DNA of 64,000 nt from a virus (IMGVR_UViG_3300010429_000664:26066-90065); one strand, 5' to 3'. Shown: positions 1 to 64,000, numbered from the stretch's first letter. Made by a program: numbers and translations. The notes: generated by a model from the sequence alone, not told the origin.

Positions 1-1
1 G

Positions 2-223
2 GAACTGTATGACCAAATTTCCTCGTTAGTAGATTCACAGGCCAAGGTACTAGTCGGCCAGCTTATGAAGCGCGTTGAAGTTCTTGAACAGGAACAGGCA
101 CTAACTCCGTCTCTGTTTAAGGCTCTAGCTCGCGAATCCGTCTATGAACACTTCCGTAATTTAAATAAGTTGATTGAACTTCAGTTTAAAATCGGTAAGG
201 TAGTATTTACAACAAAGAAGTAA
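2..223 (+). CDS. 3' part of a hypothetical protein (truncated by window start)
   Basis: Frame 2 is open from position 2 to TAA at 221-223 (ELYDQISS...FTTKK*), followed by a GGAGAG RBS for the next gene; not in the ORF track. Confidence 0.6.
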   Translation, partial: ELYDQISSLVDSQAKVLVGQLMKRVEVLEQEQALTPSLFKALARESVYEHFRNLNKLIELQFKIGKVVFTTKK

Positions 224-234
224 GGAGAGATAAA

Positions 235-855
235 ATGGATGAACGCAGCGAAATTAAACAAGAATTTGAAGAGAAGTTAAAAGACGAAGAAAAAATATCT
301 GAAATTGAAGGCGTTATTCGCGATAATAAAGTATGCTTTAAAGTTAGAGAGGAAACCTATCGGTTACGCAAAGCCAGCTATGCCGAAAAACAGGAAATTG
401 ATGCTTTTCGTCGAAAACTTTATCTATCGTATTTAAAAGACGATTCGATGATTTTTAAAAAAGACCTCGTTAAAATGCTTAAAGAAAAACAGATAGACAT
501 CGATAAAAATGACTTAACTATTAAAGAACTTCAGAATTCTATTGATAATCTATTGCTTATCTTAGCTCAGACGACTATAGAAAAAGAAATTCAAGATTTA
601 AAGTCAAAAATTCTTACTTTAAAGACCGAACAGAACAAGTTATACGCAGAAAAATCAGATGTTCTAACGTACTGCATCGAAGAACAGCTATCAACAAACG
701 CTATGATTTATTACGCGCAACTTGTCTTGGATAAAAAAGTCGAAGAAAATTGGGTTAAGGCATTTAAAAACTACGACGAGTTTATTCAATGTGAAGATAG
801 CCAGCTAATTGAGAAAATAACTTACTATATAACGTATTTAGTTTATTCAGATTAA
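235..855 (+). CDS. Putative tail assembly chaperone
   Basis: Helical, charged 206-aa ORF with RBS, two genes upstream of the tape measure gene; assignment is positional only. Confidence 0.4.
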   Translation: MDERSEIKQEFEEKLKDEEKISEIEGVIRDNKVCFKVREETYRLRKASYAEKQEIDAFRRKLYLSYLKDDSMIFKKDLVKMLKEKQIDIDKNDLTIKELQNSIDNLLLILAQTTIEKEIQDLKSKILTLKTEQNKLYAEKSDVLTYCIEEQLSTNAMIYYAQLVLDKKVEENWVKAFKNYDEFIQCEDSQLIEKITYYITYLVYSD

Positions 856-856
856 T

Positions 857-1201
857 ATGAAAAACTATTTGCGTACGTTGGCCGCGTCTTACAGATATCA
901 GTTTTTGTACTCTCAGATGCGAAATGGAGTACCGATAGGATTGTTTGATAATCAAGGCGATTTATCAAAAATTCAAGTTATCTTTTTACAGTGGTTGAGC
1001 TACTATTATAATCTTTATCAGTCGCTTGCGATGAATGAAGACCCGATGTTTTTAACAAAAGAAGTATTACAGGATGAATTACGAACTGACGCTTACGTGT
1101 TATGGAAATCAAAAAAGGACGATAAATCTCATGTTAAAAAAGGGAACGTTATAGATAATTCTACAGTTCCGAGCATGGTATTTATGAAAAAGCAGAAATA
1201 A
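857..1201 (+). CDS. Putative second tail assembly chaperone
   Basis: 114-aa ORF directly upstream of the tape measure gene, TAATATG-coupled to the previous gene; positional inference. Confidence 0.35.
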   Translation: MKNYLRTLAASYRYQFLYSQMRNGVPIGLFDNQGDLSKIQVIFLQWLSYYYNLYQSLAMNEDPMFLTKEVLQDELRTDAYVLWKSKKDDKSHVKKGNVIDNSTVPSMVFMKKQK

Positions 1202-1210
1202 TGGTGAGTT

Positions 1211-4200
1211 ATGTCTGACAAAATGGCCGTACAAGTTAAACTAGGTCTAGACTATTCAGAGTTTAAAGCCGGATTACAACGCGCTCATACTGAACTATCA
1301 AAAACCTTCAATTCTAAATCCGGTCTAACCACAACTAAGATAGATTTTGGTCAGTTTACAGATGCCGGTAAAAAATATCAGCAGTTCGGAACGATTGTAA
1401 CTGATACTAATAATAAAATCGTTAGCAGTCTTAATACAGTTAAGCCGGTAGTTGGTTCAATGGCCGGTGCTTTTGCTAAAATGGACGTAGGTGGTCTAGT
1501 TGCTCGCGCCTTGGTAACAATTCCTGTTTGGTCTGCCATGCGAGCTGGTATGCAAGCTCTAACAGCTACCTTCGAGCATTCTGTTCAATTTATTGTTGAA
1601 TGGGAAACAACGATGGCTCGTTTACAAGTTGTTAGTGGTGGTACAGCCGAAGAAATGCGTTCCCTATCTTCTACTATTCTATCAGTCGGAGCTGCTTATG
1701 GAATGTCATCTAAAGATATTGGCGAAGCGGCAACCATGTGGATTCAACAGGGAAAAAGCGTTGCTGAATTAGCTCCACTGCTATCTACCACTTCTCAGTT
1801 ATCAATCATTACCGGTCGTTCTGTCGCAGACTCGGTTGAGGACATAACTTCATTAATGAAGAACTATGGCATTACAGCGATGGAAACAGGCCGCATAGTA
1901 GATACCTTAACGGCTATTGACATGAAACATGCCATTACGACAACAGACTTGATAGCGGCTTATAAAGAGGCTGCTCCAGTTGCTAGTTTGATGGGAGTTT
2001 CATTTGAAAAACTTGGAGGTATTATTACAGCTACAGAGGTAGCGACAAGGGCCGGTGGTTCGCGCATTGGACATGAACTAACAACGGTATTTACCCGTTT
2101 AGGTTCCATTGCAATAGCAACGATGCAAGACCTAGCTAACGTTCCAATGTATCTTGACGCGGCTGGAAATACAACAACAGAAAATACCGGTCGGTTGCGT
2201 AGTGCTGGTGACGCACTAGACGAATTGGCACTAAAATGGGATACCTTTGGTAATGCCCTTCAGAATAATATAGCTAAAGGTGTTGCCGGAGTACGTCAGG
2301 CCGGACTTTTCGTATCTTCAATGCAGAATTGGAAAGAAGGTCTAGATGCAACCCTAGAAGCTATAAAATCGTTTAATGCCGGTCAACGTGCTACCGATAT
2401 TATGATGAATACGACAGCAAAAAGAGCGGAACAGGTAAAAACGTCTTGGGATTCCATGATAGGAGCTATAGTGGAGACGGAAATACCAAGAGAAGCTCTT
2501 AATTGGTTAGCGAGTACTCTCCAGAATATAGCAGACTTGATTGATAGAATCAATAGGTCAAAAATTAAACCGTCGATGGGAGATTTGTTAGAAAATGCCA
2601 ATCCGGTTACATTAGTTAAAAATGTAGCTACAAAAGGTCCAGCGGCATATGCTAGATTTACAGCCGCAGGAGAAGAAATTACATCCGAAAAGTCTACCGA
2701 GAAGGAAATTAAAAATACTTCTGAAATGACTACGCAATATAAGCAACTTAACGAAGCTATTAAACAAGAAATTAATTTAAGAGCAACTTTGGAGAATTAT
2801 AAGAAGAGTAACTCAGATGGAAAACTGAACAAGTCTATTGAAGATACAGAAAAATTAATCGAAGAATATCAAAAAGTTATTAACGAAGGTTTCAGTTCGC
2901 AAGAGCTAAGACTAGCTGGTAGCGATACTCGTGTTGAAACGTTAAAAAATCTAAAGAAGCACACTGATGAAATCGTTCTTGCTAATATGGCATGGATTCA
3001 GCAGCAATCCGAAATACTTGAGTTAACTAAAAAAATTCACAAAGCCTCTACGGAAGAAGAAAAAGCCACTCTAAACGAGCAGTTGGCTAAAACTTCGTCG
3101 CCCGAGCATTTTGCTAAAATAACGCGAGACATAGCCAGAGAAACAATTAAAGTAGATGAAGAAAAAAGATATGATACAACTAAATCAGAATACGAAGAGC
3201 GAGTTTCCGCAGCAGCAGAAAAGACGGTCAATTTCAGACTAACTGAAAAACAGGTTTTGCTTCAGAATCTAAGCATTTTAAAGGAAATGTCAGCGGTTCA
3301 GGGAAAAGCTGGTTTATCCGATGATTTTGTTAAAAAAGAAGAGGCTAAAATCCAAAAAGGTTTAACCAGAATAGCGCAACAAGAAGAGGACAATCAGTTA
3401 AAACGCGACTTAAATCTCTTAGAAGCTCAAGGTAAAGCGAATGGGCTTGACGAAGTTGCTATCGAGCAACAGAAAAACGACTTAATTAGACAACGCACGA
3501 CAGATACTGAAAAATTAAAAGACTCCGAGAACTCTTTAGCGGTTGCTAAATTAGATGCTCTAACAAAAGAGCACGAGAAAATTAAACAGAACATTGAGAA
3601 AAATAAAGAAAAAGTTACCTCTGAAACAGAAAAACTGAATAAAACCGCCGAAAAGTACCAAGACGTTCTTCGAAAAATATCCAAATCAAATGCCGAGCAT
3701 GTAGAAAAAAGAGCCGATATTAAATCCGCCTCAGAAAAATCAATAGCTCAAATAGAAGAAGACTATAGCAATAGGAATAGAAAATACAGCCCGTCTCAGT
3801 TAAGAGACAGGGCTATTCAGAGCGTTAGAGATAGAGAAAGAGAACAATTAAAGTCGGAAGATAAGCGTTATAATAAAGAACAGGCCGATTTACAAAGACA
3901 GTTTGTATTGGCAGATAGAGATTTTGATGTTCAAAAAGCTCAATTAGATAATTTGAAGTTAATAGCCAGTAAACTAGGTGCTAATCCTATTTCTGCTCCT
4001 AACACTGAAGCTCCTACATCAAATAATCCTAATTCGCGTTCTGAAAGTTCAACCAAAAATACGAACGTCAATACTGCTTTAAATACTTCTGTAACGGTTA
4101 ATATTACAAAAGAGTCGGCCCCTTCCGACGTAGCCGAAACAGTGTCTAAAGCAGTAAAAGATAGTTTGATGGCAGATGAGAAGTTTAGAAGTGCATTTAT

Positions 4201-4222
4201 ATCTGGAGCCGAAATTAAATAA
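1211..4222 (+). CDS. Phage tail tape measure protein (TP901-like core)
   Basis: 1003 aa; Ala/Gly-rich helical N-half with EWETTMARLQVVSG..EEMRSLS..GAAYGMSSKDIGEA core, then a long K/E-rich coiled coil; typical position in a tail operon. Confidence 0.92.
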   Translation: MSDKMAVQVKLGLDYSEFKAGLQRAHTELSKTFNSKSGLTTTKIDFGQFTDAGKKYQQFGTIVTDTNNKIVSSLNTVKPVVGSMAGAFAKMDVGGLVARALVTIPVWSAMRAGMQALTATFEHSVQFIVEWETTMARLQVVSGGTAEEMRSLSSTILSVGAAYGMSSKDIGEAATMWIQQGKSVAELAPLLSTTSQLSIITGRSVADSVEDITSLMKNYGITAMETGRIVDTLTAIDMKHAITTTDLIAAYKEAAPVASLMGVSFEKLGGIITATEVATRAGGSRIGHELTTVFTRLGSIAIATMQDLANVPMYLDAAGNTTTENTGRLRSAGDALDELALKWDTFGNALQNNIAKGVAGVRQAGLFVSSMQNWKEGLDATLEAIKSFNAGQRATDIMMNTTAKRAEQVKTSWDSMIGAIVETEIPREALNWLASTLQNIADLIDRINRSKIKPSMGDLLENANPVTLVKNVATKGPAAYARFTAAGEEITSEKSTEKEIKNTSEMTTQYKQLNEAIKQEINLRATLENYKKSNSDGKLNKSIEDTEKLIEEYQKVINEGFSSQELRLAGSDTRVETLKNLKKHTDEIVLANMAWIQQQSEILELTKKIHKASTEEEKATLNEQLAKTSSPEHFAKITRDIARETIKVDEEKRYDTTKSEYEERVSAAAEKTVNFRLTEKQVLLQNLSILKEMSAVQGKAGLSDDFVKKEEAKIQKGLTRIAQQEEDNQLKRDLNLLEAQGKANGLDEVAIEQQKNDLIRQRTTDTEKLKDSENSLAVAKLDALTKEHEKIKQNIEKNKEKVTSETEKLNKTAEKYQDVLRKISKSNAEHVEKRADIKSASEKSIAQIEEDYSNRNRKYSPSQLRDRAIQSVRDREREQLKSEDKRYNKEQADLQRQFVLADRDFDVQKAQLDNLKLIASKLGANPISAPNTEAPTSNNPNSRSESSTKNTNVNTALNTSVTVNITKESAPSDVAETVSKAVKDSLMADEKFRSAFISGAEIK

Positions 4223-4233
4223 AGGAATACTCT

Positions 4234-4659
4234 ATGTCGGACTATACAGTAGTTTATACATTTAATTCAGGAAGCGGAGAATATACGTTTCCATTAGCTC
4301 AAAAAATTTCAGACCCAGAGCCAACTGCGAAAGCTACTATTATCGAAGGAATTCGTGGAGACGGTTCGGTTTATATTCCAGGCGGCAAAAAAAGCCATAC
4401 TATCACTTTAACTGGTCTACTATTTGATAATGACGGATTTAAGGATATTACTACTCTTATGGATAATATGAGAACCGCCGTTAATACAAACAGCGCTACT
4501 CTAACATGCAAATACTGGGACCCGGAGGCTTCCGGCGGAGGTGCTTGGGTAACTGTATGGGCGTATACCGTTCGACGTACTTCCGAAATTGACTTTGGAG
4601 ATAGTCAGAGAACGGCTATACAACCTTACACAGTATCGTTTTTAGTATTAAGTTATTGA
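4234..4659 (+). CDS. Distal tail (Dit)-like protein
   Basis: 141 aa immediately after the TMP; beta-rich with IEGIRGDG..IPGGKKSHTITLTG, resembling Dit N-domains. Confidence 0.45.
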   Translation: MSDYTVVYTFNSGSGEYTFPLAQKISDPEPTAKATIIEGIRGDGSVYIPGGKKSHTITLTGLLFDNDGFKDITTLMDNMRTAVNTNSATLTCKYWDPEASGGGAWVTVWAYTVRRTSEIDFGDSQRTAIQPYTVSFLVLSY

Positions 4660-4684
4660 CACCAATCGTAAATTTTGTTATAAT
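4656..4684 (+). promoter_or_regulatory. Sigma70-type promoter with extended -10
   Basis: TTGACA (4656-4661), 17 nt, TATAAT (4679-4684), preceded by TGn; AAGGAG RBS and ATG 4725 downstream. Confidence 0.85.
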
Positions 4685-4724
4685 AGATATGTACATTTAT
4701 ATTTTCTAGGAAAGGAGAAATTAT

Positions 4725-5393
4725 ATGGCAACTAATTTAACAGTAAGAGTTAACTATGTAGATGCAGCCGTTAACTATCAAACTACTCCGGCAGATTATA
4801 TCGCAATGGATTTAATCAACGACTATCTGATATGGACGACAGGAGATGCTACAGTAAAGGATTTGATGCTGGCAGCTCCAACTAGCGGGCAGTTAACATC
4901 TGCGGCTACGGTCATTGACCCCGATGTTGCTAAGACGGTTCCCCTCTGTTTACTCTACGACCATTCTCACGATGTTGGCGGAGCTTACTACACTCATAAG
5001 GTTATCGGTATGAGCGAAAATAAGAGATACGTATTTGCTGCTTCGTTTGATGGAGCTACAGCTTCTGAGCCTCAACTAGAAGCGTGGGATACGTCTGCTC
5101 ACACAACAACGGCTAATAAATGTCTAGGAGATGGAACTCCAGCGAACTCGATGGTTAAGGCGGTATGTACTACATCGTCTCTACCGGGAGCATCTTGGAC
5201 AGGAACAGCTATTGCAGGTAGTGGAGCAGGTAGATTCATTCAGTTAAATGATGGCAACGGGGCATTAGCAGCTCTAGCGTCTGGTATTACTAGTCAAGAG
5301 TTGTATTTTAACGCCAAGATTGTTATTCCAGCGGCGTATGCTTCTGCCGTGGCTGAAACGTTCGTTCTTTCGATACGTTATACGTATTCGTAA
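4725..5393 (+). CDS. Putative virion structural (tail) protein
   Basis: 222 aa, Ala/Thr/Gly-rich beta protein within the tail operon, strong RBS. Confidence 0.45.
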   Translation: MATNLTVRVNYVDAAVNYQTTPADYIAMDLINDYLIWTTGDATVKDLMLAAPTSGQLTSAATVIDPDVAKTVPLCLLYDHSHDVGGAYYTHKVIGMSENKRYVFAASFDGATASEPQLEAWDTSAHTTTANKCLGDGTPANSMVKAVCTTSSLPGASWTGTAIAGSGAGRFIQLNDGNGALAALASGITSQELYFNAKIVIPAAYASAVAETFVLSIRYTYS

Positions 5394-5398
5394 GTGTT

Positions 5399-5435
5399 GT
5401 TAGGAATTCGATAAAAAAATATACGAGTTTCTAAC
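5399..5435 (+). other. Intergenic RNA hairpin
   Basis: GTTAGGAATTCG (5399-5410) pairs with CGAGTTTCTAAC (5424-5435): 12 bp with two G-U pairs, 13-nt A-rich loop, no U-tract. Confidence 0.55.
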
Positions 5436-5456
5436 GCCAAAATGTAAGGAGTTAAA

Positions 5457-5846
5457 ATGAGTCCTTTATTTATTGTTGGATTCAAGGACGGGTCGATTTT
5501 TGAAGGTGGCGTAGATTATACCGAAACAAAGTGGTTGCAGATTCCACACAAAGAAATTGCTGCGATTTCATATAGACTTCCAGATGGCAACTATTTAGTT
5601 GTTAGCGGTGCCGAAGAATACTTTCATATGGTAGAAGTTGTTCAGGATATTTACGGAGGCCAGCCGGGAGTTCCGAAACTTGAATATGCTTATCTAATGA
5701 CGAAGAAAAACGGTATAGTAACAAGTTATCGTATGACTTTAATGAATATGGATACATTTCGTATGGGGGATATTACCCGTCGAGAATTTTCAGTAGATGA
5801 CCCTAAGATAAAAGGACTTAACCCTAATTCTTGGGTAGGAAAATAA
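5457..5846 (+). CDS. Hypothetical protein
   Basis: 129-aa ORF with TAAGGAG RBS. Confidence 0.7.
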   Translation: MSPLFIVGFKDGSIFEGGVDYTETKWLQIPHKEIAAISYRLPDGNYLVVSGAEEYFHMVEVVQDIYGGQPGVPKLEYAYLMTKKNGIVTSYRMTLMNMDTFRMGDITRREFSVDDPKIKGLNPNSWVGK

Positions 5847-5847
5847 T

Positions 5848-8082
5848 ATGTCTTTTAATTACTATACAGCACAGTCAGCCACTAATCATGCCAACGTACC
5901 TTGTTCGGTATGCGAGGATTCTAGTGGAAATCTGCATGCTTTATGGTTTAATAGTCCTTCGAATTGCATTGCTTATTACGCGAAATCAACAGATGGAGGA
6001 CAAACTTGGACAGACGGAGAAGGGGGCGGTTCTGGTACAGATTATGCGGTTAAGACAATATCATCTAATAATTTATACTATCCCAAAATCGTTGTTGATT
6101 CTCTAGGTTATATTCACTGTTGGTATTATGACGGTAATACAGGTAAAACCTGTTATAGAAGAAGAACGTCTTCTTGGCAGAGTGAAAATGCCACGTTTTC
6201 TTCTTTTACTTTTGACTTAACTCCACTGTTAGTTGGAGGAGCATGTGTCGATGGCAGTGACAGAATCAGCGTTTTTTATCTTCAGTCGGGAAATACAAAA
6301 CAACTCTGTTCAAGAGATAACGGCGCTACGTGGGATGCGGCCATTACGGTTGGAGGCAGTACGAGTCAGATTAGAGCGGTCACTGCCAGAGGAAGTTATA
6401 CCTACGTTTTAATAAGCAATACTTCTTCCGACCCCTTGGTTTATCGTGGTAGTTATAGTGGTTCTTGGTCTTGGTCGAGTTTAGGAGCCGCTGAAGCAAC
6501 AACCTTTAATGGAAGAGGACTATGTTTAATCGACTCTAGCGATAATATCTATATATTTTACGAACCTACTTCTGGAGGCACTCTACGATATTGTAAATAC
6601 AGTGGAAGTTGGGGTTCTCCTAAAGAAGTTCTTGCTTCTATTGCTAATACTACTTATCTAGGCGGTACAATAAACAGCGATAATAGAATATTTCTTTCTT
6701 ATACCGATGGTTCCGCTACCCACAATCTCTATCTCAATGAGTTTGATACAACTACAGAGGCGTTTCTTGGCACCACTGAAATTGGCAATACTGCTAAAGA
6801 CAATATCGGTCCTGACATGCCTCAGTATGTTAACAATAATACTGCAATCTATGTTTTCTATCATCAAAATACTGAACAATACATGGAGTGTACCGTTGAA
6901 ACGTTGGCAACCACGGTCATTTCAGATATAAATAATGATTTTCGAGCATCCGTTCTTTGGTATCTTTATTATATTAATAATGATGTTCGCATCGCTTCCG
7001 GAACGGTTTATTCCAACATTAACAATGATATTAGGTTTGGAGGGGTTAATTTTTCGGATGTAGCAAATGATATTCGTTTTGTAACTATAAACTATATAGT
7101 TGCCAACGTCAATAACGATATTCGTATTCGTCCTTATTATTATGGTAATATAGCCAACAAGTTTGAAACTCTTGCTGCTTTATATCAAAATGTATCCAAC
7201 AATCTGAAAATAAGAGCGCAAGGACTATCAAATGTCAATAACGATTTACGCCTATTGTTTTCGTGGCAGAAAGCACCTGGTGGAACGTTAGAGTCTCTCG
7301 GAAAGGGTTATGTAACCGTTTCTATTGACAGTGTAGACCAACCGCTCGTGAATGTAGATAGCATTAAGATAAATGAACAGTGCAGCGAATCAGTTAAAGC
7401 ATCTTTCTTAATAGCGGTTCCGTATGACACAACTCCTCCGGTTATCGGTAAAGAAGTTATAATAAAATATTCTACGTATACTATTTTCAAAGGATACGTC
7501 AGCGGTACTTCTTATGATAGTAAAAATGAAGGAATAATGGTCGAATGCCAAGACCTTTTCTGGTTGAACAATCAAAGCACCGTTGGTGCGTTTGGTGTAG
7601 GACATGAACCGGTAGATAATAAAGTATATGTCGGACCAAATCAAACTCCGCCTAATGGTACTTACATTAGTTCTACAGTTAATTCGGAAGGTATTCCGTT
7701 TGACATATATCAGATAATGAAATACTACCCTACTATTGCCGAAGCTATGGCGCTGGTTGGAGGTCCTTTGGTCGGTAACTTTGTTCCCGATAATATTAGT
7801 ATAGGAGAAGTCGGTAAATCGGATGCCATTGTTACATTACTCCAAGAAGCCGGTAATTACGGAGTTTTCTATAAAAACGGTCTTCAATACCTACATATAA
7901 ATGGAACTGGAAACAATCTGGACATTCCGATTCAGACATTAGGCAATAATTTTAATCTTCATCAAGTGATTAGTTACTCAATCGGAACTTCAAAAGATAA
8001 GATAGTTAATACCGCAAAGGTATATTTAGGCAGTACACCATCTGATATTCCTGCAATTAACAATCACATTAAATTACAGTAG
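5848..8082 (+). CDS. Tail protein: BNR/Asp-box propeller + INND repeats + baseplate-hub-like N-part
   Basis: Asp-box motifs (KSTDGGQTW, SRDNGATW), eight [IV]NND[IFVL]R-like repeats, then a hub-like segment (IFKGYVSG...MVECQD); ends in TAG in frame with the next ORF. Confidence 0.6.
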   Translation: MSFNYYTAQSATNHANVPCSVCEDSSGNLHALWFNSPSNCIAYYAKSTDGGQTWTDGEGGGSGTDYAVKTISSNNLYYPKIVVDSLGYIHCWYYDGNTGKTCYRRRTSSWQSENATFSSFTFDLTPLLVGGACVDGSDRISVFYLQSGNTKQLCSRDNGATWDAAITVGGSTSQIRAVTARGSYTYVLISNTSSDPLVYRGSYSGSWSWSSLGAAEATTFNGRGLCLIDSSDNIYIFYEPTSGGTLRYCKYSGSWGSPKEVLASIANTTYLGGTINSDNRIFLSYTDGSATHNLYLNEFDTTTEAFLGTTEIGNTAKDNIGPDMPQYVNNNTAIYVFYHQNTEQYMECTVETLATTVISDINNDFRASVLWYLYYINNDVRIASGTVYSNINNDIRFGGVNFSDVANDIRFVTINYIVANVNNDIRIRPYYYGNIANKFETLAALYQNVSNNLKIRAQGLSNVNNDLRLLFSWQKAPGGTLESLGKGYVTVSIDSVDQPLVNVDSIKINEQCSESVKASFLIAVPYDTTPPVIGKEVIIKYSTYTIFKGYVSGTSYDSKNEGIMVECQDLFWLNNQSTVGAFGVGHEPVDNKVYVGPNQTPPNGTYISSTVNSEGIPFDIYQIMKYYPTIAEAMALVGGPLVGNFVPDNISIGEVGKSDAIVTLLQEAGNYGVFYKNGLQYLHINGTGNNLDIPIQTLGNNFNLHQVISYSIGTSKDKIVNTAKVYLGSTPSDIPAINNHIKLQ

Positions 8083-8088
8083 GTCAAT

Positions 8089-8610
8089 ATGCAACCAGTT
8101 TATTTTATTACCGTAGGCCCGATAGGTATTGAGTCTGGGTTAACAGAAACCATATCAATGCCTAATACCCAAACTGAAGTAGAGTATTTATGGAAAACTC
8201 GAAATGGGTCTATATATCTTTATGCAGTAGGGAGTAGTGGTGGCAGCGGAGCATCGATTGTTACGACCGAAGTACGTAAAAAAATAGTGGTGATAGATGA
8301 CAGTGATTTCGCTCGTGACTTAGTAACAATGAGACTTAGTAGAACCTGTGACTTAATTTATAAAGGAAGTGTTATCATCACTATAGATGCAGCGTGTTTC
8401 TATAACGTGGACCTAAATAAGAAAATATTCGGTCTTAATATCGTAGGTATCGAGTATGACTTTGCTTCATGGACTTGTACCCTAACGGTTCAAACAGAAC
8501 GCGCTTACGCTCGCTCGGTATCTATAAAAGAACGTCCACCTACACAACAAATATTTGCCGATGGTATATCATATAACGGTATACTTGGAGCACCTATAGA
8601 ATGGGCATAA
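8089..8610 (+). CDS. Baseplate-hub-like C-terminal domain (possible read-through continuation of 5848..8082)
   Basis: In frame with the upstream ORF (TAG GTC AAT ATG); KGSVIITID...IVGIEYDF..WTCTLTV resembles terminal hub domains. Confidence 0.45.
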   Translation: MQPVYFITVGPIGIESGLTETISMPNTQTEVEYLWKTRNGSIYLYAVGSSGGSGASIVTTEVRKKIVVIDDSDFARDLVTMRLSRTCDLIYKGSVIITIDAACFYNVDLNKKIFGLNIVGIEYDFASWTCTLTVQTERAYARSVSIKERPPTQQIFADGISYNGILGAPIEWA

Positions 8611-8611
8611 T

Positions 8612-8704
8612 ATGACACTCACTCAGATGTTGCGAAGTATTTTAGCTCGTATTAAGAAACTAGAAGACAAAAAAGACTCTAATTACGCCGTCTATTCGGA
8701 GTAA
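8612..8704 (+). CDS. 30-aa small protein
   Basis: MTLTQMLRSILARIKKLEDKKDSNYAVYSE*, flanked on both sides by TAATATG couplings; below the ORF-track threshold. Confidence 0.55.
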   Translation: MTLTQMLRSILARIKKLEDKKDSNYAVYSE

Positions 8705-8705
8705 T

Positions 8706-9944
8706 ATGCCAAAGTGTCCTAATTGTACCTCTGAACTTGGTCTTTTTACTGACGACCCGATTATTCCAGGCATTACTAGAATACGCGCCGTACATATTCT
8801 TGAATTACAGGCTCGCTGTCACCAAGCCGAAATTGACGGCGGTATTACTCCGCTATCAGTTTTTTCTGAAATATCCGCAAACGTTTCTAAAGTACGCAAT
8901 AATCACATTCAAGAGATTAGAAGTTCCATCGAAAAAATAATGGACAACGACCTAACTACCTATTTTAATTATGACTACGATGGAAATTTTTTAGGAACAG
9001 ATAGAACTGATTGGATTGACAAAGATTTGGTGGCATATGTAAACAAAATACGATATTTGCACATAGAAGACCTGCGACACCCGCTCTTAACAACTTGGAA
9101 AGAAACTTGGAATTTTAGTAGTAGTCTTTCGAATGGTCTTTCAATGTCATCTGCTTTAAATAACAATATTCAGCAGAGCGATATATTTAAAACTTCTTTA
9201 GATAGCGCAAGTAGTTATCAAACATCGACGAACTATCTTTCCCCAGATAAGAATCGAATTTCTTTAGGAACTTTAGCTAACGTTAGCTGCTCTTACGCTT
9301 CTGGTTGGTATTATATCGATGGAACTACTCTCATACAAGGGTCATATGGAACCACGTATCGTCCAAACGGAATAGCGACTGGAGTTCATACAATAAATGA
9401 CGGAACTTTAAGTTGGAATATACTCAGTTCTGGTGTTAATGTAGTAACGGGTCCAACTCGTATTTTGGGTGCTGGTACTCCAGAAAGCCCTTATGTGCCT
9501 CATTTTTATGGTTATTCAACTGCTAACGTGTCTATCTTTCAGAACGTAACCATTACACTGCCTTATGATAAAGATAATAATCCTAAGTGGTATATATTAA
9601 CCACTGGTAGCAAGTTAATTTATACCGGAGCGGCTATTACTTTATATATTATAGAAAAATTAGAAGCCGGACTAGGCGAAGATTATAGTCAGACGTTTAG
9701 TACAGGCGGAACATATGCTTTAGCAGATAGACTAGATTTTAGTAACGGTAGAAGATATTATTTCTACGGTGTTTCTTTGCCTATTGGAACCTCTGCTTCT
9801 TATTCAACATATTATCCAAATGGAATTGATAATCCTCCAGTAACTGTTCCTGAAGTTGTAACTGTAAATTCTGGCGTAATCTCGGCTACTTACGGCACTA
9901 TACGAGTGTCCGCGTTAATTCCAAGTGTTAATCCGAGTATTTAA
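8706..9944 (+). CDS. Tail fibre / receptor-binding-like protein
   Basis: N-terminal CPNC and three R..HI.[ED][LI][RQ] motifs typical of fibre anchor regions, then a Ser/Thr/Tyr-rich beta region. Confidence 0.5.
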   Translation: MPKCPNCTSELGLFTDDPIIPGITRIRAVHILELQARCHQAEIDGGITPLSVFSEISANVSKVRNNHIQEIRSSIEKIMDNDLTTYFNYDYDGNFLGTDRTDWIDKDLVAYVNKIRYLHIEDLRHPLLTTWKETWNFSSSLSNGLSMSSALNNNIQQSDIFKTSLDSASSYQTSTNYLSPDKNRISLGTLANVSCSYASGWYYIDGTTLIQGSYGTTYRPNGIATGVHTINDGTLSWNILSSGVNVVTGPTRILGAGTPESPYVPHFYGYSTANVSIFQNVTITLPYDKDNNPKWYILTTGSKLIYTGAAITLYIIEKLEAGLGEDYSQTFSTGGTYALADRLDFSNGRRYYFYGVSLPIGTSASYSTYYPNGIDNPPVTVPEVVTVNSGVISATYGTIRVSALIPSVNPSI

Positions 9945-9945
9945 T

Positions 9946-10281
9946 ATGATTAAACATGCTGTAGACGATTTTCGTAAATCGAACGGTTCGTTTCAAGTTA
10001 TCTGGGAAAACTGGATAACTGAACGATGTGCCGGTCATTCAAAGGCTATGGCATTTAATCACGGTATATATCATGCCGACTCGATGTGGCTGAATGGACT
10101 AAATGAAGCGGTCTGCTGTTCTCATATTTGGCTAGGCAAAGAGGATATGATTCGATATATGGTATTTGAGCTATTAGGAAAGAGTAACGGACATCGTACT
10201 ATACTGTTGAACTCATGTAGAATGGGCGGACAAGACTATATCGCCGACGGAATGATTTATCTGACGATTAGAGGGATTTAA
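9946..10281 (+). CDS. Minimal CAP (SCP/YkwD-like) domain protein
   Basis: HSKAMA..H, S.GHR.ILL and G......Y.T motif order of CAP domains; start reassigned to the TAATATG-coupled ATG 9946. Confidence 0.6.
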   Translation: MIKHAVDDFRKSNGSFQVIWENWITERCAGHSKAMAFNHGIYHADSMWLNGLNEAVCCSHIWLGKEDMIRYMVFELLGKSNGHRTILLNSCRMGGQDYIADGMIYLTIRGI

Positions 10282-10993
10282 GTTTGTCTAGTATTGCTTT
10301 ACGCTCTTCTTGCTGGTCTATTTTATAATCCAACCGTTTAAAAAACTCGTCATAACTTATTTTCGGTATAATATCTTCTGGTATTTTTGATATGGGGCTT
10401 ACGTTATATATTTTGACGTTTTTAACCGTTAAATAAGGTTCGTAATCTTTTCTGACCCTACCGCTGTCGTTGTAATAAGAAACCTTCCCTATTCCCCGAT
10501 GCAGTATTTCTCCCTGATAAAAATGAGTTATTGGATTTCCTTTTTCGTCTTTTTCGGCTCCTTTAGTAAACGAAGCATTACCAGCGTCCGCTTTTCGTAC
10601 TTCACCGTAGTCCATTCCGAGTAAAAATATATCGCCCTCTCCTAGTAAATAGATACCCATTGTTAGTGCAAATAATCCGCATAGAGAGGACTTATATACC
10701 CCCGTCTTTAATGTGGGGTCAAACTGAGCCGTTTGTTTAAACATATGTAGATTGTTAGGCTTGTCTTTTAGTATATCTCTATGAAAGTTGCCGATTATTA
10801 AAGGTAGATGGCTCATTCTCATACGTTCGTCTATCCAGAACTTATAATCCACAAAGAACTGTACGGTAGGTACGAAATATTTGTAACTATAATTGCAGCC
10901 AAATGTATATTTGTCTTTAAGAAAATCCCATAATCCAAGCGCCAGACCCTCTTTTATGCTGGAACCTCCTCCGATGATGGTTAACTGCCTCAT
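10268..10993 (-). CDS. DUF115/MptE-like (Maf-type) putative glycosyltransferase
   Basis: IIGGGSSI, FGCNYSY, FFVD and IFLLGMDY motifs of the DUF115/Maf fold. Confidence 0.55.
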   Translation of the reverse strand: MRQLTIIGGGSSIKEGLALGLWDFLKDKYTFGCNYSYKYFVPTVQFFVDYKFWIDERMRMSHLPLIIGNFHRDILKDKPNNLHMFKQTAQFDPTLKTGVYKSSLCGLFALTMGIYLLGEGDIFLLGMDYGEVRKADAGNASFTKGAEKDEKGNPITHFYQGEILHRGIGKVSYYNDSGRVRKDYEPYLTVKNVKIYNVSPISKIPEDIIPKISYDEFFKRLDYKIDQQEERKAILDKLKSL

Positions 10994-11032
10994 ATTACCC
11001 CTAATTTCTTACGTAGATAGGCCGTCCTGGCG

Positions 11033-11824
11033 TTATTTACTAGGATATGGGTTGATACCCTTCCAAGTCTTCGGATATGGCGTTTTAGGGTATATTACCC
11101 ATCCAGAAATACCCATTTTCTCGCGTACGATTGATAGATATTTGCCCAAACGCGCCCTATAAACACGATAGTCTTCTGGCTGACAGGCAACGTGAAATGT
11201 CTGTATTTTATTTGTCCACAAACACTTATAACCACTTGTCTTCAAATTCCAGAAGAAAACTTCGTGTTCGGCAATTTTTAGGTCATTATCCCAAGGACGC
11301 TGGATTAGTACATCTGTTTTACCCAAAAACGTATTATTACATAAATCTACGACTAAATACTCAACTCCTTCGTATGTAAATACTTCTGTAGAATATTCAA
11401 GCACAAAACCTTGCTTGGTTAGCTGCATTTTATATTCCCAGGGGCATTTACGACCTGATTCGTCAAAAGATACCAAAGCTAGAGTTGGTTGGCTTTCCAG
11501 TAGCCTATACAAACCAGACAGGTCTTCTTTACGTTTAAATCTAATCGAATCGGCCATCATCAGGCAATATGGTATCTGCTTTTCCGATGCTTTGGATACT
11601 AAGAAATTACGAGCATAAGATAGGCCGCAGTCGAATGGTAATTCGTAGTAATAAAGGTCCTTTATGACTTTTTCGTAATTTTTCTTCTTTTGTTCTGCAA
11701 ATTTACCTTGGTCGCCAACTAAAATAATCGAATTATCAGGCCGATACTTATCCAGATTCTGTAGAGTTTCGAACAAAAGTTCGTCGCGAAGAAACGTGGT
11801 TATAATCAAGGCTACTTGGCACAT
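11033..11824 (-). CDS. GT-A fold (GT2-like) glycosyltransferase
   Basis: [33 protein letters not shown] motifs; DxD site reads ADS. Confidence 0.8.
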   Translation of the reverse strand: MCQVALIITTFLRDELLFETLQNLDKYRPDNSIILVGDQGKFAEQKKKNYEKVIKDLYYYELPFDCGLSYARNFLVSKASEKQIPYCLMMADSIRFKRKEDLSGLYRLLESQPTLALVSFDESGRKCPWEYKMQLTKQGFVLEYSTEVFTYEGVEYLVVDLCNNTFLGKTDVLIQRPWDNDLKIAEHEVFFWNLKTSGYKCLWTNKIQTFHVACQPEDYRVYRARLGKYLSIVREKMGISGWVIYPKTPYPKTWKGINPYPSK

Positions 11825-12630
11825 AGATTATATCCTTTAATTATCTTACTAAAAAATCTTGTCCAGTATTTTCTTTCAAAATTAACTCTAGCGTGGCATT
11901 TTTGACATAAAGTTATTAAGTTATTTTCCTTGCAATCTAATTTATTATAGTCTATATGATGAACGGAAAGATTGCGGTAATATAGTCTTCGATGTTGATG
12001 TTCGGATAAACCACATAACTTACAAACAAATCCATCTCGTTGTCGAATTTGATATTTTAATTTATCTGTAAACTCAAAGGCGTATGGCATTTTACTTAAA
12101 CCGCCTTTCCACATCGGGTTCAAACATCCGTATTTACCAAACATCGGATTGTTTTGCCCTCTAAAAAATATACTTCTTTCTCTTGATAATTTTTTCTTTA
12201 CTTCTGGAGAAATCTTTAACTTTAAACCTAGATGATTTTTCCTTAATAGACGTTTTGTTTTGACAGTATGTTTTTTCCCTTTAAATGAAGAAGGATAGTC
12301 TAATCGATGACATGGAATTTTATATTTTTTAAGTTTATTTATAATCGTTGAACTTGAGCATCCCAAAAGTTTTGCTATCTTTATTGTAGATAGGTGATTT
12401 TGAATATAAAGCTCATTCAGTTCTGTTTTAGAAATTGAGAAACGTTCCGGACATTTTTTTAGTTTGTTTGCTTGAGATAAATTTCTTCGAGAAATATTGT
12501 ATCTTATCATATGACTTCTAACAGTGACAGCGCTAACTTTAAAATAAAAAGCTATGTCTCTTATGGACATTAGTTTTTTAAAATATAGAAAAATAATTTT
12601 ATTTTTATTTAGATTAATCTGTAGTGCCAT
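11812..12630 (-). mobile_element. Free-standing HNH homing endonuclease with HTH/NUMOD-like repeats
   Basis: CKLC...VHHIDYNK....NNLITLCQKCH HNH/zinc motif; likely start ATG 12630 (MALQIN) just after the WbqC stop. Confidence 0.85.
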
Positions 12631-12637
12631 ATTAATA

Positions 12638-13345
12638 TTACGATAAGTGCGACTTGAGGCATTCGAGGTCTCGCGGTTGATTGAACATATAGTCGAGTAT
12701 TGACATGTTAGGAATAAAGTCATCTGAAAGCTGAACATAACTTGATGTGGGGGCGGGCGGATAACTGAAAATAACGGGAATATCGTGGTCTTCAAATAAT
12801 TTCATATCCAAATATTCTCGTCCGCTCGGACCTGATAAATAAACTTGCTCTACTTCATTATCTCCGAAAGCGTCTACTATCTGATAAAGTAGTTCTGACC
12901 CGGTTTTATTGTCTGGTAACTTCATAGCCGACTGTACAACAATATTACGATGTAAACCAAACCAGTCTATTACAAGGTCTAGAAGATTACAATTTAAATG
13001 TAATAGTAGTTCGAATTTATGATTGATTATTTTTTCAAGACGCGGATATAGAATATTGAACGACAAACTTTTCGAATAAGCGTGACGCAGTGTTTCCAAA
13101 TACTTGCGCTGCCAGTTTTCTTTGTAGCATATTTTAATATCTGTCATAGATGTCTCAGAAGGTGCGTTATAAACGGGAACAGTTAACCAGTGTTCCTTTC
13201 CGTTTAACACAATACGATTTCTATTACAATAATAGTTCTTCTGATACTGTGCTTTGTCAAGCAAAACAAATACGTCCGACGATATATACTTTTTCCAAAA
13301 TCCTAGATAACTAAGATGCTCGCTTTGATGAATAGATATTATCAT
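12638..13345 (-). CDS. WbqC-like family protein
   Basis: SIHQSEHLSYLGFWKK...DVFVLLD..QY.KN...NRNRI...WLTVP and YLSGPSGREYLD motifs. Confidence 0.88.
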   Translation of the reverse strand: MIISIHQSEHLSYLGFWKKYISSDVFVLLDKAQYQKNYYCNRNRIVLNGKEHWLTVPVYNAPSETSMTDIKICYKENWQRKYLETLRHAYSKSLSFNILYPRLEKIINHKFELLLHLNCNLLDLVIDWFGLHRNIVVQSAMKLPDNKTGSELLYQIVDAFGDNEVEQVYLSGPSGREYLDMKLFEDHDIPVIFSYPPAPTSSYVQLSDDFIPNMSILDYMFNQPRDLECLKSHLS

Positions 13346-13995
13346 AGTACCTCATATGTCATTTTAATAGGCTCAAAGCATTCGCAGAAATCTTTTTGTG
13401 CTTCTATTCCTCTCATTTTATTAACTGAAAAAACGAGTTGACTCCAATAACTATGTTTATCGACCTGAGAACGGTGGCATTTAATAGATTGTAGCTTTTT
13501 AGTAAAATGCTGTGATATATCTGTATATATAATGGGTCGAAATGGAATACTGGATAATTTGGATGGATAAATAGGCTCGAACATCCATATATTATTATAT
13601 TTTCGAGAGGCTGACAAAACACATTTAGCGGTATTCAGATGGTCTTGATGAGAATCGCAGTTATGATGATGCGTGATTATTAAATCCGGGCATATATTAT
13701 CAATAATCGCGTTTAAACGTTCTACTGTTTCCGCATCATGTTTTACATGTTTAGTTTGAATGTTTAAATTATATACGCGCTCATCATTCACGCCAAGAAC
13801 CCGTAACGCTTCCAACGACTCTACTCTGGCGTCAGCTAAAGTTCGCTCAATTTTTCCATCGTAATTGGTAAAGTCAGAAGCCGTCATTAAAATACAGTAA
13901 ACGTTATGCCCTTTTGCCGTTAGATTAGAGACAAATCCTCCGGCACTAAGTTCGATATCATCCGCGTGAGCGCCTACCAGTGCAACATCAGTCAT
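13342..13995 (-). CDS. PIG-L/LmbE family deacetylase
   Basis: GAHADDIEL (HxDD), R..E..EA...LG, PDLIITH, DSHQDH motifs. Confidence 0.9.
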   Translation of the reverse strand: MTDVALVGAHADDIELSAGGFVSNLTAKGHNVYCILMTASDFTNYDGKIERTLADARVESLEALRVLGVNDERVYNLNIQTKHVKHDAETVERLNAIIDNICPDLIITHHHNCDSHQDHLNTAKCVLSASRKYNNIWMFEPIYPSKLSSIPFRPIIYTDISQHFTKKLQSIKCHRSQVDKHSYWSQLVFSVNKMRGIEAQKDFCECFEPIKMTYEVL

Positions 13996-15286
13996 TAATT
14001 TTCTCCCACTTCATACCGAAAAGTTTATGCAAATAATGAACAACCGGAAATGGAACGTTATAATTTCTCCCTAGCAGTTGATTACCTTGCTTTACTTTTT
14101 CCGGATACCACATATCGATTTCAAACGTGACTCCGTCTTTAATATATTTATCGTCCATCTCTGTAAACCCTGATTCTAAAAGTTCACGTTTTATAATCGA
14201 TTTATTAGCGCGAGTTGCTATCTGAATAGGAGATTTTAGTTGAATATGATTCATATACCTTCTACAAGTGTCTTTCACAAAACAGTACTCTTTAGTAACT
14301 TTTTCAATCGCGGCTGCAAATTGACATATTACTTTATTTATATCGTTGATAGGCTCTTTCGGCAAAACTATAATTGGCTTGCTTTCGATTTTTTCTATAA
14401 TTTCAGGTTCGTTTATGTTTGTTGGTATTTTCCATAGCGTACCGTTGTGATAGTTACGCCCGTCTAAATAGTCAACACCCCATTTATGAATATAGTAAGG
14501 CCAAAATCTATTATTGCGCTTACGGTAAGAATTATATTCCGGAGCTGATATCGATATATTTTGATTTGCGCTTGTATGATTCGAACATATTACTTTATAC
14601 GGACTTTTATATTTAATCTGTAAAAACGTGTCTAAATGTTCGGCTAACTTCAAGTTATTATCCCATCGTATATAGTTAAATAAATCGCTTTTAGCAAGAC
14701 AGAAATTCATAGTCATATCGCATCGTATTCCATGACCAAAGTAGTCATCTTCTTTTTCGTGCGCGTCCGTGTATATTACTCGGCGGTCTTTTATTTCCAA
14801 ATTTACTTCATAGTTATTAGTCAGGTTTCCATACTTCTCTAAAAATCCAACAACTCCAAGTTTTTCGTCTTGTTCTAGTAAATCTATGAGCGATTTAATG
14901 TCCGTTTGATTGGTAAAAAGATTATCACAATCGCACCATATAATAAAAGGCTCGGACGTACGTTCAAGTAATTTATTATGAGCACGAGAGTAGCCAGCGT
15001 CAAATCCAACTCCTATCACTTCGTGACCTGCTTTAATTAGTCGCTGATATAGTTTGGCCGTATTAATATCAAAAACTCCCTGTTCTGCTATATATATTTT
15101 AACGCCCGGCTCGTATATAAAAATGCTTCGAAGAAGATTTAATAACAATTTATCGCGTAAAAAATTATCTACCAAGACTGCAACGCGATGATGTTTGCTG
15201 GGAGGAATAATATGAACCTTATTAAGTTCTTCTTCCGTAAACGGAAGTAGCGACTCAGTTATTATAGGAAGATTTTCAAATATCAT
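13988..15286 (-). CDS. GT2-like glycosyltransferase with C-terminal degenerate LicD-like domain
   Basis: [36 protein letters not shown]; the C-terminal ~120 aa align by eye with the neighbouring LicD domain but lack its acidic motif. Confidence 0.75.
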
Positions 15287-16608
15287 TCTCGTACCTTTAT
15301 AATATCACTTTCGTTAGCTATGTTCCATTTTTGCATAAACAGTTTCATACCGATGTTTCCGTTAATTGTTCTTCTAAATTTCATATATTCCGGAGAGTTA
15401 TCTTTCTGTTGATGGTTTATTTCAACGGAATCTGTAAAGGTTACTAGCCATTTATTTATATTTTTAATTTGTAAATAGAAGTCGGTATGTTCCGTTAATT
15501 TAAGAGTATTATCCCACATTACATCGTTAAAAAGTTCTCGACGAAACATAGTAAAGTTTAAAATGATATCCCAGTAATAAAACGCTATCTTTTTTTGGAT
15601 TGATGTTTCGTAACTATAAAAAAGTTTTTTAGGTTGGTTATAAAAGTAAAAAAGTTTTTTATCTTTTAGTATAAGTTTGTAGTTGTATGGTTGGTGATTT
15701 TTAAGAACCCCGCCTACCGCTCCAATTTCGGCTTCTGTATTTAAAACGTTTATAAAGTTTTGAATTTTAGTTGTATCGGTAACTTGAAAGTCATCATCTA
15801 CTAAAAGAATATAAGGTTCGTTGGTCTGTTTAACAAGATAATTTCTGGCGTACGATAGCCCGCAGTTAAAAGGAAGATAAAATACTTTATGACCTAATTG
15901 CTGTAAGTATTGGTAATACTTCTCTTTTTCATTCGTATAAATACCCTGGTCAGCAATGTATATTCTAACCCAGTCGTTAGAGTAGGTATTTAATATAGAA
16001 TCAATCAGCACTTTCGCATTTTTATCTCTTAAAAATGTAGGAATAATAACAGCTATTTTTCTCCAATCTCGGTCAATATTAGAAGTTCGTTCGCTTACCC
16101 ACTGTTGGTCAGGATTTCTCCAACTACCGTAATGAGCTGTTAAAATCTCGTCCGCAGAAGCAGGTATGTTAAAATAATGATTTGGAAAGGAAGTGATTGT
16201 AAAATTTTCAAATAACTCTTTTGGCCATCGTTCTCTCCATTCGATATCCCAAACGCCTGTAAATTTATTGGGCTTATAAGAATAAGAGTAAACATTTTTT
16301 TCGTCTCTATCGTGAAAAAATAAGTCGAGTTTAAACTCAGAACGACTGCCGTATTTCAGAATAACGGCACATTCTCTTCTCCAAATAGAAAAAAATCTCC
16401 ACTTATTTGATTCGGATACTATCTTTCTGACCTTCCAATAATCTTCTGCCCAAATACCTATATCGATATCGTCGTCCCAAGGAATAAAATCTCCATGTCG
16501 TAAGGCTCCAATCAACGTTCCAAAAGAAAGCCAGTAGTGAACTCCATGTTCATCTAAGAAATCAATAAACTCATAAAAATACTGTCTAAAATGGTCTGAA
16601 ATTTTCAC
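15283..16608 (-). CDS. LicD-family phosphotransferase fused to GT2-like glycosyltransferase
   Basis: [27 protein letters not shown] (LicD), followed by PTFLRD...GLSYARN...LLVDDD...LKLTEH (GT-A). Confidence 0.88.
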
Positions 16609-17045
16609 TGCTTTTTTACCTGTTGTTCTATTATTGCATAAGCATTTTGAATAATACGACGCTTGATTTCACTACTAGATAGATGTTTTGTATACGGCAA
16701 AAAGACTACTTTTCCACGTTCGCGCAACCAATTCAAACCGTCGTTATCGTTTCTAGATTCCCAGTCATTGCCTACCGTAAACAAATCGCATTTCAATTCT
16801 AAAAATTGCTGTACATCTATTAATGTCTTTTGACAAACAACTTCGTCTACATAATCGCAGTGTTTTACAATTTCTAAACGTTCGTTATATGGAATAATAG
16901 GTTTAAGTCCTTTGGCTCCTTCTATCAGTTCGTCCGTAGAAACTCCGACTATTAAATAGTCTCCCAGTTCTTTTGAACGTCGAAGCAGTTCAATATGCCC
17001 GAAGTGAAAAATATCCCACGAACCAGCAGTAAATACTCTAGTCAT
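16605..17045 (-). CDS. TagD-type (glycerol-3-phosphate-like) cytidylyltransferase
   Basis: [12 protein letters not shown] (HxGH), [30 protein letters not shown]. Confidence 0.88.
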
Positions 17046-17532
17046 ACAAAAGAACCCCTACTCGAAAGAATGTACCGTACTCCCACACCGGGAAACGTAA
17101 CTGAATGCCGGTTATTTCTTTAAAAAAGTTAACAACATTTATACCGGTAGCTTCTATAGGAATAATCATTTTATCAGGTTTAGAGCAAAGATATGTACAG
17201 TGAGAGCACTCTTTGCATGAGCCAGCTCCGTATATCAGAGAGTTTGAAAAACTTTTCTTAAGTTCGCGGAGTTTGTCAGCCAGTTCAATGCTAGATTTAC
17301 GTCCGAGTTCCTGCCAATTAGACTTCCAGGTTTTCTTATCTACCGCGTACTGCTGATAAATAAGAATACCCTTGGACGCTAGTTGAAATAGTTCTCGATA
17401 TTCGTCGATGTTAGGTAATGCAGGTGGACAACAAGGAACATTTCCAAAACGTTTGCACGACCGACACGCTAGACGAGTATTAGAGCTGAAATGTCTTTGT
17501 AATATTTCAGGGTTAAATGGAATAATGGTCAT
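17038..17532 (-). CDS. DUF2284 predicted metal-binding protein
   Basis: C..CKRFG..PCCPP and GAGSC..C..C...C..PD....P.EATGINV Cys pattern. Confidence 0.8.
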   Translation of the reverse strand: MTIIPFNPEILQRHFSSNTRLACRSCKRFGNVPCCPPALPNIDEYRELFQLASKGILIYQQYAVDKKTWKSNWQELGRKSSIELADKLRELKKSFSNSLIYGAGSCKECSHCTYLCSKPDKMIIPIEATGINVVNFFKEITGIQLRFPVWEYGTFFRVGVLLYD

Positions 17533-17538
17533 ATTAAT

Positions 17539-17567
17539 ATTATATCATAAATAGAGGTTGGAGTCAA
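17539..17567 (-). promoter_or_regulatory. Sigma70-type promoter, probably leaderless start
   Basis: TTGACT-17-TATAAT with TGn; ATG 17532 begins 7 nt after the -10 box and has no SD. Confidence 0.75.
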
Positions 17568-18274
17568 GTAAGTTCATATCCTCCTGTCACGTTAATAATC
17601 TGCCCTGTAACATACGAGTTGTCAACCAGTTGCATTGCCATTGAAGCAATTTCACTTGACTGAGCAAATCTCGAAAGAGGAATTTGATTATTAATGCGTT
17701 CTAATTGTGCATCGGACTTACCGGAATGCCACTCGGATTGTGTAAAACCAGGTGCTATGGCATTTACCGTAATTGCCTTATTTTTTAAGGCGAATTCAAC
17801 AGCTAATCGCTTCACAGCAGCATTTATACCGGCTTTCGATACAGCGTAGGATAACGAAGTACCTCTTGGGCATTCTGCCAACACTGATGATATAAAGATT
17901 ACTCTGGAATTATTTGTCAGTTTAGATTCTACACGTTGAAGAAAGAATAGCGGAGCTGTTAAGTTTGTATCTATAACTTTATTCCACTTGTCAATGTCCA
18001 TGTTGCTAAACGGAGTTCGGTCTGTAATACCTACGTTTAAAACGAGGCAGTCTATTTTATCAAGTCCAATAGATAAGTCAGCAAATTTACTCGTATCTAA
18101 CTGTACAATATCATACTGACCCTGATATCCTTCAGTTAAGTATGTGTTCAGGTCTATAGCTTTATTAACATCGTGCGCGTAATTAAAACGCACGAAATAT
18201 CCGCGATGGAGAAGGGCAAGACCAATTTCTCGACCGATACCAGAAGTCGAGCCAGTGACTATAGCGGTTTTCAA
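17564..18274 (-). CDS. Short-chain dehydrogenase/reductase (classical SDR)
   Basis: TGSTSGIG, YAVSK (YxxxK), VNAIAPG, VTGQII.V.GG. Confidence 0.9.
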   Translation of the reverse strand: MKTAIVTGSTSGIGREIGLALLHRGYFVRFNYAHDVNKAIDLNTYLTEGYQGQYDIVQLDTSKFADLSIGLDKIDCLVLNVGITDRTPFSNMDIDKWNKVIDTNLTAPLFFLQRVESKLTNNSRVIFISSVLAECPRGTSLSYAVSKAGINAAVKRLAVEFALKNKAITVNAIAPGFTQSEWHSGKSDAQLERINNQIPLSRFAQSSEIASMAMQLVDNSYVTGQIINVTGGYELT

Positions 18275-18609
18275 TATCCACCTTCCTGCCGTTCAAAGTT
18301 TATCTTGTTTTTCTTGCAATACTCTTCGTATAAATCAGAAGCATCTAGGTCCGCGAATTGTGCTGCGCTCACCAGAAAATGTAAAATATCAACAATCTCT
18401 TTTCGTGCTTCTATCTTATCATACACGCAGCCTTTCTTCCACCATTTCCATCTGGTACAGTCTTTTAGTTCCGCGCATTCTTGCATTAAAGCGGTTGCCA
18501 TCTGAGAAAGCCATAGTTCTTTTTGGTCCGGGTGCATGAAGTCGATATCGACACCAATAGACTTATTAAATTCTTTTTGAAGTTCAAATATACGAATGAG
18601 TTTATCCAC
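18271..18609 (-). CDS. All-alpha (dimeric) dUTPase-like NTP pyrophosphatase
   Basis: ALMQECAEL.D...WKWWK.....EA.KEIVDILHF...Y..KN..N.ERQ. Confidence 0.85.
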   Translation of the reverse strand: MDKLIRIFELQKEFNKSIGVDIDFMHPDQKELWLSQMATALMQECAELKDCTRWKWWKKGCVYDKIEARKEIVDILHFLVSAAQFADLDASDLYEEYCKKNKINFERQEGGY

Positions 18610-19024
18610 GCTTATCCTTTTTTAATGAGGAGGAATAGGACCGGTTATTTTAGTTTCAGTTCCTTTAAACTCAATAAACTCTTCTGGGTCGTACTTAATT
18701 TCAAATGGAGACGATAATGACCATCTTGACTGACAGATAGTACAAAACACTTCTAGTATACCGTTATTGGAACATACGCAAAGCGTTCCGTGGTCTGTTT
18801 TATGTAAAAGTTGAAATGATTGATTTGTCATAGGTTAATGTTGAACCCTTTTATATCCTTTTCTGCTTCAAGGCACTCTTTACAACGAAGTTTATAACTA
18901 TTTTTGCTCCACTCTACCTTTGAGTTTGGAAAAGCGCAGCAACCAAGACAATTAAAGTAACAGTTCATCCCGCAGCAATTTATATCGTCGTCTCGCACTT
19001 CAATAGTAACTTCGATTATCTTTT

Positions 19025-19636
19025 TCATACTACCTCTATTTTATTATCCGCGCTTTCGATTATTTCTGCACGATGGCTGACCATTATTATCTGTCGATTG
19101 AGTTTCTGAGCTAGACTTTTTAAGAAATTAGAAGCTTTGCCAACAAAAGAAGTCGATATATGTTTAAACGATTCGTCTAAAAGCAGCGGCCCTTCTATTT
19201 TTGGAGACGACAGTTCTAATAAAGCTACCCGCAAAGCTAATGAAACTCCGTCTAAGACACCTCCTCCAGAAGTCTCTAATGGATTGAGCGCTTTCTGACA
19301 TTGAGGAGTTTTAATATTGAAATCGAGTTCCTGGTAATTACCGCGACGACCTATTTCGATTGCAAAGTCATAGTCCTGCCCGTATATACTCTTTAACGCA
19401 TATGAAACTATAGTCTCAAACCCTTTCTTAACATTGTCACAGGCAGATTTTTGAAGCATCGTAACGAATTCTACAGACTTCGCATATATTTCTTTATTAT
19501 GCTGTAGATTCTCCAACCGTTGTTTATTTTGCAACTGTTGTGTTTGCAAGACCTCTAATTTACCAGATAATTTAGCATTATTATCTTTTAGAGTGTCAAG
19601 TGATAATTTAATTTTCTTTATTTCCATTAAATTCAT
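19025..19636 (-). CDS. SbcC/Rad50-like ATPase, C-terminal half
   Basis: Short coiled coil, then signature ETSGGG, Walker B LLLDES and His-switch MVSH. Confidence 0.8.
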   Translation of the reverse strand: MNLMEIKKIKLSLDTLKDNNAKLSGKLEVLQTQQLQNKQRLENLQHNKEIYAKSVEFVTMLQKSACDNVKKGFETIVSYALKSIYGQDYDFAIEIGRRGNYQELDFNIKTPQCQKALNPLETSGGGVLDGVSLALRVALLELSSPKIEGPLLLDESFKHISTSFVGKASNFLKSLAQKLNRQIIMVSHRAEIIESADNKIEVV

Positions 19637-19787
19637 AACTAGGACACCTTACTACTACAACGTGGGATAGTTCCTTGCACGACTTCTTACACGACAAACA
19701 CATCTTGTTGATACCGGACACTTGTTCTTCCGTTGAGGTTCCTATTAAGGTCTTTGGTTTGTTTTTACTGCCCTTGGGTCTGCCCAT
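19608..19787 (-). CDS. 59-aa AT-hook + Cys4 protein
   Basis: Hand-translated MGRPKGSKNKPK...CLSCKKSC...RCPSY; GGAGG RBS; not in the ORF track. Confidence 0.6.
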   Translation of the reverse strand: MGRPKGSKNKPKTLIGTSTEEQVSGINKMCLSCKKSCKELSHVVVVRCPSYEFNGNKEN

Positions 19788-20025
19788 TTTCGGCCTCCGT
19801 TATTAGTTTTTGCATTGTTTCTATTCCTTCTTGAATTGCCATTTCCATATCTATCAAGCGAGACTCTATATCTTCCCCATCTTCAATACCTAGTTTCTTC
19901 AACTCTTCTTTCAGCGCTTCTTTCTGTGCTGTTAACTGAGTTCTCTGTCCGTCTATGGAGGCGGCTTCTTTCTTCAGTTTTTCCAACTGAGTTTCAATAC
20001 GTTTCAATTCTTCGGTGTAGTTCAT
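19765..20025 (-). CDS. Small coiled-coil protein
   Basis: 86 aa heptad-rich E/K/L sequence between the Mre11-like gene and the SbcC C-half. Confidence 0.6.
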   Translation of the reverse strand: MNYTEELKRIETQLEKLKKEAASIDGQRTQLTAQKEALKEELKKLGIEDGEDIESRLIDMEMAIQEGIETMQKLITEAENGQTQGQ

Positions 20026-20950
20026 TTTCGTACCTGCCTATCCTGGTTATTATTTCATCGATAACTTCTTGGTTTACGCCCGCTCCAGGCGCATTAAGTT
20101 GCACCAAATCTCTGAACTTTAGCCCCCTAACCTCCGTGGTAGATAGATTATTTATGAAGTTGTCTAGGTTGGAATCAAATGCTTTAGAAAGTTCTAACTT
20201 CTTTAAATCGAAAACTTCTTCTCCGGGTTTACATTTCAACTCTATTTTTTCATAAGTTACCTTAGTATCACATGTTACCAATAAAACACTCGGACGAATG
20301 CTCATTTCCGTTATTTCAGTACGACCTATACAACCGACGTTGATGATGTTATTTACAACGAATGGCTGGTGGTAGTGTCCAGTTAAAAGCAAATCATAAT
20401 CATGCTGTAGAGTCTTAGCATTACAATGCAAAACGTCCGGTCTGAACTTATCAGGAGTTACAAGAGCGTGTACAATACCGATTTTGGGTTTGCTCGGTTC
20501 TAATCCCTCGCTACGCTCACGTAGTAGGGTCTCCAGACGACTCTCTATGTTATGCTCGTAGTCTATCCCTACTATTGATATATCGTTGATTTTAAGCGTT
20601 TCTAGGCGTTTAAATACCTTTGAACGTCGAAACATGTGAGCTAGACTGGTTGCTTTGGATAATCTAACCTCGTGATTCAATTCGTCATGGTTTCCAAAAC
20701 ACGAATACAGAGGTATACCAATACCTTCGATTAAATCCAATGCTTTGTCGCTTAACGTGTTGGATACCAATGGAGTATCCCAAAAGTCTCCACACGTAAC
20801 AATAGCATTACATTTACGTCCATCAGCCAATGCCAAAATCTGCTCTAATTTATCAAAGACAGAAAGGCAATAGCTGTCAACCCGATTTTCTGGATTATCA
20901 CCTCGTAGATGTAAGTCATTGAAATAGATGAATTTATACACTTTCTTCAA
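19994..20950 (-). CDS. SbcD/Mre11-like nuclease
   Basis: NDLHL, CGDFWD, GNHD, IVH, LTGHYH phosphoesterase motifs, located between the two SbcC halves. Confidence 0.85.
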   Translation of the reverse strand: MKKVYKFIYFNDLHLRGDNPENRVDSYCLSVFDKLEQILALADGRKCNAIVTCGDFWDTPLVSNTLSDKALDLIEGIGIPLYSCFGNHDELNHEVRLSKATSLAHMFRRSKVFKRLETLKINDISIVGIDYEHNIESRLETLLRERSEGLEPSKPKIGIVHALVTPDKFRPDVLHCNAKTLQHDYDLLLTGHYHQPFVVNNIINVGCIGRTEITEMSIRPSVLLVTCDTKVTYEKIELKCKPGEEVFDLKKLELSKAFDSNLDNFINNLSTTEVRGLKFRDLVQLNAPGAGVNQEVIDEIITRIGRYENELHRRIETY

Positions 20951-21252
20951 TCCCCTGTCGATGCTCGAACCTATCGGTCAAACTTACATGTTCAACCTGC
21001 GGAATAATAGTCTGTAAGGAAAACATATGCAAATTACTTACCGGTAGCGAAAAATTAAGGAGTATCAGCAATCCAAGCGCGGAAGTCATGTCGGTTATCC
21101 TTTCAGTTCGTCATCTGGTATTTCACACGCATAAAAATTTCCAAACATACACGGGCATTCTCCGGTGTTTCCCATGCACGGATAGTCCATTCGAACTGTT
21201 GCATACTCTTCTTCGGTTAATATTCTACCACATCCAATGCACTTATAAACAA

Positions 21253-22314
21253 TCATAATGGCCTCCGACATGTTGGACAAACAGGAATATTCGCTTTTTC
21301 GGCTTCAAGACTAACTATATCACGTTGAATGGCTTCGTGTCTACTAGAAAGATATTTTTCTATTTCCTCTGTTTTTATAATTTTTATACGTATGGAATCT
21401 AAATTGGCATAAAGTTCGTGTTGTTGACGTATTTTTTGAGTATCAACTTCTGGCACTTTGATGTTCTTTATAACCTTTAATTGCACAATAACTTTTAAAT
21501 AGTTATCATGCAGATTGGTTATATCGTTATACAACGAAATCTGCTTTTTTATGTTATCGAAATCGACGACCGGTACGTATATAGATTTAAGAGAATCTAG
21601 CTTTATACTGCTTTCAGTGAACCTAGTGAAAGTATCTTTTATTCGACTATATAATTCAACCTGTGACTCTATTTTTTGATAAACCTTTTCGGCATTACTG
21701 TATATTTGTAAAGCGTAGCTTAACCTATCGGATAACGCGGCTATCGTCTTTTCGGTTTCGCCTGTTAACGAGGCGATTTCGTTAGTTTGACGAGATATAT
21801 TTAACAAATCCTTGTTAAACGACTGAATAACCTTATCAGCTATATCGGCTCCTGTTAATTTATTAAAAATTTTCATCCTTTGAATTCCGGACTTCTCCAT
21901 CAGGAACGGAGATTCCATTTGTCCGGCAATATTCAGCAGTATATTCTCCTCTTCCGTTTCGAACGGTCTTATTTGCAATACTCGCTGTACGTCTTCTGGT
22001 ATAGTTTTGTTGATTGCCTCATAAGTTGTGGACTTGCCATCTGCATGAAGTATGTAAGCATTTTTCTTAGCATTTTTAACTCTTTCTACTTCTACTCCGT
22101 TATCTAACGTCAGTTTAACAGAGGTATTTTTCGTTCCTTCCTTTATAACCGAATCGCCTTTCGGCTCGTTGACCAATACCCACTTAATGGCTCTAATAAT
22201 AGTTGACTTACCAGCGTCAGAAGCTCCATGAATAACATTAAAACCGGATGATAAGTCCAGTTCTAACGTTTCATGTTTTTGGAAGTTTTTAAGGGAAATA
22301 TGAGTGATATACAT
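21253..22314 (-). CDS. SbcC/Rad50-like ATPase, N-terminal half ending in zinc hook
   Basis: I..I.LKNFQKH, Walker A GASDAGKS, coiled coil, terminal CPTC; likely start ATG 22314 (TAATG overlap). Confidence 0.85.
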   Translation of the reverse strand: MYITHISLKNFQKHETLELDLSSGFNVIHGASDAGKSTIIRAIKWVLVNEPKGDSVIKEGTKNTSVKLTLDNGVEVERVKNAKKNAYILHADGKSTTYEAINKTIPEDVQRVLQIRPFETEEENILLNIAGQMESPFLMEKSGIQRMKIFNKLTGADIADKVIQSFNKDLLNISRQTNEIASLTGETEKTIAALSDRLSYALQIYSNAEKVYQKIESQVELYSRIKDTFTRFTESSIKLDSLKSIYVPVVDFDNIKKQISLYNDITNLHDNYLKVIVQLKVIKNIKVPEVDTQKIRQQHELYANLDSIRIKIIKTEEIEKYLSSRHEAIQRDIVSLEAEKANIPVCPTCRRPL

Positions 22315-22829
22315 TAGATTCTTTGCATTCGACAAAGAGGAAGAAAATACTGATATCCAGAACCGTGATTCGCTATTTTATTATAATCTACCCAGGATTT
22401 CAGAAGCGAACTATAGTGTGCTCCATCTGCTGTTACTATTAAAATAGACTGACATCTTTCGTGAGAAAGTTGAGTGATTACGTCTGTTGATATGCCGTAT
22501 CCTTCATACTTCCTCATATAATGAACCGGTTTAACTTCTTTGATAAATACTCCATCCTCAAGCATTCCCGCTGTCACAAACTTGCCCTTCTTCGGGTCTA
22601 ACGTCCGGATTGGTTTTTTCATCAACAATCTCCCTTTTTACAACCTTTAGACATTTACAGGCCAATTTTTCACTTACAGGCATAGATACTATTTTTTCGA
22701 CTCCATTGCGATTGACGGCCTTTTTACCCATACGAACAAACGTTAGATACCCCTTACCGTTGCATCGACGACAATTTGGGTCGGAATAGTATTCCACTTG
22801 TTCTTTCTTCTCTGGATTCTGCTCGTCCA

Positions 22830-23828
22830 CTATTCACCTCCGCTGTATAGTTTATTGTTATATATGAATTTCGATTTAATTATTCGTAAGATATCGATTT
22901 GAAAAAACCCTCCGTCATAATAGTTAATAATACAAAATCCTAGTGAGAATTTATTTGGTTGGTTTTTCATAAAGTCCGGATTTTGCGTGGCAAGACACGG
23001 CATTGAAATTCCTATAGTACTAAGTTCTTTCGCTGGACTGTGCATCATCTTGACTTCTAGGGTATGTAAGTGTCCGCTTAAAACATTTCCCATAACCTGT
23101 GTTATCATTGATTTGGTTGGATTTTCTCCGCCTTTCCATCCATGAAATATATTCAATTTACCTACTTTTTCGATATGATTCTGTTCTTCGTACACTATAT
23201 ATCCTCGTTCTTTAAGTTTGAGATTCGGTATAACATTTATTAAGCCGTCTAATTGTGGCATTTTTTCTAGAACATCTTCAACAAACCTTTCGTGATTTCC
23301 CATCCAGAAACGTTTATCACATCCAACGGGAAGTCTTTTATCAAATTCGTCGAGTAAACGATTGCCTTCTTTATACTCAAACTCTAGTCGCTTGCCTTCT
23401 AGTGTTTTATTTTTATGTTTATCGTGTAACCAATGACTAACGCTTTCACATTCCAAAAAGTCTCCAAGAATAAAAAAACCGTCGAATTTAATGTCTTCGG
23501 TTAGTTTTAGAATAGCCTTAATAGATTTTTGGTCTTCGTGTGGAACGTGAGTATCCGCTATGACAAGATATTGCTTAAACTCTTTTTTATTTGTTTTAGC
23601 CGAACTTTTTACAATATTCCAATCGACGGGTGTAAAGTCGATTTCTCTTTTAATTGGAAATGAAACTGTTTTGGATGTTAAAATTTCTGACCTGGCTTTG
23701 ATTTTCTTTTTGAGTCTAAGTTGAGCAAGCAATCTTTGAATGGAGCGTTCAGAGGTATTAAAAATCTCGGCAAGTTCTAAGTCACTTTTACCGGTCTCGT
23801 ATAAAGCTATCAGCACTTTTTCATCCAT
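22830..23828 (-). CDS. HTH + calcineurin-like metallophosphoesterase
   Basis: N-terminal SDLELAEIFNTSERSIQR HTH; ADTH, LGDF, GNHE, FHG, GHLH motifs. Confidence 0.8.
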   Translation of the reverse strand: MDEKVLIALYETGKSDLELAEIFNTSERSIQRLLAQLRLKKKIKARSEILTSKTVSFPIKREIDFTPVDWNIVKSSAKTNKKEFKQYLVIADTHVPHEDQKSIKAILKLTEDIKFDGFFILGDFLECESVSHWLHDKHKNKTLEGKRLEFEYKEGNRLLDEFDKRLPVGCDKRFWMGNHERFVEDVLEKMPQLDGLINVIPNLKLKERGYIVYEEQNHIEKVGKLNIFHGWKGGENPTKSMITQVMGNVLSGHLHTLEVKMMHSPAKELSTIGISMPCLATQNPDFMKNQPNKFSLGFCIINYYDGGFFQIDILRIIKSKFIYNNKLYSGGE

Positions 23829-23837
23829 AAATACCTC

Positions 23838-24467
23838 TCAGTTATGACTATACTTTAAAAGGCCCAAAGTTTTTAAATCCTGTTCCATTAGAACCGTTAG
23901 TTTAATACTCGGATAAGCTATTCTAAACGTTTTTATTTTTTCCATACTATTTCTATACCAATAGCCTTTTATTTCGATATACTCATTTGTTTCAGGTAAA
24001 TAGAAATCCGGTCTATAGGTCGTTGGTTTATGGTTAATCAACAGTTCAAAGGTTTTAGGCTCGTAAATCCACTTAATATTATTCGTATCTAAATATTGCG
24101 CGTATTTAACTTCCCATGATGAACGCATATAGATGCTTTTATAATAGATGCCAGATGTAAAAGGAGCGACACTGCCAAACAAACGATTATTTTTACCGCT
24201 GTAAAACTTATAGTTGCACTTTGCACATCTAACAGTGTTTTCGTAAAAAGCTAATTTATGCAACTCTTTGCCACAGTCAATACAAAATTTCATTCTACCA
24301 TTTTTGCCACCCTTCCATCTCCAGTGGTTTGTTCCCTTTTGACGTTTGCTTCTTTCGATAGGAGCGTGTTTTCTGCATCTTTTACTTCCTGATGTATGAG
24401 CCGTTCGCCCTAGCTGTTTTCCGCAGTCGATACAATAAATAATAGGGCGTTTATTAGGCCATCTCAT
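23838..24467 (-). mobile_element. PD-(D/E)XK-type putative homing endonuclease
   Basis: Two CIDCGK zinc motifs, HWRWKGG, MRSSWE and YRPDFYLP...YIEIKGYW. Confidence 0.75.
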
Positions 24468-24745
24468 TTACGCCTCACTTCGATATCAGCTACTATGTAA
24501 TACATGTTGTTTTCGTTAGCAGGTAAAGAAATAATTAGTTTCGGGAGTTTATTATTATCTAACGAGTTATTCCAAAGTTTGTCGAGGATTTCCTTAGTAA
24601 TTGAAAATGATTTCTTATCAGTAGTTTTACATTCGATAAAATGTGTTTCGGTCGATAAATCAGACTTATCCCACGATAAAGCCCCAGAATTAATTGATTT
24701 CTGGCACTTATCTTCGAATTTTTGTCCTTTACGTTTATTATTCAT
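24464..24745 (-). CDS. Hjc-like PD-(D/E)XK Holliday junction resolvase
   Basis: KRKGQKFE...SGA...KSDL.....IECK; start reassigned to ATG 24745 (ATGA overlap). Confidence 0.6.
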   Translation of the reverse strand: MNNKRKGQKFEDKCQKSINSGALSWDKSDLSTETHFIECKTTDKKSFSITKEILDKLWNNSLDNNKLPKLIISLPANENNMYYIVADIEVRRK

Positions 24746-25028
24746 GCCCACAATCCTTCTTGTCCAAATGCCGGACAATCTCTCAAATATGTTACTCTCT
24801 TTAGTGCTTTTGGCATTTTCGATAACTTACGCAGATAATAAAATTTTTCAATCCCTAGGATACTAAACCTACAAATTTTAATAAAAACTTGTTTATTCTG
24901 AATATTATTTTTCCACATGCGTTTATATTCTTCTGCCATTGACTTAGATAAAAATTTTTTCAGAGGGGTACGGTCAATAACTCTGGTATTACCTCTGTAT
25001 TCGCTAGACATATTACCTCTTATATATT

Positions 25029-25122
25029 TGGCTGTGAGAGTTGGATTTGAACCCACATTTAGGTTTCCTCAACCTCGTCTTATAGTAGTGGGCAATTACT
25101 ATTCTACTTAGACCATCTCGCA
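25029..25122 (-). tRNA. 94-nt atypical tRNA-like RNA, anticodon undetermined
   Basis: Acceptor TGCGAGA/TCTCACA, G73, encoded CCA, T-arm GTGGG-TTCAAAT-CCAAC; the lower half has two hairpins, neither with a canonical anticodon loop. Confidence 0.7.
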
Positions 25123-25447
25123 GTTTATAAGGGCCGACTGTATGTTGACTCTATAGTTGGTCTGGTAATACCCTACAGCTAGGTGGAGTTATGTTCTCTC
25201 TTTGCCACCGGCCCAATTATTTTATCTACGACTGGGTTCCGGACGTTCTCCCTCAACAGGAGGTTCTTCCTTTTCAATAGGAGGCATCATCAACACCTGA
25301 AGTTTGTTAATGAGAACGTTCTTCAGTTTCTCAAGTTCGTCATACTTTGCTCGAAGTTCTGCCTGAAGCTTTAGAATATCAAATAGTTCAACCTTTAATC
25401 CGTCCATTGTTAGTTGAGTATCTTCCATAGTTTTCTCCTTTTTCTAT

Positions 25448-25477
25448 ATGATAGCATATTTACTGTTTAGGTGTCAA
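25448..25477 (-). promoter_or_regulatory. Sigma70-type promoter
   Basis: TTGACA-18-TATCAT with TGn, then AAAGGAG RBS and ATG 25428. Confidence 0.7.
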
Positions 25478-26102
25478 TCATTAAAATGAGCAAAATACTT
25501 ACGAAATAAATTCCATCCACGATTATAAATAGCAACCTCCTGTTCTGATAGAATTTTAAAATCGCCTTTCACTTTGTTAAATTGTTTTCTTTCCTTATTA
25601 TTTTTTGGTATTAAACACTGACCTTCCATCTGCATCTTTTCGACTTGAAATGTATAGATAACGTCTACAATAGCGTTTTCCCATTCTATTTCATCTTTAA
25701 AATCGCTCGGATAAGTAAAAGAGTCTCGTTTAAACTGCTGCAATCCTTTGGATATGATATTTGCTAAATAATAATCGAAGTTCCATAAGTCTCTATCTCC
25801 ATATCCTCTGACTCCTCTTTGGTAGAAACGGTAGACTTCTTTACAATAATCTACAATTAAAAACCACGCTCTTTGTGGAAAATATAGAATATGATGATAC
25901 CATTTAAGTTTAAATATCATCTTAAACGTGGTGCTATTGATTTCTACTTCATTCGTTTTCTTCGTCATCAAACTCCTCCGGGTCTGCTAGAATTTCGTTT
26001 ACATTTAATTTTTTACGTTTGTATTTCTTTTTGCTGTGTTTGACCCTAGTTACAGGATTTATACCCCACTCCTTACGAACGCTGTTATAAGCATCCAACT
26101 GC

Positions 26103-29100
26103 TCACTCATCTTCGGCATCTCCTTCTTTTACTTTTATACCAAATTCTTTAAGTAGGTCTGCCTTCCATCCCAAAGCCACGAAGATTTTCTCGATTTTTG
26201 TGTGAATATTACGCGATATCATTTTTGGCCAATTAACCTTTGCCGTCTCAATATGTGAAAAGCACTCGTCATCGAATGCAAGCACGTCTTTTTTAGTAGT
26301 AACTGATTTGACTAGAGATTTTAATTCGTATTTATTTAAATCTCCGTTTCCTTTCATCAATTCTTTCTTATCAGCTATAGTGCATTTTTTACCTGTATCT
26401 TTATTAAAATACCAAGGCATCTCAACTTCTTCTGTTACTGAACCTCCATCTGCGTAGATATAATAAAACGAGGAACCGCTGACCGGTTTAAATTCAGGCG
26501 TGTTATCGATTGCCCGCAAAAAAATCGGCACGTTCTTATATGCCTCCCGTGGTTTACTAATCTTGCAGGGAAAGGCGACGTTTGACAACGGCTCCTCGGT
26601 TATTTTCTTTTCCTGTTCTTTTATCCACGCTATTATTTCTCCCTTGGGTTTATCATTTAGAATTAGTTCAATCAATTCTGTCTGAAATTTTTTCATAAAC
26701 GTTGAACTATTTCCACTCCAATACGATTTTCCGTTTCTCATTACAAAAATAGTATGATGAGGTTCAACTTCTACACAATATATTTTTCCTTTATAATATT
26801 TGGTTTTTATTTTGTGAGGTTCTATCGTAAAAAACTTGTTTGAATTTTCCGATATTTTATAATGTATTCCTCCTACATTTGCCCAATGGTCTACAATCCA
26901 TTTTTGATGGGGTTCTACTATAATACGCTGTATTGTTGCGCTTATACCGGTTTTGCAAATAATTTCGTGAAGGTCGTGAGCCATCTGTTTGCTACTAGTA
27001 GTATAGAATTTTTGATTGTTGATAATATAACCATCTCCAGCGCAATAGGCATCCAATAATATTTGAAGCAAATCAGGACTGGCTTGTTTTGCATACGTTG
27101 GAATTAATTTATTTTCTGCGTGTTTACCATATTTGTTTAATTCCAACGCTAAAAGTTTATCTTTTATTTGATATTTTGTTTCCTCTTTATCTCTATAAAA
27201 ATAAATACCTAATTTCAAAAGCAGTTTTTCAATTTGTCTGCACTTGTCAGGATTGGCGTTTTCTGATTGTGCTATATCTATTTCATAGATATTTTTTTGT
27301 TCGTTTATATAGACGTTTCCCTCACTTAAATACCAACCGAGCAATTCGAACCAATCCGAAAGGTCTATAGATTTTTCGTTGTATTGTCGGCGTACCAATC
27401 CGGTTAAAGTAATTTTACTACCTAAATTTACTCCGGTCCATTTAAAATATTTCTGAGATGTGAAAACTGTTTTGGTGTGTTTGATATCTTTAATTGACTT
27501 AAATTTGTCGTGGTCGTTTTGAGAGTATTGGGCGGTTCTTTGGAGAAACTGGTGATTTGGTGTCACACAGAAATCTACGGATGTATTGTTGTAATTAAAC
27601 ATCGTTCCGGTATAATCTTCGCAAATTATTTTTTTAATCGGGTAATAATCCGCTAAATTAGTATGTGGATTTAAACTAAGCACCTTATCGTTTAAGGTCA
27701 AATCTTTAAACAAAGTCCATCCTTTATCAGTTAAAACTTTAGTTTGACCGTCGAAACAGTCCTTGCGTTTCATTTCCACGCCTTTTACAACCTTTTTCAG
27801 TTCTCCCTTCTCATTACGCAAGTATCCTACATATCGGCACTTAGCTAGAATTAATATCTTTTCAAAAACGCCTTCATACGCGAACTGAATATTGACTTCT
27901 GGTTTTCCAAAAGTTTGGCCCCATTCTTTTATGAGGTTGTTCATTAGGTCGGTTAAATTGTCGTTTGAACAGACGTATACGCTATCCGTATCTATATATA
28001 GAACTTCGTATCCCTTTTCGGCAAGTTTGTCTTGTACAAAATGCAATAGACTTCTGACTAGCCATGTCGTTCCTCCTGCTACATTTAAATCAAAAAGTCT
28101 AAAGAATCGCATACCAAACGTGCCATAATGAGCATTCACGCACGATTTAATAGCAGCATATCGTATTTCATTTTCTTTATATTCGGGAGTATCGACCGCG
28201 CACGATTCTAAATCGTTTTTAATTTTCGACTTCAATTGAACTGCCTTCCTCATAATTGTAGGCAGTAGGGCTTTGTCATTTTGCTTAAACCATACGTCGT
28301 TTATTTTTATACAACCTTCTTCGTATACTTGCCTCACGTTGGCCGGGTCTAGACAGAAATTTATAATAGCCCAGGGATAAGCAGAGCCAATGTCAAATGC
28401 TGAAATCCCGTTAAACTTTCCGGTTTTAAACGCAACTCGATAAGCTCCTTCAAACTCTTGTCGCTCTTCGTCTTCATTAACAACCGGTTTATTAGGTAGA
28501 ACAACCTTCTGCTGTTTAGCTTCCATAAGTAACAAATTATCTACTACTCGGCTGTAGAAAGTCATAGACTCCCAATCTACTTTGCTAAGTCGTCTTATTT
28601 CATCGTGAAACTCCACCAGTTTAAACTTATTTTCTAGATTCATTAGGATTTGAACGTCTTCTTGATTACGATACTTAACCTCATCGGATATTTTATTAAA
28701 ATCGACTTTAGAAAAGGTTTTACCAACTCCAAGATGTTTTTTTGCAATATGGTCAAGTGTATACTGTTCTTCTTTATTAAGCGTTATTTTTTTAAACCAA
28801 CTCAGATAATCAACTATGGAAGTTCCTATTGGGTACATTACTCCGTCTTTTCCGTATCGAGATTTGCCGACCGGACTAATAGCCTCTGCAAACGACTTTG
28901 ACTTACGAACACCAAATAGACGTTCCCATCTAGCAGACAGATACGGTATATCGAAATCAATATTCCATGCCATTAATATGTCAAACGCTTCTAGTTTCAA
29001 GTATTCGGCAAATGATTGAAGCATTAACTCTTCATCGTTGTTGAATTCAGGAAGAAAAAAGGTCGTTATCTCATCACAAAAATTTGAAATCACTGATATG

Positions 29101-29468
29101 CAGGATATCTTGAATTTAGGATTTTCAGCGGAAGGTAATTCGGAACACTTCATTTCTACGTCAAAAAAACCGAATTTAATCGCGGTCTTATCTAGAGTAT
29201 CTACTTTGTCTATTAAGTATCTTTGTGGAAAGCTCACGTCACTTTCATAAGCGTCGTGACCGGCAGATTTACGCATTTCATTTGGGTCTCCTCCTAGTAT
29301 TTTACGAAGAGGTTGGCCGGTGTAGGATTTGCAAGTTCCTGTGGAAGCGTAGGATACGTAATAGTATGGATAGAAGTCGTTTACTTCCTCTATCGATTGT
29401 ACACCATTCGAGTCGCGTTTAAAAATATATAGCAAACGCTTATCATTGTGCAAATTGACAATGTTCAT
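26103..29468 (-). CDS. polB: Family B DNA polymerase with intein
   Basis: Exonuclease motifs FDVE, AWNI.FD, Y...D; polymerase motifs DIGSAYP, KSCVNAHYG, YIDTDS, KGVE..R.D. Confidence 0.95.
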   Translation of the reverse strand: MNIVNLHNDKRLLYIFKRDSNGVQSIEEVNDFYPYYYVSYASTGTCKSYTGQPLRKILGGDPNEMRKSAGHDAYESDVSFPQRYLIDKVDTLDKTAIKFGFFDVEMKCSELPSAENPKFKISCISVISNFCDEITTFFLPEFNNDEELMLQSFAEYLKLEAFDILMAWNIDFDIPYLSARWERLFGVRKSKSFAEAISPVGKSRYGKDGVMYPIGTSIVDYLSWFKKITLNKEEQYTLDHIAKKHLGVGKTFSKVDFNKISDEVKYRNQEDVQILMNLENKFKLVEFHDEIRRLSKVDWESMTFYSRVVDNLLLMEAKQQKVVLPNKPVVNEDEERQEFEGAYRVAFKTGKFNGISAFDIGSAYPWAIINFCLDPANVRQVYEEGCIKINDVWFKQNDKALLPTIMRKAVQLKSKIKNDLESCAVDTPEYKENEIRYAAIKSCVNAHYGTFGMRFFRLFDLNVAGGTTWLVRSLLHFVQDKLAEKGYEVLYIDTDSVYVCSNDNLTDLMNNLIKEWGQTFGKPEVNIQFAYEGVFEKILILAKCRYVGYLRNEKGELKKVVKGVEMKRKDCFDGQTKVLTDKGWTLFKDLTLNDKVLSLNPHTNLADYYPIKKIICEDYTGTMFNYNNTSVDFCVTPNHQFLQRTAQYSQNDHDKFKSIKDIKHTKTVFTSQKYFKWTGVNLGSKITLTGLVRRQYNEKSIDLSDWFELLGWYLSEGNVYINEQKNIYEIDIAQSENANPDKCRQIEKLLLKLGIYFYRDKEETKYQIKDKLLALELNKYGKHAENKLIPTYAKQASPDLLQILLDAYCAGDGYIINNQKFYTTSSKQMAHDLHEIICKTGISATIQRIIVEPHQKWIVDHWANVGGIHYKISENSNKFFTIEPHKIKTKYYKGKIYCVEVEPHHTIFVMRNGKSYWSGNSSTFMKKFQTELIELILNDKPKGEIIAWIKEQEKKITEEPLSNVAFPCKISKPREAYKNVPIFLRAIDNTPEFKPVSGSSFYYIYADGGSVTEEVEMPWYFNKDTGKKCTIADKKELMKGNGDLNKYELKSLVKSVTTKKDVLAFDDECFSHIETAKVNWPKMISRNIHTKIEKIFVALGWKADLLKEFGIKVKEGDAEDE
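26709..27758 (-). mobile_element. 350-aa intein with LAGLIDADG endonuclease in PolB
   Basis: Begins CFDGQTKVLT, has TPNH block B, LLGWYLSEG and LLDAYCAGDG LAGLIDADG motifs, ends RNGKSYWSGN followed by Ser+1. Confidence 0.92.
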
Positions 29469-29474
29469 GGTATA

Positions 29475-29503
29475 ACTATATCACTTTTGCTCTCTGGTGT
29501 CAA
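29475..29503 (-). promoter_or_regulatory. Sigma70-type promoter, probably leaderless start of polB
   Basis: TTGACA-17-TATAGT with TGn; the polB ATG (29468) begins 7 nt after the -10 box and has no SD. Confidence 0.75.
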
Positions 29504-30029
29504 GCACTTGAATAACTTGTTGTACCAGTAAGGTTGGGTCGGACTCCTGAATCATTACAAACTTAGAATAAGGTTTGCGTATTTTTTCGGCAATGCTCCA
29601 GGCTAGGTCGCATATTCCACCTGAACCTTCTAAAATTCCAATTACAAGGTCTAGTTCTAAACTCAATGCTAGTTCGTGATTTGTTCCTGTCATTCCTCCT
29701 ATGACAATACATCCGTCACATGCTTTAACGTTGATAACGTCTCTTTGAACAAAATCTGACCCAGTATAAATAACATCTTCGTTATTCTGTGGCGGTAAAT
29801 GATATTTTTCTACATGTTCTTTGAGATTTCGAGCTGGTGAAAACGACAAAGTTTTTCCATTACAATTTCGCGCTCCGTCTACCGCAGCACCGGGTAAACC
29901 GTAGCAGCACCCCGTGACAACGACTTGTTTATGAGCAGCGAGCGTTTTACCAACTTGATAAGCTTTTGCCATTAAATCTAAATCTGTCGATTCCCCGCTT
30001 CCAAAAACTCCCAATTTATAAATCTTCAT
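29481..30029 (-). CDS. LOG/SLOG-family nucleotide-binding protein
   Basis: GVFGSG, VTGCCYGLP.AA..GA, R...NV..CDG.IV.GG..GT..E. Confidence 0.75.
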   Translation of the reverse strand: MKIYKLGVFGSGESTDLDLMAKAYQVGKTLAAHKQVVVTGCCYGLPGAAVDGARNCNGKTLSFSPARNLKEHVEKYHLPPQNNEDVIYTGSDFVQRDVINVKACDGCIVIGGMTGTNHELALSLELDLVIGILEGSGGICDLAWSIAEKIRKPYSKFVMIQESDPTLLVQQVIQVLDTREQK

Positions 30030-30534
30030 TTAGTTTCTCCCATAAGTATTTCCATTTCCGACCCGTAACAATAGCGGAAATTGTTTTTTCACTGACACGA
30101 TATTGTTTTGCTAATACCGCTTGCGTGTATTTTCCAGTGGCATATATTTCTATAATCTCTATTACTTCATGTTCCTTCAGTTTAGCAGATTTTTTGCATT
30201 CTCCTTTTGCCTGTCTATTTTTCTTTTTCATATCGGCAATATTGGTTTGAAAGGTTCCTAAAAATAAATGTTCAGGATTAACACATTTGCGGTTATCGCA
30301 TTTATGACATACATACAAATCCGGAGGAATTGGTCCTCGATGAATTTCCCAGGATAAACGTGAGACTGTAATCGTCTTTTGGCAAACTCGTAGATTGCCA
30401 TAACCGCTAGAATTTAAACATCCGGTCCACTCCCAACAACCGGTTGTTTTGTCTAATTTAACACGTTTGAATAATCTGTTTTTAATTTTATTTATATTCG
30501 ACGGCAAGTTATCGTAGTTTTTAATCGATTTCAT
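30016..30534 (-). mobile_element. Free-standing HNH homing endonuclease
   Basis: CWEWTG...GYG, VCHKCDNRKCVNPEHL..GT..TN..D, C-terminal HTH. Confidence 0.88.
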
Positions 30535-30775
30535 AGACCGATAGCCAACCTTTCTTCTATCTCAAATACTTCTGGGTAAACTTCTCTAAAATATTCTATA
30601 ATAAAACGAGTTCCCATAGATAACGGGTCTGCTTCTATTTCTATTATTCTTGCGTCCAAATGTTCAAATCCTTCTTCAAACCCTATTTGCTCTACAAGTT
30701 TATTTTCAATAAGCATTTTTCTGTTACGAAAACTACCAACCAACATTTCACTATGATTTAAAGTTATGATTGCTA

Positions 30776-32284
30776 TCATAACTGACATTCCTCATCGCTG
30801 CATTTCTGTTTCTTGGGTTGACGAACGAGAACTTGAGTGCCTTTTGAACCGTCGCGAAATACTGTTACTCCTTTACATCCGAGTTTCCACGCCGTCATAT
30901 AGATGCTTTTTACGTCTTCAATAGAAGCTTCATAAGGTAGATTAACCGTCTTGCTTATAGAATTATCGGTCCATTTCTGCCATTGAGCTTGAACACGCAG
31001 ATGCCATTCAGGGGAAATCTCGTGTGCTACTCTGGTAAACTTAGACTTATAAATATCTCTAGTTTCTTCTATTTTACCAATAGTTAAATTACGTGTAAAA
31101 ACAGTATCAAAAATAGGCTCTATTCCACTAGAGCAATCTGCGAGAATGGATAGAGAGCCTGTTGGAGCGATACTACGACGGAATAGACATCCTTTACCAA
31201 CTTTATCGGTAACAGTTTTATATATTTCTCCTATCTTATCTATGAAATTTAGAGCTTCCTGACTGTCATAGTAAATTCCGAGTTTAATTAGTGCGTCGGC
31301 ATAACCCATAACACCTACGCCTATCGGATTATACTCGTTCATTGCCTTAGTAATTTCGTGAATTGGAAACCAAGAAATTTTATTGTTATTAATTAAAGCT
31401 CTTGTTACTAGTTCAAGATATTTTTTAAACTTATCATATTCGAACTTTCCAGACCGGACAAGCTCACTTAAATTTATACTTCCTAAACAACAAGCAGTAT
31501 TTAGAGGAAGCGTTACCTCTCCGCAAGGATTTGTTGTAAATATTTTTACTTTAGGATATAGATTATTGTCCTTATTGATTCTATCATAAAACAGCAGTCC
31601 GGGGTCGCCGTTCATCCATGCTGAAAATGCTATAACGTCCCAGATGGTTTTTGCATTAACACGAGCAATTGGATTTCCATCTTTTGGGTTTATCAGATGG
31701 ATGTCTTCTCCGCGTTCAATCAAGCCCATTTGTAAATCATTAATCAATACTGATATGTTGAAATTATTTAACTTTCCGGTTAGTTTACTGCGGATAAACT
31801 CCATAATTTCTGGATGATTGAAGTCAAGAATACCCATCAATGCTCCGCGCCGGAAACCTCCTTGTTTGACAACTTCTGTTGCCGTATCAAATAAAGACAT
31901 GAATGAAACAACTCCACTGGACGTTCCTCCTGATGATAGAGGAGTGTTATTGGGTCGAAGACTGGAGAAATTAATACCGACTCCTCCCCCTCCCTTAAAT
32001 ATTAGAATGGTATTTTTAAGTGTTTCAGATATACCCTCGATAGAATCTTGCAGACCAAGAACGAAGCAAGCATGCAGTAATGCTTTCTTAAATCCAGCAT
32101 TACGAATACACGGAGAATTGGGTAGAAAGATACCATCGCGCATCATTGCTGTTAACTTACGTTCAAAACTGCTATCTCCGAGCGCCAAAGCATTTGCAAC
32201 TCTAGGATAAACGTCGGAAGGTTTCTCCCCAGGATGACAGTACCTCTTGGAGAGCAAATCTTGAGCATTTTTACTTAGAGCCAT
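30776..32284 (-). CDS. nrdJ: Compact class II (B12-dependent) ribonucleotide reductase
   Basis: PNSP, HACFV, GGGVG, TNPCGE, CCLGSINL, APTGS, DNSISKTVN, C-terminal Cys pair; no ATP cone; no beta subunit or activase nearby. Confidence 0.88.
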   Translation of the reverse strand: MALSKNAQDLLSKRYCHPGEKPSDVYPRVANALALGDSSFERKLTAMMRDGIFLPNSPCIRNAGFKKALLHACFVLGLQDSIEGISETLKNTILIFKGGGGVGINFSSLRPNNTPLSSGGTSSGVVSFMSLFDTATEVVKQGGFRRGALMGILDFNHPEIMEFIRSKLTGKLNNFNISVLINDLQMGLIERGEDIHLINPKDGNPIARVNAKTIWDVIAFSAWMNGDPGLLFYDRINKDNNLYPKVKIFTTNPCGEVTLPLNTACCLGSINLSELVRSGKFEYDKFKKYLELVTRALINNNKISWFPIHEITKAMNEYNPIGVGVMGYADALIKLGIYYDSQEALNFIDKIGEIYKTVTDKVGKGCLFRRSIAPTGSLSILADCSSGIEPIFDTVFTRNLTIGKIEETRDIYKSKFTRVAHEISPEWHLRVQAQWQKWTDNSISKTVNLPYEASIEDVKSIYMTAWKLGCKGVTVFRDGSKGTQVLVRQPKKQKCSDEECQL

Positions 32285-32669
32285 CGGACCCGTCCTTTAC
32301 TTTTAGTTCTTCTTCGGTTTTTTCTTCGCCCTCTACGAACATGCCGCCTTGTTTGTACCTTTTGATATCTTCTTCGGACACTTCCCCGTCTCTAACATAA
32401 ATATATTCCAGAACTTCGCTGTCTTCTAGTGCAATAAATCGATGAACAACACAAGGAGGTACAATAAAAGAGTCGTTTAGTTTTTCTAGAACTTTCATGC
32501 CTTTTCCGTACAACTCAATCATCACTTTACCCTTTAAAAGTTTAAACTCGTTAAACTTCTCCGAGTGGTAGTGAGTAGAACAGAATGAATCTTTCTTGAG
32601 TTGAAGTAAATCCATCTTATACTTTGGTGTATCGATTAAACGTTTTGCTTCTCCCCAGATTTTTGCCAT
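32271..32669 (-). CDS. Cupin-fold protein
   Basis: K.WG.......CSTHYH..K.NEF....G......PP.VVHRF motif. Confidence 0.7.
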   Translation of the reverse strand: MAKIWGEAKRLIDTPKYKMDLLQLKKDSFCSTHYHSEKFNEFKLLKGKVMIELYGKGMKVLEKLNDSFIVPPCVVHRFIALEDSEVLEYIYVRDGEVSEEDIKRYKQGGMFVEGEEKTEEELKVKDGSDGSK

Positions 32670-32849
32670 TTTATCCTCTCGTTAAAATATAATAAATAAC
32701 GTAGAACCAACCAAAAATACCGTGAAGCACTGCCCATAGAATAGAGTGATTAATAGACCAAGAAATAACTATTGCTAAAGTTGAACCGAATAAGAAACCA
32801 GGTTGAATTGTATAATACTTTTTCTTAGATTGGCACTGACAAACTTTCA

Positions 32850-33305
32850 TTAGTCTCCTCCCTGCGGAATATTCATCTCCTTATTAACCGACTTTAGTAA
32901 TGATTGAGCTACTTGAATAGACTTTTCGACGCTTTCGAGATACGCTTGAATCAGATTACGAACTCGTCTATAAGATGCAACATGACCGCTCGCTTCCTTT
33001 TCCATAGCAGTAGCTACGAACTTCTCTCCGGCATTTTCGACTTCCATCTTTCTAGTGTGATAGTGTTTTAGTTCGCGATTCGCTTTTTCTGTTTCAGCCA
33101 AGGCAGCTTTGGGCGCGAGTGACATATAAATACCAGCAAGTTCAGTTAATGCAGCACTTATTTCGTTTGGGTTATCAGCAATTACCCCTTTCTTGAATAA
33201 ATCACTGTAATACTCTATTCTTGCGATATCTTCAGAACACATATCTAGGGCGTTACCGAGTGTGGCTTCCGACTGAAAACACTTCTCAAATTCGTAAATA
33301 TTCAT
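32850..33305 (-). CDS. Helical protein, possibly UvsY-like recombination mediator
   Basis: 151-aa all-helical protein near recA; weak, position-based. Confidence 0.3.
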   Translation of the reverse strand: MNIYEFEKCFQSEATLGNALDMCSEDIARIEYYSDLFKKGVIADNPNEISAALTELAGIYMSLAPKAALAETEKANRELKHYHTRKMEVENAGEKFVATAMEKEASGHVASYRRVRNLIQAYLESVEKSIQVAQSLLKSVNKEMNIPQGGD

Positions 33306-33762
33306 AATTACTCCTTATCGTCCATGAGCAGTGAAAACAACCATATCACCCATAAAGCGTCATTATTTCCAAATAATGCCAACCAAAAAAATAACCACTG
33401 AATTTGTCCTATTTTTGCATACTTCATAGTATTACCAACTTTGTAAACAACGCCTGTCCGTACGTTGCAGGTGTAACTGGATTTCGGCTATTATACTCTA
33501 GCATCTGAAAATAAGAATATACCATCCAAACTCCGATAACCACGAGAACAAACAATGTGCGAGTAATACACTTCTTAATAAAGGCTTTACGCTTTATTTT
33601 AACATATCCTTGAAAAATACTCTGAGCAGCAGATTTAATGTTATCAAATTCACCATTGCCGAGCATATCATCTAATTCTTTAATTACGTTTCTTTTCTTG
33701 GTCATTTAGCATCTCCTTTTTTATTTTTAGTAGACAGTATACAATTAAAAGTAACAATACTG

Positions 33763-33791
33763 ACTTTACCATAATTAAGTCTCGGTGTCAA
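33763..33791 (-). promoter_or_regulatory. Sigma70-type promoter
   Basis: TTGACA-17-TAAAGT with TGn; AAGGAG RBS before ATG 33705. Confidence 0.7.
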
Positions 33792-33945
33792 TAGTTTGTT
33801 GGATGTTTTATATAATCTGATATATCATTAAATAAGTTCGGATAGTCAGAAATTTCACTGCGTTTTTCTGACATTGGAATTTCATAACTTACAGTATAAC
33901 CAATACTTATACAAAACAATAGTGATAAAATAATGAGTAACTCTT

Positions 33946-34965
33946 TCATCTATCCTGCACTTTCCAAATTTCGTCTTCTATATCTTTAAGTATTTCCGGA
34001 GTCAGCAACTCCATAAAAGCATCCTGACCTACCGCCCTTAAATCTCTATATTTATAAGTATTGCCTTCTTTTGAAATAATAGCGTTCTTAACCGCACTGA
34101 AAAAGATAGGGGTCTTATTATCGACGGAACCGTTAACATAGTAAAAATCGACACATGCCGTTTTAAATGCCGGTCCGCACTTGTTCTTTACGTTGTGCAT
34201 CTTAATTTCATGGCCAATACGCTCTTTGCTGTCTCCGCTACCGGCTTCGATTGCTTTGGCAATTTTGAACTCTACTCGTGCGGAATATAAATGCCGAAGT
34301 GCTCTACCTCCGTTTGTCGTTGTGGGAGAGCCATACATCGCCCCAACGCGGTCTCGCAATTGATTAATGAACACAACACAAGTTTTATTCTTTTCAATCT
34401 GTCTATATATTTTACTTACAATTGTTGCCCATACGCTTGCGGCTGCTCCCATAGTTTTTTCCTCTATCTCGTTTTCGAGAATAAGAATAGGAGCTATACC
34501 GGCAATGGAATCAAATACGATTAAATCTACTTTTGGAAGAAAATCGAGAAGCACTTGTCCGGCTTCTTCAAGATGTTTTGGATTACAGACTAAGAGTTTA
34601 TCGTTATCTATACCGATAACATCTCCCGCCCAATGCTTATCGTAAGAATTTTCTGCATCTATAAGTAAACACGACTTGCCTAATTTTTGAAAAGCTTTTA
34701 TGATTTGAAGCGAAAAAAATGATTTACCAGAACCTTCCTGTCCATAAAATTCTACAAAATAACCGCCTTCTTTTTGGGATAGTCCTCCAGATAGTACGTA
34801 ATCTAAACCATAAATTCCGGTACGAATTTTTGCGTCTGGCTTTATTTCAGAAGCTTTTTGAATAGAATATTTCTTTTCAGCCTCATGAAGCATTCTATCC
34901 AAACTCTTATCTTTTGACGTATTTTCTACCGGCTGTTCTTCATTTTCTTTCTTAGGTCTTCCCAT
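33946..34965 (-). CDS. recA: RecA/UvsX-like recombinase
   Basis: EFYGQEGSGKS, LIDAEN, LIVFDSIA, FINQLR, GGRALRH.YS.R. Confidence 0.93.
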   Translation of the reverse strand: MGRPKKENEEQPVENTSKDKSLDRMLHEAEKKYSIQKASEIKPDAKIRTGIYGLDYVLSGGLSQKEGGYFVEFYGQEGSGKSFFSLQIIKAFQKLGKSCLLIDAENSYDKHWAGDVIGIDNDKLLVCNPKHLEEAGQVLLDFLPKVDLIVFDSIAGIAPILILENEIEEKTMGAAASVWATIVSKIYRQIEKNKTCVVFINQLRDRVGAMYGSPTTTNGGRALRHLYSARVEFKIAKAIEAGSGDSKERIGHEIKMHNVKNKCGPAFKTACVDFYYVNGSVDNKTPIFFSAVKNAIISKEGNTYKYRDLRAVGQDAFMELLTPEILKDIEDEIWKVQDR

Positions 34966-35157
34966 TTTTATTCTCCGTATATTTTTATACCACTATTACG
35001 CATATACGCTAACTCTATTTCGGTACATTTCGGACAGAAAAAGCCTACTACGTTTTTTTTATAGCCTACCCATTGCCAGTGTTCAAGTTTTAAGTTTTTT
35101 ATCTGTTCTTCCGCATAACAGCCGTCGCATTTAATTAAACGTTCAGAATAGTATATT

Positions 35158-35643
35158 TTATCGTTCATTTTTCTGCTCCTTATGTTTTCTATAAAGATAC
35201 CTATGATAACGTCCTAGATATCTACGTACTTCTGCTGGTAACGTGCTGGTTGATTGACCTGTTTTATACCACCGTTGAAACGCTCCCGGTCCCCATGTAT
35301 AGGAAATCAAAATTCTATCTGGATTGGGAATAATAAAATGGAATAACATGATTTTTTCGACGAAGTGAAGATACCAATGAGCAACCTTAATATTCTTTTC
35401 TGGTTGAAACATCTCCAATAGCGTGTACTGCTCTATATTAAATAGATTATATTCATCGAGCGCCGGTTGTGTAATTTGACAAAGCCCGACTGCTCTGCCA
35501 TGAATATTATAAGACCAAGGATTGCCCATTGTTTCGGTCTTAGCTAGGCATTCCATATCAATCTCGTCTGCAACGTTAGATTGAGCAACGTATAGAATAC
35601 CAATAGCGAAAACGACTAGAAAAAGATAGATGAAGTGTTTCAT
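35158..35643 (-). CDS. Lytic transglycosylase (SLT-like) with N-terminal hydrophobic anchor
   Basis: Catalytic ET.GNP, AVGLCQIT, SYTWGPG, EVRRY; N-terminal FIYLFLVVFAIGILYV. Confidence 0.75.
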   Translation of the reverse strand: MKHFIYLFLVVFAIGILYVAQSNVADEIDMECLAKTETMGNPWSYNIHGRAVGLCQITQPALDEYNLFNIEQYTLLEMFQPEKNIKVAHWYLHFVEKIMLFHFIIPNPDRILISYTWGPGAFQRWYKTGQSTSTLPAEVRRYLGRYHRYLYRKHKEQKNER

Positions 35644-35648
35644 AATTT

Positions 35649-35724
35649 TGGCGACCCGGGACGGATTCGAACCGTCGCCCTCCCCCGTGTAAGGGGCTGT
35701 TCTTGCTAATTAAACTACCGGGCC
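35649..35724 (-). tRNA. tRNA with UAC (Val) anticodon on an Asp-like body
   Basis: 76 nt: GGCCCGG/CCGGGTC acceptor, G73, CCA, GACGG-TTCGAAT-CCGTC T-arm, loop CT-TAC-AC; anticodon stem is one nt short. Confidence 0.85.
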
Positions 35725-35730
35725 AGTCTT

Positions 35731-35759
35731 ATATTAGCATATTATAGAGTTGGTGTCAA
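35731..35759 (-). promoter_or_regulatory. Dedicated promoter of the tRNA gene
   Basis: TTGACA-17-TAATAT with TGn; tRNA G1 (35724) lies 7 nt after the -10 box. Confidence 0.8.
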
Positions 35760-36859
35760 TGAAATTCTGTACCGCCTTTTCTAAGCAAATAGTTTTCCGA
35801 CACTAATTTTAGAATTTTTCTACCCAGTCTAACGTCCGTTTTTTCATTCTGCGGTTTAATAACTATGCCCTCGCGCATCTGAGTAGGGCAGATAACAGAC
35901 ATACCAGTACGCAGTTCCTTGAGTTCTTCCTTCCACGGTCCACTATAGAGCATCGGCACTTCGGGCAAATCTAATCTGAGACATATCGCGTGAAATTCCG
36001 TACAATCTAAATATGTGCCGTTGGGATGTTTAATATCAAAAAATGCTACCGTAGGTTCCTTAACCCCATAAGTAAGGTCTTGTATATTTGGTCCATATAT
36101 CTCACCGTAAAAGATATATCCGGGGTATAGTTTTAATTTCTCGATGAGGTTATATTTTTTAACTGTTTTTCCCCATACGTCAGTGCCGTAGAAGCCTTTA
36201 CGAATATTTAACGGGTGTTTTTGACAGTTGTGTGACCCATATACGAACTCATAAGGTTTAGTGAAATACTTCAAAACGGGTATAGTATTGGTTTTTTTTA
36301 GATAACCAAAACGTGCGTTTGTTCCGTGCAGTTTTTCCGTAATTATAACTATCTCGTTATCAAATATTTTAGGATAATGCTTGAAATTCTCAATATCTGT
36401 GTATTTAGTAAATAGTTCGTTACTACGTTTCGCACTAAAACAGCGTTTAAATCGATATTTTATATACTGCAATAGGTTGCTTGGTTTACTCTTTGTTTGT
36501 GGCTCTGGAGGGGCTTCTGGTTCGTATTTCGTTATGCCTAGCGCTGTAGCAACATCCGTTCCAACTGGTTTTCTAACTATATTTGGAATAATTAGGCCGT
36601 AACTTACTACACCGCGAATTTTGGCGGCTCTAATGCGGTTTGGGATGTAATTTTGGCCTATTTTCAGGTCCAGGCGTTGAATAAGTTCGTCCGGCAATAC
36701 TGAGTCTATCGGAATATAAATAACTTCATCTCCGGCCTTATGAACACCTTTGCCAACTACGCATATCCAGTCATTTATTCGCGCAAGGTCCAAACGCTCC
36801 GCATTTTCGTGTTTCAATATCTCGTCAATTTTTACGACTTCCACTTTAAGAGAACTCAT
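35756..36859 (-). CDS. ATP-dependent RNA ligase with N-terminal OB/tRNA-binding domain (DRB0094/TIGR02306-like)
   Basis: H.NAERL.LA....W.CVV.KG, motif I TEKLHGTN, YGEIYG, FFDI, REGIVIK, KILK. Confidence 0.88.
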   Translation of the reverse strand: MSSLKVEVVKIDEILKHENAERLDLARINDWICVVGKGVHKAGDEVIYIPIDSVLPDELIQRLDLKIGQNYIPNRIRAAKIRGVVSYGLIIPNIVRKPVGTDVATALGITKYEPEAPPEPQTKSKPSNLLQYIKYRFKRCFSAKRSNELFTKYTDIENFKHYPKIFDNEIVIITEKLHGTNARFGYLKKTNTIPVLKYFTKPYEFVYGSHNCQKHPLNIRKGFYGTDVWGKTVKKYNLIEKLKLYPGYIFYGEIYGPNIQDLTYGVKEPTVAFFDIKHPNGTYLDCTEFHAICLRLDLPEVPMLYSGPWKEELKELRTGMSVICPTQMREGIVIKPQNEKTDVRLGRKILKLVSENYLLRKGGTEFH

Positions 36860-37387
36860 GCGTCTACCTCCAGCATTTTAGATATTTCCGAGCAGATTTC
36901 GTTATAAGATTTTGTAAAAAAATGTGCCTGGCCGAAGTTACACCGTTCTTCCACTGTTATAGTGATAGTACCTTTATATAGTTTGGCCATTGCTTTAACT
37001 TTTTGATAATGATTTTTAAATATTTGTAACGAAGTGATATTCGGCATATTAATAGTTCTTGGAACTTCCGTAGAAGTCAACGGTAACATGATATCAATAT
37101 GTATTTTGGATTTATTCGTTAACATTCACTCCCTCCTTTTTACAATTTCACATCTATCGGACCGCCACAACTCAGGAACGATTTCCCATCTCATCGCTCC
37201 AGGTTCCACGGAATAAAAATGCTCGTCTTCTTCTATAATATATCTAAACACGTAGTAAGGTCGTTCGCAAGTATACGGGTGTTTTAAATTTGGGTCTTCT
37301 ACTAGAAAAGGACAGTAACATTCTATTCTATCGCCCACACAGATGTCTACTCCGTGTTTATCTTTAACTCCAACCGGTTTTCTCATA

Positions 37388-37948
37388 TCACTCCTTTACC
37401 GCCAATCCAGCCAATGCTAATACCAAAGCATCGCCAATATCATTTTGTGTCACTTCAATGTTCAGTAAATCGCCGATATACTTCATAATCTCTTTCTTCA
37501 ACTTCGGACTTGGCAATTTAGGAATAGATGCTTTAAACCCTATTCGATTACGAGCAGATGTTGGCATCATTAGTTCGGCCGATTTTACCACACTACGAAA
37601 CCTATCATACACCAACACACCGTGTCGTGTCAATTTTTTTAGAACATTAACGTTTTGAGAGAAAAACGTGTCCTCAATAATAAGCTTGTCAATTTTATGT
37701 TTGCCAATAACAGAACGTTTAAAATCTTCTAGTTGGTCTGCAAAAATATTAATAGCATCTAGGTCTTGTGCATCTTTTGGAACTTGAATTATATGGGTTA
37801 GGTCGACAATAACCGAATCCTCAGTTGAACGTACAACTGCCAAACCCGTGCTATGTACCGAGGTATCAGACCCAAGAACTGTAGTGTTTTTTAATAAAGC
37901 CGAACCGGTTAAGGTAGATATTCGTTCCAGTTTTACAGATTTAGTCAT
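37388..37948 (-). CDS. RuvC-like Holliday junction resolvase
   Basis: VLGSDTS..STGLAV, LIIED, ND..DA catalytic pattern. Confidence 0.75.
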   Translation of the reverse strand: MTKSVKLERISTLTGSALLKNTTVLGSDTSVHSTGLAVVRSTEDSVIVDLTHIIQVPKDAQDLDAINIFADQLEDFKRSVIGKHKIDKLIIEDTFFSQNVNVLKKLTRHGVLVYDRFRSVVKSAELMMPTSARNRIGFKASIPKLPSPKLKKEIMKYIGDLLNIEVTQNDIGDALVLALAGLAVKE

Positions 37949-38017
37949 GGTGTAATACCAGTATTGTTATAAAAATAATAGCGTAGATAACTAAGATAGC
38001 TATAAAGGCACTCATTT

Positions 38018-38281
38018 TTATTTCTCCTTATATTTATAACATAAATACAGTGTTGTACTGCAACAAATAAAAGCAATAGAATGAGATGCAAGTAATACAT
38101 ACTGGCCTGATAGAATACACGCTGTAAAAAATGTCACATAAGCAAGCCAGCAAAGAATGAAGTACCAGACTGAGATATCCTCTACCGATTTTCTACGTAG
38201 TATTTTAAAAATTTGCGGTCCGTAGTTAACAGTCCACGCGAAACCTGCGAAAAGGAACAGTAGATTACTTAGATTTTTCAC
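38018..38281 (-). CDS. SemiSWEET/PQ-loop three-helix membrane protein
   Basis: YGPQIFKILRRKSVEDIS PQ-loop motif, three hydrophobic helices; likely GTG start 38281 with GAGG RBS. Confidence 0.8.
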   Translation of the reverse strand: MKNLSNLLFLFAGFAWTVNYGPQIFKILRRKSVEDISVWYFILCWLAYVTFFTACILSGQYVLLASHSIAFICCSTTLYLCYKYKEK

Positions 38282-40154
38282 GTTGTACCTCTTCCACTGT
38301 TTTAACCAATTTTGTTGACCAGTCGTAGAGACACGGAATCTCAAACGTTCGAAGGTGCATTTTCGGTCTCCGAATTAGGTCTAATTGTATTTTTGTTCGT
38401 GTTCCGTCTCCGCCTTCTTCATGTAAATATCTTGCTAAGACAGACGGAAACTGGCCTACTTGGTCCGAGGCAAAAAACTCTCCATTCTCTCTCAACTGAG
38501 CAAAACATATCATAAACGAATTGCTACGTTTTATTTTACTAATCATGGTTCCGTATACATTATCAGTACGAGCAAAGTCTTTTGGCTTTAACCAATCGTA
38601 AATTACGATTGAATCGGGTTTCAAAATAATGTTATCATAATCATCTTCAAAACAGTGTTCAAAATCTCCTTCTTTCATCCCCAATTTTAATGCTGTTTCA
38701 TCAAATCCACTATCACTTTCAGTATATATGTAATAAGGTTTTATACCTTGGTCTACCAGGCGTTTTAGAATATTCATCGCAAAGGTCGTTTTGCCTCGTT
38801 TGTTACTACCACCCATAAGTACAAGACTGGTCTGTTTTAAATGGACGAACTCATCCAAATATGGCATCTTAAATTGAATTGGGGTTGTTACCGTTAATAA
38901 ATTAGTTTCCCATTTCATATCTCGGACGAGTTTATATTCTCTATTCTGCTTAACAATCTTCATTTCCTTCATAAGATAGTTCAAAACTTTATCTATACGT
39001 TGTTTATTTTCGCCCTTCGCTCTGTCGCCAAAAACAAAAGTTTCAATTTCCTGTTTAAATGCGCTGTCTGTTAACTTTAAATAGCTTACAACTTTACTTG
39101 CCAAATCTTCTTCATCAAAAGAAATATACTTAGACAGGCTTTGAACCATAGCTCTAACGGATTTACGGTCCATCGGATGTTCAAGCAAGTGGTCGTTCAG
39201 AACGTTTAATGCAAATTCAGTTTGTTGCTCGTTTAATTCTTTTCTAAATAGTCCTCCGATTTTTACAAAAGAAGAATTACAGCATCCATCTAGACCGTTA
39301 TTAATCAACTTCAAGTCTTCCGGTTTTATTTTAAAGTTTTCTGTTGCTATTTCTTCTTTAATTTGCTCACTAATCGTCTTTTTTGGCGTTTCAATATAAG
39401 CGGCTAAAAACTGATACACTTCCAGTGACATATCAACTATTTCGTGATTCACCATTTGTCGAGATTGACCCTTAACAATAGACGGGAATAATACAACTTG
39501 CCCTCCATCGTTTTCGATGTCTATTTTTAATTCCTTTATTCCTGTCTTCGGAAGCATCTCGTTATATTTGAAAAATAGATGATAACCTTTTTGCGTGATT
39601 TGATAAAGAGTTTTATTAAGATAAGGTTCCAGTATTTCTGGAATCTTTTGACAATCAATATCGATGACCGTTATTTTACTTCGGTTTCCTGTTTTTACAC
39701 CTATATTAAGCCCCTGCTCAAGCCACTCTAACCATTCTTCTTTGTTAGTATGTGTTTTGTTTGGCCAATCTTTTTCAATAGGGTTTTTTCCTCCAGCAGC
39801 TACAGGAACTAGGTCAAATCCGAATTTTTCGTAAGCATTACAAATATCTAAAAAATCTCTTTTCGTTTTTTCAGTGATAACTTTAAGGTCCAATATCTCG
39901 TTCAATAAACTAAAACACTCGTCGTCTGACTTATCCATCATATCGTCTTCGTGCATACGAATAACGTCAAACAAATCGAGTTTAACTCCACAGGCTAGAC
40001 ATGAGATAAAGGGCTGATTAGGAGGAACGTTTGCTCCGTCCTTCTGCCCGCATGAAGGACAGTCAAGGTGTAGCATTCCGCCTGTTTTCTTTGTTTTAAC
40101 TTCTTTGTATTTGAGATAATCGCGTAGGTACTGATGAAACTGGGTTATATCCAT
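38265..40154 (-). CDS. Zinc finger + bifunctional primase-polymerase + P-loop helicase-like domain
   Basis: CPSC..CLAC; Prim-Pol motifs KNP, NIGVKTG, VIDID, HLFF, IDI...GGQVV; C-terminal GGSNKRGKT. Confidence 0.82.
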   Translation of the reverse strand: MDITQFHQYLRDYLKYKEVKTKKTGGMLHLDCPSCGQKDGANVPPNQPFISCLACGVKLDLFDVIRMHEDDMMDKSDDECFSLLNEILDLKVITEKTKRDFLDICNAYEKFGFDLVPVAAGGKNPIEKDWPNKTHTNKEEWLEWLEQGLNIGVKTGNRSKITVIDIDCQKIPEILEPYLNKTLYQITQKGYHLFFKYNEMLPKTGIKELKIDIENDGGQVVLFPSIVKGQSRQMVNHEIVDMSLEVYQFLAAYIETPKKTISEQIKEEIATENFKIKPEDLKLINNGLDGCCNSSFVKIGGLFRKELNEQQTEFALNVLNDHLLEHPMDRKSVRAMVQSLSKYISFDEEDLASKVVSYLKLTDSAFKQEIETFVFGDRAKGENKQRIDKVLNYLMKEMKIVKQNREYKLVRDMKWETNLLTVTTPIQFKMPYLDEFVHLKQTSLVLMGGSNKRGKTTFAMNILKRLVDQGIKPYYIYTESDSGFDETALKLGMKEGDFEHCFEDDYDNIILKPDSIVIYDWLKPKDFARTDNVYGTMISKIKRSNSFMICFAQLRENGEFFASDQVGQFPSVLARYLHEEGGDGTRTKIQLDLIRRPKMHLRTFEIPCLYDWSTKLVKTVEEVQREKSK

Positions 40155-40156
40155 CG

Positions 40157-40546
40157 TTAGTCCTGTTTTTTAACTCTCTTAACCGGAACGTTAAATCTTG
40201 TAAAGCACCGTTTGCATTTTGAGCACTCTTTACGCTTTATATCGCACCAAGTAAATCTCCATATACTTCCGCATCGATTTGGATAGTACATGTAAGTAAT
40301 CCAATATGTATAGAGAACAACAACTATACCGCTTGTCCATATAATTAACTGAATCCAATCCAACTTAAAAATAGTCCATGCCATTACTGTTGTATGTGTA
40401 AATAAAGACGTTAAAAGAAAAGACCTAGAAACGGATTTAGATGTTTTACATTTTTTAATTTTATTAGCAGCAAAAAAATATTTTACCGAATCCAAAATTC
40501 CGGCAAATAAGGTAATAGCCGCAAAGGAAAACTCAAAAAACGTCAT
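40157..40546 (-). CDS. Divergent SWEET/PQ-loop-like membrane protein with Cys tail
   Basis: Three hydrophobic helices around K..K.K.SKSVS; KY replaces PQ; C-terminal C..C.RC. Confidence 0.5.
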   Translation of the reverse strand: MTFFEFSFAAITLFAGILDSVKYFFAANKIKKCKTSKSVSRSFLLTSLFTHTTVMAWTIFKLDWIQLIIWTSGIVVVLYTYWITYMYYPNRCGSIWRFTWCDIKRKECSKCKRCFTRFNVPVKRVKKQD

Positions 40547-40816
40547 ATTAATCTCATTTTAGGATTATTCTTTCCAGCCGAGTTCATAATACTAAATAGA
40601 CTGAGTTTCCTCGTCTACCCTCCGATAAAGGTTAACCAAGTGCTGATAACGTTCTTCGACTTCTTTAGTGACTGTTCGAGATTGCTTTTCTGAACATCCA
40701 AAACAATCTATAGGAACAAATAAAGAGCATTTGTTTGCTATATCGTATAAATCAAGGTCTATCCACATCTGATATTTACAGCAAAAATCCATTTTCATAG
40801 TAAACTCCTTGCCCTC

Positions 40817-40845
40817 ATTATAGCATTGACGAACCTTCGTGTCAA
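40817..40845 (-). promoter_or_regulatory. Sigma70-type promoter
   Basis: TTGACA-17-TATAAT with TGn; AAGGAG RBS and ATG 40798. Confidence 0.85.
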
Positions 40846-41421
40846 TTAAATCTTTATCGGTCTGGGGTCTGTTTTTAGCCAGCGGTTATATAATGTAAGC
40901 ATCTCATCTATTGTTTTAGGATAAAATTCCCATTGGTCTACTCCGACGTTAATACATCCGACTATTTTTTCCTTTCGTTCAAACAACATGAACTTCCATT
41001 TGTCGTGAACATGACCGACTAAATTTATTTTATATGACCAGTTTATATGAGAAGGATTATGGACCGCCCAAAAGTCCTGCCCACATAGATGCAATAACAT
41101 ACTACGTATTGGTGTCTTACATCCGTTATTAACGTCGTGATTGCCTTCTATAAATATAATTTTGCAGTTAAAGACTCTCTCCCATGTCGATGCTTTTATA
41201 ATAGACCCTTCTCCGTCTTTGCCTCCAGAACTGTTCTTAAAGCAGAAATCTCCTAAGTGAAACAAGGTATCCGTAGACTTGCACCGCTCGTTTGTGTTGC
41301 GGATAATAGTCTCATTCATTTTATCTAAACAATGAAAAGGACGATTGCAGTAATGTAAAATATTGGCGTGTCCTAAGTGGAAATCAGATGACAGATATAT
41401 CATATTTGCATAACTCAACAT
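40846..41421 (-). CDS. Calcineurin-like phosphoesterase
   Basis: SDFHLGH, HLGDF, EGNHD, VHNP, VGHVH, NVGVD; start may be 41403. Confidence 0.85.
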   Translation of the reverse strand: MLSYANMIYLSSDFHLGHANILHYCNRPFHCLDKMNETIIRNTNERCKSTDTLFHLGDFCFKNSSGGKDGEGSIIKASTWERVFNCKIIFIEGNHDVNNGCKTPIRSMLLHLCGQDFWAVHNPSHINWSYKINLVGHVHDKWKFMLFERKEKIVGCINVGVDQWEFYPKTIDEMLTLYNRWLKTDPRPIKI

Positions 41422-41806
41422 TTGCTAAAGTTAAAAAATCTCTCGTTTCTTCAAAACCACGATACTCCGTTCCGTAGTAAATAGTTTTAACTCCAAATGT
41501 TACTAACGCTTTGGCACATTGTAAACATGGAGAAACGGTTATATAAGCTTTCTTAGAAGAGCGAAAATCCGCGTTCGAATGAAGAATTGCGTTAACCTCC
41601 GCGTGTACGCATCTACAACCGCCAGGAACGGCCTCCTCGCAATCGTCTTCGCAATGAGGCAGACCTTTTGGACTTCCGTTAAATCCGCATCCAAGAATAA
41701 GATTATCTTCTGAAGTTATTACGCAACCGACCGAGAGACGCTGACAGGTGGAGTTCTCAGCCATTGCCTTTGCTATTTTCATCATCGTTCTTACGGCATA
41801 TTTCAT
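41384..41806 (-). CDS. dCMP deaminase-like protein
   Basis: STC.R..VG, GFNG.P.G..HC, VHAE.NA, SPC..CAK; start reassigned to ATG 41806 (GGAGG RBS). Confidence 0.88.
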   Translation of the reverse strand: MKYAVRTMMKIAKAMAENSTCQRLSVGCVITSEDNLILGCGFNGSPKGLPHCEDDCEEAVPGGCRCVHAEVNAILHSNADFRSSKKAYITVSPCLQCAKALVTFGVKTIYYGTEYRGFEETRDFLTLANVELCKYDISVI

Positions 41807-41950
41807 TCTTATCCTCCCAATATTTAGTATTACACCAACGGCATCCTTTGGGCGTTCTCCATTCTTTTGCGGGCATATAGCGAAAGCACGATAAACAAAT
41901 ATTATCACGTTTGCATCTATTTATAATACTTTTAATGAGATTACTACTTT

Positions 41951-42673
41951 TCAAAATTTGTAGTCCTTGTTTTTTGAATTAAAGTCATAATTGGTTAACC
42001 CTGCATCTAATTTCAGATATTGAAACATATAAATAGCCGTTATTTTGTTATGCCAATCGTATAGGATTACTCTAACGGGAATACCGCTTTCTTTATCCAA
42101 GTTAATAAATGCTCGATAAGATTGATATTCTGGTTTTTCTGGACATATTCGTTCGAAGGAATACGTATTAAACTCGCCTATTTTCTGAGTTCCGTGAAAT
42201 TTGAACTTACATTCTTCGTCTTTTTCAGCAATTTTATACTGCTGTAAAAGTAAGGTCATTAAATTTTCTAGGGTAATATCTTTAATAGAGCGATTAGATT
42301 CAGCCTTTAGTCTGGGGTCGTCAAGAGCCACATCTATCGAAGGTATAAACATGCCCAGTAATCCCTCTAAGTGAACTTTTAGTTTATTGTCGTTCTCGCC
42401 TTCAACATATAAAACCTCTCTGTCCTTTTTAACTCCAGCGGTCCACTTGAGATATAATTTAAATGGCTTTTTAAATTTAACTATAATAGTTTCTGCTTCT
42501 TTTAGTTTTCCGTTTACCGAATCTTGTTTAACAAATATAGCTTTATAATTATCTATTTTCTGAGAGGTGCTTAATCCCTGCCCTAACAGTGCTATAGGCG
42601 ATACTTCAATATTTAGATAGCAATATAGAACAAGAAGCATCAGTAGCAGTAATATCATGTAAAATTTACGCAT
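41951..42673 (-). CDS. DUF1571-like exported protein (LolA/RseB-like fold suspected)
   Basis: N-terminal hydrophobic signal; Y.A.F.KQD.V.GKL...E.I.VKF.KPFKLYLKW....DREVLYV.G.NDNKL pattern; start reassigned to ATG 42673. Confidence 0.7.
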   Translation of the reverse strand: MRKFYMILLLLMLLVLYCYLNIEVSPIALLGQGLSTSQKIDNYKAIFVKQDSVNGKLKEAETIIVKFKKPFKLYLKWTAGVKKDREVLYVEGENDNKLKVHLEGLLGMFIPSIDVALDDPRLKAESNRSIKDITLENLMTLLLQQYKIAEKDEECKFKFHGTQKIGEFNTYSFERICPEKPEYQSYRAFINLDKESGIPVRVILYDWHNKITAIYMFQYLKLDAGLTNYDFNSKNKDYKF

Positions 42674-42928
42674 ATTAATCAAAATATGTAGGGGTTTTAA
42701 GTAAGAGAGCATCTGTAAATCTAAGAACGTCACATCGATACATGCCAAAAACTTCGTCTCCATTTTCATCGGTTATAATCGGGCAGGTATTGACACCGGC
42801 AATATCACAGAACTGCTCCCATAAAGTACCGATTTTTTTAACTTTGGCTCGTTTCATAATATATTTTTTCGTTTCTTCTATAGTAAGTCCTTCCGAGTAT
42901 TTCCCAAATTTACGAATATCTATCTTCT

Positions 42929-43039
42929 TCATATTATCTCCTCTAGAACGATTTTAATATTCGCTGACCAGTGGTTAATTAACATATAGAATACGAACGC
43001 TAACCCGGAATAAGTTCCAAGAGCAATAAGAAGTAGCAT
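42929..43039 (-). CDS. 36-aa single-pass membrane peptide
   Basis: Hand-translated MLLLIALGTYSGLAFVFYMLINHW...; not in the ORF track. Confidence 0.5.
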   Translation of the reverse strand: MLLLIALGTYSGLAFVFYMLINHWSANIKIVLEEII

Positions 43040-43046
43040 AAAATAT

Positions 43047-43691
43047 TTATATAAAGAAGACATATATCACCAATAGAAGTTGAGCTATTGTTAAAAATAT
43101 AAAACCATATCGAGTAATCTTTGCAAGAAACGCCGGAAATTTTTTAATCTTTTTTTCTAACAAAAGCAACCATACAAATCCTCCGTCTAGGGCAGGAATA
43201 GGAAGAAGATTAAAAGCAAAACAAACGATGTTAATTAATTCTAACTGAAGTAGAAAATCATTGGGATTATAAATACGAAATAATTGTAGAAGCGCGTGAG
43301 GGTCTTGTAAAAATAATGCCGTTATTAAAGTATAATCTACATAAAGTCCGGCAAGAACAGAACCATAGTTCAGCCAGTAGCAAATTACCGCTATTAATAA
43401 GTTTGCAGCGACTCCGGCGGTTAAAATAATGAACTTATATCTGTACTTCTGAGCTAAAAATCCGTTTTTAGCCTTGGTAAGTTCACCTTTTAGATTAACA
43501 AAACCGCCTAATAACCACGGAGTTATTCGTATTTCGGTCTTTTTTATCTTGTAGGATAGATAAGGCTTCCCAAATCCAATAGAAAAAACATCAACGCCGA
43601 CTCCGCACCAAATCGCAGCCAGCAGATGACCCATCTCATGACAAATGATAGAGGTCATAAGACCGATAAATATATAAAGAGCTTCAATCAT
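43047..43691 (-). CDS. M50 site-2 (RseP-type) intramembrane metalloprotease lacking PDZ
   Basis: HEMGH (HExxH), FSIGFG, GGFV, AG..ANL, NLLPIPALDGG. Confidence 0.92.
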   Translation of the reverse strand: MIEALYIFIGLMTSIICHEMGHLLAAIWCGVGVDVFSIGFGKPYLSYKIKKTEIRITPWLLGGFVNLKGELTKAKNGFLAQKYRYKFIILTAGVAANLLIAVICYWLNYGSVLAGLYVDYTLITALFLQDPHALLQLFRIYNPNDFLLQLELINIVCFAFNLLPIPALDGGFVWLLLLEKKIKKFPAFLAKITRYGFIFLTIAQLLLVIYVFFI

Positions 43692-44038
43692 ATTGACTTT
43701 CGAAAGTAGTGTTCTATCTTTTTAAATTCATGATACGGCATAGTTATCATTCCACATCTAAACTCGTCTAATCTATAAGATATATGCACATACTTTCCGA
43801 GGCTACGAATGATTTCTATATTTGTTATGAATTTTATCGGTATATTACCCAGCGATGTGTATAATATGCCATTTTCAACCGTCGGTAAATCGCTTACAGG
43901 ATGTACCTGAACAATTTTCGGTTTATCTACCTTAATAACTGCGGTATTTTTATCTTCCAGACCCAACATTACTAGAAGTGTCAGGCATACAACGAGAAAA
44001 AAGATAGCGATTGCATCGGTAATATTGAACTTCTGCAT
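43688..44038 (-). CDS. Single-pass membrane protein
   Basis: 116 aa with one N-terminal TM (AIAIFFLVVCLTLLVMLGL), between the two membrane proteases. Confidence 0.65.
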   Translation of the reverse strand: MQKFNITDAIAIFFLVVCLTLLVMLGLEDKNTAVIKVDKPKIVQVHPVSDLPTVENGILYTSLGNIPIKFITNIEIIRSLGKYVHISYRLDEFRCGMITMPYHEFKKIEHYFRKSI

Positions 44039-44793
44039 TATACACCTTCTAGAAATTTAAGGATTTTTGATAGTCGTATGCAATAACCGTATGTCTCGGT
44101 TACTCCGTTTGTATTAAGAATAGCAACTGAATTTGTTACTCCAATCAGTTTTCCTTCGTACATGAGACCGCCACCTGAATTACCGAAAAACATTTTATTT
44201 GTAATAAAGTATCCCTTTTCATCTATTTTAGCGACAATTCCATTGCTGATAACATCTTCTATTCCGCCTGGATTCCCAACAAGATATACCGTACTTCCAA
44301 CAACAGGAACCCTATCAGATAATTCAATAGTCGGAACGTTCAACTCTGATACACGATAAAGGGCCAAATCATTTGTTCGGTCTATCTTAACAAGAACCAT
44401 TCTCCTCCAAAGAGGAGACTTGGTAACAACGCTTAAAATTTGATTATCTTTTGACGTTAGATGCGAGCACGTTAATACATACTTTTTTCCTTTATATGTA
44501 ATATACGTACCAGAACCAAGACCTTGTATCTTCCGGTTCATCAGAAGAAGGTTCGATTTCAGCATATCTTCTGAATTAGGCAGGTCTATATTCAACTTAG
44601 TAGTAAAGGTTTTTTCGAGTTCTTCTGTTGCGTCTCCAATTACTTCTAAAGTTTCCCGGTCTTGACATGCCATATCATCCAGAAGAGTGTACACTGATTT
44701 CATCTGATTTTCATATTGAATAACAAATTTGTTAATTTCATAAGCAGAAAACACTACGACACACATTAGTAGAAATATTGCTAAATTTTTCAC
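44038..44793 (-). CDS. Membrane-anchored trypsin-like serine protease (no PDZ)
   Basis: N-terminal TM; triad TCSH, NDLAL, GNSGGG. Confidence 0.9.
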   Translation of the reverse strand: MKNLAIFLLMCVVVFSAYEINKFVIQYENQMKSVYTLLDDMACQDRETLEVIGDATEELEKTFTTKLNIDLPNSEDMLKSNLLLMNRKIQGLGSGTYITYKGKKYVLTCSHLTSKDNQILSVVTKSPLWRRMVLVKIDRTNDLALYRVSELNVPTIELSDRVPVVGSTVYLVGNPGGIEDVISNGIVAKIDEKGYFITNKMFFGNSGGGLMYEGKLIGVTNSVAILNTNGVTETYGYCIRLSKILKFLEGV

Positions 44794-45383
44794 TTCTTAC
44801 TCCTTTTGGCTTTAGGTGTTCTGTTTATCACCGAGTTGGTTATTATATCATCAATCATACCTTTTTCGAGACACTCTGCCGGAGATAACCATAGTTCTCC
44901 GTGAGTAGCTTTAAGTAAATCGTCTGGAGTAAGTTTGGTATGAGTTGAAAGAAGTCTAGTAGACTGTTCTTGCAAACGTTTCAAAAAGGCCACTCTATCA
45001 ATAACTTTAGTTGTATAGTCGCCCCATACGCCACCGGCCATATCGTGACCCATCCATACAGAATTTTCAGTCATATAACGTGTGTTGCCAACAACAGATA
45101 TTAAACCGGCCATGGAAGCTGCTTCTCCGGAAACAACAGTAATGATTGGGCTATTAACACTTAGTAGTGTGTCAATAAGGGCAAATCCATCTGTAACACT
45201 TCCGCCCGGAGAGTTAATATGTAAAATAATAGGAGCCACTTTAATTTGTTCTAATACTATTATTTTTTTAACTAACTCCTCTACTACTTCTTGCCCAACT
45301 TCTTCGTAAAGAAAAAGCTGCCGCTGAGAAAATAGTACTCGGTCCAAATCAAATTTTCCGTTTTTCAGTAAATCCTTTTTCAT
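44790..45383 (-). CDS. clpP: ClpP-like protease
   Basis: INSPGGSV.DG, GEAASMA, MGH; Glu (HGELWLS) at the position of the triad Asp. Confidence 0.85.
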   Translation of the reverse strand: MKKDLLKNGKFDLDRVLFSQRQLFLYEEVGQEVVEELVKKIIVLEQIKVAPIILHINSPGGSVTDGFALIDTLLSVNSPIITVVSGEAASMAGLISVVGNTRYMTENSVWMGHDMAGGVWGDYTTKVIDRVAFLKRLQEQSTRLLSTHTKLTPDDLLKATHGELWLSPAECLEKGMIDDIITNSVINRTPKAKRSKK

Positions 45384-45618
45384 TTGACCTTTCCTGTTCT
45401 CACAGCAGCAGCCGTGATTTTAGTTACGAGGTTTCCTATTCTTTGAAAAATCTTGATTATTTTCCGGCTTTGACTGTTCGCCGATACCACGATTATTAAT
45501 ATATTTCTCGATTTGATTACCGTAATCGTGACCGTCTTTTGTCTTCTTTTCTTCGTCATTAAGTGCTGTAGCCACACATAAACAAATAACCAAAGCTAGA
45601 ATAAATTGCATTGTCACC

Positions 45619-46113
45619 TCACTTTGTAATAAGGTCGAGTATACGGAAGTAGGCTCCTTCAACGGCATCAAGGTAGTCCTTAACATCTTCTGGCGAATTA
45701 AATCCCTTACCTGCCATAACCCTACTGATTCCCTCTACCGCTGATTTCATAGCACACTGACGAATAATCTTGTCCTGTTCTTCCGGAGACTTAGCATACG
45801 ACTTCTTATATTCTGGCTTTGGAGCCGGAGGAGTTGCCTTTGTTTCTGTAACCGGAGCCGAAGCTGCAACAGTTTCTGTCTTAGGAGTAGCCACGGGTTC
45901 TGGAGATTTACAGGAAACGACTATACGTTCAATAAAGTCCTTCTTATCAACTTGTTTAAGTGTAAGTTCAACTTCGGTTTCAGACTTTAAAGACTTCTTA
46001 GCATAATGAAAAACTGCTTCGGAGCAATCAATCCACCGTTCCTTCGTGTTGTCGTCCTTCCGAATCTTCAGCATGAATTGTGACCCCTTCTGAAACGCTG
46101 CTAGAAACTTCAT
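45619..46113 (-). CDS. Putative ssDNA-binding protein
   Basis: OB-like N-part, P/A/T-rich linker, IIRQCAMKSAV motif; adjacent to the exonuclease. Confidence 0.35.
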   Translation of the reverse strand: MKFLAAFQKGSQFMLKIRKDDNTKERWIDCSEAVFHYAKKSLKSETEVELTLKQVDKKDFIERIVVSCKSPEPVATPKTETVAASAPVTETKATPPAPKPEYKKSYAKSPEEQDKIIRQCAMKSAVEGISRVMAGKGFNSPEDVKDYLDAVEGAYFRILDLITK

Positions 46114-46957
46114 TTTTAACTCCTTTTTTAAGTTTTTTCTTTAGTTTCTTCTTTTCTTCTTTTTTACAACACTGCTCGTACGTAATTACATTCAAATTAT
46201 TTTCGTATACCGAGGCCATCCTTTCTCGTAAACTTCTGAACGGAAATAGGTCTACTAACACTTCTTCTTTAGGCGAAATCCTAGCCAACGATTCTATTAT
46301 AGCACATTCGACTGATGGTGGCAAGCATAAAAGATTAACTAATGTTTTTCTGCGTTCGTAGTCTTCTTCTGTTAAAATTGGGTTTATAAGATTGTCCGTT
46401 TTCTCTTTTTCAATTTTTTTAGCTATTAGTTTATAGGCGTTAAAGTTCGGAGGAGGAACTAAGTATGCTCCCTTAACACCTCCAAATTTTTTAAGAATCG
46501 AAAATATTTTAACGTTTGGATATAGTAATAGCTGTTGCCAATCGGCATCATAAGACACTAAAACTATTTCTTTGTCAGTATATTTTCGACATATAACGGC
46601 TGCAATATCGTCGGCTTCTATTTTAGGTATTTGTATGAAGTGCCAGTCTGTAGATATGTCAAGTTGATTAGCTAGGTCATTAAAACGCTCGAATAAGTCA
46701 TCCCAGTCTATTGCTTCTTCGGCATCACGCTTTTCTTTACGGTCGGCTTTATATGTAGGGTCTAGGTCTTTTCTCCAGTTTCCTCTTCCATCTCTAGCTA
46801 CGATTACTTCGTCGTCAGTTGACAATCCTATTTTTTTAAGTGCAGATATCATCATAGATAAGGCGATATACTCTGGAGGAACGCTCTTATTCCACTTAGA
46901 GGAAAAAATTGAACGAAAAACGAATATAGAGTAGTCTAATACTACAATCTTACTCAA
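46028..46957 (-). CDS. 5'-3' exonuclease / T4 RNase H-like flap nuclease
   Basis: LDYS, ARDG..NWRK...P.YKADR, EADDIAA, S.DADW.QL. Confidence 0.88.
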   Translation of the reverse strand: MSKIVVLDYSIFVFRSIFSSKWNKSVPPEYIALSMMISALKKIGLSTDDEVIVARDGRGNWRKDLDPTYKADRKEKRDAEEAIDWDDLFERFNDLANQLDISTDWHFIQIPKIEADDIAAVICRKYTDKEIVLVSYDADWQQLLLYPNVKIFSILKKFGGVKGAYLVPPPNFNAYKLIAKKIEKEKTDNLINPILTEEDYERRKTLVNLLCLPPSVECAIIESLARISPKEEVLVDLFPFRSLRERMASVYENNLNVITYEQCCKKEEKKKLKKKLKKGVKNEVSSSVSEGVTIHAEDSEGRQHEGTVD

Positions 46958-47338
46958 GAGGTTTGCTCTTATTTGGTATTATTGAGTTTGGATGATGACA
47001 ATAAGGGCAGTTAATTGTAATTTTACCTGATACTTTTATTTTAGTTTCATCAAATGGTAGTTCTAGTCTGCGATGACACTTCACGCACCAGTGTATCTTA
47101 ATCACAATAATTCTCCTCTGGACCGTAATCGTCGTCTATAATATTATTCATAACTTCAGGGTCCGTCCAGTCGCTATCTTCGGGGTCATAATCTCCAAAT
47201 TCCGTTTCATAACATCCGATATGATAATCCTTTCCTTCGTGATGAACAACTGTGTCGTCTGCATATATTTCTTCTTTGCAATAAGCGCACCAACTAATTT
47301 CTTCATTGTCAATAATTTCGTCTAGGTCATCGTATTCG

Positions 47339-47893
47339 TTACGCATTATAATACCTCCTCATTATATCATCTATTTGTAAAAAAACGTCCTCTATCGGTA
47401 CAGAACCGTCTATGCTGATTAGAGTATCTTTAAACTTTTCTACTTCGGTTTCAGAAGAATGTTGAAGAGCATTAACTTGAGCGTTTCCATCTCTATACAT
47501 AAGTCTCTGAATACGAATTTTTTCAGGAACATCTATATATAGACCTGTCCATCCTGCTTTCAATAGCGCATTCGATTCATTAAAAAAACGTACGTCATCG
47601 CATACGTATTGAGATGGTATAATCGAAAAGGCGGATTCAGTTAGTCTAACTATTCGCAAATCTTCAATTAGTCTTTTGACCCATATATCTTCGCTGATAT
47701 GATTTCGTCCTGCATCGGTTCCGATATATTGTAGAAGTTTACGGTCTTTCTGACCCATAGAGAAGTAATGTTCGGCAATGGCGTAAACCGGGTGAGCGAA
47801 TTTAGCTTGCTTATAGTAGTAGGTTTGTTTTAAATAGTTGCTAATAGCCGTCTTACCGGCTCCGGCTTTACCTGCTAAAAAAACGTTGGACAT
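47339..47893 (-). CDS. Deoxynucleoside monophosphate kinase
   Basis: GKAGAGKT, FA.P, LQ.IGT..GR, DDVRF.NE, H.SE. Confidence 0.88.
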   Translation of the reverse strand: MSNVFLAGKAGAGKTAISNYLKQTYYYKQAKFAHPVYAIAEHYFSMGQKDRKLLQYIGTDAGRNHISEDIWVKRLIEDLRIVRLTESAFSIIPSQYVCDDVRFFNESNALLKAGWTGLYIDVPEKIRIQRLMYRDGNAQVNALQHSSETEVEKFKDTLISIDGSVPIEDVFLQIDDIMRRYYNA

Positions 47894-48206
47894 TACTTGT
47901 TCTCCTTCGTCTTTACTTTTTCTTTCGCGGCTTTTTTTGCCATAAGTTCTGTCAGTTGTTTTTTTAATTTTTCAACTTCAAGACGGTTGGCATAGAGAAG
48001 TCCGTCTAAAATTGTTTTACACGTTATACAAAAATAATGTAAACGAACGTTAGAATTTTGTATCTGTTGATAACCAACATTCTGGGGAGGATTGAAGTAA
48101 GTTTCTGTTGATGAAATATTACAAACCGTTGTGGCGTTTATACCAACAAGAAAGAGACTCTCGTTTTCTTTAAGAACTTCTCCACATACATCACAGTAAG
48201 TCACCT

Positions 48207-48821
48207 TCATGCTGGCCTCGCAAGGTTGTATTTCTTTTGTATAAATTTACAACATGCCGATATATTATAAAATACCTTACCTTCGGATAAAATAACCGCC
48301 CACAATAGAGAACTGTTCGCATCGGTTTTCACGCAGTCTGGTAATATTAAATAAATAGGTATATGAAACATGAGAGCTAAAAAAACTTCATATATAGAAC
48401 CAACTGTTTTGTGGTCTTTAGGTAAATATAGAATTATAAAATCAGAACGAACTACAGCTTCCGCGTCTCCAAATTTACAGTCATCTTCATAAGTGTTGCC
48501 ATCTGTATACTTTCGAACGCGTAATGTTTTAAGTATGTCTATTAATTCTCCATTAGGAGATACTTGCCCGAACCATATCTTCGACATTTCTTTCATAAAA
48601 TGGTCGAAATGTCCGGCCTGTTTTAGACTTTTTACATATGCTACATGTTCACCAGGCGGTTGACCTACCTTACTGGCTTCCATTTGTACCGGGTCATATA
48701 TAAGTAAATCAGAATGTTCTAATTTTGAATTAATTATATCGCGCCAACTCTTCATATCTTTTTTAGAGACATGTTCGATTGCTCCGGCAGTGTAGGTCAT
48801 TAGTTTGAATTTTTTACTCAT
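48207..48821 (-). CDS. Nucleoside 2-deoxyribosyltransferase-like protein
   Basis: YTAGAI......WR......YDP...D...V..SDF...Y......GS.YE. Confidence 0.65.
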   Translation of the reverse strand: MSKKFKLMTYTAGAIEHVSKKDMKSWRDIINSKLEHSDLLIYDPVQMEASKVGQPPGEHVAYVKSLKQAGHFDHFMKEMSKIWFGQVSPNGELIDILKTLRVRKYTDGNTYEDDCKFGDAEAVVRSDFIILYLPKDHKTVGSIYEVFLALMFHIPIYLILPDCVKTDANSSLLWAVILSEGKVFYNISACCKFIQKKYNLARPA

Positions 48822-49572
48822 AACTGATAACCTTTAAATTTTTAAGTTCTTTCTGTTGTAATATTGTTATTTTAATATTAGGATAGCAGTTTACGAAGGT
48901 TTGTATTTTTTCTTTGGAATTTTTATACCAATAGCCTTTAATTTCTATATATTCATCTGTTTTTGGCAAATAAAAATCTGGTGTATAAGTAACATGTTTA
49001 TTATTTAATAGAAATGCGAACGTTTTCGGCTCATAAATCCATTTAACATTTAGATTGTCTAAATACTCAGCATATTTTACTTCCCATGACGAACGCATTA
49101 AAAAATTTTTATATACATATGTAGCCAGATGTCGCTGTTTACCGTACCATTTACTGCGTTTACCAGACTGCCAACAAGACTTGCAACTGATAGCCGTATA
49201 AAGTTTTAGTTTTTTACCACAGTAAATGCAGTTTCCTATTGATTTTGAAATTCCGTTCTTCCAATTATGATGATTTTCGCCACTTCTAATTTTTCCCGAA
49301 CACTTCCTACAATGAATACTTTCTCTTCTTACCAGTTCTTTTTTACATATTCTACAATAGTTTTTAGCATATTTACGCCTAGAACAGTCTTTGCATATAG
49401 TAACTTTTTTATAAAAACTGCTTTTAGATAATATTTTATCACACAATCGACATTTCGGTAAAACTATTTTTGATTTTGATTTATCTTTAAAACATTTATT
49501 ACAAAGAACTGAAGAATTACATATAATTTTTCCGCAAGAACATCTATTATTTTTAGAATAAGGATTAGACAC
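48814..49572 (-). mobile_element. PD-(D/E)XK-type putative homing endonuclease (paralog of 23838..24467)
   Basis: Multiple CxxC motifs, HHNWKNG, MRSSWE, YTPDFYLP...YIEIKGYW. Confidence 0.75.
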
Positions 49573-49574
49573 TT

Positions 49575-49826
49575 TTATACATCCCCATTGTCAGAAATTT
49601 TAATATTTTCATAATCTGCAATACGTCTACGATACAGTTCTAATTTAACTCCCTCTAGAGCACCCAAAATATCGTTATAGTGCTGATATTTTTCTCCCTT
49701 TTCTTTGATATATTTATGACAAAGAGTCGTAATTAGATAATTAAGCTCTCCGGCATTATTGGGAACTGGAAAGTCGATTAGCGCTGATAAAAACCTGTTT
49801 CTCTCTTCGGATTTAATGTATGGCAT
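49575..49826 (-). CDS. Conserved small phage protein (MPYI...GELNY family)
   Basis: MPYIK...GELNY.IT...Y....G.LE..KLELYRR...YE..KI..NGDV. Confidence 0.7.
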   Translation of the reverse strand: MPYIKSEERNRFLSALIDFPVPNNAGELNYLITTLCHKYIKEKGEKYQHYNDILGALEGVKLELYRRRIADYENIKISDNGDV

Positions 49827-50132
49827 GTTTACCTCTTCTTTTTAAGGGATTTAGAAACCGATAGCATCTCGTGGTCTATTTCTTCTAGTATTTTAATATC
49901 GTCTTGTAATAGTTTTGAGAGACCAGCAATCTTGTGTTTACGTTCTATTTCTTCCAGACGACCTATTATGCCTCGAAGGTCTCTATAAATACACGCCATT
50001 TGCCGAGATAACTTGGTCTGTTCTAAGTAGTTATCGTTCTGCGACTTAAACGGTATTTTGAGCTTCTTACAGATTTCAGTTATCGTTAGACTTATCAAGG
50101 AATCTCGCATCGATACTTCTCCTATTTCCTTT

Positions 50133-50161
50133 AGTATAACATATCACTTACATGGTGTCAA
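50133..50161 (-). promoter_or_regulatory. Sigma70-type promoter
   Basis: TTGACA-17-TATACT with TGn; AGGAG RBS and ATG 50110. Confidence 0.8.
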
Positions 50162-51337
50162 GCACTTCTTTATCTTTAAAAAGGGAATAAAAATTAAACA
50201 CATTGCCGTAGTTATTGCCGATATAATAATCAAACAATGCAGACCTACTATCGGATACAGCCATCCTCCAATAGCTTCAGAAAACATACCGCCTAAATTC
50301 AACACTGACATAATAAGAGCAAAGGAAATAGCTTCGGCATACCTAGGAACTATCTTTACGCAGAAATCCATAACACAAAGATGGCTAATCATTCCTGTTA
50401 TTGAAAATAGAGCGGTATATATTAAAGCAACCAGCGCGTTAGGATAATAAAGATAACAAAGTGTTGTAATTGACCCGATAGATATTGTGTAATACAGAAG
50501 TTTTTTGATATTTACCCGATTACACATCTTAAAGTATATTGCCGCTCCTATCATTCCAAATGCCGAGCCGACAGAACCAAGTACACCAATAAATATCTTG
50601 CTTAATTGTAAGTGGTCTCTTTGAAGAAACATAAGAGCCGTTCCAAATCCCGGCGTTGTCCATAGAAAAAACAAAAAACAAATGGAAATCCAAAGTTGTT
50701 TGCATCTGAAAGCTTTAACAATACTGGCAAGACACTGTTGCTTCATTGACTTCTTAACTTTGTCTTCTTTATAACTGAAAATAAAAAAGATAAGAGATAG
50801 AAATACGAATCCAAAAAGAATTAAAAAAGCGTATCTATAATGCAGATACTCCGCTAGTAGTCCTCCTCCTAAACCTACTATTAACGCAGCTAGACTCGAT
50901 GCTCCCCATTGGACAGACTGTGTTTTTCCAGAAATATTATATTTTTGCCCTACTTGACATGCAACTCCGTCCGTAACTACGTCCGAGAAAGCAATCGCAA
51001 ATGCAAGTATAAGTTCTACAATAATTAACGATATAATAGTAAGGCCGAAATAAAATACGTAAAGACACGATAAAAGAACTAGAATATAACATATTATTAG
51101 ATAGGATTTTCTTCGATAACCAAAGAGTGGCCAAGCATCGGATATAAACCCGTAAACGAACTTAATTACCCACGGAACATGTATTAGAACACCAAGATAA
51201 GCAATCTGACTTACCGTTAGGTGAAAAGAATCTTTTAGTAGATAGAAAAGATTTTGACTAGGAATAGCCGAGAATCCCTGTGTAAAGTATATGATAAAAA
51301 AGAATATATAGTACTTGAGATATTTATTCTTCTTCAA
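50144..51337 (-). CDS. MFS transporter of the BT1 folate-biopterin family
   Basis: About 12 TM helices; PWVIKFVYGFISDAWPLFGYRRKSYL and FSDVV.DG motifs. Confidence 0.8.
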   Translation of the reverse strand: MKKNKYLKYYIFFFIIYFTQGFSAIPSQNLFYLLKDSFHLTVSQIAYLGVLIHVPWVIKFVYGFISDAWPLFGYRRKSYLIICYILVLLSCLYVFYFGLTIISLIIVELILAFAIAFSDVVTDGVACQVGQKYNISGKTQSVQWGASSLAALIVGLGGGLLAEYLHYRYAFLILFGFVFLSLIFFIFSYKEDKVKKSMKQQCLASIVKAFRCKQLWISICFLFFLWTTPGFGTALMFLQRDHLQLSKIFIGVLGSVGSAFGMIGAAIYFKMCNRVNIKKLLYYTISIGSITTLCYLYYPNALVALIYTALFSITGMISHLCVMDFCVKIVPRYAEAISFALIMSVLNLGGMFSEAIGGWLYPIVGLHCLIIISAITTAMCLIFIPFLKIKKCLTPCK

Positions 51338-52304
51338 AGTAATCTACTCGCTTTGCCGCATCGCATTTACAAGTTTCGGAGTGTCCGCAGCAGTTAAACT
51401 CTTCATTATAATGCTTACACTCCGTATTAGGGCAGACGTAATCGTTTATAATATAATTATTCATAATACTCCATAAAATATTCAACTTTGGTTGGATGAA
51501 ACTTTAGATATTTAATACGGATATCTTTCGGAACAATTTTAACGGCGGTTTGAACCGATTTTTCAAGTTCTTCGTACGTAGTTTGTTCCGGAACACATAT
51601 AGAAATTGGTTTCCATGTAATCATTAATGCTCACATCCTCCATTACCTTTGTTAATCTTATCACAACCTCCTTCGCAGCCAGGGCATTGCATTAGAACCC
51701 TCCTTTTATTTTGTGTAAGTTTTTTCTAGCGTGAGTAGTTACAGTCGGAACAAGAGTTTCTACGTTATAAACGTAACTAACCGGTTTTTTATTACCTATT
51801 TCGTATATAGGTATAACTTTAACTATTTTACCAATCCAGTAATCATATCTTGAACCGTGGTCTACAATACGAACAGTATCTTCCATTTTAAGAGGTCTAA
51901 TATGTTTTGATTTTGTAACAACGGAAGTAACAAGGTCTTCTAGTTTGTGTTTCTCTTCCGGTACAACAGTTACTTCTTCAAAATAATCGCTGAAGTCTAC
52001 TAGGTCTGAAAGTTGATTCCTTTTTGCGTGTAGTTTAATAAACTCATCTGCAATTTTTTTAACTAGTTGCTTCATAGGGTTCATTTCTAGTCCTTATTTG
52101 TTAACAAACACATTATATCGTTACTTCTTTGCAATTTACCAACCTTTATTCCATTTTGAAATACAGTATTCATTAACTGGTTGATAAATTCTATAGTAGA
52201 TTCTTTTGGAAGCTTTTCATAAGTTAGATAACCTCCACATGGCACATCGTAGAAATATCCTCCGTCTTCATACTCTCCTCCAATTAAAAACCATTCTTTT
52301 TTAG

Positions 52305-52676
52305 TCATCTTACCTCCATAAGTTTAATTTCTCCTGTACTGTCCGAGTAGTAACACTTTTTTATACCTACGTAGTGAATATACTGCTGGCAGTGAATACA
52401 GGGAAGGGCGAGTCTAAGTTCTCCTTGTTTATTTACCCGAATAACGAGCATAGATGCCCTTCTAAGGTCTGTTCTTGCCCGAAGTATACAGTCCTGTTCA
52501 GCGTGAATACTTCCTTCCCATTTTCTAAAGTTAGGATGTAATTTATTACTATGTCGTTTGCTATTTATGCCTACGGATATTATTTTATGCTTGTCAAATA
52601 TAACCGCAGCTAGACGATATTCTTCTTTACTACGTTCTACGGCTTTAAGTGCGGTTTTAAGGATTCTGTCGTTCAT
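52305..52676 (-). CDS. Zinc-dependent cytidine-deaminase-fold protein
   Basis: LAAVI.....IISVG.N, SIHAE.D, LALPC..C. Confidence 0.8.
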   Translation of the reverse strand: MNDRILKTALKAVERSKEEYRLAAVIFDKHKIISVGINSKRHSNKLHPNFRKWEGSIHAEQDCILRARTDLRRASMLVIRVNKQGELRLALPCIHCQQYIHYVGIKKCYYSDSTGEIKLMEVR

Positions 52677-54555
52677 TTTATTTTCAGCCAGCGGCTTTTG
52701 TTGGCGATTAAATTTTTGACTATAATCCTTGCTGTTGTTTCAGTCATGTATTCCCATATTTCTTTGACCATCGCCTTCTCATCAATCTCCACCGCATCTG
52801 CTTTCTCCTCTGCAAGCTGTTGTTCGAGGATTCTTATTCTTTCTCGATAGTCAGCTATTGGATGCTTCTCGCAAGTATGAATGTGTTCGCTAACTTTTTC
52901 TGCCGCCGCATCTATCTCAAACTCTTTTCCACAGTAAGCACAGTAAGTGAATTTATTGCTCAACGCATTTGCTACCTTATCCTCGTTCTCCTCAGCGATA
53001 GCGGCACGGATTTGCTGCTCCCATTCAACAAAATGTTGTGTATAAACAGAACAATCATCATTGCATCGCCTCGTGCAAGGTTCATAACACGATTTAGGAT
53101 ATTTCGGTGGATTCCTCAACAGCGATTGGACTTTCTCACTCATGGCTTTACCTCAAAGAAATTTATTTTTCCATAATTATCATCATAGTTTAAGTCTTGC
53201 GACCATCCCTACGTAGCAAATGCTCGCCATAGACATTATCTATCGTGTATCTCATGTCTCCTCACTATTTCTATGATGTCGTTAAGCGCATAGTTATAGT
53301 CATTGTCCAGAGGCACGACCCCGTTGTAGAGTATCCTCTGGCTCTCAATCTTTGCTATGAGTTTTGCGAGACAGTCGGCACAGTTGCCTTCTGACCCTTG
53401 ACAATCTTTATGAAGCATTTCTCTCTATCCTCATTGCTGAAATCTGACCATGATTGATGTGCTGATGCTATCGCTTCATGCCGATAGCACATATGCTTTA
53501 GTGAGCATGGCTGACTTGGCTGGCACATGGTTATGTCTGGCATTAACCCCCCCTTCCCCGCGGTCGGCGGCGTTACTTCTATTCCGTGAGACTCAAGATT
53601 GTTGATAAATGTTCCGCAATAAAAATGTCTTTCCAAATCTTCATCGTGATAATGCACCGCGTCTCTTTTCTTTTCGGCAAACTCTACAAATAGAATTGCG
53701 AGATTCAACAGATTAAGTGCGACACCATGAAAATAATCTCTTTCGCTCATTCCTTCTGGTTTCAACTCATCAAGCGAAATTTCATCACACCGATTTTTTC
53801 TTGGCATATAATTTATGACATTGATTGCCCCATCTTCCTCGTTACGATATGCCTGAACTGGTAGATTGTATTCAAAACATTCTGCTTGCTTTAACCCCAT
53901 CTATCCCTCCTTCCCGTTATGTCTTTCCAGAGACTCGACTCGAACGAGTATTCCCGCCTTCACATGTAATCGTTTTCTTCTTGTTGCCTCTGAAATTCCA
54001 TCTCTTGCGCTTTCAGCATCTCTTCTTCCTCAAGGTGCTTTTCGAGTTCCATCTCTTCTCTCTTTCTCACTCATGATTGCCTCCACAGGTATACCAAAAT
54101 GGACATTCATAACATCGACATTTACGGATTGAACAGCTCATTTGACCTCCGCTTTCTTGCAGGCTTCGCATCGGATAAGTTTGTATTCAGAGATATGTCG
54201 TTGGCATTGTTTATCCCCTATTGAGCCATTACATTGATAATCAAATGCCGCTTGCATAAACTGACACTTTGCTATTCTATGTTTGCATATTTTACATTCA
54301 TACAAACACTCGCAATCCTCGATTACCGCTACCTTGCGTTTCATAGCAATTTCTCCATTCTAATAAGTATTTTAGTTCCTAGCGGTTCTTTGTAAAACTG
54401 TTGTATCATATCCATAATAGGAACGAGAGATTCTTTAAATGAAAGTCTATTATATTTAATATCTTTCTTTGATATTTTTCCTTCTGTCCGGTGCATACCG
54501 AAATCGTAAACAGATAACGTTAAAACTCTGCTATGTACTTTCATAATTCTCCTTT

Positions 54556-55230
54556 TTACCAATACCATCTAAAGTATAATATGCCTTTAGTATCTCCAGA
54601 CCAACCTTTTCCAACTCCAACACCTACTCCTGCATTATCAGTTATCTTATATGAAGAGCCTATATAAACTCCGGTATATGATGCTAGAGCGTCAACTGTA
54701 AATTTATATATCCGATAAAAGCTAACTCCAACTCCTCCTGTAAAATTAGCAGTTGTTTCGCCTCCGGCAAAAATAAAGGGCTTCAATTCAAATCCTATTG
54801 GGTTAAGTGCGTCTTGTAGTGTTGGAACGTCTTTTACTTTTATAACTCTAAGTATTTTGCCTGTTTTATCCTGAATATGAACGTCACCGTTTTTATCAAT
54901 ATGAAGAGCATCGTGTTTTGCGTTAATTTCTATCAGTACTTCCTTGCCATACTCTAGGGCTATATTGATAGGTTTATTCTGCTGACCTTTAACAAAACCA
55001 TAACCATATATACTGCCTACGATTGTTGCATATATTGTAATGGCGCGAACGTTAAAGAAAGTAGAAAATGTCTTTGCCCATGCTACTCCGTCCGTTATGT
55101 TAAGTGCATTTAGAAACTTGGATAACGTAAACCCTTCTGGTTCTCCCGATACAGTGTCGTGTCTTCGCTGATACAAAGCAGTAACAACGCATCCCAAAAT
55201 AAAAAGAACAAGCCCGATTATATAGTACAT
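54556..55230 (-). CDS. Membrane protein with Gly-rich C-terminal beta strands ending in Trp
   Basis: Start reassigned to ATG 55230 (AAGGAG RBS); two hydrophobic segments; C-terminus GVGVGVGKGWSGDTKGILYFRWYW. Confidence 0.6.
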   Translation of the reverse strand: MYYIIGLVLFILGCVVTALYQRRHDTVSGEPEGFTLSKFLNALNITDGVAWAKTFSTFFNVRAITIYATIVGSIYGYGFVKGQQNKPINIALEYGKEVLIEINAKHDALHIDKNGDVHIQDKTGKILRVIKVKDVPTLQDALNPIGFELKPFIFAGGETTANFTGGVGVSFYRIYKFTVDALASYTGVYIGSSYKITDNAGVGVGVGKGWSGDTKGILYFRWYW

Positions 55231-55247
55231 AATATCTCCTTTTCTAT

Positions 55248-55276
55248 ACTCTATCATTATACATACTCGGTGTCAA
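55248..55276 (-). promoter_or_regulatory. Sigma70-type promoter
   Basis: TTGACA-17-TAGAGT with TGn. Confidence 0.7.
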
Positions 55277-55279
55277 CTA

Positions 55280-55547
55280 TATTTATTCCTTATTAGGCTT
55301 TTCATATTAGTGAAAATGCCGAGGCTCTAAGAGCCAAATACGTACTTCAGCATTTATGTATACTTGTACCTTACGGACGAAAACCAGAAAAACTTAGCTC
55401 GTGTTTGTCTTTTCGCTTCTTAACAACCGCTCAAGACTGCTTGCTTACGCTACGCTTCAGCAATCTTACGAAGACCTTTTAATAGGATTAAATACACGGG
55501 AAAGTTCTTCTTTTGGCCCACTCGGTTAGTTTTACTAACCTCATATC
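55280..55547 (-). ncRNA. Candidate ~270-nt structured non-coding RNA
   Basis: No ORF of 60 aa or more; own promoter; helices 55524-55540, 55433-55467, 55314-55355, 55323-55335; two G-U pairs form only on the - strand. Confidence 0.5.
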
Positions 55548-55553
55548 CATCTA

Positions 55554-55582
55554 ATTATAACAAGTTTTTACTTTCGTGTCAA
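55554..55582 (-). promoter_or_regulatory. Sigma70-type promoter
   Basis: TTGACA-17-TATAAT with TGn. Confidence 0.85.
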
Positions 55583-56099
55583 GTGGTTTGGTAAAAATAG
55601 TCTGTAAGTTATTGACTGATAACGTTGGATTTTTATTGTACTTTCTTTCACAATAATTCTCATTTTTGAGAAATTTTTTCTAATTAACCTATTAGCAAAT
55701 ACTAATAAATACTCGTATCGCGTTTTTTTATTAGTAAAATTCGTTAAAACGGTATAGAAATTTTCACCCCATCTTCATTTAATGCAATACAACTAACGTT
55801 AATACTACTTAATACTACTAGCAAACCAACCATTAGACAATACCTAATTATTCTCCCAATACTTTTCACGATAATACTCCTTTTTATAGTAACCTTCGTT
55901 CGAATCATCTTTAATGTCATAAGGGTCACGATTTATTTGTTTGTCATCATCCTGCGTCGAGCGACTATTATTCCAATAATGGTCACGATAATATTCAGAC
56001 TCATATTCGCTATCCGCATACGTTATAGCACAACAGACAAGTATCAATATAGACATTATAACGAGATAATAAAAAACTAGCATAGCATTAGATTTCATA

Positions 56100-56909
56100 C
56101 TATTTTCCAACCGCCTTTCTGTATACTTCCTCGATATGTTTATTATTTAACTGAGCATATATCATAGTCGTCTTTATATCTGAGTGTCCAAGCAACTTGC
56201 TGACAACTGAAATATCGACCCCATTCATAATAAGATGTACCGCATAAGAGTGCCTGAAGAGATGAGGATGTAACGTTAATCGCTTGAAGTTCGGCTTAAT
56301 TGTTTTGAATATATAGTTTATTCCTGCCCTACTAACGTTAAAAGCGTTTGTTTCCTCGGATTCTATACTAAAATACGCATCTAGTATCTTTGTTACACGG
56401 TCTGGAAAGAATACTTCTTTCTCCGTATGATTTTTTGTTGAGTATACTTTCGCTTTCCTGTTTATTAAGTCTATACTTGCTCGTTTAATTGAACAAAGCT
56501 CCCCTCTACGTACTCCTGTATAAAACATAAAATAAAGTATAGCCTTAACTCTTATAGCGTTCAGAAAAAGATAATCAACTGCCGGAATAATTTCATTAGT
56601 AAACTCCTCCTCGGTTATGTATTTTGGCAGTGTCTTTGGTACTTTTTGATGCTTCGGGAACTTTACCTCAATGCCCTTATACCTACAGAAACTGGTTAAT
56701 GCACGATTATAAGAATTAATAGTGTTAGCACTACATCCCTCCTTCTGTTTATTAGAAAGAAAAGACATAATCTTATCTTCGCTTATATCCAGACTGCCGT
56801 GAAACTTTTCATAACAAACCATACGACTATCGTATGTGTCAATAGAAGCCTCGGAAAGCCCGTTTACGCGCATCCAGTCTATGTAGTTATCGAGTTCTTT
56901 ACTCATCAC
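56100..56909 (-). CDS. Tyrosine recombinase (XerC/D-like)
   Basis: TGVRRGEL, TKN, HLFRHSYA, LLGHSDIKTT.IY catalytic R-K-H-R-H-Y set. Confidence 0.93.
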   Translation of the reverse strand: MMSKELDNYIDWMRVNGLSEASIDTYDSRMVCYEKFHGSLDISEDKIMSFLSNKQKEGCSANTINSYNRALTSFCRYKGIEVKFPKHQKVPKTLPKYITEEEFTNEIIPAVDYLFLNAIRVKAILYFMFYTGVRRGELCSIKRASIDLINRKAKVYSTKNHTEKEVFFPDRVTKILDAYFSIESEETNAFNVSRAGINYIFKTIKPNFKRLTLHPHLFRHSYAVHLIMNGVDISVVSKLLGHSDIKTTMIYAQLNNKHIEEVYRKAVGK

Positions 56910-57308
56910 GTTCTTTCCTAGCTCTGAGTTCAGATTCCATGTTTGCTTTTAGTACTTCTTCGTTTACCGGAAATTGTCCGTTTTTGCAGAAATTAACTAT
57001 TAAATCCCCCTGCCCTTGCTTATCTGCCACACTGACTATTTTCAGCACTTCTTCCGTAATCATTGAAGCCCCAAAATCGTGAGGGTCTGTTTCTTCTGGA
57101 GCGTTCGTTATTTTCTTCAGACGAATATACGCCAGATTAAACATCGGAGACTCAATTAACTTTTCAGCATCTCTTATATTAGCTGACTTTTGACTGTATA
57201 TTTCCGCCTTAATTTGCGTTCTCTCGTCGTCCGTCAAACGCTTTTCTACTAATAGTATTCGTTCAAGGTCTTTTACTGACTTATTATCAAAAAATTCTCT
57301 ATCGTACT

Positions 57309-58394
57309 TCATACTTCCTCCTTATACTTCGCCAGAAAGGTTTTACCGTTATCTCCTATAACTCGACTCGGAACTCTATTTACATAATTATACTCTACCA
57401 GAAAAGGTTCATACTCGGTTATATATTCGTCTGGAGATAAACCCGATTTAATTGCTACCACGTTAGCGCCCATCGCTCGTGTACTACTATTAAGAAGTTT
57501 TATAATTTTAACATCCGTTTTCGTTAATCCTTCTGCTAGTATATGATTATTTTTTAATACCTTATCGATGTTTTGTTCTACAATGAAATCCTCAAGTAAT
57601 GAAATCGCAGTTCTCGGATTATATTTACAATTACCGCTTATTGTTTCTATAATATTTTCTTTAATCTGTTCATACGGATACAAACGACTTGCATATTGTA
57701 TGATAATTTTACCGATGTCCTCCTTATTGTACTTAACAAACGTAAGATGATGAGGTATTCTGTCTAACGTATCTGGATTATTTTTAACTAGCTCATGCTT
57801 GTTGATTGTCGCTCCGGCAAAGATAAACGGTTTAATCGGATTACCATTTAATTCAAACTTTTCAATAATAGGATTTAATACCTTAATAACTTTAGCGTCC
57901 ATTGTATCTATTTCATCAATAAAAAACACTACATTTTTTTCAACAGTAGCGTTTATATCCGCTACCACATTGGCCAGTACATTTTCGTCTACCTGCCTAC
58001 CGATATAAGATATCATCTTTGCTTGTAAATTATTTGCTAGTATCTCGATAAAAGTAGTCTTTCCATGCCCCTTAATGCCGTTTACGAATAAGTGCGCTTT
58101 CATATTACGGTTTACTTTTTTTACAATAGTTTCTGCTCTTTGCTTCGCTTCCTCCTGTCCGATAAATTCATTAAAGGTTTTAGGTCGGAATTCGTATGTT
58201 TGTTCTCTTGTAACTGCCGATTTTATCTCAGGACGCTTATGAATTCCATTCATCTCCGCCCATGTTTTATCTGAAAAAGATATTCCCTCCGCTTTCTTAG
58301 GCTTAAAAATAAAGGAAAGCATTCCCGTTGATATCTGATATATTATATAAAAGAAAAGGGCATAGATGATTAAAAATATCAATATAAAAATCAT
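57309..58394 (-). CDS. RuvB-like AAA+ ATPase with N-terminal transmembrane segment
   Basis: RPKTFNEFIGQE, GHGKTT, FFIDEID, AGAT, DR, PRTA, EPFL; the first 30 aa are hydrophobic and the start has a GAGGA RBS. Confidence 0.8.
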   Translation of the reverse strand: MIFILIFLIIYALFFYIIYQISTGMLSFIFKPKKAEGISFSDKTWAEMNGIHKRPEIKSAVTREQTYEFRPKTFNEFIGQEEAKQRAETIVKKVNRNMKAHLFVNGIKGHGKTTFIEILANNLQAKMISYIGRQVDENVLANVVADINATVEKNVVFFIDEIDTMDAKVIKVLNPIIEKFELNGNPIKPFIFAGATINKHELVKNNPDTLDRIPHHLTFVKYNKEDIGKIIIQYASRLYPYEQIKENIIETISGNCKYNPRTAISLLEDFIVEQNIDKVLKNNHILAEGLTKTDVKIIKLLNSSTRAMGANVVAIKSGLSPDEYITEYEPFLVEYNYVNRVPSRVIGDNGKTFLAKYKEEV

Positions 58395-58395
58395 A

Positions 58396-61300
58396 CTATT
58401 CCTCTAATTCTTCTAAATGCCGTTTAGGACACTCTCCACCCAAGTCAAAGAATATCTTACGATAAAGTATACGTTTGCGCGTATTTTTTATTTCCTCTAT
58501 CTTTTGCCATGTTCTGTTATTGCCGTGATAATTAAGCCAATCTACTATCATCAATTTTTCTGGAGAATCCTCCTCCTTTTTCTTATCTATTTTACTCTGA
58601 AGTTCATTATTTTCATTTGTACTAACTTCTTCCAATACTGCTCCACACAGTGGACAATCGTTTGTCTCTCCATCTTCTGCAAATATATCCAATACATCAT
58701 AATTACACTCAGGGCAGTGATAGTATGTCATTTAATCCTCCCCTAAAAAATCAAAATCAATACTGTAAGCATCCCACCATCTCTTACCGACTTTAATTTG
58801 AAATCCGCTAGTATCGTAAAGCCATCTATACTCTACTCTTCCTTTTCCGTAATATATTCCCTCCTCTACCGAGGACAACATTCGTTCTACTTTTACAGGA
58901 CGCGAAATTGGCACTCCGTATCCCAGTGCTATCAAATCCGGTCTTATTCTACAGGTCTTCTTCATTATCGACCTCCCTTACAACACCGCCAAAGTAATTA
59001 CTGGCGTTTATCTTTGCTTCCATCCATGAAGTAAATCCTCCAAAATACAGGTCATTGCACATCCAACACCAATCACCAAATGTATTAGGGCGTATCTTTA
59101 CAACAACGTTATGATTATCGTACAGGTCTTTTTCATAATCTTCAAAAATATCCATATAATCTCCTATTCGGCAATTATATCTGTTAAATTGTATCCGCAG
59201 TGCTGACATTCTAATCTATCGGTATCTATAATAGGCGCATCATCCATGTTATACAACGTGATAACCCCATTATCATCAACCCTTGCAGTACATAAAGTGT
59301 TAGAATAAACATTAACTGCCGTAATGTCATTATCACAACTAGGACATTTCATATTAATCTCCTTATCCAATTAATGACGTTAAATTTTCCCCACATTCAC
59401 ATTCATATTCAGTGTCTCCTATTACCGATATATCGTCGTTCTCCTTTATTGCTCCCGTCTTTTTATCATAAGTTCCCGACCGACAGATTGTTTGATAAAT
59501 AGTCACTTCCTTGATTGTACGTTTACATTCTGGACATCTCATATTATTCTCCGTATTTTTCCAAATATTGTTCGTGATTGTTGTTACCACAACAAGGGCA
59601 GTCATCCCCTATATGCCTGTCATATTCGTAACCGCATTTATCGCAGCAAATGGTTTCCTCTAATTCCAGACGCTCCCAACAATCCACGCAGAGATGTTCC
59701 GTATCAAATGAATAAAGTTTCCTATCTTCTTCTGTAAACTCCTTTCCGCATTGAGAACATTGATTCTTTGAATAGCAATCAAGACATATTTCTTCTGCGT
59801 CATCGACGATAAACTTGAATCGTTTACCGCACATTTTACATTTATAATTTCTCATAGAATATCCTTTCGTTTAATTAATCACGAAAGCCATAAACAAGTC
59901 AGTCAGAGTTTTAACTTCATTTTTGGTAATTTTATGAACCCCACTTACTGTAGAATAAGTTGTTTTATCTCCAAACCCAAATTCTTCATCTACGTTGGCT
60001 TCTGCAAAACTCCGAGCGGAATCCAAGTCATTTGCGACAACAATACAATGTTGACGATATTCATGTTCTCCATCGCGTACCTTGACATCAACAAGATAAT
60101 AGTTTTTAGCCATGTTGTACCTCCGACATCTTCGCTTCGTGCATAGTGAAATGTCCGCTTCGCAGTATGAACATCAACTGCTCCGGTTCAAAGTCATTCA
60201 GATAATCATAATAATCATCCATCAACCTCTGTATCAATTCGTCTTTGGTTTCCTGTACCATATTAAAACCTCCTTCCAATTTCGTTGAGTAAGTTTTCCT
60301 GATACCATATTTCTGCTTCCGTTAAACCTCGATTCATCCGCTTCAAGACCTTGAGTTTATACAATTCCTTTTTCAGTTCTGCATATTTGAGTTTTGCCAG
60401 TTCGGGAGTTTGCCCATTACTCTGCTGAAAATTAACTGCGTTCATTGCAGCCAGTGGCTTCATATAGTCCTCCGTTTCTTACTGATAATAACTACCGCTA
60501 ACACGTTAAGGATAAACCCATAGACCTTAACCAGTGTAGCCGTAGTCCATGTTGCCCTATGCGTACATGACTTCACTACCTGTTCACTAAACAACTCATC
60601 TACATACTGATATGCCGTCCACCATTTTCTCATATTTCCTCCCATCTTTATAATAGCATTTTCTGTGGTTACATAACAAGCACTATTTTTTCATCATATT
60701 CTCGTCTACGGCCATTTATTTCCTGCACTAATTCTTTATCAGAATAAAAATAATATCCCTTAAACCCATTTCTCAAAATATTATTCCAATAATCTCCATC
60801 CGCCATATCAATATCGTCATCTATCAACCAATCAATTATCTGCGCCTTAGTTTGTTCAATTATTTTCATTTAACTCCTCCTCGTTAAAACAGTCTTCACA
60901 AATAAAACCTTTATCTCCCGCTCCTAGAAATACTTCATCTGTATCCCAGTCCATTTCACACCCACATTCATCACAGACTGTTTTGTTATTCATATTTACT
61001 CCTGTGTTTCCCAGTATCTACTGTATAGGTCATTATATTCATCCAAATCAACATCTAAAATCCACTCCGACACAATAAAATCTTCAAGATATCTTTCCCG
61101 CGCCTCATACATCAAGGTTTCGAGTCTATCAACTTCCTTCTTGGTTAGTTTTCTCATATCAATCCTTTCTATAAATTGCTTCTGCACGAAAAACATTATT
61201 CGGAACGCCATTTACACATTCAAGCGTATGCGTATTACCGTTCGCATCTCTCATTGTATAAATTAGCATTGTTCTATGTTCCACTCCAATTACACCCCCA

Positions 61301-63357
61301 ACATAATATTTACCAGCAGGATGATACTGCAATCTCAAGATATCGCCCTCTCGTACCTCCAAAGGTTTGCTCATATTTCATCCTCAACTTTATGTGTTAT
61401 ACAAATCAAGGCCACGAGACACAAAAGAATAATAATGCCGTTTATCATATAGCCAACTCCTTGTTGAATTTTACTATTGCATATTCGTCCTGTTCCAATC
61501 CCAGTTTTTTAGCAAACGCTTCTGCATCCTCGTAATGCTCAAACTCAACTGCCCCGTCAGCTTCGTTTGTTTCTCCGAACACCTTTACGTAAGGAAGACA
61601 AGTATCAACATATACAAGATAATACACAGCATCCTCCTTGCTATCGATTGGAACGCAGTCAGCTTTCAACACTAAAACGTTTGCTCTATACTTAGGACTA
61701 TAACATAGAAAATACTTCTTGTCTATATCTTCCAACAGTTCTATGGTATCAACAAATCTCTCATTTTCATACTGCTTAACCTTATAACTATCTACTTTGA
61801 ATTTCATTTTAGTCTCCTTTCATCCGCATCAAATCAATTACTCGTATATCAAACTCATCTTCAAACCAGTGCCAGATATCATATCGGTTTGTGCCTATTT
61901 CAAAATGCAAAAAAGGTTCTTCAATGTTTTCATTCAAATCAATCGGGATATTTCCTAAGTCTCGCCACAATTTTTTGACTCTATCGGGAATATTATGTTT
62001 CTTGCTGTGTTTCATTAGTACCTCCTATCGTATATTTCCTGTATTTGGCATATCAAAAAAGGCTATCCTACAGTTAGCTCCTATAATCTTTTTCATATTA
62101 ATAACCTCCTTTATTTTGAATTTTCAAGTATAGGTCAAATAGAAAATGATACCGTGCGTTGTCTAGTTTGATTTTCCAGTTCCTACCCTTGTATATCGTT
62201 ATTGGATGAAAGAACGGTATTTTTTCTGGCGGAGTGTTTTTGTTGTATTTTTTTTCCAATTCGACTATTTCTTTGCGTAAGACCGCGATTGCTCTCCGTT
62301 TATTCATATACATCCTCCCGCCTATGATTGTGTTTCGGTATCAATTTTAGATATTTCCATAATACCGTTATCCGACCGATAAACACACCACCTACCAATC
62401 GAAAACTCAAACATTTTATCATCGGTACAATCGTAACCACTTAAAAAAACTGTGTTCTCCTTTTTCACAGTGAAATGCCCTAAAAAGTATCCATCCCTAA
62501 GACTTTCCGACTTTGTGTCTATTCGTACCTTTGTCGCTCCATCTCCCACACCATTATCGAAAAAAGCCGACATCGTATCGCTGAAAATTTTAATAGTTCC
62601 CATATCGCTATAAGTCTTATATGTTTTCACATTTCATCTCCTTCTGCCAGATGTCTAGTTGCACAATCAACACAAACAAAATCGTCGTCAAACTCAAAAA
62701 CATCGGTTTCATTCCAATCCATATCGCATCCGCACCAATCGCATTTTGTATTGTTGTTATCGTTTGTCATATCAATCGCCTCCTTCTGTTGCATGTCCTT
62801 CACATAAATCGCATCTGTTATCACATTTAGGACACCCAAACACTGTTGTTATTATCACGCTTTCAGGACAATCGTGCCGAAATAACTGAATTTCTTCTCC
62901 GCAGTTCTCGCAATATTCTTTATTATTCATATAACCTCACTCGTTATCACTCAAATAATTATTTAGTTCATCCCTTAACATATCCAACTGCACAAAAGCA
63001 TCTTCCATATCGGATAAACGTGACTCAATATTACGTTTAATTCTAGCTAACTCCTCAACTGCGATTTTATCATTATATTTCTGTGCGTCGAAAATCTGTT
63101 TACTCAAGCAATCGCTCCATTCGTCGTAATGCGCTCCGATATTATCAAGTAAATCAACAACTTGTTCGATATTGTATTTGTCAGCGCGTTTCATCTTTTA
63201 TTCCTCCTTCCTTCGTTCATTTTTCTAAGACGTTCCTGTTTGTCCAACCACGACCGTATTTTTACTGCATTGTCTATCAGTTCATTCCACGTTCCCTTCC
63301 CGTTAAGCTTTCCCTCGCGTTGCATCTGTTTCATTGCTAAATTAAAAATGTTCATAT
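58396..63357 (-). other. Array of small early-type hypothetical genes, many acidic or CxxC zinc-ribbon proteins
   Basis: About 20 tightly packed 45-120 aa ORFs with strong GGAGG/GAGG RBSs, including hand-found 60856..60993 and 62772..62930. Confidence 0.7.
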
Positions 63358-63377
63358 TTTTCTCTTATTTAGTTTGT

Positions 63378-64000
63378 TTACTTGTTATTGCGTTCGACTT
63401 CGCATATTACTTCGCATTTCTTGACTCTTATTTTTTTATCATAATCATATATCGGAATACAAGATATGTCCGCAATATCTACTTTCACTAAGAGTGTTTT
63501 TGTTCCATATTCTAACGTAGCTTCTAACGTGGGAGATAGAGAAATACCAATCGAACAAGAAGCCCAAATGTCACTATCGGCATAGATTACTTCATGCACT
63601 CCGATGGTATATTTTATTTTAACGGGGGAACACGGAGATTCCATACTATCAGTTACCCCCTTATAGAGATAGATAAAATTATCTTCTCGCCTAAGATTAA
63701 ATTTATTAATATATTCTCCAATAGTCGGTACATTATATTGAGGTATTTTGGACAAGTCTGCACCGGACACGTTTGCACCGGACAAGTCTGCACCGGACAA
63801 GTTTGCAACGTACAAGTCTGCACGAGACAAGTTTGCACCGTACAAGTCTGCACCGGACAAGTCTGCACCGGACACGTTTGCACCGGACAAGTTTGCACCG
63901 GACAAGTCTGCACCGGACAAGTTTGCACCGTACAAGTCTGCACCGGACAAGTTTGCACCGGACAAGTCTGCACCGGACAAGTTTGCAACGTACAAGTCTG
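63378..64000 (-). CDS. Pentapeptide-repeat protein (5' end beyond window)
   Basis: A[ND]LSG repeats, then a C-terminal domain (YLYKGV...C..GI); the frame is open to the window edge. Confidence 0.88.
63750..64000. repeat. 15-bp tandem repeat encoding the pentapeptide units
   Basis: About 16-17 contiguous copies of GGACAAGT[CT]TGCACC with few variants and no spacers. Confidence 0.95.

Follow-up and report, generated by a model that had tools for sequence, protein, structure and literature searches.

A phage gene block encoding PDZ-less DegS-like and RseP-like proteases, a ClpP-like protease and a LolA/RseB-fold protein

An uncultured IMG/VR virus (90,065 bp, 98% complete) carries on its minus strand, at 45383-41951 of the window (the whole 64,000-nucleotide stretch of DNA that was analysed), seven genes that include three bacterial-type proteases with intact catalytic motifs, two of which lack the PDZ domain of their cellular relatives. 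The reading we favor, while rating it somewhat short of probable, is that an uncultured lineage of ~90-kb tailed phages carries the block as an accessory cluster for "envelope proteolysis", made up of sensor-less and, as predicted, catalytically competent derivatives of three bacterial proteases. The most likely function of such a cluster would be unlicensed proteolysis of single-pass membrane proteins, among them phage-encoded proteins, host anti-sigma factors and small toxins. The E. coli sigmaE pathway runs through DegS, RseA, RseP and ClpXP and is modulated by RseB, and in bacteria the canonical partners for site-1 and site-2 cleavage are an HtrA-type protease and an S2P protease; judged by homology, the phage parts list resembles this apparatus.

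Gene content and transcription of the block

The genes form a single tightly packed co-directional run in the order ClpP-like protease, HtrA/DegS-type protease (Tryp), TM116, M50, TM44, an 85-aa soluble protein (p85) and DUF1571 (Table 1). Five of the six junctions overlap by 1-17 nt (ClpP/Tryp, 4 nt; Tryp/TM116, 1 nt; TM116/M50, 4 nt; M50/TM44, 17 nt; TM44/p85, 4 nt) and the remaining one, p85/DUF1571, is a 1-nt gap. Because phage genes are in general tightly packed, these overlaps argue only weakly for linked function. All open reading frames claimed in the initial annotation were found on the minus strand where it had placed them, and its homology assignments held; its 36-aa membrane peptide, however, counts from an internal Met (the first ATG gives the 44 aa of TM44), and it had omitted the 85-aa frame. 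Searches of Pfam and PHROG gave no family for p85, which the nearest relative also has (Jackhmmer match in L012-14).

Table 1. Features of the block and its surroundings (window coordinates)
Feature	Coordinates	Strand	Description
Candidate promoter of the block's transcription unit	46296..46324	-	inside FEN gene; TTGcCAC-17-TGCTATAAT
p164	45619..46113	-	164-aa soluble protein without Pfam or PHROG family
Candidate secreted peptide	45420..45611	-	63 aa; signal-peptide-like N-terminus ending ATA/LN; weak, sequence reading
ClpP-like serine protease	44790..45383	-	197 aa; CLP_protease PF00574, E 8.7e-35
Tryp	44038..44793	-	PDZ-less HtrA/DegS-type serine protease, 251 aa, GTG start; Trypsin_2, E 2e-18
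TM116	43688..44038	-	type II single-pass membrane protein, 116 aa (AF2 model); candidate substrate
M50	43047..43691	-	PDZ-less RseP-type intramembrane metalloprotease, 214 aa, 4-TM core; PF02163, E 1.3e-32
TM44	42929..43063	-	small single-pass peptide, 44 aa, overlapping M50 3' end; candidate substrate
p85	42675..42932	-	85-aa soluble protein between TM44 and DUF1571
DUF1571 protein	41951..42673	-	exported, N-terminal hydrophobic helix; PF07608, E 3.5e-42 (41951-42673/42769)
Next perfect phage-type promoter	40817..40845	-	12/12, TG extension

Upstream of the block, p164 lies between FEN and ClpP in most of the lineage relatives examined, the order FEN-p164-ClpP being recovered by Jackhmmer in L006, L008, L012, L016, L017, L020, L021 and L024. 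The candidate 63-aa peptide is not kept in the nearest relative (L012), where the spacing between p164 and ClpP is only 36 nt.

All block genes fall in one predicted transcription unit. Its candidate promoter matches the phage-typical form at 11 of 12 positions and has the TG extension, as do the promoters of both genome arms that match at 12 of 12 positions, and the unit is predicted to run past a dCMP deaminase and a phosphoesterase gene to the next perfect promoter, which would mark its downstream end. The promoters of both arms are of sigma70 type and not of ECF type; thus, there is no visible dependence of phage transcription on an ECF sigma factor.

The three proteases

The His-Asp-Ser triad of Tryp (H111, D142 and S206) was invariant in 13 homologues, and its closest solved relatives are DegP-like (1.5e-12), followed by DegS (5e-11 to 1e-9). 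Every homologue has an N-terminal hydrophobic segment (within residues 1-27) that is a predicted anchor and that hydropathy cannot separate from a cleaved signal peptide. These results agree with the initial description of a TM-anchored trypsin-like protease with an intact triad. No Pfam match to PDZ was obtained for Tryp, which ends directly after the protease domain, and its score with the NCBIfam DegS model was 54.5 bits (cut-off, 422.95).

The M50 protein scored 113.4 bits against PF02163 (cut-off, 27.2), and H18, E19, H22, N161, P164, L168, D169 and G170 were invariant in 28 homologues, so that the HExxH motif in TM1 and the NxxPxxxLDG motif in TM3, reported earlier as NLLPxPxLDG, are both present and unvarying. 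Four TM segments were predicted in the homologue of L012 and in most other members. The Gly-Gly of the membrane-reentrant beta-loop of RseP (P65-L66-G67-G68-Y69-V70) is functionally critical (PMC4597795), and by motif similarity it appears to match G62-G63 of the phage protein, which is invariant within PWLLGGFV between TM1 and TM2. PDZ had no Pfam match in M50 either, as the initial annotation had stated for both proteases; the TM2-TM3 spacing is only ~40 residues, and PDZ-bearing cellular RseP homologues align to only ~45% of the M50 query, the aligned parts being those that flank their PDZ insert. The NCBIfam RseP model TIGR00054 scored 85.8 bits (cut-off, 147.55), with a best stretch matching residues 11-109 only.

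In RseP, the PDZ tandem acts as a size-exclusion filter (PMC10470546), and its loss permits cleavage without a prior site-1 cut, according to the account of Kanehara 2003 given in PMC10470546. S2P enzymes are known to cleave type II single-pass proteins as well as small membrane proteins such as the HokB toxin, and cleavage is helped by TM residues that destabilise the helix (PMC10470546, PMC4597795). The literature search found no functional study of PDZ-less phage RseP genes.

The third protease is ClpP-like, as had been annotated: it scored 120.7 bits against PF00574 (cut-off, 20.2) and, as a stand-alone protein of ClpP length, matched PDB ClpP from end to end (E 2e-20). Its triad is Ser-His-Glu, in which Ser and His are conserved and the Glu, noted previously at the position of the triad Asp, is real: at this position of the alignment, solved ClpP structures have their catalytic Asp, and most phage homologues keep the Glu, as GELWL. 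A short basic N-terminal segment replaces the ClpP axial loops. All NCBIfam ClpP models fell below their cut-offs (best, 107.9 versus 228), as did the model of the ClpP-related head maturation protease (NF045542; 90.6 bits versus 120). The gene is the sole CLP_protease gene of the phage genome, in which no ClpX-type unfoldase was found and the only AAA match is RuvB-like.

The LolA/RseB-fold protein and the small membrane proteins

The DUF1571 protein scored 144.6 bits against PF07608 (cut-off, 27) and has 1729 library homologues at E <= 0.001, with 23-38% identity among the matches listed. Its AF2 model (pLDDT 95.6) was placed by Foldseek in the LolA superfamily. In VIA-align comparisons the Z-scores were 14.8 for RseB, 14.5 for 2yzy, 14.3 for 4mxt, 14.1 for MucB, 11.9 for LprG and ~10 for LolA; RseB and MucB are thus tied as best match with generic LolA-like proteins (2yzy, 4mxt). 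The highest identity among the structural matches was to RseB (18-19%), and the alignment to RseB 2p4b covered 175 residues with an rmsd of 3.6 A and 19% identity. Whether DUF1571 is LolA/RseB-like had been posed as a check, and the predicted structure fits the N-domain of RseB/MucB and LolA-like proteins (Z ~14-15). The single-domain model aligns to RseB residues 26-206 only, the C-terminal domain of RseB being absent, and no MucB_RseB Pfam match was seen at E <= 0.1. The gene contexts of bacterial DUF1571 are without sigma or anti-sigma genes. Among the phages, DUF1571 occurs only here and in L012-14 and is absent from 35/35 other related records; it is a recent add-on and does not belong to the conserved machinery. 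On the modeled fold, this exported protein probably binds a lipid or a lipoprotein.

In the AF2 model of TM116, ~5 cytoplasmic residues precede a TM helix (residues 6-26); residues 27-47 form a juxtamembrane linker that is disordered, and residues 50-110 a small beta domain that is PH-like. The model is consistent with the single-pass membrane protein annotated initially; structural matches to the outer domain are weakly PH-like (Z 5-6.6), with bPH-like hints. Homologues were found only in L012-14 and G005/L023, always between Tryp and M50, so that the gene is flanked by both proteases in 3/3 phages that have it, while it is absent from 34/35 other related records. TM44, which has a G-T-Y-S-G mid-TM segment, weakly matches phrog_20523 (3.4e-4), and its positional equivalent in L012 is a 49-aa TM frame. 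Neither small protein is conserved across M50-bearing phages.

Conservation, alternative readings and likeness to known systems

Co-conservation of the genes in related phages, on which the initial annotation had staked its proposal, was found for the full block in the nearest relative alone; elsewhere M50, ClpP and DUF1571 are separately missing. ClpP-Tryp is the backbone of the lineage, and M50 behaves as a cassette with clean presence or absence between sibling phages. A 100%-complete relative keeps Tryp and ClpP and lacks M50, and a 96%-complete relative, G005, keeps Tryp, TM116 and M50 and precisely lacks ClpP. Peptide deformylase and zinc-ribbon genes intervene between Tryp and M50 in relatives, in which gene order varies. 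By this comparison Tryp and M50, of site-1 and site-2 type, are not obligately co-inherited, and no protease of the three depends evolutionarily on the other two. Since related phages gain and lose the genes singly, the block looks like a loose toolkit directed at membrane proteins and not a fixed signaling cascade. Therefore, of the phage-encoded DegS/RseP/ClpP/RseB-like module of regulated intramembrane proteolysis put forward initially, the four homologies, the loss of PDZ and the catalytic residues stand, whereas the fixed, dedicated cascade is not supported.

The same pattern bears on the alternative, which we consider possible though rather unlikely, that these are independent "moron"-like accessory genes co-located in the variable early arm, with unrelated jobs and no shared substrate or pathway, for example in general proteostasis, together with the M17 aminopeptidase and the peptide deformylase that relatives encode. 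Each block gene is singly dispensable in relatives, DUF1571 and TM116 are missing from nearly all of them, gene order is variable with unrelated genes intervening, and the same region of relatives gathers host-like PDF, M17, MgtC, BT1/MFS and SemiSWEET genes. Against independence, cultured phages very seldom carry HtrA-like or M50 genes (13 and 3 matches, respectively, several of them bacterial, in 50,697 GenBank phage records), yet among the M50-bearing IMG/VR records, which are of very different genome size, Trypsin_2 also occurs in 23/29 (and CLP_protease in 19/29), and the two form the canonical bacterial pair. Furthermore, 21 loci have ClpP and M50 no more than 10 kb apart, both in ~70-100-kb phages and in 117-150-kb ones (L053, L054, L058), and the two genes are nearly adjacent in the latter and in this lineage. 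Because Tryp is lineage-wide with or without M50, however, much of this co-occurrence may be shared ancestry.

Two further accounts were weighed. That the ClpP-like protein is a head-maturation (prohead) protease, separate from the membrane proteases, seems improbable to us, even though the PHROG families that it matches best are annotated as "head maturation protease" (phrog_94, 4e-36), its NCBIfam scores with models of ClpP-like prohead proteases are close to those with cellular ClpP models, S78, S77 and S49 prohead proteases are undetectable in the genome, the structural genes are too divergent for annotation, and the basic N-terminus is unlike the ClpP axial loops. The gene nevertheless is part of the replication arm, on the strand opposite to the structural module; in most relatives examined it has the FEN/p164 genes on one side and the membrane proteases on the other; it is precisely missing in the syntenic G005 and in other near-complete M50 phages; and the protein is stand-alone, matches ClpP over its entire length and scores under the Clp_rel_HeadMat cut-off. 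We regard as very improbable that the block is a constitutive DegS/RseP/RseB mimic that cuts a host anti-sigma factor and so activates (or, via DUF1571, modulates) an ECF envelope-stress regulon. DegS is deregulated without its PDZ domain, the parts list fits the sigmaE apparatus, and RseB is among the best structural matches of DUF1571. RseP, by the account in PMC10470546, cleaves independently of site-1 once its PDZ region is lost. The phage, however, has neither a sigma factor gene (Sigma70_r2 had no match anywhere in the phage genome, which extends the absence noted initially for the window) nor an anti-sigma-like substrate, TM116 having a minimal cytoplasmic part and a PH-like outer domain; an anti-sigma substrate might be encoded by the host. 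Its promoters are sigma70-type, and DUF1571 has neither the RseB C-terminal domain and Pfam family, nor sigma or anti-sigma neighbors in bacteria, nor a place in other related phages.

Under the favored account of an accessory envelope proteolysis cluster, the order of events that we infer would be as follows. The cluster would be transcribed from its sigma70-type phage promoter alongside replication and nucleotide-metabolism genes. The putatively anchored HtrA/DegS-like enzyme would trim type II single-pass membrane proteins on their periplasmic side; the mini-RseP would cut proteins of this kind within the membrane without licensing, as we propose from the lack of a PDZ size-exclusion filter; and the released fragments may be finished off by the ClpP-like protease, working with an unfoldase of the host. 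By analogy with RseP, a phage M50 without this filter should accept larger outer domains than RseP takes. Likely phage targets would be the adjacent TM116 and TM44, and likely host targets single-pass anti-sigma factors, small membrane toxins and effectors. A broader version, which we regard as unlikely, is that in several uncultured phage lineages sensor-less DegS- and RseP-like proteases are an unlicensed intramembrane-proteolysis device that fires host anti-sigma/ECF switches or destroys small membrane toxins and defence effectors (Hok-type toxins, abortive-infection pores), with the ClpP-like protease clearing fragments and, here, the LolA/RseB-fold protein tuning the device. If true, counter-defence or host takeover by site-2 proteolysis would form a new class of phage mechanism.

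Compared with the E. coli sigmaE system, the phage has a counterpart to each of four protein kinds. Its serine protease is of HtrA type with a predicted N-terminal anchor; its M50 protease is of group I, with HExxH, the LDG motif and, by motif similarity, the GG of the membrane-reentrant loop; the third protease is of ClpP type; and the RseB N-domain fold recurs in an exported protein. The phage differs in that its proteases are without PDZ sensor or filter modules, in having no RseA-like anti-sigma substrate, sigma factor, ClpX or RseB C-terminal domain, in the Glu for Asp of the ClpP triad, and in that its genes are phage-borne, singly dispensable in relatives and below every NCBIfam equivalog cut-off. 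With phage head maturation proteases (NF045542, phrog_94) the ClpP-like protein shares the ClpP fold and comparable profile scores; unlike them, it is not encoded beside portal or capsid genes, falls below the family cut-off and is missing in a near-complete syntenic relative. The DUF1571 protein has, with high model confidence, the single LolA-type fold of the LolA-like, DUF1329, LolA3 and RseB-MucB N-domain proteins that bind lipids or lipoproteins, and, as in that group, the homologues in bacteria are either exported or lipoproteins; unlike the group, it has a Pfam family to itself, with the phage copy seen only here and in the nearest relative. The M50 protein, finally, has the catalytic core in common with RseP in its degradation of small single-pass proteins and remnant signal peptides (e.g., HokB; PMC10470546), and its predicted substrates are, as for RseP, type II single-pass proteins, two small examples of which flank the phage gene.

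PDZ-less membrane proteases and their neighbours

The block's HtrA/DegS-type protease (Tryp) matched Trypsin_2 (E = 2e-18), with DegP-like and DegS proteases as its closest solved relatives; His, Asp and Ser were invariant, an N-terminal hydrophobic anchor was present in every homologue, and a PDZ domain was absent. In its site-2 protease (M50; Pfam, E = 1.3e-32), two motifs, HExxH and NxxPxxxLDG, were invariant across 28 homologues, as was the Gly-Gly pair in the membrane-reentrant loop described in PMC4597795, and four TM segments were predicted in most homologues, that of the nearest relative included; topologies throughout the block were based on hydropathy and the positive-inside rule. 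PDZ-bearing cellular RsePs matched M50 only on either side of their PDZ insert, and M50 is therefore an RseP-type enzyme minus the PDZ tandem. The loss of both PDZ modules proposed in the initial annotation is thus real. Screening for known defence or anti-defence systems with PADLOC gave weak RT-protease matches to the trypsin domain and nothing else.

The ClpP-like protein (Pfam, E = 8.7e-35) matched solved ClpPs end to end (E = 2e-20), and this alignment bore out the Glu that had been read at the triad Asp position. Among 23 aligned ClpP-like sequences, Ser, His and Glu were kept in most, an obvious exception being a truncated ORF, and the axial-loop region was swapped for a short or long basic tail. 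NCBIfam scores did not reach the cut-off for either cellular ClpP or the ClpP-related head-maturation proteases. The phage genome has no other CLP_protease gene, and no ClpX-type gene was found in it, a weak AAA match being RuvB-like. A putative 63-aa secreted peptide, with a signal-peptide-like start, an AxA site and an otherwise highly charged sequence, is encoded in the 235-bp gap directly upstream of ClpP; the nearest relative is without it.

The DUF1571 protein (Pfam, E = 3.5e-42) was modelled with AF2 from 64 homologues (pLDDT 95.6) and assigned to the LolA superfamily by Foldseek. Its top match in VIA-align was the RseB N-domain (Z = 14.8, 175 residues, 19% identity), nearly equalled by a Thermus protein (14.5), a Bacteroides LolA-like protein (14.3) and MucB (14.1), with LprG (11.9) and LolA (about 10) lower. 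The suggested likeness to LolA/RseB consequently holds for the N-domain fold, in a tie with LolA-like proteins, and fails for the remainder: the model is a single domain lacking the RseB C-terminal domain, and Pfam gave no MucB_RseB match. A bacterial DUF1571 neighbourhood held no sigma or anti-sigma genes, and DUF1571 went unmentioned in the literature that our searches found. For TM116, a 116-aa single-pass protein, the model comprised a TM helix (residues 6-26), a disordered linker (27-47) and a small outer beta domain with weak PH-like matches, and the basic N-termini of its homologues were in keeping with a type II orientation. We rejected an anti-sigma-like or RseA-like identity for TM116, given zero family matches and an outer domain only weakly PH-like.

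Conservation of the block in related phages

The nearest relative, three Logan contigs with 57-60% protein identity, kept the order FEN, a 62-aa ORF, p164 (a 164-aa soluble protein), ClpP, Tryp, a TM116 homologue and M50, followed by a small TM ORF, p85 (an 85-aa soluble protein), DUF1571, dCMP deaminase and phosphoesterase. A profile search recovered M50 in 66 IMG/VR loci, across which gene-order patterns were drawn with Jackhmmer. Five loci of a closer lineage (L016, L017, L020, L021 and L024) carried FEN-p164-ClpP-Tryp and then M50 after 0.7-2 kb, and rearranged versions of this pattern occurred in L006, L008 and L022. In more distant phages ClpP lay 0.5-5.6 kb from M50, nearly adjoining it in L044 and in three phages of 117-150 kb (L053, L054 and L058), while M50 stood alone in about 35 of the 66 loci. 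CLP_protease was present in 19 of 29 M50-bearing records and Trypsin_2 in 23 of 29, often tens of kb from M50. A search for Tryp-bearing phages returned only four loci, three of them on contigs already known. Among GenBank phages (50,697 records), M50 matched three records and the trypsin-like protein 13, several being bacterial sequences, and nucleotide similarity to GenBank phages was nil.

Control genomes from within the lineage, found via primase, separated the genes from one another. Record G030 (100% complete) encoded Tryp and ClpP without M50, as did G038, for which blastn against its sibling L021 revealed flanks of ~75% identity, with the 710-bp M50 gene lying between them in L021 and cleanly missing from G038; this indel suggests cassette-like gain or loss. 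In G005 (96% complete) the order was FEN-p164-Tryp...TM116...M50, with ClpP precisely absent. DUF1571 occurred in none of the 35 other related records tested, and TM116 in only one. The claim that the block is co-conserved in related phages accordingly stands for the nearest relative, where the whole order is retained, and breaks down elsewhere, where M50, ClpP and DUF1571 are separately missing; a fixed three- or four-part machine is contradicted by these same records. In gene content, the comparisons show Tryp and ClpP as a lineage backbone, M50 as a putative mobile cassette, and DUF1571 and TM116 as recent additions. A minimal PDZ-less RseP is carried by a sizeable group of uncultured phages, often together with HtrA-like and ClpP-like genes.

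A conserved small single-pass partner adjoining M50 was also considered and rejected as not general across the lineage. Several relatives encode peptide deformylase and zinc-ribbon proteins between Tryp and M50 (the deformylase in L006, L017, L021 and L022), whereas the window's genome has no peptide deformylase. Genes for a leucyl aminopeptidase (M17) and for an MgtC-like protein lie nearby in L008, and the region seems to gather protein-processing genes.

Genome layout, predicted transcription and host

The 90,065-bp IMG/VR record, of which the window is bases 26066-90065, is 98% complete and divides into a plus-strand arm of structural genes and a long minus-strand arm for replication and nucleotide metabolism (DNA polymerase B, primase, RecA, RuvC, RNA ligase, FEN, dCMP deaminase and dNMP kinase), within which the block sits. 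Five of its six junctions overlap by 1-17 nt, and p85 and DUF1571 are separated by 1 nt. From the promoters on either side, the predicted transcription unit also takes in p164, dCMP deaminase and phosphoesterase. Both arms share a single promoter form, cTTGACAC(g/c)A-N-TG(c/t)TATAAT, of sigma70 type with an extended -10 and N17/18 spacing, and GGAG Shine-Dalgarno sites are frequent genome-wide; these signals argue against a Bacteroidota host. ECF-dependent late transcription, in which the proteases would free a host ECF sigma factor for late genes, was rejected because the promoters of both arms are of the same sigma70 type.

Coordinates of features (window positions unless a genome or locus is named)
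Feature	Coordinates	Strand	Remark
ClpP-like	45383-44790	-	first in transcription direction
HtrA-type protease (Tryp)	44793-44038	-	
TM116	44038-43688	-	
M50	43691-43047	-	
TM44 (44-aa TM peptide)	43063-42929	-	
p85	42932-42675	-	
DUF1571	42673-41951	-	last of block
Phage-type promoter upstream of block	46324-46296	-	11/12 match, TG extension
Next perfect promoter, downstream	40845-40817	-	example of shared form
Further examples of shared promoter form	55582-55554, 4656-4690		
Putative 63-aa secreted peptide	45420-45611	-	
Tape-measure gene	1211-4222	+	structural arm
DNA polymerase B	26103-29468	-	1121 aa
SemiSWEET-like half-transporter	38018-38344	-	
129-aa multi-TM protein	40157-40546	-	
BT1/MFS transporter	50144-51337		
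Tyrosine integrase	56100-56909	-	
947-aa ORF	genome 7533-10376		outside window
Tandem 15-bp repeats	genome 1-150		outside window
M50 presence/absence, sibling contigs	L021:9965-10663 vs L088:5386-5412		~710 bp vs 26 bp
Truncated ClpP-like ORF	L045:14771-15169		
M17 leucyl aminopeptidase, MgtC-like protein	L008:12181-13056; L008:9736-10200		

A tyrosine integrase (Phage_integrase, 8.6e-28) and the classing of some related IMG/VR records as proviruses indicate that the lineage may be temperate, yet a primase profile found no prophage relative in 185,579 species genomes, and the 'provirus' relative G030 gave no host, both of its ends being phage genes. Cellular matches to the M50 profile were only distant RseP-type genes from many phyla, with the highest partial identities (39-46%) in Saccharibacteria/Patescibacteria, and DNA polymerase B shared only some 26% identity with cyanomyovirus polymerases.

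The inner-membrane cargo is unusually rich for a phage, comprising a SemiSWEET-like half-transporter (NCBIfam SemiSWEET_2, 4e-8), a second multi-TM protein related to it (129 aa), found again some 5-7 kb from M50 in many of the relatives, and a BT1/MFS folate-biopterin-type transporter (Pfam, 5.9e-32). The middle/C-terminal part of DNA polymerase B (residues about 555-840) also matched thymidylate-synthase and anaerobic-RNR PHROG profiles, which could reflect a fusion or inserted element. The 947-aa ORF, probably the large terminase, has an intein, with Pfam matches to the splicing domain (2.6e-17) and to a LAGLIDADG endonuclease (6.3e-14), and the repeats at the record's left end are ACAAGTCTGCACCGG alternating with ACAAGTTTGCACCGG.

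Possible functions of the protease genes

Site-2 proteases govern how bacteria respond to envelope stress, sporulate, cause disease and rid themselves of small membrane toxins; PDZ-less DegS is permanently active, and RseB protects RseA for as long as lipid signals do not displace it. The PDZ tandem of RseP acts as a size-exclusion filter, RseA cleavage is deregulated once the PDZ domain is removed, and RseP also clears small type II membrane proteins, the HokB toxin included (PMC10470546). Given this role and the loss of PDZ domains from the phage enzymes, the most economical model, which we hold tentatively at somewhat short of an even chance, is an unlicensed proteolytic toolkit against single-pass membrane proteins: sensor-less proteases, their PDZ filter gone, would cut such proteins without licensing. 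Its substrate, cleavage order and partnership with ClpP are what we infer.

That these are instead unrelated accessory genes is unlikely, if a reading to be taken seriously; were they merely housekeeping add-ons, the cluster would be ordinary phage gene shuffling. We give little credence to the ClpP-like protein being a head-maturation protease, its gene being dispensable in the syntenic relative G005; the other prohead proteases S78, S77 and S49 were not found in the genome, which would leave room for such a role, but the structural genes are unrecognisable and this absence is uninformative. Specific hijacking of the host sigmaE pathway, to which the resemblance of the parts might point, is less credible still, since the phage's own promoters are all of sigma70 type and a sigma gene was not found in the phage.

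In the literature searched, we found no work on a phage-encoded site-2 protease; M50 figured only among the viral 'auxiliary genes' of a single river metagenome paper (PMC12993620). Should the enzymes of the proposed toolkit target membrane proteins of the host, they would represent a new way of taking over the host or countering its defences, and M50, at about 210 aa, would be a naturally minimal S2P for studying substrate choice without the PDZ filter. In families, motifs and the DUF1571 fold, the parts list does truly mirror the DegS/RseP/ClpP/RseB apparatus.
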